Shown here: piece after piece, positions 1 through 64,000 of the stretch
Layout: every line of letters begins with the position of its first letter
How positions within the stretch are numbered: the stretch's first letter is position 1
From: Eledone cirrhosa
Taxonomy: Eukaryota
Assembly: GCA_964016885.1 (NCBI GenBank)
Contig: OZ024740.1
Location: 153,140,001-153,204,000 of the forward strand
Direction: 5' to 3'
DNA: 64,000 bases
Made by a program: the position numbers and the translations under genes
The notes under the pieces: model-generated
Seen by the model: only the letters and a program-made list of their open reading frames with translations
Told to the model about the DNA's origin: nothing
Database searches by the model: none

Positions 1-2085
1 AAAAATATCCCAAAAGTGCAATTTGGGAGACTGCAGCAGTCCGTCTTGCCAGAAAAGAACGTCGCAATGCTGAACGTGAGTACAAACTGCACAAATCAGA
101 CATCAATAGGAAGAGGCGAAATAAATCGTTCAACCACCTCAAACAGGTGACAACAAAAGGCAGTGCTTCAATTTGAGCAGCGCATAGCAACCAGCCCTGA
201 CAGTAAGGTGTTCTGGAAGTATGTTCACTCAAAGCAGAGGCCTCACTCTCCAGTTGGTCCTCTTCACAATCCCCACACAAGCCAAGTTACTGACGACCCT
301 AAGGAATGCGCAGAGCTCATTGCTGAATGCTATGCAGGCATTTTCACTATTGAAGACCAGAGTGTACCGTCTCCACCACCTATGACACCGGACTCTATTA
401 CAACCATGGAATTTACACCTGCAATGCTGCGACGTCACCTAAAAAATAAACGCAACCATGTCTCTCCTGGTCTTGATGCTGTTACGTACCTGCTTCTTAA
501 ACGTGGTGGGTACTTCCTTCTGCACCAGCTATCACGCTTCTTCCAATTCTGTCTGAACAACGGTGCTACTCCAGAACAGTGGAAAACTGCCAGTGTCATT
601 CCTCTGTTCAAAAAGGGTGACCACACATCACCTGTGAACTATCGTCCAGTTAGTCTTACTAGTTGCATTGTCAAACTGATGGAATCCTATGTCAGAGAAA
701 CACTTTGGAACTTCTGGAACTCTCACAGTCTTATCTGGTCCTCGCAATTTGGATTTATCCCCAACTCCAGTTGCTGTGATCAACTTATCGAGTTTCTTGA
801 AGACATCACCGGGATCACTGATGGCGGCTCATGGGTGGATGTTGTTTACCTTGACTTTGCGAAAGCTTTCAATTCTGTGCTACACAAAAGGCTTATGGCA
901 AAACTCTCTGCAATGGGTGTGAAGGATGATCTTTTTAACTGGTTGAAATCCTTCATTCTCAGTCGAAGAGAGGTAGTCACGGTTCTGGGACAGCATTCCT
1001 CACCATATGAGATGCCATCTGGTGTACTACAGGGATCTGTTCTTATCCCCCTTTTGTTTGTGGCATATATTAATGACATAGATGCCAACTTAAAGAGTGT
1101 CACAGTACTAAAGTACGCAGATGACATCAAGCTGTACCTTGAGATAAAAAGGACAGATCCTGAACACTATAGGTCTTGCTTGCAGTCTGACCTGGACACA
1201 ATGCAACAATGGATCTCAGACTGGCAACTCAAGCTAGCTGTGGACAAGTGCACCGCCATGCATTTTGGGAGTAAAAACCCAGCGTCCACATACTCCCTCC
1301 ACAGCACTAATATCAAGAAGTCTTTTTGTGAACGTGACCTGGGCATTACGGTCAGCAGCGATTTGCGTTGGACGAAGCACATCTCTAAAATTGTCAAGAG
1401 GGCTGAGGATGTCTTAGCATCACTCAGGAAGACCTTTGTCAGCTGCTCTCCAGCTATCTATTTAAGGCTGTACATGGTTATGGTGCGGCCACATTTAGAA
1501 TTTGCATCACCAGTCTGGAACCCCTATCTTGCTCAGAACATTGACCGCCTGGAAACTGTTAAGAGACGTGCAACCAAGCGCATACCCTCCATCAGGCATC
1601 TACCATACTCTGAACACCTTGCTTTCCTGGGCATGGATACATTGAAGCTCCGACGCCTGGCAATTGACTTGGTAAATACCCACAAAATTGTTAACCATCT
1701 TGCCAACAACAACCCTGAGTACCTTTTTGATTTCCATGTGTCTAACACTCGTGGACATGCCCACAAAGTCAGAAAACAGCACAGTACCCATGACTTTCGG
1801 AAACATTTTTTCACGCTTAGAGTTGCTGAAGCATGGAACAAACTACCTGCATCAGTTGTTAGCTGTCGAGACACTGCATCCTTTAAAACCTCCATGCTTC
1901 CCGAGATTCGCCAACACTACACCTAATGTTCCCCCTCCATACACATACACACATGTATATCATGATTCATACACTATTCACTTCCCTGACATTTGTATAT
2001 TATTCTATGTACTATACATGCACCTTTGACGAGTTGTAGTGCACCTGAGCACTTTACACAATAATTTCATTATTATTATTATTAT
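1..2085 (+). mobile_element. CR1-group LINE, 3' portion (starts before the window), ending in an (ATT)n tail
   Basis: RT ORF 163-1926, short 3' UTR, then 'ttcattattattattatt' at ~2066-2084; an upstream frame (KYPKSAIWETAAV...) joins through a frameshift near 158. Confidence 0.9.
163..1926 (+). pseudogene. CR1-type ORF2 reverse transcriptase, probably inactive
   Basis: Motifs NYRPVSLTS, YLDFAKAFNSV, GVLQGSVLIP (degenerate GVPQGSVLGP), KYADD, ERDLG, VRPHLEFASPVWNP and a CR1-like C-terminus TRGH...FFTLRVAEAWNKLP. Confidence 0.88.
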
Positions 2086-2184
2086 AAAAAAAGCCTTCTG
2101 ATTTCTACTATTTCATTTTCAATTTACTGCCAACAACAACAACTTGTTACAAAGAACACGTTACTTTAATCATTATATTGTATT

Positions 2185-2578
2185 CATCATCATCATCACC
2201 GTTTTACGTCTGTTCTTCCACGCTTGCATGGGTTAGACGGGTTGTCCTGTTGTAGACAGTGTCCGGTCGGTTAACCTTGTCTTGCTCATATGGGAACTGA
2301 TTCTGGCTTGATTTCTACAGCTGGATGCCCTTCCTAACACCAACCTCATTTACAGTGAGTGCTGGGTGCTTTTTTGCCGTGGCACCTCCACGACCACTTT
2401 ACAGTGGAATGATAGGGATCCAGTCCCTATCATCTCATTTCTACAGCTGAGTAAACTGGAGCAATGTGAAATAAAGTATCTTGCTCAAGGAAACAACACA
2501 TCACCCAGTCCGAGAATTGAACTCACAACCTTTCGATTGCAAGTCCAATGCTCTAACCACTAAGCCATGCGCTTTCAC
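2185..2578 (-). mobile_element. tRNA-derived CORE-type SINE with RTE-like 3' tail and (ATG)n end
   Basis: Minus strand reads TGGCTTAGTGG (A box), GAGTTCAATTC (B box), CCTTGAGCAAGATACTTT...CAGTTTACTCAGCTGTAGAAATG (CORE-like); 2185-2345 matches the RTE 3' end at 38728-38885. Confidence 0.75.
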
Positions 2579-2774
2579 TGTATTATCCTTTATATATATA
2601 TTGCATTACATATACTGTTATTTAGGTAACACTCTTTACATATATGTCACATCTTGTATCTTTTCGTTACACCTCCGTGGGTAGAACAATTAAAATCATT
2701 AAAAATAATGATCAAAAACACAAAAGAGGAAGCAAAAGAACACCAGAACACTATCACAAAGTCAATCTATTTTA

Positions 2775-3140
2775 ACAGTCAGGTCTTCTACACAGACGGG
2801 GCACATTCAGACAAGGGAGTGGGTTGTGAAGCTACTTAATCTTCCAAAAATAATTATAGAACTATGAACTTCAGATTACACTATATTTGATACAGAATGG
2901 TGGGAAATTACATTATCCATAGATTCAGCTAAGGAATTGCCCTGGAAAAATGGTTTTCTATTTACTGATAGTCTATTGAACCTAGAACTGCTTCAGTAAA
3001 GAAAAAGGGGTCAGGTTAAAGATATTGAAAAAACTCTGCTAAAAATAGGTAACTACCTCTCCTCTCAAAAAATAATAAAGAAATAACAGTGATTTGGATA
3101 CCGGGCCATACAGATATTAGAGGAAATAGGAAAGCATATC
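2775..3140 (+). pseudogene. Degenerate RNase H domain fragment of a non-LTR retrotransposon
   Basis: FYTDGAHSDKGVG and IWIPGHTDIRGNRKA resemble the YTDGS and WVPGH.GI.GNE.AD RNase HI motifs; broken by stops and frameshifts. Confidence 0.7.
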
Positions 3141-3529
3141 ACTTCTTTTGCCATACCCACCTGACAGAGGAAAACGGCCTCTCCTGTCCTTCAGTGTTAA
3201 ATGAAGATGACAGGGTAATCCTGACAATGGACTTGGCTGACAACGAAATTTGTCATAGATGTGACAGTAGCTGCTTGACACAATCCCACAGGTCTGTAAC
3301 TCCTGGACAGTGAACAATTGCATGCAGAACGGTTTTGATGTTCTGCTTGAACCTTAGACTGGTTCTTCTGGCTGGATCCCTGCCAGGGCGTCCGTGCCTG
3401 TAGATTCTATCTCAAACTGGTAGAGCCTGATGCATATATATTAGATAGATTGACAGAAGGCTAGATACATAGATATATAGGGAGTTACATGTATATATAA
3501 ATGGGTAAGGTAGGTAGATAGGTAGAAAA

Positions 3530-4450
3530 ATTTAAGTCAGAAAATATTTTTTCCTTTGTTTTTTATGAGATCAAGGAGGTGTTTTTGAATAAATTTGCCA
3601 TGGTGTGGTATGGTATGGTGTAGTTTGGTGTGATGTAGTGTGTTTAGTGTGGAGTGCTTTGTTATAATGTGGTTCTCAGTAACATAAGGACTTTAATTTC
3701 CACTTTGATTTAAGTCGGAAAAATATTTTTCTTTTCATGTGCTATCAACTAATCTGACCTCCAAGATGCTCGCAATCGACTATTTTTTTAGCATATTAAC
3801 AATGAATATGATTTCCACTGCAATAAAAAAACGACTAGCTTTGTGAATTGTCTTTCTGCCCACTTTCCAGCCTCCTTCTTCTACAAAGTTAGTTGTTTAT
3901 GATAGGTTTCCATGTCAAATTCATTGAGAATTTGTGAAAAGAAAAAAGTCAGTTGCGAGCACACAAAAATAAAAAAACAGGGAAAAAATGTTTCACCCTG
4001 AGATCAAGGAAGTGTTTTTCAATAAATTTACCATGGTGTGGTGTGTTTAGTGTGCTTTGTTATAAGTGTTTCTAACATAATGAATTTAATTTCCACTTTG
4101 ATTTAAAGTCGGAAAAAAATTTTTCCTTCGTTTTTTTCATCTGCTATCAACTAATCTTACCCCCCAAGTTGCTTGCAATCGACTATTTTTTAAGCATATT
4201 AACAATGAATATGATTTCCACTGCAACTAGCTTTGTGAATGGTTTTTGTTCCCCCCTTCCACCCTCTTTTTTCTACAAAGCTAGTCATTTTTGACAGGTT
4301 TCAGTCGTATTCACTGATAATATGTGAACAAAAATAGTCAATTGCGAGCATCTTGGCAGTCATATTGTGTGATAGCACACACACACAAAAAAAAAGGAAG
4401 AACACTTTTCAAACAGAAATCCTGGTGTTCTATAAATTTACTGGGGTATG
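3530..4450. repeat. Diverged ~430 bp tandem duplication, each unit containing a ~235 bp MITE-like segment with ~46 bp inverted ends
   Basis: 'gagatcaagga.gtgttttt.aataaattt.ccatggtgtgg' at ~3567 and ~4000, weaker at ~4415; 'gctatcaactaatc...gcaatcgactatttt' (3741, 4143) is the reverse complement of 4331-4376. Confidence 0.7.
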
Positions 4451-4584
4451 GTATAATCTCGTTTGGTGTAGTGTAGATTAATGCTGTGTGGAGTGCTGAG
4501 TTATTGTGTTGTGTGGTATAGTGTGATTCTATCTAACTTAAAATCCTTAAAATGTAATGCCTATCCTCTCTAACTTTTTCCCTG

Positions 4585-4815
4585 GATTAGTGTCAGTGTT
4601 AGCATTTCCATTTGTGTTGGTGTTAGTGTTTTTGTTAGTGTTAGTTTTCTGGTTAGTGTTAGTTTTTAGGTTAGTTTGGCGTTAGTGTTCAGGTTAGTGT
4701 TATTGTTCGTTTTAGTGTTTGTGTTAGTGTTAAGTTAACTATTAGGGTATGTGTTAGTGTAAGTCATAGGGCAAGTGTTAGTTTTAGGGTTCAGTTTTAG
4801 TTTATGGTTAGGTTT
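4585..4815. repeat. Degenerate hexamer repeat (TTAGTG/TTAGGG-like)
   Basis: Runs of gttagt/gttagg/ttaggg variants. Confidence 0.7.
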
Positions 4816-5024
4816 TCTGCTTTCCAGAAAAAAAGTTAATTCTCTCTAACTTAAGTGGTGTGTTGTATAGTGTTTCATAGTTTGGTGTGGTGTAGTGTCG
4901 TATAGTGTTTGGCAATGTGGTATAGTATAGTGTTGTGTAGTTTGGTATGGTATTATGTGGTGTAATGTGGCATAGTTTGATTATTATAATACAAATAATG
5001 ATAACAATAATAATAGTAATAATT

Positions 5025-6980
5025 ATTGTCCTTCTTGTTCATCTTCTTTGTCTTTTTCTCCACTTACATCTAAATACCAAAAACAAAGAATGTAAAACGT
5101 ATATGTAGCCTATCTCTCAGACTTTACGAAGTGCTGAGGAGATAAAGTTAATTTAAAGAGCCATGTGCTCATGCATTGTGATCCAATAAAGTAACTTATA
5201 AGCTATTTCATAATTGAAAAACAGTGTGAAACATCAGAAGTATATACAAATTTCTTTGAATGTGAAGTTCACTGTTAACATAAAGAGAAAACAGACACAA
5301 AGTATTTATAGATACAATGCTCATCTTTTACTGATATCAGACAATGAACTGCGACCATGCTGGAGTCTCACATCTATGAGTTTTATTTGAAAGTGACCAG
5401 CTAACTGTTGGGGGACAGAGGTGTGTTTTTCTTGTTCAGTTAAGGTGAAACTGAGTAACAGACTCCTGAGTGCCAGAGATATGTTTTCTCTGCTAAGTTA
5501 AGGTGACAGATACTAACACTCTGCTGAAGGCCAGATGAGTGTTTCCACAGCTCAGCTAAGGTGAAACTGTCTAAAATACAGTTCGGGGGTGGAGGTAATT
5601 TTCATTGCCCAGTTAGGGTGAGTATAACTAGCAGGCTGGTGAGGGCTTGACGTGTTTTTACTGCTCAACTAAGGTGACACTGACTAACAGACTATTGAGG
5701 GTCTGAGGGGTGTTTTTACTATCAAGATAATGTGCCACTGACTAACTGTGTAGGGCCTGAGTTGTGTTTTCATTGCTCAGCTAAGGTGATACTGACTAAA
5801 TGATTGTTAAGGGCCTGAAATATGTTTTCATTGTTTATTTAATGTGACACAAGCTATCGATCTACTGTTGGCCTGAGGTGTGTTTTTGCTGCTCATCTAA
5901 GGTGACACTGACTAACAGTTTGTTGGATGTTGAGGGCCAGAAGTTTGTTTTTACTACTCAGCTGAGGTGACACCGACAAACAGACCATTGGCTATTGAAG
6001 GTCAGAGGTATCTTTTCACTGTTCAACTAAGGTTACACTGACTAACATACTGAGGGCTTGAGTGGTGTTTTTTACTACCCAGCTAATGTACTGAGGTGTG
6101 TTTTTACTATTCTGCTATGGTGATACTGACTAAATGATTGTTGAAGACCTAAGATGTTTTTTCTGCTCAATTAAGGTGACACAAATTATCAGTCTGCTGA
6201 TTGCCTGAGGTGTGTTTTTACTGTGCAGCTAAGGTGACTATGAGCTATTTAACAACAACCTAAAATTTATCACATTCAATTCACAACACAACAATGTCCC
6301 ATCACTTTCAAACTACACAACACTCTCAACAAGGCATTGGTTATCTAGGGTTTACACTAGAAGACCACCATAGTGATGTAAAACGCACCCAGTACACTCT
6401 GTAAAGTGGTTGATGGTACCATGATAAAATACACTATGTAAAGTGGTTGGCAATTGAATAGAAACAATATGGTGTAGAGAAAACTATTCAGTCTGGCCAG
6501 ACATATGACAGCTCTAGTGCTGGTGCCATGATAAACTGTACTCAATACATTCTGTAAAGTGGTTGACAATTGAATAGAGACAATATGGCATAGAGAGGAC
6601 AAACTCTCTTATGCTGGTATGGTCAAACTCTCTTGTGTATAGTGTGGTGCAGTGTGACATGTTGAGATGTGGTGTGGTGTTGTGCTATATCATGTGATGT
6701 GGTGTGATGTAGTGTGATGTGGTATGGTGGTGTGTGGTGCGGTGTGATTTCATGTAGTATGGTGTAGTGTGGTGTGGTTCTTCATCTTTATCTTCCTCTT
6801 CTTTGTATTCATCTTCTTCCTTGTTGTTGTCTTTGTTTTGTCTTCCATCTGAAAATGGAAAATAAAAAAAATGTAAAACATATGTAGCCAATCTCTCAGA
6901 CTTTGACAAAGCTGCGAGGAGATAAATTTAATGGAGTTGTGTTTCATGAACAGAGGTGCTATAAAATAGCTTAAAAGCTA
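5025..6980. repeat. Pair of diverged ~190 bp direct repeats (about 5025-5215 and 6780-6980), each preceded by (GTGTG/GTGTA)-type pentamer repeats
   Basis: 'aatgtaaaac..atgtagcc.atctctcagacttt...gaggagataaa.ttaat' at ~5089 and ~6870. Confidence 0.7.
5390..6242. repeat. ~58 bp minisatellite, about 15 diverged copies
   Basis: TAAGGTGA-like core recurs at about 5441, 5499, 5557, 5614, 5671, 5728, 5783, 5840, 5898, 5963, 6028, 6116, 6172, 6230. Confidence 0.9.
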
Positions 6981-7214
6981 TATATATATAATAGTACAAG
7001 GACGATTTGTTAAGCCTTCATTACGTATATTGATTGGTGACGTGTGTTTTGCTATTGATCAGCTAAAGGTTTGATCTGTATCCTGAACTTCTGCTGTTGT
7101 ATTACATTATTGATCAGCTCAAGGTTCGATCTGTATCGATCTGGCCTGACTCTGGAATCAAAAGCTCGCCGGATCTCTGCTGTTGTATAATTACAATAGC
7201 AGAGGTTCAGGAAT

Positions 7215-7519
7215 TAGAGAAGAACACCATGGAAAGCATCCAGCAAATAGCTAACTCCATCGACCAGAGTATTAAAGTTACTATAGACTACCCAACTAAA
7301 CACCCCAACTGTGTCTACCCGTAGTAGACACAGACCTCTGGTTGGAAACTATTGATAATAGAACACAAATCCTCCATTCGCATTATGCCAAAACCATGAC
7401 CTCCAAATACTTGATCCACCGAATCTCAGCTGTTTCGGATCACATGAAAATTAATATACTGATTGCGGATTTAGTAAGAGTGATGAGGAACGTGTTCTGC
7501 ATGTGTAATCCTAAATAAT
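7215..7519 (+). pseudogene. Penelope-like RT C-terminal (thumb) fragment
   Basis: TMESIQQIANSIDQSIKVTIDYPTKHPN, frameshift, then LPVVDTDLW...ILHSHYAKTMTSKYLIHRISA...ILIADLVRVMRN, resembling the post-catalytic region of PLE RTs. Confidence 0.6.
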
Positions 7520-7593
7520 TAGAGAGTCACATACAACACTTCATCCACCACATGCAGTTCTCTGGCTACAATCAGAAACTTGAAAAAGTCTAA

Positions 7594-7595
<2 letters not shown>

Positions 7596-7658
<63 letters not shown>

Positions 7659-7659
7659 A

Positions 7660-7732
<73 letters not shown>
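7596..7732. repeat. Compound microsatellite (TA)n(CA)n(TG)n; representative of dozens of similar tracts in the window
   Basis: Direct reading. Confidence 0.98.
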
Positions 7733-7735
<3 letters not shown>

Positions 7736-7954
7736 ATAACACACAGACATACATTCACACGATATAATAAATATTACTTTTTTTGAAGTATGTGTATATT
7801 TTATGAACAGCGTACCTTGGCAGCAGCTGTACATGAAACGTTATACAAATTTAAAAGTAAAGTGATAGAGTAAATCAGAGAGTTGTAGTTATAATTGAAA
7901 AACGATCCGTTTTAAATGTAATAGAGCCTGGGTAAAATTGGAAACAATCTAAAC

Positions 7955-8170
7955 TATAATAAAGTAAGAAGCGCGGGACTACGTACAGTTTATTTTTATC
8001 CCATTAGTAAAATAAGTTGGATTACTTTGAATAAATAATGAATGAATATTACATAATTTATCTACTAAATTTCGAGGCTGTTCATTAAATATATTTTATT
8101 ATTTATTTAAAGATTCACTTGTTTAACATTTTCAAATGTCAACACTTCCGGTGGCGATCGCTTAAATAAT
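7955..8170. repeat. Unclassified dispersed repeat, with an inverted diverged copy at ~43755-43970
   Basis: 'gtaaaataagttggattactttgaataaataatgaatgaatatt' and 'aaatgtcaacacttccggt' occur as reverse complements at 43770-43920. Confidence 0.75.
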
Positions 8171-8219
8171 CATACTAATTTTCTGTCACTAATTTTCTCC
8201 TAATGCAGTTTATATATTA

Positions 8220-8670
8220 CTAGCAAAGGTACCCGGCGTTGCTCGGATATTAAATAGCAGTTGTGTATACCATTTATGTCAATACTTCAGTGCTGCTTCG
8301 AAAAGTATACTTTTACAAAATCATCGGCTTTTTCCAAAAGGGGGTTCCTGCCCCCAGCGTACCCTACCAAATATGTGCCAATTCTGAGAGTTCACATTCA
8401 TCTGTAGGACAAACGTAGCCCACGTGTCAAGTTTTGTGAAAATCGGTTGCGAACTCCAGAAGTTATGACGTTTTGTTGCATTGCCCTGCAGTGGTTCAGT
8501 CGACTCCAAGGAAGTGGTTAAAGGGGTTATCTGCCGGGGGGCCCTATAATCAATATCTGACAGTGCCCATGACCATCCGGAGTACATAAGTAACCTATGT
8601 CTTAAGTTTGGTGAAAATACTGTAGAAATGCATAAGATTTATACATACGCGCGTGCGTTCGTGTGTGTGT

Positions 8671-8764
<94 letters not shown>

Positions 8765-9318
8765 GTCAGGGCATACGTATGTACTGGCCTAAATCTTCAC
8801 TATTTACTTTTACTATTTTAATAACCTCTGTCATTCTCGTTTTCAATTTTATTTACATCATTCTTAAACTCCGGGGCTGGAAATCATTCTGTTATTTTAA
8901 ATAGAATATTAGTCTAACGACTCCATTTATACCATAAACTTGGTCTTGTCTTTGCATGAAATTGTTCTTCATGATCCACATAACGACGTATTATCCTCGC
9001 TTTTTCCCCGTTCATTGCCACAGAACGTCTTCCCGAACCAAAATATCGTCTTCCTGTTTTCGTTCTGTTGCAACGTTTCTCGAAATATTTACTTCTGCGT
9101 TCACAGATTACTCTCAGTTCAATTTGAATGGGAAATTCCTGTTTCATCGATTTTCTCCGTAACCCTGGAAGCTTGTAGCTTGAAAGTCGACCCAACGCCT
9201 CCTCGGGTCATTCTGCATAACTGTGTAAATTTTCGCTGCATTCCACCAAGCCGTTTCGACGTTTATCCGACTACACCTACATATACAACGTCCGACCACT
9301 TCCAATTTATATAGTAGA
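8220..9318 (-). mobile_element. Complete non-autonomous Helitron
   Basis: Minus strand begins TCTACTATATAAA (9318) and ends CCGAGCAACGCCGGGTACCTTTGCTAG (GC hairpin plus CTAG, 8220); inserted between A and T with no TSD; internal (TG)n. Confidence 0.85.
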
Positions 9319-9432
9319 TTTGTTTATATATGAATGACAAAAAGAAAAGTACAAAACTATACATGAATTGTTTCTACTAAACCTTCAATTTAAGACACAA
9401 CCTACATATTTGATAGGACTCTAGCTCACACC

Positions 9433-9541
9433 TTCTTCTTCTTCTTCTTCTTCTTCTTCTTCTTCTTCTTCTTCTTCTTCTTCTTCTTCTTCTTCTTCTT
9501 CTTCTTCTTCTTCTTCTTCTTCTTCTTCTTCTTCTTCTTCT
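9433..9541. repeat. (CTT)n microsatellite
   Basis: About 36 perfect units. Confidence 0.98.
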
Positions 9542-9949
9542 GGAACATTGGGCTGCGAGCCATCCCCACACAACGCCATGTTCTGAGTCTGCTTTTCAAC
9601 TCCACCGTGATGCACGGTGCGTCACGGTGTATTTAACCATTTTTTTAGGTCTTACTACGGCTGATTACATCCAGAGAGAAAGAAAGAGATGGAAAAGGCA
9701 GTGAAGATTCATCCCCGAAGGAATAATAAAAAATGTTTACACTGCACATTTCATTTTTTCAAAGCTAAAGCTGCCAATCCCAAATCAGTAATTCAACTCC
9801 CTGAAAACTTTCAGATATATGCTGTTCTAGCATGAATATTATGCTAAGGGACAGCTGTCCAAAAAGTAAGATTTACTTGCATATCCCCGCTCATATAAAC
9901 ACATAAATACATGCATACATACATTACAGTTGATATTTTTTATTAAAGC

Positions 9950-10028
<79 letters not shown>

Positions 10029-10059
10029 ATAATAATAAATTTGAAGACTAAAATCCAAA

Positions 10060-10305
10060 GAGGGCTCGATAAGGATAAATATATATCAAATATATAAGAA
10101 CCGTAGAGCAAATATTTATTAAAATAACAGATTAAAGTTTAAGCAAAGAATCGCTGCATCCACCCTTAACGGGATCTTCTGAAACTAACAAAGTCAATCT
10201 GTAAACGCAGAACTAGATATTTCAAAAAACGTTGCAACCGGAGGAAGACAGGAAGACGATACTTTGGTTCGTGGAAACGTTCGCTGGCTAAGAACGGGAA
10301 GAAAC
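10060..10305. repeat. Mosaic of Helitron-internal cassettes between (TA)n tracts
   Basis: 10064-10113 matches 17729-17777 directly; 10121-10238 matches 17515-17641 inverted; 10197-10300 matches ~9000-9110 inverted. Confidence 0.7.
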
Positions 10306-10359
10306 GAATATAATACGAATATAATACGAATATAATACGAAAAAACTAATATAATATTA

Positions 10360-10460
<101 letters not shown>

Positions 10461-10763
10461 CGAAACATAAGTCAATTGCATGAACTCATAATCCTTTATT
10501 TACTGCTTTATTTGTATGAAATAGTAAATAAGACAAAAGTATTAGAACAGGGGGAAATAACTCTCGAACACGATAGTAAATAGACCGTTTTGAGGCCCCA
10601 GGGACCACATTTTTCAAGTTAGAGATTTGAAACCTCGTCTATTTGCTTCCTTGGCGCTTTTTAGATAGGTGTGTAAATTTTCATGTCCGTCCGACCACTT
10701 CTACTACCATTTAACCGTGCACAACTTAATTTCATACCATCCATTTCACAAATATATATTAGA

Positions 10764-11240
10764 CTAGCAGAGGTACCCGGCGTTGCTCGGATATTAAATA
10801 GCAGTTGTGTATACCATTTATGTAAATACTTCAGTGCTGCTTCGAAAAGTATACTTTTACAAAATCATCGGCTATTTCCAAAAGGGGGTTCCTGCCCCCA
10901 GGGGTCCCCTACCCAATATGTGCCAATTCTGAGAGTTCACATTCATCTGTAGGACAAACGTAGCCCATGTGTCAAGTTTTGTGAAAATCGGTTGCGAACT
11001 CCAGAAGTTATGACGTTTTGTTGCATTGCCCTGCAGTGGTTCAGTCGACTCCAAGGAAGTGGTTAAAGGGGTTATCTGCCAGGGGGCCCTATAATCAATA
11101 TCTGACAGTGCCCATGACCATCCGGAGTACATAAGTAACCTATGTCTTAAGTTTGGTGAACATACTGTAGAAATGCATAAGATTTATACATACGCGCGTG
11201 CGTTCGTGTGGGGGTGTGTGTATGTATTTGTGTGTGCGTA

Positions 11241-11317
<77 letters not shown>

Positions 11318-11940
11318 TTGTGTGTGCGTATGTATATGTATGTCCGTCGGGGCATACGTATGTACTGGCCTAAATCTTCACTATTTACTTTTACTATTTT
11401 AATAACCTCTGTCATTTTCGTTTTCAATTTTATTTACGCCATTCTTAAACTCCGGAGCTGGAAATCATTCTGTTATTTTAAATAGAATATTAGTCTAACG
11501 ACTCCATTTATACCATAAACTTGGTCTTGTCTTTGCATGAAATTGTTCTTCACGCTCCACATAACGAAGTATTATCTTCGCTTTTTTCCCGTTCATTGCC
11601 AGGGAACTCCTTCACGAACCAAAATATCGTCTTCCTGTTTTCGTTCGGTTACAACGTTTCTCGAAATATTTACTTCTGCGTTCACAGATTACTCTCAGTT
11701 CAATTTGAATGGGAAATTCCCGTTTCATCGATTTTCTCCGTAACCATGGAAGCTTGTAGTAGCCAAAAGTTTATTAACAGCGAAATAACGTTGTCTTTGA
11801 TATGTTATTTTAAATAAGACAATCATTTGAAAAATACTACTTACTGTTAGTGGTGGTTAACATGTATTAGAAATAAAATGAAAATGATATCTGAAAACAC
11901 GTACTTGAGAACATGACTCCCTTTTTCGCAATTTAATAGA
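10764..11940 (-). mobile_element. Non-autonomous Helitron, sister of 8220-9318 with a different 5' segment
   Basis: Same CTAG/hairpin end at 10764; near-identical to the first copy up to 'gaagcttgtag' (11759), then unrelated; possible TC start near 11940. Confidence 0.8.
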
Positions 11941-11974
11941 TATCGACTAGATTTCGACTAGATATTCCGACTGC

Positions 11975-14900
11975 AGCAACCTGGACTTGGGCAAACCGCA
12001 GCGGATCATCTAGGTCGTACCTAGATAGGTTCTTAGTTAGAAATAAGGATAAGGACTTTTTAAGTTGTCCAAAAATGCGCATGGTTGGCTATTCAGACCA
12101 CAAGTTAGTGACCTGCATGGTCAACCTTGACAGAGCGCATAGACAGAGACCTGGTTACTGGAAGCTCAACTTGTCCTTACCGGCAAGTAAGGCTTACAGG
12201 GAGCGAATTAGCACTTTAGTTAAGAAGCGGTTGACGGGCGCCATCGTCAACAGCAGGTGGTGGGGATCTCTCAAAAGAGAGATTAGAGTAGTCTCTATAG
12301 AATTTAGTAAGGAGTTAGCCTCAAATAGATAGTGTAGAAGAGGCAATTAGAAGCGGCGACGTGGCCAGAGTGCCAGCGTCGAGAACGGCCCTGGGCCAGT
12401 TCTTCGACGCGAAACACGAAGGCTGCATCGTCCGAAGCAAAATACGTGCTCTGGGAAACGAGGGGACCAAAGCTGTTAGCTGAGCCCGCGTGACAGAAGC
12501 CAAAAGAGGTAGTAGATCCACTATCCGGTCTTTGAGAGACCAGGATGGACGGGTGATCCTTGAGCCTAAGCAGATGTGCGAGGCTTTTCAAAAGCACTTT
12601 GCCAGATTGTTCGGAAGGAGCGGGGAGCCGGTTGGGGAAGTGGACTTCGGTCCATACCTCGACGGCTTGCCGCGTCTCTAGGACAGGGAGGCGAAGTCCT
12701 GCGAGGAGCCGATTTCAGCCGCTGAGATAGAGGACGTGCTGAGCCAATGCGGCAAACGCAAATCCCCGGGTCTCGATGGTCTTCCATACGCACTATATCT
12801 AGCTATGCCGGACTAGTTCCCCGATCTCCTCGAGGCGGTCTACTGCAACTGGCAACAGAACGGGAGAATTCCCTGTGCTGTGACCAAGGGTGTAGTCACG
12901 CTAGTGAGGAAGGACGAGAACAAGGGGGACGATGTAAATAATTTCAGGCCCATAACTCTGCTAAATACAGAGTTACAGATTTTGGCCAAGGTGCTAGCAA
13001 AGAGGTTGGTGCTTGTCGTGGGCAACCTGGTGGGAGATGCGCAGACATGTGCTATCCCGTCCAGGTCCATCCACGACAATCTCCACCTCATGCGATACAT
13101 CATAGAGAGGGTTGGGAACGAACCCGGCTTTGGTGGGGCCCTGATCAACTTGGATCAATCTAAGGCGTTCGATAGGGTCGACCATGGTTACCTGGATGCG
13201 GTGCTAGCGGCGGCAGGCTTCGGACCCGTTTTCAGGGGCTGGATCAATGCCATGCACAGCAGCCGCATCTGCTCTAGGGTCAAGGTGAACGGCTACCTCT
13301 CGGAGCCGTTCGAAATCGCGCGGTCCATCCGACAAGGGTGCCCTCTCTCCTCCCTTCTGTATGTAATGACTCTAGAGCCACTGCTGCGGAAGTTGCAGGG
13401 CATCCCGTTGGAACCGGGATTGCGGAAAGCGGTGTCGGCCTACGCCGATGACGTAACAGTAATGGTGTCGATGGCCTCGGAAATCGGGGTGATCGGCACC
13501 TTACTGGAGGAGTACGAAAGGTTTACAGGGGCTAAGCTGAACCGGGACAAGTCGATCGGTCTGCAACTCGGCACGTGGAGGGGCAGATCGATGCCCTCCG
13601 ATGGCGTCGTCGGGCGCTGGGCGGAGGGCCCGGTGAAGTTGCTCAGGGTCTGGTTCGGACCAGACCTCCAGGTGGAGAAGAACTGGGGTGAGGTAACGAA
13701 CAGGGTGTTTGCACTGACCCAGAAGTGGGCCGGGTGCAAACTGTCCCTGAAAGGTCAGGCGGAGGTGGCGAACACTTATATAGCGTCCGTCATCTACTAC
13801 CGCCTGACCGTTGTGCCTTGCCCAAAGGAAACGCTTGCCAAAATGGAGCACGCACTCTTCCAATTCCTTTGGAAGAAGCGGGCTCCTATGGTGAGGAGAT
13901 CCATCTGCTGTCAACACCCTTCGAAACAGGGCTGGGAATGCCGTGGCTAATGATACGTAAACACGCATTAAGGCTACGCCACCTCCAGGTATTCCTCACC
14001 GGTCAACCGGTGTGGGTCCCGTTTGTGAGGCGAGCCTTTCCCAGACTCGTCTCACTCACCGAGCTGCAATCCTGGGTCAAGCAAAGACCGAGAAAACTGG
14101 GCGCCTGGCACACCGAGTGTGCCCAGGCGCTCACGGCTCTCTGGCAGGCGGACCCGGCTATCAGTGGAGAATCCACCTCGTCATTCTATAGAGGGCTGGT
14201 GGTTAGCAGGTGCGACGACGCTCTCGGAGAAGCCCTAGGCATGGAGGAAGATGAACTGGCCAACCTGTTCGGTAGGACATTCAGCCCGAGACTCATGGAT
14301 AACTTCCAGAGGTCCCTGGCCTGGCAGTGCTACCGAGGGGCTCTGCCCGTTCGAGAAAGGCTCTACAGACACGGGAGCCCGGGTAGGGATCCCTCGAAAA
14401 AGATACGTCCCAGATGCGTGTGCGACGAGGAAACCGTTGCACACGCATTGGTACACTGCTCGGGCATAGCCGATCTGTGGGGCTATGTCGAACAACTGCT
14501 GTCAAGGGTGGGACCGATCCGGTTGACCACCGAGTCTATTGTAACGATCAAGCCGCCTCCTCTCTTCAAAAACGAAGGAGAGGCGGTGTTTCTGTGCGTA
14601 ATAGCCATGGCGAAAGAGGTTGTATGGTGGACGCGTCTGAAAGGACTGAGGTCAGACACCTTTCTCTCTGGCCAACAACTGGTCCGTTTCTTCCGATATC
14701 ATTTCGGAAGAAGGATCAGGATGGAGAGAGAGGTGTTGCACCCCAGCCGTTTTTATGAAAGATGAGTGAAAGTGGCGAGAATGGCCCGTGTGAATGGGCC
14801 TTCACTCTACATCAGACTATAGGTGAGGAAGATGAAAGATCAAGGGAGCACCCCCTCTCTGTGCTCCTGAGGAGAAGGGTTGCACACTTTTTTTCGGGGG

Positions 14901-15086
14901 TGTGTGCGACCCCCCAAGGCGCCTCCTCCCTATTGAGGATTTTGTTATAAAATTTATTTTGTTATATTTTATTTTATTTTTATATTTTGTTATTGCCTCC
15001 TCCTTATTGAGGACGCCTTTTCATGTAAACAACCCCCCATTGTACTTGTCCCACTTTTTGATGCCCTGGTGGCAAATAAAAAGAAA
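11975..15086 (+). mobile_element. 5'-truncated Tx1-like (L1 clade) LINE, ORF2 pseudogene plus 3' UTR
   Basis: End of the APE domain (YSDHKLV, PGYWKLN), RT (NFRPITLLN, LDQSKAFDRVDH, IRQGCPLS, AYADD), C-terminal C..C...ETVAHALVHC; several stops and frameshifts; AATAAA at ~15075 followed by (TATC)n. Confidence 0.92.
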
Positions 15087-15098
15087 GTTACCTATCTA

Positions 15099-15175
<77 letters not shown>

Positions 15176-15207
15176 CTATCTCTCTCTCTCTCTATATATA
15201 TATATAT

Positions 15208-15592
15208 AAATAAAATAACAGGAGGCTGGACTGGTCTAAATCCTTGCAAGGTTTATTATACTATGATCATTTCAATGACCGGGTTCAGTAAGAATCCGGT
15301 GACATCAGGTAATTCAAAATATAACGAAGGAATATAACAGATAAAATCCGTGGTGCTGAAAATCAGAGACAGGTGAGCAACCGACAATTTAGCAGCTTCT
15401 ACCTCTGTCGGTTGCCCTCAGGTGTTGATTATTAGGTCTACATATTACCATCTGATGTGGAGGCGAAAGCCTTTAATGTACCATCCCGTCAGATGGAAAT
15501 GTCAGCGATGAGGTCACGCTCAATCATGAAATGATCATAGTATAATAAACCTTTCAAGGATTTACACCAGTCTAGCCTCCTGTTATTTTATA
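15208..15592. mobile_element. Non-coding foldback unit with ~65 bp inverted arms, carrying a hammerhead-like motif (PLE 3'-end type)
   Basis: 15208-15274 is the reverse complement of 15527-15592 with a few mismatches; lies next to (TA)n. Confidence 0.7.
15258..15313 (-). ncRNA. Variant type I hammerhead-like motif
   Basis: TAC-CTGA-TGTC-ACCGG...CCGGT-CATT-GAAA-TGATCA-TA-GTA: stem II hairpin and palindromic stem III ATGATCAT, but the core is not the full CUGANGA. Confidence 0.45.
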
Positions 15593-16190
15593 ATAATTAA
15601 CTCTGTACTCGCACCACCAAGTACACAAACTATTCTGTTCATAACTTCCATGATAATTCATATTTTTTATAGGCATTTTATTGAGATACTATAGATCGGT
15701 AGACACACGTACACGCGCGTGTGTGTGTTTGTGTTAATTGCTTCACCAGCAAATATAGTCTGTTTTCAATTAATTTTGTTAACTTTGATAGTGGCATATT
15801 TTATTGATCGCTTTAAAGAAAAAATAAACTCTATGTTTAGTTCAGCACCCTCGACTCCTTTGTCGATACTTGCCGGCGTACTGTAAATCGGTTCCGATTC
15901 CAGCAGCATTCTCGTCGCTCTAACATCACGCGGACTGAGCTCTTCGCTCTTCGCTCTTCGCAACCTTTGGCATCGCGATGACATTGTCATCAAACACGCT
16001 GACAAGTGTTGCAGCGGGAACGAGAACAAGGATGAGAGCCGTTTTTTTCCATTTCAGGTAGACGTGCTCCATCATCCACTTTTCTAAAAAAATAAATCAC
16101 ATAAAACGAATGGACCTGTTATTTTTATCTAAAGACATTTTTTCCAATTCCAACCCGCCCGTCCCTTAATCTATCTTATTTCTCATTCTT

Positions 16191-16226
16191 TCTTCTAATG
16201 AAGGACTAGCGTCCGAAACGTTAAGA
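16191..16226 (+). ncRNA. Minimal type I hammerhead ribozyme with one core mutation
   Basis: TCTT-CTAATGA-AGGAC TAGC GTCC-GAAA-CG-TT-AAGA; stem III palindrome AACGTT; CUGAUGA changed to CUAAUGA. Confidence 0.65.
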
Positions 16227-16285
16227 CTCTCTTCCTGCTATATCAAGCGTTAACCTAAAATATCCCTTCCATATACTGTACCGAT

Positions 16286-17104
16286 GAGTGAATTAGGACA
16301 ATGGGATTGATGAGTTAATATCTGTATACAACAACTACAACGGTACGCGATGGGGGTCCACCCACAGCCTCGGCAGACAGAATGGAGAAGGCGTTTCCCC
16401 GGAGGACGGCAAGGTAGATGTGCTGGAAATGCCACTCCAACTCGCGGCGCTCGCACCTGCGGCTGACCAGCTCAGCGCCCATGGTGGTGAGTAAGGAGGT
16501 AGCCCTGGGGCCGAGGACACCAGAAGTCTCCACTGCCAGGGGTACGACTGCAAACCTGTCGGAGAGCGACCGGTATTTGAGGAGTTTGGCCCCCTCAGCC
16601 CTACGTGCAGCAGAACCTGGGTCAGTTGCAGACTGAACCAGGTTGCGGCTGCAGAAAGTGTCGGTGCAAGTGGCATCCCAGACGAGGGGTTTGCCACCGC
16701 GGAACGGGAAGATGGTTATGCCATCTGGCCTTTTGCTCTCCCCTCGATCCAGCCCCACCGGCTCGAGCTGGGAAGGGAAGCTGCAGCGTCCAAACGATGC
16801 TTAATGATCTCGTTGAGGGCAGCATAGCGTGGAATGCAGCCGGCACTGTGGCGACAGGAAAGCGGGTGGAGGCCGAAAGAGTCCACGGTGGAACCGCAGC
16901 GACATTCGTGTGGCTGGCAGATCCGGAAGTCGAGCCTCAGGGAACCGCCGATTCGCAGGCTATGGTTGTCTAGCTACGTGCCAGTGGAGAAGGAGGGCAG
17001 GGCATGGAGCCAGGCACCACTGTGGGGTTTGGAGGCCGCACGAAAACAAGCAAGGCGGTGCTGGTCGAGCTGGCGCGTGAGCCTGTCTTAGGCCAAGCAC
17101 TGTC
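16286..17104 (-). mobile_element. CRE-clade non-LTR retrotransposon 3' fragment (zinc knuckle plus restriction-like endonuclease)
   Basis: LDNHSLRIGGSLRL...CQPHECRCGSTVDSFGLHPLSC...ALNEII, frameshift, GLDRGESKRPDGITIFPFRGGKPLVWDATCTDTF...VVPLAVETSGVLG...AVLRGNA; GC-rich. Confidence 0.85.
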
Positions 17105-17189
17105 CCGATTGTGTTGTTATTTCTGTTTACCTTTTACACTCACCCCCCCCCCCCCCCCCCCACACCCACACCCACACACCCACACACAC

Positions 17190-17803
17190 ATATATCTAAA
17201 ACAGAGAATGTCTGTCCGTCTGTCTGACTCCCTAAAACTCGAGAACCACCCAACCGATTGTTTTCAAACTTTACACATATAATACTTATGGTCCTGTGAG
17301 TGGTTTGAGAACCAACAATTTCAAAATTTCAATGCCCCGGGAACCGCATTAGGCGAAAAAGCGATCTCTCTCTCTCTTAGTCTTTCTTTTTAGATCGTTG
17401 CGCCCTTATAATATGTCTGTATGTCTGGCTGTCTGCATTACGACATTATGACGCTATATGTATGTGTGTGTATATATATATATATATATATAGTATGTAT
17501 ATATATATAGTGTGTAACGTTTTTCGAAATATTTACTTCTGCGTTCACAGATTGATTTTTTTAGTTGATTCTTTTAGTTTCAGAAGATCCCGTTAAAGGT
17601 GAGAGCAGCGATTCTTTGCTTAAACTTTAATCTGTTATTTTAATATATATATATAATTATATATTCGTATACAGATATTTTTGCATACAAAATAACAAAA
17701 TATAAACAAACATATTTATTTCACGAGTCTCGATAAGGATAAATATATATCAAATATATAAGAACCCTAGATCAAATCCCGAGCAACGCCGGGCCATTCT
17801 GCT

Positions 17804-17805
<2 letters not shown>
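17190..17805 (+). mobile_element. Non-autonomous Helitron (second family)
   Basis: 5' 'tatatctaaaacagagaatgtctgtc' and 3' 'cccgagcaacgccgggccattctgCTAG|t' at 17778-17805. Confidence 0.75.
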
Positions 17806-17843
<38 letters not shown>

Positions 17844-17964
17844 AATATATATATATGTGTACATACACACGCACATGGTTTGAGGGAGATTTGATGTTAT
17901 TTTTCATAGGTTTTATGCCAAGTATATATATATATATATATATATACGTATATATATGCACACA

Positions 17965-18075
<111 letters not shown>

Positions 18076-18600
18076 GGCATAAAACCTATGAAAATTAACA
18101 TCAAATCTCCCCAAACCATAGATACATTTAATGTGTCAGAAAATGAGAGAAATAACAAAGAAATATACCGTTAATCACATATTCTAGTCTTCATCAAATC
18201 AACTTTAAATTTGCATATTAATTTTAAGATCTGTTATCTACGTACTTTAATAAGTATCTATATAATATTTCATTAAAAAATAGGAATTATCATGAAAATT
18301 ATGAAAAGAATAATTGATGTTACTATTTTAGAAGACTGAGATAAATATGATGGTCAAAGGGAGGTTACTGTGAATCTTTCGACCCTGCTTGTGGACATCT
18401 ATGTGGTTAACAACAATGCTAGAAACGGCAGACAAACATTGAGATTTATATACAACAAAATGCTAAACACAACTGCCAGTTTCCTTCAAATCATACATGT
18501 TATTATATTTTAGAATGATACAAAGAGAAACCAAATCTCTCTTGTTTATTTCAATGTGGAACCAAGAAAAAATATTTCAATATATCATTAAGGAAAGCTC

Positions 18601-18631
<31 letters not shown>

Positions 18632-19004
18632 TATATATATATGTGTGTGTGTGTGTAGTTCAATGAAACGACAAAACAGAGATACAAAAAGCCTTATTAG
18701 TTTCACACTTTATATGGAAATGAGAAAAGAAAGTTCGACATTGTATGAGCAAGACATGGCCACCTTACCTAAAAGCCACTATATTGAGGGTAGCTGCTAA
18801 TCATTGAATGTTGGGATATTAACTCATCAATACCTCTTTTTAATTATGAGGTTTTCATTTATTTCAAGGCTGTCTCTTCTGTATTGAAAACAGCTTATTA
18901 AATGTAAAGGTGAAAGTACTTATTCTGGTCAGATATAAACACACATCTGTACACTCTAAACATATACACACACATTTATACAAAAAAAATACACATAAAT
19001 GTAT

Positions 19005-19057
<53 letters not shown>

Positions 19058-19172
19058 TGTGTGTGTGTATTTCTTCAGCAGGAAATGTAGACTGTTTCCA
19101 ATCAATTTTGTTTACTTTGATAGCGGCATATTTTATTGATTTCTTTAAAGAAAAATTAAACTGTATGTTACA

Positions 19173-19533
<361 letters not shown>

Positions 19534-19723
19534 GACGCTCAGCTTTATAATATTTGAGAATGAAGAGCGACAGAGAGTAAAGCAGTTAAATTATAAAGAG
19601 GGGGCATGATCTATTATAGAGAGAGGAAGAGCGATGGAGAGAGTAAAGCTTAGAAACTATAGGGAGGTGTGTAGGATACATACATACATAATACATACAT
19701 ACGACGCTCAGCTTTATAATATT

Positions 19724-19800
<77 letters not shown>

Positions 19801-19803
<3 letters not shown>

Positions 19804-21182
19804 CAACTAGAAATTGATTAACATATAAATAAACATATGAAACAATCACAGGGGATAATTTTTACAAGTGTGTAAGCACACATAGCTAGGTAGGTAACTA
19901 AATAAAGTTAACTAGAACTTCAAAAATAGATACCTTATAATATGATTAGTCTTCCTGTATATATTCCATTAAAGAAATATATTTCACCAATTAATCGAAT
20001 GGTAAACCACAGAGGCCGATACTTGGATTTTCAACAAGGAAGAAGTCCAGCGATCTGTATTTACGCATTAAGTTCAAATCAGCGACTGGCCAGTAACACG
20101 TGTTGTATCTACTAAAAATACACACATCATACCAGTTTCGTCCCAGTGGCGTGAAGAGGGTTATCGACAACTAGAAACAGCAGTCAAGTCTTTTCAACAG
20201 AGTTAGCTCTACAATTAAGGAGCCGTATTTATATATCTATATCCAAAATTATGATAAATCAAAATTAATTTAATCTAAATCAAAATTATGGGTGTCATGC
20301 CAGAAAGGCATGCGCCATATCACCCGTAAAATAAGCTCCAAGATTCTAATGAATAGGCCCGAGCATTTTATAACAACTAGAAATTGATTAACATATAAAT
20401 AAACATATGAAACAATCGCATGGGATAATTTTTACAAGTGTGTAAGCACACATAGCTAGGTAGGTAACTAAATAAAGTTAACAAGAACTTCAAAAATAGA
20501 TACCTTATAATATGATTAATCTTCCCTGTATATATTCCATTAAAGAAATATATTTCACCAATTAAGCGAATGGTAAACCACGGAGGCCGATACTTGGATT
20601 TTCAACAACGAAGAAGTACAGCGATCTGTGTTTACGCATTAAGTTCAAATCAGCGACTGGCCAGTAACACGTGTTGTATCTACTAATCTGCTGTTTCTAG
20701 TTGTCGATAACCCTATTCACGCCACTGGGACGAAGCTGGTATGATGTGTGTATTTTTAGTAGATACAACACGTGTTACTGACCAGTCGCTGATTTGAACT
20801 TAATGCGTAAACACATATCGCTGGACTTCTTCCTTGTTGAAAATCCAAGTATCGGCCTCCGTGGTTTACCATTCGATTAATTGGTGAAATATATTTCTTT
20901 AATGGAATATATACAGGGAAGATTAATCATATTATAAGGTATCTATTTTTGAAGTTCTAGTTAACTTTATTTAGTTACCTACCTAGCTATGTGTGCTTAC
21001 ACATTTGTAAAAATTATCCCCTGTGATTGTTTCATATGTTTATTTATATGTTAATCAATTTCTAGTTGTTATAAAATGCTCGGACCTATTCATTAGAACC
21101 TTGGAGCTTATTTTACGGGTGATATGGCGCATGCCTTTCTGGCATGACACCCATAATTTTGATTTAGATTAATCTTAATTTT

Positions 21183-21187
<5 letters not shown>
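19801..21187. mobile_element. Non-coding ~570 bp unit in tandem plus inverted arrangement between (TA)n tracts; mirrored at ~29098-30478
   Basis: 'taacaactagaaattgattaac' at 19801 and 20371; inverted copy 20688-21187; hammerhead-like GTGAAGA...GAAACAGCAGTC at 20151-20185. Confidence 0.8.
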
Positions 21188-21266
<79 letters not shown>

Positions 21267-21299
21267 TACATGAATCAAAGTTCTATTCAAATCATTTAT

Positions 21300-21348
21300 T
21301 CGCTTACAATTGTTTCTTCCAAACCGCGGTTTGAAGCCTTCGGAGCAA
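21300..21348 (-). ncRNA. Variant hammerhead-like motif in the PLE 3' end (mirror copy at 28981-29029, + strand)
   Basis: TTGCT-CCGAAGGC-TTCAAACC GC GGTTTGGAA-GAAA-CAATTG-TA-AGCGA; stem I TTGCT/AGCGA, palindromic stem III ACAATTGT, non-canonical core. Confidence 0.55.
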
Positions 21349-22688
21349 TTTTTCAATGATTGTTTACATACATGACCTCCTTTTCAACACAAGAGACATA
21401 CAGAAACATATGTATATATTGATGCACAGTGGGTTGACATCCATTATAATATTTAAGCATGGCAGTTTACATTCAAAGATTAAAGTCATATTAAAAGAAA
21501 ATTACAACAAAATTAAAGTTATAATACAACATTGGCAGTTTACGAAGAAGATGCAGGAGGATAGTTAGAAGAAGTTAGTTACACGTGGGGCATGCACGTG
21601 TGTCCTATTTATATAAGAATATAGTGCGGTAAGGTGTTATATGGAATATAAGCACTTTAAGCGGGCAACGAAGAGTATTATGGGGGTTGTATAGTATTTT
21701 ATATGTATGATATAGAAGCTTGTGTGCAGAGAAATATTTAAGAATGAGAAGTAAAACAGTGTTATGGTTTTTCGTATACACCACCATTTTCACAATCCAG
21801 GAAACGTAATATATAGATTATATGTCCTTCACATAATCTACGATGATTCAATATTGGATGCTTGATGAATTAGGTTGGAATATTACAGATTGTTGTTCTT
21901 TAATCCAATATTATAGAGCAGGTTGTTTTTGTTGCGAGGCTTAACATCGTATTATTTTCCGGAAGTGTGTGTGTGATTAAGGGGAGTTAATGCGTGAGGG
22001 GAGGTAACTAGCTGATTTCTATAACTAAAATGTATTATCCTAATGTACAATAAATGGTGTCACACATGAGTCCCTATCATATAGGTTATAAACAGTTTCA
22101 AAATATAAGTATCCTATCATTAAATTACAGTCTAGTCTATTAAGAAGTACTAAAGGTGTTCATATTAGGACGATTACCCTCTATCATAGAGTGCCACAAC
22201 TGAATATTCTACATGAAGAGTCAGATCCTCAAATCAATGATCTTTGTAAGTGTAGTCTACCCGCAGAACCTGGCAGGGTTTTATTATAATCACTTCTATA
22301 TATAACTCCCGGTAAGCTCTGGGTCAGTGCATGTCTGATTGCATGGCAAAGTTAAATATCACTAGGGTAGACCAGAGATCAATTCTCACTCACAATGTCA
22401 CCAATCCGACCATCAAGTCATATATGTATGTACAACTCATATATCACTTGTACATAATTCATTGTACCCAGCATATAGGTTATATAGTTCTTTTATGTTA
22501 ATCAATTATCCAATGATGGCACTCTATATACAGAACAACATTAGCACAACCCATTCAGTGTTTAAAGTTTACATTAATTATATAGTGGTGTAATGTAGTC
22601 TAAGTAATTGAAGGCAATTATACCAAAAGCAGATGTACATGGGGATATCACTAGGGTAAAAGGTTCTAGAAGGAAGTCACTATTTGTG

Positions 22689-36850: not shown

Positions 36851-37745
36851 TTTAGGTGGGCACTTATAAATCATCAGTGAAAGCCCGTTAAACTTTGATA
36901 TAAGAAAAGAATTTCTTACCGCTGTCAAAAATCGTGTCTGTAAAGTCGCTCCCTCTCGCCTCGAATGACCGCCAAATTTGAAATTCCAGCAGTTTTTGAC
37001 TGAGGAAGTATCATAGCGACACGAAGCGGGAAGGGGAGACAACCCACGATCCACGAAATGAGGAAAAAAATAATAATATACACGCGGGTTAATTAGTTTT
37101 TTTGAAAACATTATCAATCCAATGTGTTAAGAACTCAATTGAAAATAAAAAAATAAATATATGCTTGTATAAATTACACACGCATATAGATATTTTCTCA
37201 GGCTAAATCAGAAGTTGTACCCGAATAAGAACCGCATCTCATAACCGCAGTAAATGCAGAAAGTTATGCTTTAAAGGGCTAATGGGAATGTAAATCTCCG
37301 GCCGAATTAAGAGTAAAATATAAAACACACGCGGGTTAATCAGTTATTTCAAAACCAATATTAATTCCTCGTGTAAAGAACTCAATTAATAAAAGAAAAT
37401 AAATGTATGCATGTAATTATATAGGTAGGCATATATATATTTTCTTAGGCTAAAAAACAGAGAAGTTACAACCAAAAAAAGCCACAACATTTCACAACAG
37501 TAACAAATACGGAAAGTCAAATTCATAAGGTACCTGGAAATAAACACCTCTGGCCAATCAAGAGTAAATATTTAATACAATAACAGAGATAGTTTAAAGC
37601 TAAACTCTGACTGGTAACCATCTCACTCAACAAACATTAGGTTATATTTAAATATAAACCCAATTTAAGTGTTTGGGGTGCTAACAATATGTATAATGTG
37701 GAAAATCCAGTTGTATTATTTTATGAGATATAATTAAAGTTAAAG

Positions 37746-37748
<3 letters not shown>
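36572..37748. repeat. Near-identical ~177 bp direct repeats (36572-36748, 37571-37748) flanking a diverged ~248 bp tandem pair
   Basis: 'tttaatacaataacagagatag...aattaaagttaaagtat' twice; 'acacgcgggttaat' at ~37080 and ~37327. Confidence 0.85.
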
Positions 37749-37844
<96 letters not shown>

Positions 37845-38399
37845 TTAGTTATTCTGTGATTAGTTATTTTGTGAAAAGAGATTGTGTTGCCTATTTCAAT
37901 GTACAATCATTTTATCAAAATAAGGAAAGGGTTTCTCATTTTGTGCGTAAAATATAAAGAACATATTTTGAAGAAATCATCTAAGTTGTTAGCTTCCAGG
38001 TTGGAGAACATTCTTTACTTTTACAAGGAACGAAATCACGTTATATTGCCTCAGGTAAAAGGCTTTACTACCCTTCTTAAAAGAGAATAATTTGTTTTGC
38101 TGCAAAAAATATTAAATTGGGCATATCAGAATACAGGCCAAGTGAATGGTAGTTATTTGTAGTATGTGCAAGGTCACCGTTTGCGAAGAATTTCTTTGGG
38201 AACTTTAATATCTCTTTCTATAAACCTTGCTGTAAAAAATGAGCATCAAACTGCATTATTTTCACAGCCATTGGATAGTTTACGATATAACCTCGGTATT
38301 TAAGTGAGAAACAGAGTGAACAATTTCAGCAAGAAATAAGTACCGCGAAAGAACGCTAGCCCGGGCGATGGAATAGTCACATTACTGGAGGAGCATCTA

Positions 38400-38545
38400 A
38401 TAATTAATTGTTTCTACTTTTGGCACAAGGCCAGCAATTATCCCAGTGCATTACTGGTACTTTATTTTATCGACCCCGTAAGGATAAAAGGCAAAGTTAA
38501 CCTCGGCGGGATTTGAACTCAGACCGTAAAGGGGCGTAACTCTTT
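38400..38545 (-). mobile_element. Meta-domain tRNA-derived SINE, 5'-truncated
   Basis: GAGTTCAAATCCCGCCGAGGTTAACTTTGCCTTTTATCCTTACGGGGTCGATAAAATAAAGTACCAG. Confidence 0.8.
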
Positions 38546-38683
38546 GGCACATCTCATCACAAGAAATCTCAGAAACGCGGTATCTGTGAAATGTCAAATT
38601 GAAAATAAAATTTGTTTTTGTCGCTCATGTCTTATGCTTCTTTGAATTTAATCAATAATAAATATATATATATACATATATAT

Positions 38684-38727
<44 letters not shown>

Positions 38728-38729
<2 letters not shown>

Positions 38730-41700
38730 TCATCATCATGATCATCATCGTTTAACGTCCATCTTCCACGCTTGCATGGGTTTGGACGGGAGTTTTCCCA
38801 CTTGAGGCAAGATTGGTTATCTTGCTCGTATAGGACTGTCTAGCGGGTTTTCTACGGCTGGATGCCCTTCCTAACACCAACAACGTTTACAGTGTGGACT
38901 GGGACCTTTTTACCGTGTTACCTACACGACCACATTACAGCGTGGACTGTGTGTTTTTTTTTCGTGACACCTACACGACCTCATTTATTTCGGACTGGAT
39001 GTTGTGGTACCAACATAACTTTACATCGAAAGGGGTGGTGTGGATGGGGTGGGAGTGGTGGGACGGGGGTGTATTTTTGTTAGAGGTGTCTACTGACTGT
39101 AGGTTTCGCTCTGTTCTTAGGCAAGGCGGGTCTTCTGTATTACTGTGTAGCGCCAAAGATCTCGGTCCAGTGACATTGTCTTGGAGAGGTGTAAGTGTGT
39201 GAGATCGGAATTTATCAAGTCGTCCCAGGCTTTTCTGGGTCTGCTTACTCCGTGGCTACCGTCTATTTTTATCGCCCTGCACTTTTTTATACAGCTGTCG
39301 TCTTTCATGCGCATCACGTGACCATACCAACGTAGTCTTCTCTCGAGTAAACAACATCTGATTCCTCTTATTCCTAATTTCTCCCTTAGTTCATTTATGC
39401 TTTGCCGTTCACGTATATTACTATTACACATCCAACGGAGCATGCAAGCTTCGTTCCTCTCCAGTCTGCGTATATCCTCTGCACACAATGCCCAGGTCTC
39501 ACTGCCATGCAACATTGCTGTTCGTATGCAGGCATCATACAGCTTGCCTTTCATTTTTATGGAGAACTCTTTAGCGGCCAATAGTGGTATAAGCTCTCTG
39601 AACTTTTTCCATCCTGTTCTGACTCTGGCTACTGTACTTTCAGAGCACCCTCCACCACTGCTGATTTTGTCACCCAGGTAACGGAAGGTGTCCACTATTT
39701 CTATAGAACCATCTGTGCAATGGAATGAGCTAGTATTCTATGGGCACTTGCTGCTACTTATTGCACCTGAGCACTGGCCACATATAAAATCTATATTCTT
39801 AGTTAGCTTACCTGTGATCCCACTACATCTTTTATGCACCCATACTTTGCATTTGGGACATAAAATGGAGTTTCTGTCTACTCCTTTCCTACACACTGAG
39901 CATGGTCATTTCCCAGATGGGACCAGTGCCCTATTTTCCTTCCTACAAACTAGAACTTTAGTCTTAGACAGGTTAATTTTAAGCCCTTTTGATTCTAGGC
40001 CATGCTTCCATGTTTGGAATTTCTTCTCTAGTTCAGCCATTGATTCAGATATGAGCGTTAGATCATCTGCGTATAGAAGTTCCCATGGGCAGCCGGTCTT
40101 GAACTCCTCTGTTATAGCCTGAAGGGAAATAATAAATAGTAGGGGGCTAAGGACGGAGGCCTGATGAACACCAACTTTTCCGCTAAACTCTTCACTATAT
40201 TCGTTGTTAATTCTAACCTTGCTGACTGTTTCTTTATACATGACTTGTATAGCTCTCACAAGCCATTCATCAACACCTAGTTTTCTAAGGGCTCACCAGA
40301 TAATCGAGGGGGGGTACTCTGTCAAAGGCTTTCTCCAAGTCAACAAAAGCTAAGTATAGGGGTTTACTTTTAGCTAGGTACTTCTCCTGTAGTTGTCGTA
40401 CAATGAAAAGAGCGTCTGTTGTACTTTTACCTGACACAAACCCGAACTGCATTTCATCTAGATCAATTCGCTCTCTGATTAGTTGCGCTATTACTTTTTC
40501 TGTGACCTTCATGACCTGGTCAATTAATTTAATGCCTCTATAGTTTCCCCTATCTAGGGCATCTCCTTTACTCTTTTAGCAGTTAATGATGCTGCTGTTG
40601 CGCCAGTCCTTCGGAACAACCCCATTCTGTATGACTTAGTTTACTATCCGGGTGATTATAGTGTGTCCCACCGTTCCAGATGCTTTCAGCATTTCAGCAA
40701 CTATTTCCGAAGGCCCAGCCGCCTTGCCTGTCTTCATGTCATTGATCGCCTTACTTATTATACTACCTTCAACGATGTGGGGGAGACTGTTTTTCTCCCA
40801 TTTATTCTCCCCATTTAGTAGCCTTTCGTAGTGAAACTTCCAAGCTACCTTCTTATCAGCGTCAGGGATGGCAAGTTCACCATAATTGCTCTTCCTTACT
40901 ATCAAAAGCATCAAGTAATATGCTTTTAAATTTATTACTGGCTGTGGAGTCCTTTAACTTCCATATTTTTCTCCTGAGGATAGTCCTCTTCTGTTGTCGA
41001 GTACGTCTCGTCCTGACTATGAGGTCGCTAATTATGAGTCTATGTTGAGAGGTGCATTCTTCATGGGGGAGGGATTTAGTGTTTACAACAGACACTCTGT
41101 CACGTCTCCTGGTAAGGATATAATCTACCTGGCTGGTGTGTTCCCCTGATCTATAGGTGATCAAGTGATTGTCTCGTTTTTTGAAGTTAGTGTTACAGAT
41201 AGTTAGGTTATTTGCGTCACAGAATTCCAGGATTCTGGAGCCTTCCTCATTTCTAGTACCAAACCCATAGCCTCCATGGATTCCGTCATAGCCGTCACAA
41301 TGTTGTCCAACGTGACCATTTAGGTCGCCAGCGATAACTATGTAGTCACTGTCGGTTATTTGGGAGGTAGTGAGCATTAACGTCTCATAGAATCTGTCTT
41401 TTATAATGCCAGGCAGTCCGGATTGTGGTGCATATGCAGATATTATTGTCACAGTAGTTCTATTGAGGACAAGTCTTATTTTAATTATTCTGTCGTTCAC
41501 TCTATTTACGTCTATTATCTTATCTGCCCACTTTTCAGCTACCATGATTCCTACCCCACCCAGCCCATTGTCATTTCCCACCCAGAAAAGCTTATAGCAT
41601 TGTTCTTTACCCACAATGAATCTAGCAGACCCACCCCTCCACCTGGTCTCTTGAATACAGCAAACATCGACCTCCTTACGTTCAAGAATTTCTACAACCT

Positions 41701-41990
41701 CGTTAGAGCGACCTTTTAAGGTACCTACACTCATGGTACCAACTCTGAAGTTTTGGATTGCGTTTGGAGGGTGGGAACGGTGGGGCGCAGGGGGGTGAGG
41801 GAGATGGGGTTATGTTAGCCATCCGCGGCCGAAATAAAGAGGAGGAGTCCTTACATTCTCGTTCGGCAGCATGAGGTGAATTTGTCTTTATCTTTGGCAT
41901 TGTCACTGAGTGTCCAGATTTTTTCTTTTCAAACTCTCCAGAATTCCGTAGTCCATCCATCATATCGAAAGGCAACCAGGTCTAAACTTA
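38728..41990 (-). mobile_element. RTE-clade LINE, near full length, degraded
   Basis: APE (CCIQETRWRG, ISAYAPQ, AGDLNGHVG, SQVDYIL, SQHRL) 40877-41734; RT (QFGF, FVDLEKAFDRVP, GVHQ.SVLSP, LLYADD); FRYLG...RLRWYGHVMR; (ATG)n tail; internal deletion near 40885; 5' limit uncertain. Confidence 0.92.
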
Positions 41991-42083
41991 AGTGATAGCA
42001 TAGGCCGCTGACTTATGATTGGCCCACGTGATAATGGTGCTGAGTGGGGGAGGGTGGGAGGGATATGGGGTAGTTAGCGAGAA

Positions 42084-42417
42084 GGTTAAGGTTTAAATAA
42101 AATCCACGAATTTGGGGCATAATTTAACAAGCATAAAAAATACAAGAAGATTTGTTTTGAAAAATACGATAGAATTATCGAATAGAAGAAGCAAAGATTG
42201 GATTCTGGGCGAAATGATACAGATAGATGAATGGACCAGGGAATAAAAAATGGAGAGAAGAGTGAAGAAATAGCAATTAGGTTAAGGTTTAAATAAAATC
42301 CTCGAATTTTGGGCATAATTTAACCAGCATAAAAAATACAAGAAGATTTGTTTTGAAAAATACGATAGAATTATCGAATAGAAAAAGCAAAGATTGGATT
42401 CTGGGCGAAATGATACA

Positions 42418-42420
<3 letters not shown>
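42084..42420. repeat. ~196 bp tandem duplication (1.7 copies)
   Basis: 'ggttaaggtttaaataaaatcc.cgaattt' at 42084 and 42280. Confidence 0.85.
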
Positions 42421-42455
<35 letters not shown>

Positions 42456-42477
42456 TTTTTTTCTCTTCCCTTACTAC

Positions 42478-42662
42478 TCTGGTTGAGGAAATTCACGATT
42501 TTCTGGATGAAGACTGTTGTGTGTCTTTAAAGACAATAAGCATACAGTTTGGAGTTCGTGTGACAACTGAACACAGAATTGTTCATGAAAATCTGAACAT
42601 GCACAAAATGTTTGCAAAGTTTGTTCCCAGGATGCTCAGTGACAAACAGAAGGAAGGACAGA
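42478..42662 (+). pseudogene. mariner (Tc1/mariner) transposase fragment
   Basis: DEDCCVSLKTISIQFGV...HRIVHENLNMHKMFAKFVPRMLSDKQKE: second HTH plus WVPxxL-like linker. Confidence 0.8.
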
Positions 42663-43184
42663 AATAATGAACTATCACTTGCTACTTACAGTGGCATCTC
42701 GGTATAGCTACGTGCGCTATAACATAGCGATGTCGAATCTTCGACCGTTTGTCTGAGACTCTATCGAAATTGTTTGGGAATAAATGTAAATATATATAGT
42801 AAATATAATGAACATTCCTGGATAGCACTGAGTAACTCAAGCATTCAGGAGAACTTGGTAAAGTATCAGCAAATACAATTTGTTGCGATTACTAAGAATG
42901 GGTTAATAAGGACAAAGATAAAGACTGTAAGCGAAGTAAAATCAAGTTCAATAGTTTCTTAAGTAGAAAATGCCGGGGATGTCTGAGGCAATCTCCAATA
43001 AGAATTTAGTATATGATACAATATATACCGTAACATATAGGATAATTGTTGTGTGTGATATTAAAAAGGAGGTAATTCATAGAAAAGAAGGGCACAACTT
43101 GTAAATTAATAAGACATGAAAGAGAACAATGGATCTTTTCTAAATCAATCTTGAGATGTGGTAAATTGAAGTTACAACAATAAC

Positions 43185-43421
43185 AACAACAATAATAGTA
43201 AAAATATTTTCTTATTTAGGCACAAGGCCAGCAATTTTGGAGGAGGAGGAAAGTCGATTAAATCGATCTCAGTTCATTAATGGTACTTTATTTTATCGAC
43301 CCCGTAAGGATGAAAGACATATCTAACTTCGGCGGGATTTGATCTCAGAACGTAAAGGCCGTAACTCTATGCCTCGAAGCATGGTATCTGATGCTCTACC
43401 GATTTTGCCAATCCACCGCCC
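43185..43421 (-). mobile_element. Meta-domain SINE, near full length
   Basis: A box TGGCAAAATCGG, B-box-like GAGATCAAATCC, CTTTCATCCTTACGGGGTCGATAAAATAAAGTACC, tail GGCCTTGTGCCTAAA. Confidence 0.8.
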
Positions 43422-44025
43422 TAGCCAGAGATGTGGGTTCGTGTCCCATGTACGTCAATGCTCATTTATTTTTCCATTCTGTGGGTTTTTATAACTCCAA
43501 TTATTAGGCTAACTAGCAGAAAACCACCCTTCGGTGGTTTTCTGCTAGTATGTGTAGTGTGTATATTGATATTATACGCATATATATATATATACATATA
43601 GATATGATACATCAAATGAAATCGTAATTGATAATATACACAGAAATTGAACGAGGTCTGCATTACACTCTCTTCTGTAATCATTAAAAAAAGACGATAT
43701 TATATATAAACTGCATTAGGAAAAAAATTAATAACGGAAATATATGTGATGTTTTGATAAGCAATCGCTAACCGGAAGTGTTGACATTTGAAAAATTTAA
43801 AGAAGTGAATCTTAAATAAGTAATAGCATTATTTATATTTAATCAAGAATAACGAAATTTAGTAGATTAATTATGAAATATTCATTCATTATTTATTCAA
43901 AGTAATCCAACTTATTTTACAAGCAGGATAAACAAATATATTCTAGATGCAGTCCCGCACTCCTTTCTTTAATATAGTTAAGATTTATTTAGTCAAAAAT
44001 ACAACGGCGGCACCATTTCACTATC

Positions 44026-44067
<42 letters not shown>

Positions 44068-44071
<4 letters not shown>

Positions 44072-44141
44072 TGTTTCTACTTTAGGCACAAGGCCAGCAA
44101 TTACCCAGTGCATTACTGGTACTTTATTTTATAGACCCCGT
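44068..44141 (-). mobile_element. 3' fragment of the same SINE embedded in (TAA)n
   Basis: Matches 38406-38480; (TAA)n on both sides. Confidence 0.8.
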
Positions 44142-44161
44142 AATAATAATAATAATAATAA

Positions 44162-44216
<55 letters not shown>

Positions 44217-44476
44217 TTTTCTTTATTAACCACAAGGGTTTACATAAAGTAGACATTAAGGACAGTACAGGACAATACAGGACGGTACAAATGGGCATTT
44301 CTGCGTGTAAAAAACAAAAACAGAGGATGTAACAAAAATAACAATGAAAATAACAATGAAAAATTCCCCAATAGGGGGGAGACTTCGGAGGGACATTTGT
44401 GGAGAAAGCCCAGTAAAAAGCCACAATGACCCTGACCACCAAGGCAAGTGCCCTCTCCCAGTTTTCCACCTTTAAT

Positions 44477-47400
44477 TTACAGATATATGCTCAGAGTAGG
44501 CCCATTCACTCGGGCCATTCTTGCTTCTCTCACCCATCTTTCAACAAAATGCTGGGAAGAGAGCACTTCCCTCTCTACTCTGATTTTCCTTTTCAAATGA
44601 AATTTGAAAAAGTCAATCAGAGCATCACCGAAGAGGTAAGTGCTCGTCTCCAGCCCTTTCAAACGTGTCCACCATACTATCTCTTTCGCCATGGCCACCA
44701 GACAGATAAAAACTGCCTGCCCTTCCCGGTTAAAGGAGGAGGGCGGGGCAATCCTCACGATGGACTCAGATGATAGCCGGATCCGTCCTAAACGCGACAG
44801 CAGGTGTTCGACATAAACCCACAAGTCAGCAATTTTCGGACACTGGACGAATGCGTGCAGGACGGTTTCGTCGCCCTGCGCGCACCTCGGACATGCCCGG
44901 CTGATGGCACCTCCATGCCTGTAGAGTTTATCCCGAACTGGCAAGGCTCCTCGGTAGCACTGCCAGGCCAGAGATTTCTGGAAGTTGTCCATAGGCCCTG
45001 GCCCGAAAGTTCTTCCGAAGAGATTGGCTAGTTGATTTTCGTCGACGCCTAGAGTTTCCCCAAGTACGTCGTCGCTCTTCCCCTCCACTAATCCTCTATA
45101 GAACGCCGAGGTGGAGTTTCCACCGATCACATTGCCCGATTGGTCGAGGGCTGTGAGCGCCTGAAGACATTCCAGTCTCCAGGCGCTCCCTCTCGGTCTT
45201 CGCTTGACCCGGGACTGCAGCTCCGTCAAGGAAACGAGCTGGGGAAATACGCGTCTAGCAAACGGCGACCACACCTGATCACCGTCGAGGAAGAGGTGTA
45301 GATGTCGTAGCCTGAGCGCGTGCCTGCGCATCATCAGCCACGGCATGCCCAGCCCTCCACGTAGCGGGTGTTGACAACAGATGGACCGCCTGACCATCGG
45401 AGCGCGTCCCTTCCACAAAAAGCGAAAGAGCAAACGCTCCAGCGCAGTCAGGCGAGGCTTAGGACAAGGTACGACGGTCAGGCGGTAGCAGATGACGGAC
45501 GCGATGTACGCGTTAGCCACTTCCGCTCGACCTTTCAGGGATAGCGTCCTCTCGGCCCATTTCTGGGTGAGAGAAGCCACCCTGCTCGTCACCTCGTCCC
45601 AGTTTTTGTCCGTCTGGAGGTCCGGACCGAACCAGACCCCTAGCAATTTAACCGGTCCGTCCGTCCAGCGTCCGACGACGCTGTTGGACGGCATGGACCT
45701 GCCTCTCCAGGTGCCGAGCTGCAGGCCCACTGACTTTTCCTGGTTGATCATTGTTCCTGTCACCGCTTCGTATTCTCTTAGTGTAGTGCCGATCGCCTCG
45801 ATGTGTTTGGCGTTCGACACCACTACGGTGACATCGTCCGCATATGCTGACACGGATCTTCCGCATCCTAGTTCGCGCGGGACGCCCCTCAACGTCTCCA
45901 GTTTGTGCAGTAATGGCTCGAGAGTCAATACGTACAAGAGGGACGAGAGGGGACATCCTTGGCGGACCGAGCGCATGATGTTGAACGGTTCCGACAGGTG
46001 ACCGTTCACTCTCACAACAGAGCAGATGTCGCTGTGCTTGGCAGCGATCCAGCCTCTGAAGACGGGCCCAAAGCCAGCCGCCCTCAGGACTGCCGCTAGG
46101 TAACGATGGTCGACCCTATCGAAAGCTTTCGACTGATCTAAATTGATCAAGGACCCACCCGTGCCAGGTTCCCTAGCTACCCTCTCTACGATGTATCGCA
46201 TGAAGTGGAGGTTGTCGTGGATGGATCTGTCGGGAATGGCGCATGTCTGCGCCTCTCCCACCAGACCACCAACGACAAGCGCCAACCTCTTTGCTAGCAC
46301 CTTGGCCAAAATCTTAAACTCTGTGTTTAGCAGAGTTATGGGCCGGAAATTTTCTATGTTATCCCCCTGTTCTGATCCTTTCTCAGCAGTGCCACCGCTC
46401 CTCGGCTCACAGAACTGGGAATTCTCCCGTTCTGTTGCCAGTTGCAGTAGACGTCCGCCAAGAGGCCTCCGAACAAGTCTGGCATCTGTACGTAAAGTTC
46501 ATAGGGCAGACCATCCAAACCAGGCGATTTACCCCTTGTGCAGCCAGTCATTGCCTCCCTTACTTCAGCGGCTGTTATCGGCTTTTCGCAACACTTCGCC
46601 TCAGTGGCCGAGAGCCGCGGCAGTCCGTCGAGGTAGACACTAAAGTCCATCCCTCGACCCGGCCCACCGCTGCCCCCGAACAGCTGAGCGAAGTGTCGCT
46701 GAAAAGCTTCACACATTTGCCCGGGATCGAGTAGCATGCGCCCGTCGTGGTCCACCAAAGACCGGATCGTGGCTTTGTTGCCACGATGCGCCTCCGCCAC
46801 TCGGGCCCATTGAACGGCTTTCGTTCCCCCGTGTCTGAAAGCACGCACCCTTGCTCTGACAACGCAGCCTTCGTGCTTTGCATTGAAGAATTGGTCAAGG
46901 GCCAATTTCGCCGCAAGCACGTCGGTCGCAATGCCTTTGCTAAGCGCCTCGTCTAATTTTCTAACTAGATCTCCCTCTGCTCTATTTTTCTCTATTGCTA
47001 AAGCCTTACTAAACCTAATGGATTCTATTCTAATCGCTCTTTTCAGAGCAAACCACCACTTGTTGTTGACGATGGCCCCCGTCAACGCCCGCTTAACTAG
47101 TTCGCTAATCCGGTCTCTGTAGGCCTTGCGCGCTGGTAAGGACGCGTTTAGCTTCCAGTAGCCGGGTCCTCGTCTATGAAGCCTATCTAAGTCAAGCACA
47201 CAGATCACGAATTTGTGGTCCGTGTAGCTGACTATCTTGAATTGTGGACAGCCTATGCTAGACCTATCTATTTCCCTACAAAATACTCTATCTAGATATG
47301 ATCTGGATGACCCTATTCGATTTGTCCAAGTCCACATTGGCGCATTCGGGAAATCCAATCGGTACCTGTCAGACAGTTCAAAACGCCTGAGCAGGTTGGT

Positions 47401-47889
47401 GAGGCTCTTGCACTCTCCACCCCTATCCGCTAATCCCACACAGTCCCAGCGTGCATCTAAGATCCCGTTCCAGTCGCCCACTAAAGAGCGGGACGTTCCA
47501 AGAAAGGTCTCCAGACGCCGGAAGAAATCAGGCCGCCCTGCTCCTGTCGGGACATAGACGGCCACTAGCCAGAAAGCTTGCCCGTCTCCGCTGGTCACGT
47601 CCAGCACCACCAGCTTACCCTCTGGGTCCAGGAAGATGGCCCGTATGGCGAGATCCAAACGTCTCCGAAAAAGCACAGCAACTCCTCCACCCGATCCAGG
47701 ACGGCTGGGAGATGCGTACACATCGTAACCGCCGAAGATCGGTGCGAAGGCCCGTGCTTCGGAGATTCTGGTCTCGCTGATGGCCACTACATCTATGTTT
47801 AGTGACCTGAGGTCGTTGAGTAGGTGACCCTGCTTCCATGACGACCCCAAGCCACGCGCATTTATGCTGCCTATTCTGAGTGAGGTCAT
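44477..47889 (-). CDS. Tx1-A ORF2: APE endonuclease, RT, CCHC tail; single frameshift near 46370
   Basis: SINARGL, ISETR, GDWN, SYLDR, TDHK; NFRPITLLN, DQSKAFDRVDH, VRQGCPLS, AYADD; CPRCAQGDETVLHAFVQC. Confidence 0.9.
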
Positions 47890-47924
47890 GTTTAAAATAG
47901 AGTGGAAAAGATGGGAAAGACCAC

Positions 47925-50030
47925 TTACCGTACTTTTGGTAGAGGAGGGATGGTTTTTACATCCCTTTTCACTTGATCGTCTGGTGAAGGGACCGTTGAA
48001 TCGTCCCTTCGGCTGGTCGTCGGCTCTTCTAAGAGAATGTCTGAATATACTCTTCGATTGATGGTTCCTCCTAGGTCCCTGAAATCACCAACTGCGTTGG
48101 GGAATTTCATTTTAATGTTTGTGTATTGTTTCTGTGCTATTTTTAGCAGTCTTATGTTAGTTGGCGTTTTGATTGGTGCTGGTATTATGTAGTCCTGTTG
48201 TGAAATGTCTGTGTGTTCAATTATGTAAGTCATTAGTTTCTTGTTGTGTGTATTTATTGCCGTGCATTTGTTTTTCTGGGGGTGGGGTGTGGTTCTGCTA
48301 TTTTCTTGTCGTTGTTGCTGGGTGTGTGTGTTTTGTTGTTGTGTTTGCGATGTTGGTGCTTGCGGTGGTGGTGTTGAAGGTGTTGTTGGCGGTGGGGTTG
48401 TCGCCGGTGGTGATGGTGGTGCTAGTGTGGGTGGTGATGGTGTTGGTGGTGTTGCTGCTGTGGGTCTATTTGCAGTAGACTTTACCCTTTTCTCATTTCT
48501 TTCCTCCCTTTTCAAAGGCGACGATGCGCTGCTTCTGCGTTTGTGCCTTCTTACGACCTTTTGCCATCCCTCTCCCACCTCACACTCCATGTCTGATTCT
48601 GTGAGGTCGGGGAGGGGTACCAGCTCCACTCTTTCACTTGTTGTTGGTGATGTTTGCACTGGAGTCTCTGTTGCAGCTGCATTTGGTATTGCTGTTGTTG
48701 TTGTTAATATTTCCACTGCTGCTGCTGTTTTTGATTTCCGTGGAGTGGGTATGGGTGCCACGGACCTATCGTTCCTGGTTGCCGCTTGTCCTGTTGCTGG
48801 TAGCCGTGGAGCCGGATTCGGAAGGAGGGGGGTTTTCTCCTTTCTCAGGGTCTTCTCGTTGCAGAAGGCCCTGAGGTGAGTCTTCGATCCACAGCGAAAG
48901 CATTTCGGGCGTTTGCCCTCAACACTTATGGGCAGTTGAGTGCCGTTATCGAAGTCTATCACATCCGGGATAGCTTCGATGCACTCCTGGTTGGTTTGGA
49001 TTAGCATCTCAATGGAGGTGCCGACCCAATCTTCTCTTACTTTTTTCTGTACTTGCAGTACAGTTGTTTTGTCCTCGATTCCGACGAGGACAGACGCGGC
49101 CAGCCAAGAAGGGGCCATTCCGGGGGGGGGGGGGGCGTGGGTCAGTTTGACCCTCACAATTTTTTTCCCGCAGTAGGAGGGCACCAACACCATTTCCTCG
49201 CTCCTTAGGGTCACTACTGATTGGGCCTTTGCCTCCTGGGGTGTGGCAAAAAGTACGTCTACGGTGGCATATTTTTTGCCTCGGGTGATGTGCGTTTTCC
49301 GCTGCCACACAGACCCCAAGGCTTTTTGTATCTGAGCCTCTGTGGCTCTTTCCACCCTACGGGATTTTGTACTTACTGTACGGTACGTGACCGTACAGTG
49401 CTGTTGGGTTTCGAAAAATGTTTCCGCTGCCTTGCAGATTGCTCGGTGTCCATTCTTTGTCACCATCTTCTTCGCTTCCTCTAATTCCTCATTTGTTATG
49501 AGGATTGTTTCCAAGTTTTTCGCAATGCCTGCAAATGAGATTGGTTTTTCTTTGCTGCTTTTGTTGTTGTTGTCGTCAGAGCTGCTGGTACTTTTGTTGT
49601 TGCTGCAGGTACTACGACTACTGCCTCCGCCGCTGTTGCTGTGGTTGTTGTTGGTGTTGCTGCTGCTAATGCTGTTGTTGTTTATGCTGCTGGTGATGCT
49701 GTTGCGGCTGCTACTGTTGTTTTCATTGTCACTGTTGCTGTTGTTATTACGGCTGCTACTGCTATTATTCCTGACGTCAGACGAATGAACTGGGTTTTCG
49801 TATTTCCCGCACACCTGTTTCGTCGCTGTCGTCGTCGTCGTGGAGAAACCTTGCACGCTTTGCACGAGACTTTTCTTTTCTTTCGTCACTTGCGAAAGAG
49901 AAGGGAGGGAGAGAGACACATTTAAAGAAGGGAGGGAGAGAGACAATCTTCTCTCTGCTGTAGTGATGATTGAGGAAGAAGAAGACGGAATGAGTGGGAG
50001 TGACGTATGAAATTTCTTTTTCGTAGCCAT
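47925..50030 (-). CDS. Tx1-A ORF1: gag-like protein with CCHC knuckle and low-complexity tails
   Basis: Open 701 aa frame; CFRCGSKTHLRAFC; Ser/Asn-rich N-terminus and Pro/Thr-rich linker; GWQKV.RR motif. Confidence 0.88.
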   Translation of the reverse strand: MATKKKFHTSLPLIPSSSSSIITTAERRLSLSLPSLNVSLSLPSLSQVTKEKKSLVQSVQGFSTTTTTATKQVCGKYENPVHSSDVRNNSSSSRNNNSNSDNENNSSSRNSITSSINNNSISSSNTNNNHSNSGGGSSRSTCSNNKSTSSSDDNNNKSSKEKPISFAGIAKNLETILITNEELEEAKKMVTKNGHRAICKAAETFFETQQHCTVTYRTVSTKSRRVERATEAQIQKALGSVWQRKTHITRGKKYATVDVLFATPQEAKAQSVVTLRSEEMVLVPSYCGKKIVRVKLTHAPPPPGMAPSWLAASVLVGIEDKTTVLQVQKKVREDWVGTSIEMLIQTNQECIEAIPDVIDFDNGTQLPISVEGKRPKCFRCGSKTHLRAFCNEKTLRKEKTPLLPNPAPRLPATGQAATRNDRSVAPIPTPRKSKTAAAVEILTTTTAIPNAAATETPVQTSPTTSERVELVPLPDLTESDMECEVGEGWQKVVRRHKRRSSASSPLKREERNEKRVKSTANRPTAATPPTPSPPTLAPPSPPATTPPPTTPSTPPPQAPTSQTQQQNTHTQQQRQENSRTTPHPQKNKCTAINTHNKKLMTYIIEHTDISQQDYIIPAPIKTPTNIRLLKIAQKQYTNIKMKFPNAVGDFRDLGGTINRRVYSDILLEEPTTSRRDDSTVPSPDDQVKRDVKTIPPLPKVR

Positions 50031-50514
50031 GTTGTTTTTTGTTTAAAATGAATATTGGGTACAAAACCACAATAACTGGTTTTTTAACCCCGAAGGGCCA
50101 AATAACGGACAGAAAGACCCCTCTCACGAGGAGGAGGGTGTCTTTATCAACAATTTGGTTCAAGTTTTAGACAATTTACAATTGTTTTAACGGTTAAAAA
50201 TTACTATACCTTACAGAGCCGAGCCTCCGTCAACCATGGCATTCAATAATAATAATAATAATGATTTCATTTATTGGCCATAAGGGCCGACATATAGGGG
50301 ACAACACAATAGACAGGGACAGTGGGGGTTTACATAGAGATCGAGTAAGTATAAATAACAAAAAACAAAATAACAATAAAAATACAACAATGAAAGTTCC
50401 CCAATAAGAGGGATCACCACCCAGGGTTGACTCAAGCACCCCACCAGTCCTGAGCCACCCGACGCTCCTAGGGCACCCGGGAAGGGCACCCCTCTCCTTC
50501 TCGAATTCACCAGC

Positions 50515-53500
50515 CTACAGGCGCATGATCAGAGTAGGCCCACTCACGCGGGCCATTCTCGCCACATTCACCCACCTTTCAGTAAATGTACTGGGGGCAG
50601 CACTTCTCTCTCCACCCTCACCTTCCTTTCCAAGTGAAACTTGAAGAAGTTGATGAGGGATTGGCCGAAGAGAAAAGTGTCTGTCTTCAGTCCTTTCAAC
50701 CTGGTCCACCATGCAACCTCTTTCGCTACTGCCACCAGGCAGAGGAAAATTGCCTGCCCTTCCTGACCAAAAGAAGGCGGCGGGTCAATCTTCACTATGG
50801 ACTCTAGCCGGATCCGTTCTACACGCGACAATAGCTGTTCGACATAACCCCACAAGTCAGCAATGCACGGACACTGGACGAGTGCGTGCAGAACGGTTTC
50901 GTCGCTATGCGCGCATCTCGGGCAGGTTCGTCTGACAGCACTTCCGCGCCTGTAGAGTTTATCCCGAACCGGCAGCGCCCCCCGGTAGCACTGCCAAGCG
51001 AGGGATTTCTGGAAGTTATCCATCGTCCCCGGCTCGAAAGTCCTCCGGAACATACTGGTCAGTTCTACTTCGTTGACGCCTAGAGCCTCTCCTAGTACGT
51101 CATCGTACTTGCCCTCCACTAATCCTCTATAGAAATCTTGAGTGGAAGTTCCACTGACCGCATTGCCCACCTTGCAGAGTGCAGTGAGCGCCTGGCAACA
51201 TTCCAGATGCCAGTCGCCCAGTCTCGGTCTCTTCTTGACCCAGGACTGCAGCTCAGTCAAAGAGATGAGCTGCGGAAAGGCCCGTCTAACAAACGGCGAC
51301 CACACCTGTTCACCGTTTAGGTAAAATATCTGGAGATGTCGCAGCCTCAGCGCATGTCTGCGCATCATTAGCCACGGCATGCCCAGCCCTCCACGAAGAG
51401 GGTGCTGGCAGCAGATGGACCGCTTCACCAACGGGACCCGTCCCCTCCACAAAAATTTGAAAAGGAGCCGTTCCAAATTGGCGAGGCGTGGACGGGGGCA
51501 AGGCACGACGGTCAGGCGGTAGTAGATGACGGACGCGATGTACGCGTTCGCCACCTCCGCCCGCCCTTTCAGTATCATTTCTGGGTGAGGTTGGCTATCC
51601 TGCTCGTCACCTCGTCCCAATTCTTATCCACCTGGAGGTCTGGTCCGAACCAAACCCCGAGCAACTTTACCGGTCCGTCTGTCCAGCGCCCAACGACGCT
51701 GTTGGACGGCATGGACTTGCCTCTCCAGGTGCCGAGCTGCAAGCCCACCGACTTTTCCGGGTTAAGTTTTGCTCCCGTCAACCTTTCATATTCCTCCAAA
51801 TGGGTGCGGATCACCTCGATTTCCGAGGTGTCCGACACCATCACGGTGATGTCGTCCGCATAAGCGGACGCAGCCTTTCTACGTCCCGGTTCGAGCGGGA
51901 TGCCCTGCAACAACTCCAGCTTCCGCAGTAGAGGCTCAAGAGTCAATACGTACATAAGTGAGGAGAGAGGGCACCCTTGACGGACCGATCGAGAGATCTG
52001 AAACGGTTCCGAGAGGCGGCCATTAACTTTGACCACCGAGCAGATGCCGCTGTACATTGCAGCGATCCAGCTTCTGAAGACGGGGCCGAAGCCAGCCGCC
52101 TCGAGGACAGCCTCCAAGTACCGATGGTCGACCCTATCGAATGCTTTCGATTGATCTAAATTGATCAGAGCCCCACCGAAGCCAGGTTTGCACCCAACCC
52201 TCTCTATGATGTATCGCATGAGGTGGAGGTTGTCGTGTATGGACCTGGTCGGGATTGCGCAAGTTTGCGCCTCCCCAACCAAATCTTTGACGACAAGCGC
52301 CAACCTTTTCGCTAACACCTTGGCCAAAATCTTAAACTCTGTGTTGAGCAGGGTTATGGGCCTAAAATTATCTAGTGTGTCCCTCTTGTTCTCGTCTTTC
52401 CTTATCAGCGTCACTACGCCACGGCTCACAGAACTGGGAATGCTCCCGTTCTGCTGCCAGTTGCAGTAGAGCGCTTCGAGGAGATCGGAGAACAAGTCTG
52501 GCAAATTTACGTAAAGCTCGTAGGGCAGACCATCCAAACCGGGTGACTTGCGACTCGAGCAGCCGACAAGGGCGTCCTGAATTTCGACTGATGTTATCGG
52601 CTCTTCGCAGCGCTCAGCGTCGGCCGTCGAGAGGCGTGGCAAGCTGTCGAGGTAGGGGCTGAAGTCCGCCGCCGTCTCCGACTCACCCATCCTCCCGAAC
52701 AATCGAGCAAAGTGCTGGCGAAAGGCCTCACACATCTTCTTGGAATCGTTCAGTTCGTGTCCATCTCGATCCGTCAAAGACCGAATTGTGGTTTTATTTC
52801 CACGCTGCGTCTCTGCAAAGCGAGCCCATCGGGCAGCTTTGGTTCCCTCGTTCCTCAGAGCACGCGCCTTAGCTCTGACAATGCAACCTTCGTGTTTCGC
52901 ATTGAAGAAATGGTCTAGTGCCATTCTCGCCGCTAGCACGTCTGTTGCAATGCCACTACAAATAGCCTCGTCTAACTTAGCTATCAGCCCCTCCTCCTTT
53001 CTATTTTTCTCTATTGCTACTTCTTTGCTAAATCCTATCGAGGTTGCTCTAATCTCTCTTTTGAGAGCCCCCCACCACCTGTTGTTGACAACCCCCCCTG
53101 TCAACTTTTGCTTAACTAAGTTGTTGACCCGGTCCCTGTAAGCTTTACGTGCCGGAAACGACATGTTTAGCTTCCAGTAGCTAGGTCCTAACCTACGTGT
53201 CTTATCTAGGTCGACCATACAGATCACAAGCTTGTGATCTGAATAGGCGACCGTTTTAAAATGTGGACATCCTACACTATTTCTATCTCTTTTCCTAATG
53301 AAAATCCTATCTATGTACGATCTAGATGACCCTATGCGATTGGTCCAGGTCCATACTGGCGCATTAGGGAAATCTAGTCGGTACCTGTCAGACAGTTGAA
53401 ACTGGCTGATCAGGTACTTGAGGCTTTTGCACCCCCCGCTCCTATCAGATACTCCCACACAATCCCAGCGTGCTTCTAAGATGCCATTCCAATCCCCTAT

Positions 53501-53911
53501 TAACAGTAAAGGGCGAGACGTAAGCAGAAAGTTTTCCAGGCGCCTAAAGAAGTCCGGCCGACCGGCCCCAGTAGGGGCGTAGACGGCCACCAGTCTAAAG
53601 GCACCACCTTCGCTACTGCTCACGTCCAGGACCACCAACTTTCCGTCAGGATCCCGGAAGATTGACCTTACCTCGAGATCCAGACATTTCCTAAACAGCA
53701 CAGCCACTCCACCTCCCATTCCCGGCCGACTAACAGATGCAAAGATCTGATAATCGTCGAAAATCGGCGCCAGTGCGCGTGTGTCGGAAATTCTGGTCTC
53801 GCTGATGGCAATTACATCCATTCCTAGTGACCTGAGGTCGTTGAGCAAGTGACCTTGCTTCCAGGGCGACCCCAGGCCACGAACATTTAAACTTCCTACT
53901 CTTATGGCCAT
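50515..53911 (-). pseudogene. Tx1-B ORF2 (APE, RT, CCHC) with small deletions and frameshifts near 51578 and 50790
   Basis: 778 aa open frame to ...ANLTQK, continuing as LKGRAEVANAY...CPRCAHSDETVLHALVQC in another frame. Confidence 0.9.
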
Positions 53912-53940
53912 GCTGGCAGGATGAATGGGAGAGGAAAGGT

Positions 53941-55856
53941 TTACTTACCTTCCGGGGTCTTGTGAAGGTCGGGTGGTTCGACCTCCATGGTTTGTGGGGT
54001 TTCTTTTGGGAACCCCTTTAATAGTCTTGAAGTGGGTTTTACGTTCGGGGTTCCCACATCCCAAGGAAAGCTCTTTCGAATTTCTTTGTATGAAGCGAGC
54101 GACATTCGCATCAGAAGCAAATTATCTGGTACGCGAAATGTGCTCGCTTCAAATGTTTCCCCCTCTTTTTCGATGTTTGTGCTTCGTGCTACATGGGCCA
54201 TCAATTCCTTGTTGGCCCTTCTGGCAAGCACGAAGTTTTTAATGTTTTGTTGCTCGGGTTTTATTTGTTCGTGTGATTGTGGTGGTGATAGCTTTGTTTG
54301 TGTTGTTTCTATTGTGTCTGCGTTTGTTGTGGGTGGGGTGTCTGTAGTTTCTGATGTTTGTGTGTCTATTTGTTCTTGTGTCTGTTTAGCTTGTTTGCGT
54401 TTGGGGGATTTTGGTGGTTGTGTTGGTGATGCTGTGGGGAAAATGTTTGTGTGGGTGGTGTGTGTATTTTTTTTTTGTGGGGGTGTTTGTGCTTTGTGGA
54501 TTTCTTTTTTTTTTTTTTTTTGTGTTTTGTTTTTTGTATTTTGGGGGACTTTGGTTTTCCCTCATCTTCACTGCTGGAGGATGAGGGGTCTGTGGCTGTG
54601 AGCGTGTTTGTGTCTGAGTGAGTGTTTATGTTCTTGTTCGTGTGTGTATTTTGGGAGGGGGGAATGGGAGAGCTTTCCTTGTTTCCCCCCTGGGTGTGCA
54701 ATTTTGGTGGTTCCATTGTTGACGGTGTTGCTGGTGGTCCTTGTCCCGGCGTCGCCAGCAGTGGAATCTTTCGACCCCTTGCGCTTTTCGGCAGTTGAGG
54801 GCAGAAGGCTCGCAAGTGTGTCGTTTCCCCACAAAGGAAACAATGCGGCCATTTGCCCTCAGTCATTATATGCAACACCCTCCCGTTTTGGAGGCGGATG
54901 TGGTCCGGGATTGCTTTTACGTTTTCGGGTCTGATTTGGAGCAGTATCTCCAGATCAACCCCGGACCAGTCATCCCTGGCAGTTCTCGTTGCCTCTACTG
55001 GGACTGTATCCGTTCCTTCCACGATTACGCAACCCAGAAGCCACCACATATAAAGTCCTGGTGGAATCCTGGGAATGCGCACACGTGCTATTCGTTTTCC
55101 CATGTGGGAGGGGTACATTATGACCTTGCTGGTTTTGCAAGGGGTCATTGAATGCTTCACAGCGAGGGCTTCAGACTTGAACAGCACCGAAACGGTGCCG
55201 TATTGCCTGCCCCTCTCTATGAAGTCTGTGTCCTCTCTGATGTATTTCAGTGCGGCTTCTATATCAGCTTGGGCGATTATCGCTGCCCTCTTTGTCTCTA
55301 CTGAGATGCATCTGAAATGCACCGTTCTTTTTTCCACTGCCTCAATGGCTTCTGCCGGGACAGTTAAGTTTGCCCAGGTCTGCTCTTGATTTATGATTTT
55401 CCAGGCCTGGGCCAACTTTTCCTCTCTGTTGGTTAAGTCGATGCTGTAGCATGGTCTCCTTTTAGCCGCTGCCACAGCAGCGAAGGTGTTCTTGTTGGTG
55501 TTGTCACTGTTGTTGTTCTTGTTGGTGTTGCTGCTGCTATTGCTGTTGTTGTTCTCCCCTGTGTCGTGGTTACCCTCTGTGCTGTTGGCCTTGTTGGTGC
55601 TGCTGCTGTCGCTACTATTACTCTCTGTGCTGTTCGTTTTGTTGGTGCTCTCGCTATTACCACCTTCTGCGCTGTTCGGCTTGTTGGTGTTGGTGTTGTC
55701 GCTGTTACCACCTTCCGCGCCGCTCGGCCCGTTGGTGCTGGCACTGTCGCTGCTCACACTCGTGCTGGTGGCGCTCCTCGCCTCACCTCTCCTCTCAACG
55801 CTCAAGTCGCCGTTGCACAACAGCAGACCCGCCTCTAGGGGGCGTGGCTCCGCCAT
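53941..55856 (-). CDS. Tx1-B ORF1, frameshifted in a long homopolymer near 54510
   Basis: CFLCGETTHLRAFC knuckle, Ser/Asn/Thr repeats; the C-terminal part lies in the frame of ORF 53941-54231. Confidence 0.82.
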
Positions 55857-56142
55857 GGATTTTTGAGAAAAAAAATTATTATTTTTCCAAAATAAAGTTC
55901 AAATATTTGGGCCAAAAGGCCCAAATATTATGAGTTATTCCTTCACAGGATACAAATGAATGTCTTATAATGCTTCAGCGGTACAAAAAAATAAACAATT
56001 CTCCACAATTAATCCTCAAAAAATTGCTTACTCACGGAGCTTCAAAAAACGTACATCCACTTTCGTCAATAATAATAATAATAATAATAAAATAATAATA
56101 ATAATAATAAAATAATAATAAAATAATAATAATAATAATAAA

Positions 56143-56506
56143 AAAGATCGTGTCTGATTGTGGATGTGGCCTGCCCATTCGACACGAGAGTGCAAGAGAA
56201 GGAGAGGGAGAAAATTAACCGATACCAGGACCTAAAGTGGGAGGTGAAATGGATTTGGAACTGCCATGAAGTCAAAGTGATCCCGATTGTCATAGGAGCA
56301 CTGGGGACTATCTCCAAAAGTTTCCAGGGATGGTTAAAGAAAATCGGCCCCTTCACGCTTTTTGGAACGCTTCAAAAGGCATGCTTGCTGGGAACAGCAA
56401 GAACCCTCCGATACGTCCTGAATATCTGAGGCTGCAGGTAGTGGCTTGATATTCATTCCAACGGACTTTCCAGTTAACCAACATCAATGACTGAGATTCA
56501 AGGAAT
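56143..56506 (+). mobile_element. R4/Dong-clade 3' fragment between (TAA)n tracts
   Basis: IVDVACPFDTRVQEKEREKINRYQDL...PIVIGALG (REL domain); nearly identical to 60265-60625. Confidence 0.88.
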
Positions 56507-57339
56507 AACAACAACAACAATAATAATAATAATAATAATAATAATAGGGAATAATAATATAGGGAAAAAAACGCACATGGTGGATATATATCGTTATGGA
56601 ATTGCTCCCGTAAGTTTTTGATTTTTACTTATTTAAAACAACTGTGATAGAATAATTCTTATTACAAATGAAATATAAGATTACAGTTTAAACCCTCAGC
56701 AGGCGACAACGCATCATATTACGGCATAGGGCCCCAATATTTAATATTTAATTTTGGATCAGAAATGTTATAGTCGAAAAAGAGAAAAATGGCTAAGTGG
56801 ACAGACAGGCAAATAATTTCACCACCAACACCACCACCGCCACCATTACCACTACCACGCCCAAAACTCTAGTCAAGTTACCTCAACTTCTATTTCTACT
56901 TCAACTTCAACACCATCACTACAGTACTACGATCACATCACCACTCCCACTGCCTCATTATCGCTACTGCCGCTATTCTCTCCCACTACCTCCTGCTAAG
57001 TACTACTAGCACAGCACCACCACCACCACTGCCTCATTATCGCGACCGCCGCTATTCTCTCCCACTACCTCCTGCTAAGACAGGCATCGTAGTATTCCCA
57101 CTAAATGAGGAAGGCATCAAAAGATATAAATAGACTGATTTGATGACGCGGTCAAAAAATCAAAAAATCAAAAATCAAAATCGAAACAGCACAGCAGCAA
57201 CGAAAAACGCAAAGAAAAGAAAAAAGAAAAGAAAAACAAACAGACAGACAAGCAGAAAAATCAGACATTCAAACATTACATTACAATGAAACTTATGCTT
57301 ATTTTTTGGGATTTTTACCTGTTTGTTTGTTTATTTATG

Positions 57340-60300
57340 TTCGTCTACAGCGTGATAGTGCCACGCTAAAATCATCACCCGAGGTGATGAAATCACCGGT
57401 GGTTATGTAACCATACATTCACCAATCCTCGATAAGAGTGTTTCAATGTCGAACCTAAACAGTTCGAATAACGGTGAAGTGTAGACTGGAATGTCATGTG
57501 ACAGACTCTCACCCAGTAGGTGCTCCCTGGCTCAGCAGCAGGGACCTGGCTGTCAACCAAATACTGCTGGTGTCGGAGGAAGAAGAAGAAGGAAAGGGAC
57601 CAGAACCAACTGGACGAAAGAATTGAAGAGAACTGTTATGCAATGTTACCTGAAGTGTAACCCCAAGGAAAAAGGCTATAGGAAACGAATGCATCTGGAA
57701 CGAGATTGGTCTATTTAAATTAGATGAACAAAAATTGGCCGGGCAGGCTCGGGTAATAAGAACTAATGGGTGGATAAGCGAGCTGGAACTGGAGGAACTG
57801 AGCAGAGAGATTAGGTTGGAAATGGAAAGTGGAGTATGCCAGGCAAACGAGCCAGTGGGAAATGAAGGTGAAGAGGTTGAGAGAACGGAGGAACCATCCG
57901 AAGCAGACAATGATCTGAATGCTGAAATAAATAATACCTGGAACAGAGATACTGCCATTGAGGAGATGAATGCTGACGGGCTAGGACAAGATTTGGTTGA
58001 TATCCTAAACTTAGTGGTAGATGAAATGAACAATGATAGTGGGAAACCTATGAACCTAAGATTTGTAGACAGGAAAAGGTTAAAAGAAACAACAGCTAAG
58101 GTAAACAAAGTCATCCCATACCTTGAGGCGAGGAGCCTTCACCAATGCAACAATATCCTCAAAGCAACAGCAAATGCGGTGAGGAAATTACTTGGCATAA
58201 AAGCGAGAGGAAAAAACAAACAAGAAAGATCAGAACCTTGGTGGAAGAAACGACTGAATGGTCAAATCAGGGAAATGAGAAATGACATTGGAAAGCTTGA
58301 TTCCCTACTGAATGGGACACTAAAAAACATAGACACTAAAAATAGACTGGAAATAAAGTATAAAACTAGGAGGAAAAAGCTAAATATTATCATAGAGGAA
58401 CTGAAGCAACGCATTGTAGCAAAGAGTACAAAAATTAGGCGATACGAGAGCAGAGTCAGTCAGTATAGACAGAACCGCATGTTTGACAACAACCAGAAGA
58501 TGTTGTTTGGACAGCTTGAAGGGAAAGAAAGAGGCAACGACTTGATCCCTGAGGCGGAACAAACTAAGACATTCTGGAGAGGAATATGGGAGCAGGATGT
58601 TAAACATAATGACCAGGCAGTGTGGATTGAGACAGTACAAAAGGAGATTAGTGAACAGGCACACCAACAAACTGATTTGAGTATCACAGTTGAAACTCTT
58701 AAGGGGCAGGCCAAAAAACTAACCAACTGGAAATCACCAGGCCCAGATGGTGTGCAGGGGTATTGGATTAAAAATATAACATCCCTCCACCCGAAACTGA
58801 CAACCATGTTCAATGACTGCTTGATGTCAGGTGAGGTACCAGAGTGGTTGACAAAACGTACCACAGTTCTGGTAATGAAAGACCGAATCAAGGCAGTTGT
58901 TGAGCAAAAGTATGAAGTCCTGGAAAACAGAGTTAACATCAGCTGGAGAATCCTTGGGAGGCTTGAAGATTAAGAGAGGTATCTTCCAGGGAGATAGTCT
59001 GTCCCCTCTGTTGTTTGTCCTTGCCCTGATGTCCCTGACCATTATACTGCGAAAAGTGAGAGCAGGATACAAGTTGGGAAAGGGAGAGCTTACGATCAAT
59101 CACCTACTCTTCATGGACGATCTTAAGCTCTTCGGGAAGAGTGAGAAGGAGTTGGATGTGCTTGTTGACACTATCCGTATTTTCAGCAATGATATATGTA
59201 TGCAATTTGGTATTAGTAAGTGTGGAGTCCTTGTGATGAAGAGGGGTAAATTGAGCAGAAGCAACGGAATACAGATACCAACAGGTGAGATGATAATGGA
59301 AATTGACACTGGAGAAGGATACAAGTATTTGGGTGTTCTGGAGGCTGATGACATCAAGAACAAAAAAAATGAAGGAATTGATAAGATCTGAATACATTCA
59401 GAGAATAAGGAGCGTATTAAAGTCATATCTGAACAGTAGGAATGCCATAAGTTAAGTGCAGTAAATTCCCGAGCTGTGTCTATTATTAGGTACAGTGCGG
59501 GAATTCTGAGATGGAATGTTGCTGAACAAAAAGAAATGGGTAGGAAGACTAGGAAGCTATTGACTATCTACAACATGTTCCACAAGAGGAGTGATGTCGA
59601 TAGACTCTAGTTAAGGAGATCTGAAGGTGAAAGAGGTCTTATCAGCATAGAGGACTGTGTTTAGATGGAGAAAAACAACCTACACAAATACGTGACTGAT
59701 AGTAAGGAGCCAATGCTCAGAATTGTACCGAAGGAGAGGACAATAGACCAGGGGATGTCCAAGGAGGAAATAACAAGGAGAAAGAGCAGCCTTCATGAAA
59801 AACCCCTTCATAGTCCCTTCTTTGAGAAAACTGAATTCAGAGATCCACAGACATGGAACTGATTGAAAAGAGGAGACCTTAAAAAGGCTACAGAAGTAAT
59901 GCTAATGGCTGCGCAAGAGCAGGCCCTCAAAACGAAGTGGCTGAAACACCATATTTACAAGGAGGAGGCTAGCCCACTGTGTAGGATCTGTGGGGAGAGA
60001 GAGGAGACTGTGGTTCACATTGTATCCGAGTGTAAACACCTAGCCCAGACTCACTATAAAGGCTGGTGACATGATGTGATGGGCAGGGTGATCCACTGGC
60101 ACCTATGCAAAGTAAATAATTTACCACATTCTGAGAAGTGGTATAAGCATAAGCCAGAGTCGGTGATGGAAAACGATCAGGTGATGGTGCTGTGGGATTT
60201 TAGGATACAGACGGACAAGAAACTGGAACACAATAGACCTGACCTGGTGGTTTTGGACAAGGGAAAAAGATCGTGCCTGATTGTGGATGTAGCCTGCCCA

Positions 60301-60627
60301 TTCGACACGAGAGTGCAAGAGAAGGATACCAGGAATTAAAGTGGGAGGTAAAAAGGATTTGGAACTGCCATGAGGTCAAAGTGGTCCCGATTGTCATAGG
60401 CGCACTAGGTACTATCTCAAAGATAGGTACTATCTCAAAGAGTTTCCAAGGATGATTAAAGAAAATTGGTCCCGCCCCGCTTTTTGGAACACTTCAAAAG
60501 GCATGCTTGCTGGGAACAGCAAGAACCCTCCGATACGTCCTGAATATCTGAGGCTGCAGGTAGTGGCTTGATATTCATTTCAACAAACTTTACAGTTAAA
60601 TAACATCAATGACTGAGACTCAAAGAA
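57340..60627 (+). mobile_element. R4/Dong-clade non-LTR retrotransposon, near full length, degraded
   Basis: NWKSPGPDGVQGYWIK, GIFQGDSLSPLLF, HLLFMDDLKL, YKYLG, CRICGEREETVVHIVSEC, HNRPDLVV, IVDVACP; RT deletion near 58890; (TAA)n tail; 5' limit uncertain. Confidence 0.9.
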
Positions 60628-60656
60628 CAATAATAATAATAATAATAATAATAATC

Positions 60657-61146
60657 AACATAACAAGGTCTGTTTATTGATAGATATGAGCATCCCATGT
60701 GATCACAATATCGCGGCAAAAGAATTTGACAAGCTACGAAAATATAAAGATCTGCTTATTGAAATTGAGAAAATGTGGCACCTCAAAGCCGTTACAATAC
60801 CAGTGATTGTGGGAGGACTGGGAATGATCAAGAAAGGAACAGAACAATATTTGCGAATGATTCCTGGTTTACCCTCTCTGCACGAGGTGCAAAACATTGT
60901 TTTGACTAGTACTGCACACGTATTGAGAAGAGCACTATCTCTGTAAGATTGATATCCCTCCTTTTATTTACATATGCATATACACATGTGTATATATATG
61001 TTTTAAAAAAAAAATTTTTTTAAATTATAATCAATGTGGTGTATTAACTGGCTTACCAATGCACACTGTGAATTTATTTGCTCTAGGTGTCAGGAAGACA
61101 CTCGGCATATATCTCAGAAACAATAATGAAAGAAAAAAAAAAAAAA
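60657..61146 (+). mobile_element. 3' fragment of a second Dong-like family
   Basis: LIDMSIPCDHNIAAKEFDKLRKYKDL..EIEKMW...IPVIVGGLG; starts immediately after (TAA)n and ends in poly-A. Confidence 0.82.
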
Positions 61147-61562
61147 TATGTTTTCTTTATTAACCACAAGGGTTGTCATAAAGAATAACATTAAGGACAG
61201 CACAGTACGGTACAGGGAGGTACAAATGGGCATTTCTGCTTGTAAAGAAAAAAAACAATAACAAAGGAAATAACAAAAAACGAAACAAAGGAAAATTTCC
61301 CAATAGGAGGGTGACTTCTAAGGGTCACCCTTGGAGAAAGCCCATTAAAAAAAACACGGTGACCCTGACCACCAGGGCAAGTGCCCTCTCCCAGTTTTCC
61401 ACCTCTAATCTACAGGCGCACATTCAGAGCAGGCCCATTCACTCGGGCCATCCATGCTTGCCTCTCTCACAAATTCAACAAATTGCTGGGAAAAGAGCAC
61501 TTCCCTCTCCATCCTGATTTTCCTTTTCAAATGCATCAGGGTACCCTCGAAGAGGTAAGTGA
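61147..61562 (-). mobile_element. 3' fragment of a Tx1 family A-like element
   Basis: 'atgttttctttattaaccacaaggg' and the ORF2 tail match 44213-44640. Confidence 0.88.
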
Positions 61563-62067
61563 TATGATTACCAATCACAAAATGTTTGATCAAAGACGAA
61601 TTAAGGGGCCTACACTCTTGTAGTTCTATTTTGTCGAATTTTATCGTCAAGCTTTATTTTATATCAACTAATTCACTATAGACAACATCTGGTGTAAGTT
61701 GTCAATCATTCAGAAAAAAAAGAAAAAAAACATATATTTATGAACCACATGTCAGTTTGTTTTATAAGTAAACTTTATTTCAAATATTTTACTATTTAGA
61801 CAACTTTGAAGAACATTTACTCAATAAACAGTCATTAGAATATTACATCAGAAAAACATGGAAATATCGTTGATTCGTGAAAGTGAATGGGTTTATTATT
61901 TAAATCAATTTAAATTTACTTAGAGATTTAGTAAATACGTATCCATAAATTATTATTTCATAATTTATCACCTTCTCTTTTCTCGTACACAACTACACAC
62001 TCCCACTCTCCCTCTCTCCCTTTCTCGCTCTAACTCTTACTATCTATTTATTTATCTATCTGTCTGT

Positions 62068-62142
<75 letters not shown>

Positions 62143-62321
62143 AAAAGAGTCAGGACCCCGATGGCCGGTGCTCAGCCGTCGGGGTCCTGACTCTTTTTCT
62201 ATTACCCACTCTACTACCCTAAGTATCGAGTATTCTAGTGCGTTATGGTCTACCTGGTTCCTTACCACACTTTCTTTGTTATATATATATATTTTTTTTT
62301 CCGTTTATATATATATATATA

Positions 62322-63036
62322 AACGGAAAAAATAAAACGAAATTTCATTTCCCACTCTTAGTACGGCTGTTACTTAAATATAAGTATGTACACGTACATA
62401 CATATATGTATACAGACGTACAGTAGTGTGTATATATATATATATATATATACATACATGCACATATATATATATATATATGTACGTATGGATTCACCGA
62501 ACATTTATTATAATGCTCGGTGTGTTTGTAAACAAACATCCCGTATTAAGCCGTAGTGTCTAGCAACCATCGCTGCTCGTTTGTTCAACACTGACAAAGG
62601 AACGCTGTACTAGTTTCAAGCTTATTAGCTATCGTCAGCAACGTATACCTTCCTGCCAGATTGTTGAACGTATATACTTACCTTATGCATATTAACGGCT
62701 GAGCAGCCCAATTTGCACATTGAGTGGGTCAATCGGCCGGGTGCACCGAAAACGATAAACGGAAAAAATGAAACGAAATTTCATTTCTCACTCTTAGTAC
62801 GGCTGTTACTTAAATATAAGTATGTACACGTACATACATATATGTATACAGACGTACAGTAGTATGTATATATATATACATACATGCTTAATACGGGATG
62901 TTTGTTTACAAACACACCGAGCATTATAATAAATATTCGGTGAATCCATACGTACATATATATATGTGTGCATGTATGTATATATATATACATACTACTG
63001 TACGTCTGTATACATATATGTATGTACGTGTACATA

Positions 63037-63040
<4 letters not shown>
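62322..63040 (-). mobile_element. Non-coding 436 bp unit: full copy, partial tandem copy, then inverted partial copy; retrozyme-like
   Basis: 'tcatttc.cactcttagtacggctg' at 62345 and 62781; 62886-63040 inverts ~62375-62551; (TA)n on both sides. Confidence 0.75.
62603..62643 (-). ncRNA. Minimal type I hammerhead ribozyme, intact core
   Basis: CGTTG-CTGACGA-T AGCT AATA AGCT T-GAAA-CTAG-TA-CAGCG; stem I CGTTG/CAGCG, palindromic stem III ACTAGT. Confidence 0.8.
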
Positions 63041-63115
<75 letters not shown>

Positions 63116-63226
63116 AATTTATATCTAGTAACATTTATATACACACAGATGCATATCAATGCTAGCAAATATATAGGTTTTGTCTTATTAACATTGTGGT
63201 TCAATGCATGGGGTTGCAGAACAATA

Positions 63227-63379
63227 ATATGAGAGACGTAAAATAAGAAAATTATAAAATTAACTTACTAAAAAAAATCACTTCCAACTAATTAGTCCAT
63301 TCCAGAAACTAATTAGTTGGAAGTGATTTTTTAGTAAGTAAGTTAATTTTATAATTTTCTTATTTTACGTCTCTCATAT
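63227..63379. repeat. Foldback hairpin with ~70 bp arms and an 11 nt loop
   Basis: 63227-63296 is the reverse complement of 63308-63379 with small indels. Confidence 0.92.
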
Positions 63380-63487
63380 ATAAATATATATGTATATAAC
63401 AAAGAAAGTGTGGTAAGGAACCAGGTAGACCATAACGCACTATATATATATATATATATAGTCCGTTATGGTCTACCTGGTTCCTTA

Positions 63488-63557
<70 letters not shown>

Positions 63558-63617
63558 CATATATATATATATACAATATATTAACAAATGGAAACTATAT
63601 TTATAAAACCATATTTA

Positions 63618-63679
63618 TTTCATTATACATATTTCAAGGGCCACCAAGGCAAACTATGGTGCGCTTTCATCAGATAAAA
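63618..63679 (-). ncRNA. Type I hammerhead ribozyme with intact core, in a PLE 3' region homologous to 35300-35700
   Basis: TTTTAT-CTGATGA-AAG CG CACCA...TGGTG GCC CTT-GAAA-TATGTA-TA-ATGAAA. Confidence 0.75.
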
Positions 63680-64000
63680 TATAACATAGGTTAGTTTTAT
63701 AAATAAATATTGACATACCCTGAAAAAATACAACCATTCTGGTTGGAATCTCCTGGATAGTGGAGTTATTAGATTTATTGTTGGTTTATTATGCAAATTA
63801 GTGTCGGAAAGGTTTAAAATACCAGTATATTTAAATTAAGCCGTTGGAATAGGGAAAAAAGAAAGAAAGAGAAAAAAGAGAAAAAACGAAAGAAAGAAAG
63901 AGAAAAAACCTGAGTATATTTAAGTGAGAGAGAATAGCGTAATTTTGAGAGAAGAAGCGAAGAAATAAATATAACGTGGATGAATACCGTAGCATGGATA

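What the first reader, a model, noticed from the sequence alone, without database searches (positions are those of the whole stretch)
44026..61560. 17 kb retrotransposon pile-up on (TAA)n: Tx1 elements appear to share the Dong target
Seen: (AAT)n tracts on the same strand at about 44026, 44141, 50245, 56068, 56520 and 60628 separate a SINE piece, two full-length Tx1 families (minus strand) and three Dong pieces (plus strand). Both Tx1 elements have (TAA)n at their 5' and 3' ends. Established: Dong targets (TAA)n with a REL nuclease, and some Tx1 elements target microsatellites such as (TC)n and (TTC)n with an APE nuclease. Inference: convergent (TAA)n targeting by two nuclease types in opposite orientation, serially splitting one tract. 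The related Tx1 at 11975-15086 ends at (TATC)n instead, hinting at target divergence.
Basis: partly seen in the sequence, partly recalled or inferred. Interest (0 to 1): 0.7.

Follow-up and report, generated by a model that had tools for sequence, protein, structure and literature searches.

The report
ATT-seeking LINEs that copy their neighbours
In what is likely an octopus genome, two young jumping-gene families sit almost always inside ATT repeats and face the opposite way to an unrelated family in the same repeats, so they likely aim at that repeat, and copies lying just in front of another copy often share its front end, likely because they finish inserting by copying their neighbour.

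Summary
The pile-up is real and typical of this genome. TxA (44216-50244) and TxB (50263-56067) are two-ORF, APE-type, L1-group LINEs. Genome-wide, 1553 of 1604 TxA and 309 of 317 TxB 5' ends follow TTATTATTATT (background about 1 in 7000). 17 of 38 apparently truncated TxA copies also have (ATT)3 upstream, so ATT is not just a tail, though the preference is not strict. REL-type Dong uses the same repeat in the opposite orientation (15 of 17 truncated junctions). Sister family TxC prefers (TATC)n. The likely cause is that an incoming cDNA finishes on the resident copy; later unequal exchange is not excluded. Tx1-clade membership by phylogeny, empty alleles and enzyme activity were not shown. 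Microsatellite-targeting Tx1 elements are known; I found no report of an ATT target. This scan noted the shared target, neighbour copying and the TATC family before, on other DNA of this genome. New variant of a known kind.

The parts
44026..44071 (+). (AAT)15 tract, left end of the stack; 3' tail/target of the SINE piece
44072..44141 (-). 70-base SINE 3' piece; its last 25 bases resemble the Tx 3' ends and it faces the same way as TxA/TxB
44141..44215 (+). (AAT)25 tract; 3' flank of TxA
44216..50244 (-). TxA, full-length young LINE: ORF1 (47925-50042), ORF2 APE-RT-zf-RVT with one frameshift near 46400
50245..50262 (+). (AAT)6 linker: 5' flank of TxA and 3' flank of TxB
50263..56067 (-). TxB, full-length young LINE, 76% to TxA over ORF2, unrelated 5' 2.2 kb; ORF2 frameshift near 51600
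56068..56140 (+). (AAT)n tract with A insertions: head-to-head junction of TxB and the truncated Dong
56141..56505 (+). 5'-truncated Dong 3' piece (83% to the next Dong)
56506..56549 (+). (AAC)/(AAT)n tail of the Dong piece and 5' flank of the whole Dong
56550..60627 (+). Whole but decayed Dong/R4-type element: 5' UTR, one broken ORF with RT, CCHC finger and PD..D restriction-like nuclease motifs
60628..60655 (+). (AAT)n tail of Dong
60656..61120 (+). 3' piece of a second REL-type family (nuclease C-terminus in frame)
61150..61560 (-). Tx1-type 3' piece, 82% to TxA, tail-to-tail with the second REL piece; flank is a T-run, not (ATT)n
11975..15090 (+). TxC, 5'-truncated sister family (71-73% to TxA/TxB) ending in (TATC)n; comparison only

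Best explanation
TxA and TxB are young APE-type LINEs whose copies lie in (ATT)n repeats in one orientation while REL-type Dong copies lie in the same repeats in the other, likely because the two unrelated nucleases nick opposite strands of the same repeat and each insertion leaves fresh repeat at both ends, so that stacks like this one grow. Shown: the flank enrichment, the opposite orientations, the TATC preference of sister family TxC, short target duplications of 11-17 bases in three informative copies, and tandem arrays of up to 13 full-length copies. Inferred: the Tx APE would nick the (AAT)n strand and Dong's REL the (ATT)n strand to prime reverse transcription; the SINE is probably moved by the Tx proteins. 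When a Tx cDNA lands in the repeat just in front of a resident copy, it likely often leaves its RNA early and finishes on the resident, duplicating the linker and 0.5-3 kb of the resident's 5' end; the product is a full-length mosaic with a local 5' end and a foreign 3' end. Odds: repeat targeting about 0.9; neighbour completion during insertion about 0.65.
For: 5' flanks: 1553/1604 TxA, 309/317 TxB, 47/47 full-length copies in a position-ordered sample, 17/38 apparently truncated copies, 90/93 3' flanks begin with ATT; background 1.4e-4 per position, 0.24% within 15 bases. Dong: 15 of 17 visible 5' junctions have (AAT)n; 8 of 30 Dong tails meet a Tx 3' end tail-to-tail, 1 of 30 meets a truncated Tx in the other arrangement. 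TxC: 25 of 30 3' flanks begin TTATC, 7 of 16 visible 5' junctions have two or more TATC units, none has (ATT)3 (my reading). Target duplications: L132 16 bases, L073 about 11, L212 17. Neighbour copying: first 500 bases identical in 7 of 14 direct TxA pairs against 2 of 384 unrelated young pairs, while the last 500 are identical in 2 of 14 against 44 of 384; in those 7 pairs the neighbour ranks 1-2 of 47 for the 5' 500 bases but 16-47 for the 3' 2 kb. Clearest: B63 and A57, where an old resident's 5' end is joined to a young 3' part, twice in a row in A57. Imperfect linkers of 24-59 bases are duplicated in A57, A114, B22, B109. TxB replicate: 4 of 7 small-array pairs share the first 500 bases against 0 of 97 unrelated pairs. 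27 of 47 full-length TxA units have both ORFs open.
Against: 21 of 38 apparently truncated TxA-family copies lack (ATT)3 upstream; some sit in (TTC)n, (CTA)n or a satellite offering only ATTATA. 5 of 14 TxA pairs and 3 of 7 TxB pairs show no shared 5' end; pair B2 is more alike at its 3' end; TxB pairs B80 and T29 are near-identical throughout, which plain duplication explains as well. The two long arrays (13 TxA on C11, 10 TxB on C1) show scattered patches, not a simple 5'-shared/3'-foreign pattern. Fisher P of 4e-10 treats non-independent pairs as independent, and A114 and A57 (2 pairs each) suggested the idea before the other pairs were fetched; among the seven TxA pairs fetched afterwards 3 had 0 differences and two more had 1 and 2. 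No empty allele was seen. No enzyme data.
Confidence: 0.75

Rival explanations
1. The neighbour-like 5' ends arise after insertion: a truncated copy inserts in front of a resident, and unequal crossing-over or gene conversion between alleles then gives it the resident's 5' end.
For: The product would be the same sequence. Long arrays show patchy mosaics shared between non-adjacent units, and 28 of 51 variable sites in the C11 array have their minor allele in copies elsewhere; B80, T29 and T423_2/3 are near-identical whole units. Expansion of tandem elements by unequal exchange is documented for R1 (PMC5932611, passages).
Against: Simple unequal exchange in a pair gives a middle unit whose 3' part matches the upstream unit; in A57 and A114 three units carry three different 3' parts. 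The bias is one-sided (5' shared 7/14 vs 2/384; 3' shared 2/14 vs 44/384). A57 would need two separate insertion-plus-crossover events at one locus.
Confidence: 0.28
2. The repeat is carried by the element (an AUU leader and tail on the RNA); the nuclease needs only a short ATT motif, so this is not real microsatellite targeting.
For: Full-length copies have (ATT)n upstream in 97-100% of cases but truncated ones in 17 of 38; the perfect 5' tract peaks at 6-7 units; some sites offer only 1-2 ATT units (L086, L073, L132).
Against: Truncated copies cannot carry a leader yet are enriched roughly 100-fold over background; 5' tract length varies from 2 to 27 units and L057 has only two perfect units; a 16-21-base target duplication accounts for the 6-7 peak; TxC truncations show TATC, not ATT.
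Confidence: 0.15
3. The stack is a passive hot spot: elements gather in an AT-rich or tolerant region and the tracts are only tails grown afterwards.
For: All families end in the repeat, so tails alone would put tracts between stacked elements; the window is rich in other microsatellites.
Against: Tails cannot explain 5' flanks of solitary copies in unique DNA, the fixed opposite orientations, or the different repeat used by TxC.
Confidence: 0.04
4. The mosaic tandem copies are assembly artefacts (read correction or haplotype switching among near-identical repeats).
For: Only one assembly was examined and no long reads were laid on the arrays.
Against: In A57 and B63 the segments differ by 4-10%, too much for correction to merge; an artefact has no reason to be 5'-sided or to duplicate imperfect linkers.
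Confidence: 0.04

Closest known systems
Kibi (TC)n, Koshi (TTC)n and crocodilian (TTCC)n/(TTTC)n Tx1 families (PMC4494074, passages)
   Same: APE-type elements of the L1/Tx1 group that prefer one microsatellite; TxA/TxB pass that paper's criterion (target in more than 20% of flanks) by a wide margin.
   Different: Target is (ATT)n, with a sister family on (TATC)n; a likely mollusc host; relationship to Kibi/Koshi by tree not tested.
Dong (R4 lineage) of Bombyx mori, TAA repeats (PMC3774820, passages); Dong-R4 and L1-Tx1 families recently active in Octopus vulgaris (PMC13282606, passages and Table 1)
   Same: The Dong copies here have the single-ORF RT plus restriction-like nuclease layout and (AAT)n on both sides.
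   Different: Here an APE element shares the repeat in the opposite orientation; the passages of the octopus paper that I saw give no target for either group.
Chimeric/templated human L1 insertions completed on nearby DNA by an SDSA-like step (bioRxiv 10.1101/2024.08.27.596794, passages, citing Gilbert et al. 2005, which I could not read)
   Same: A cDNA leaves its RNA, pairs with nearby DNA and duplicates a genomic segment.
   Different: There it is a minority event with templates typically under 250 bases; here the copied segment is 0.5-3 kb of a resident element, occurs in about half of tandem pairs and yields full-length copies.
Tandem elements by double insertion, then unequal exchange, e.g. 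R1 arrays with 33-nt duplications (PMC5932611, passages)
   Same: Site preference gives head-to-tail copies separated by duplicated target sequence; long arrays follow.
   Different: Units here are often mosaics with a local 5' end and a foreign 3' end, and mostly full length, whereas that paper found most non-LTR tandem junctions to involve 5'-truncated copies.

Membership tests
Tx1 clade | Two ORFs; ORF2 with N-terminal APE, RT and C-terminal zinc finger | tested here: met
   (Exo_endo_phos, RVT_1, zf-RVT); both ORFs open in 27 of 47 TxA units
Tx1 clade | RT of the L1 group | tested here: met
   best solved relative is human L1 ORF2p (E 3e-47), R2 proteins E 2e-21 or weaker
Tx1 clade | RT phylogeny groups with named Tx1 elements rather than L1 proper | not testable with these tools
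Tx1 clade | Target preference (more than 20% of flanks, criterion of PMC4494074) | tested here: met
Kibi/Koshi families | Insertion into (TC)n or (TTC)n | tested here: not met
   target is (ATT)n; (TTC)n lies directly 5' of only 2 of 38 truncated copies
Dong / R4 clade | Single ORF with RT, CCHC finger and PD..D restriction-like nuclease, no APE | tested here: met
   motifs read in window 59863-60340; 52%-identical intact relative P0118 shows the whole layout
Dong / R4 clade | Insertion into (TAA)n | tested here: met
   15 of 17 visible 5' junctions; whole copies also start after (AAT)n
Dong / R4 clade | RT phylogeny with named R4/Dong elements | not testable with these tools
   all 20 relatives are unnamed
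Dong / R4 clade | HDV-like ribozyme at the 5' end (PMC3774820) | tested here: inconclusive
   no Rfam match in 43000-62000 beyond three sub-threshold chance hits; no dedicated fold was tried
SDSA-type chimeric LINE insertion | Insert completed by a duplicate of adjacent genomic DNA | tested here: met
   (other loci of the genome, not the window stack itself)
SDSA-type chimeric LINE insertion | Chimera forms during integration, not afterwards | not testable with these tools
   needs de novo insertions or population long reads

The most novel reading that the evidence does not exclude
Repeat targeting gives these LINEs a built-in recombination system: new cDNAs are steered to the front of resident copies and routinely finish by copying the resident's 5' end. 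This rescues truncated cDNAs into full-length, often intact elements (47 of 85 resolved copies are full length), builds arrays, and swaps promoter and ORF1 between families, as in TxA and TxA2, which share ORF2 at 96% but have unrelated 5' 2.1 kb. A one-residue change in the endonuclease hairpin (I versus S) may contribute to the ATT-versus-TATC switch.
Probability: 0.35. Interest if true: 0.78.

Novelty: new variant of a known kind. Interest (0 to 1): 0.55.

Why it matters
It gives three testable things in one genome. First, two unrelated nuclease types on opposite strands of one microsatellite, a clean case of convergent targeting. Second, close sister APE families with different repeat targets (ATT, TATC), a natural pair for asking what sets APE specificity, which loop grafting in L1 left open (PMC1950540). 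Third, sequence evidence that LINEs can complete their 5' end on a neighbouring copy at high frequency, a route by which truncated copies regain promoters and LINE lineages exchange 5' UTR and ORF1, whose mechanism is poorly known (my knowledge). With at least 5990 TxA-family and 8343 Dong 3' ends the process shapes a visible part of this genome.

Tried and rejected
A DNA search with the TxA 3' end found nothing because common words are skipped; an exact pattern was used instead. A fixed AUU leader on the RNA was considered from the 6-7-unit peak and not supported; 3 of 20 fetched 3' ends were not found. Empty alleles: nine runs listed, no RNA holder listed; four sets of contigs laid on 43600-62000 showed no listed joint from the left to the right flank, but contigs break at repeats and 921 joints were not shown, so this says nothing either way. 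A simple front-insertion model for the 13-copy C11 array did not explain its four linker types or its patches. No full-length TxC 5' end was identified in 13 longer stretches. Rfam gave nothing. No named Tx1 or Dong protein was obtained. Flanks of related elements in other animals were not seen, so the range of ATT targeting is open. The first truncated-copy table merged some loci and was redone by coordinate. Papers: Gilbert et al. 2005 not held; supplements of PMC4494074, which list Tx1 flanks, could not be read and may bear on novelty; PMC4640811 and PMC5105311 passages added nothing on this target.
Full report
Setting. The window is C1:153,140,001-153,204,000 of a 3.0-Gb assembly, G000. 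The host is probably an octopod: the only close named hit to TxB ORF2 is a short 78%-identical stretch in an Octopus bimaculoides gene model. That is an inference.

Observation. From left to right: (AAT)15, a SINE 3' piece (-), (AAT)25, TxA (-), (AAT)6, TxB (-), (AAT)n, a truncated Dong (+), (AAC/AAT)n, a whole decayed Dong (+, about 56550-60627), (AAT)n, the 3' end of a second REL family (+), and an older Tx-type 3' piece (-). TxA and TxB encode APE, RT and zf-RVT, are 76% identical over ORF2 and are closest to human L1 ORF2p among solved structures. The Dong ORF shows CCHC and PD..D motifs, and an intact relative at 52% identity shows the single-ORF RT-REL layout.

Is ATT a target or only a tail? 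Exact 5'-end patterns were counted genome-wide: 1553 of 1604 TxA starts and 309 of 317 TxB starts are directly preceded by TTATTATTATT, which occurs at 19 of 140,014 positions in seven arbitrary 10-kb stretches. Many of these copies stand in unique DNA, SINE tails or Dong ends, not behind another Tx. The stricter test is truncated copies. The TxA 3' pattern has 5990 exact matches; 93 distinct ones from the first 63 Mb of C1 were examined: 47 full length (47 with (ATT)3 upstream), 38 apparently truncated (17 with), 8 ran off the fetched DNA. Dropping four unresolved chimeras, one near-full-length copy and two local duplicates gives 15 of 31. About 0.24% of background positions have (ATT)3 within 15 bases upstream; my window was somewhat wider (33 bases), so the enrichment is roughly 100-fold. 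Of the misses, five abut the inside of a reversed Dong, two (TTC)n, and others (CTA)n, a satellite or unique DNA. 90 of 93 3' flanks begin with ATT. So the preference is strong but not strict. Informative sites show duplications of about 11-17 bases (L073, L132; L212), enough to explain the 6-7-unit peak of 5' tracts without an RNA leader.

Dong and orientation. The Dong 3' pattern has 8343 matches. In the first 30, 13 ran off; 15 of the 17 visible 5' junctions have (AAT)n (one miss is an internal break, one abuts TxA). Eight of 30 Dong tails meet a Tx 3' end tail-to-tail and one meets a truncated Tx the other way. By the standard target-primed mechanism (established knowledge) the primer strand is opposite to the element's sense strand, so Tx would nick the (AAT)n strand and Dong the (ATT)n strand; this is inferred. 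The SINE shares the Tx orientation, resembles the Tx 3' end, and 35 of 45 SINE ends in my loci are followed by ATT repeats (these loci were chosen around Tx and Dong, so the count is biased); it is probably a Tx passenger.

Sister family. TxC has 1249 3' matches at up to one mismatch. In the first 30, 25 3' flanks begin TTATC; 7 of 16 visible 5' junctions have two or more TATC units and none has (ATT)3 (my reading). The endonuclease hairpin that aligns with L1's betaB6-betaB5 loop reads TNRIG in TxA, TxA2 and TxB, ANRIG in one further ATT-flanked copy, and ANRSG in 6 of 8 TxC copies (ANRSR and ENRSG in the others). Loop grafts change L1 nicking, but point mutants did not change specificity (PMC1950540, passages), and the families differ at about 30% of bases, so this is a lead only.

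Tandem arrays and neighbour copying. The first search showed head-to-tail TxA copies 6.06 kb apart. At C1:57.085-57.104 Mb (A57) three copies share a duplicated imperfect 42-base linker; the last copy is old throughout, the middle one matches it for about 1.3 kb and is young beyond, and the front one matches for about 0.55 kb and is young beyond. B63 shows the same with a still more divergent resident. Over 14 direct TxA pairs the first 500 bases are identical in 7, against 2 of 384 pairs of unrelated young copies, whereas the last 500 bases are identical in 2 of 14 against 44 of 384; in those seven the neighbour is the best or second-best match of 47 for the 5' 500 bases but ranks 16-47 for the 3' 2 kb. 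Two pairs with unsequenced gaps (A55_3/4, 4/5; neither shared the 5' end), pairs with intervening DNA and the C11 array were left out of the 14. Most pairs came from a list requiring the young 5' 26-mer in both copies; the control was limited to young 5' ends for that reason. In TxB, 4 of 7 small-array pairs share the first 500 bases against 0 of 97 unrelated pairs; two of the four are near-identical throughout. The simplest reading is that a cDNA primed in the repeat in front of a resident leaves its RNA and anneals to the resident, so that the linker and the resident's 5' part are duplicated. Such completion on nearby DNA is known for human L1 as a minority event with short templates (bioRxiv 10.1101/2024.08.27.596794, passages). 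Post-insertion unequal exchange gives the same product and is the main rival; the 13-copy and 10-copy arrays look patchy and probably also grew by unequal exchange, as described for R1 (PMC5932611, passages). The window's own TxB-TxA pair is of two families and shows no such mosaic.

A possible consequence. 19 of 36 full-length copies are TxA2, which shares ORF2 with TxA at 96% but has an unrelated 5' 2.1 kb. TxA and TxA2 occur head-to-tail in both orders, so neighbour copying could make such swaps; no fresh swap was caught.

Comparison and novelty. Microsatellite-specific Tx1 families are known for (TC)n, (TTC)n, (TTCC)n and (TTTC)n (PMC4494074, passages), Dong for TAA (PMC3774820, passages), and both groups are recently active in Octopus vulgaris (PMC13282606, passages and Table 1). 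Searches showed no report of an ATT- or TATC-specific Tx1 or of a shared Dong target, and none of routine neighbour completion in tandem LINEs; most hits were seen only as listings. Repbase, Kojima and Fujiwara 2004, Gilbert et al. 2005 and the supplements of PMC4494074 were not seen and could hold a precedent. Earlier notes of this scan describe the shared ATT target, neighbour-copied arrays and the TATC family on other DNA of this genome; my note on neighbour copying preceded them, and they are not independent evidence.

Verdict. New variant of a known kind: a new target repeat shared with an unrelated nuclease, plus a frequent neighbour-templated 5' end. Interest 0.55.

Noticed in passing
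G000:C11:49,973,089-50,051,920 (L181-L190): 13 full-length TxA copies head-to-tail, 1-24 differences apart, 11 with both ORFs open, with four linker types that are all pieces of the array's front flank; each linker of the prefix type is followed by a complementary suffix type.
   Followed up: partly
G000:C1:423,361,500-423,420,500 (L321-L326): 10 TxB copies head-to-tail with identical (ATT)5 linkers; neighbours are most alike at the front of the array and diverge towards its end.
   Followed up: partly
L127 and 18 other loci: TxA2: same ORF2 as TxA (96%) with an unrelated 5' UTR/ORF1; also always preceded by ATT repeats.
   Followed up: partly
L125, L121, L157: Chimeras or nests between TxB-like and TxA sequence with breakpoints inside ORF2 or ORF1.
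   Followed up: no
window 50244, 56067; L127: All three ATT families begin with G right after ATT; could be a copied cap, as recalled for L1.
   Followed up: no
L123, L152, L160, L165, L167: Truncated Tx 5' ends joined directly to the inside of a reversed Dong with no repeat between, suggesting deletions at head-to-head junctions.
   Followed up: no
L180 (C1:62,859,832-62,859,984): Two TxA 3' ends tail-to-tail across an (ATT)n(AAT)n palindrome, an exception to the single orientation.
   Followed up: no
window 151-1926 and 40877-41809: Two further LINE fragments (an RT on +, an APE on -) of other families.
   Followed up: no
window 22689-27324: Long ORFs on both strands (855, 244, 215, 170 aa) with no Pfam match for the three scanned.
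   Followed up: no
run X4 (organism B): Contigs nearly identical to TxA and TxB 5' regions (11 differences in 1516 bases) in a run labelled as another organism: close relative, contamination or transfer.
   Followed up: no
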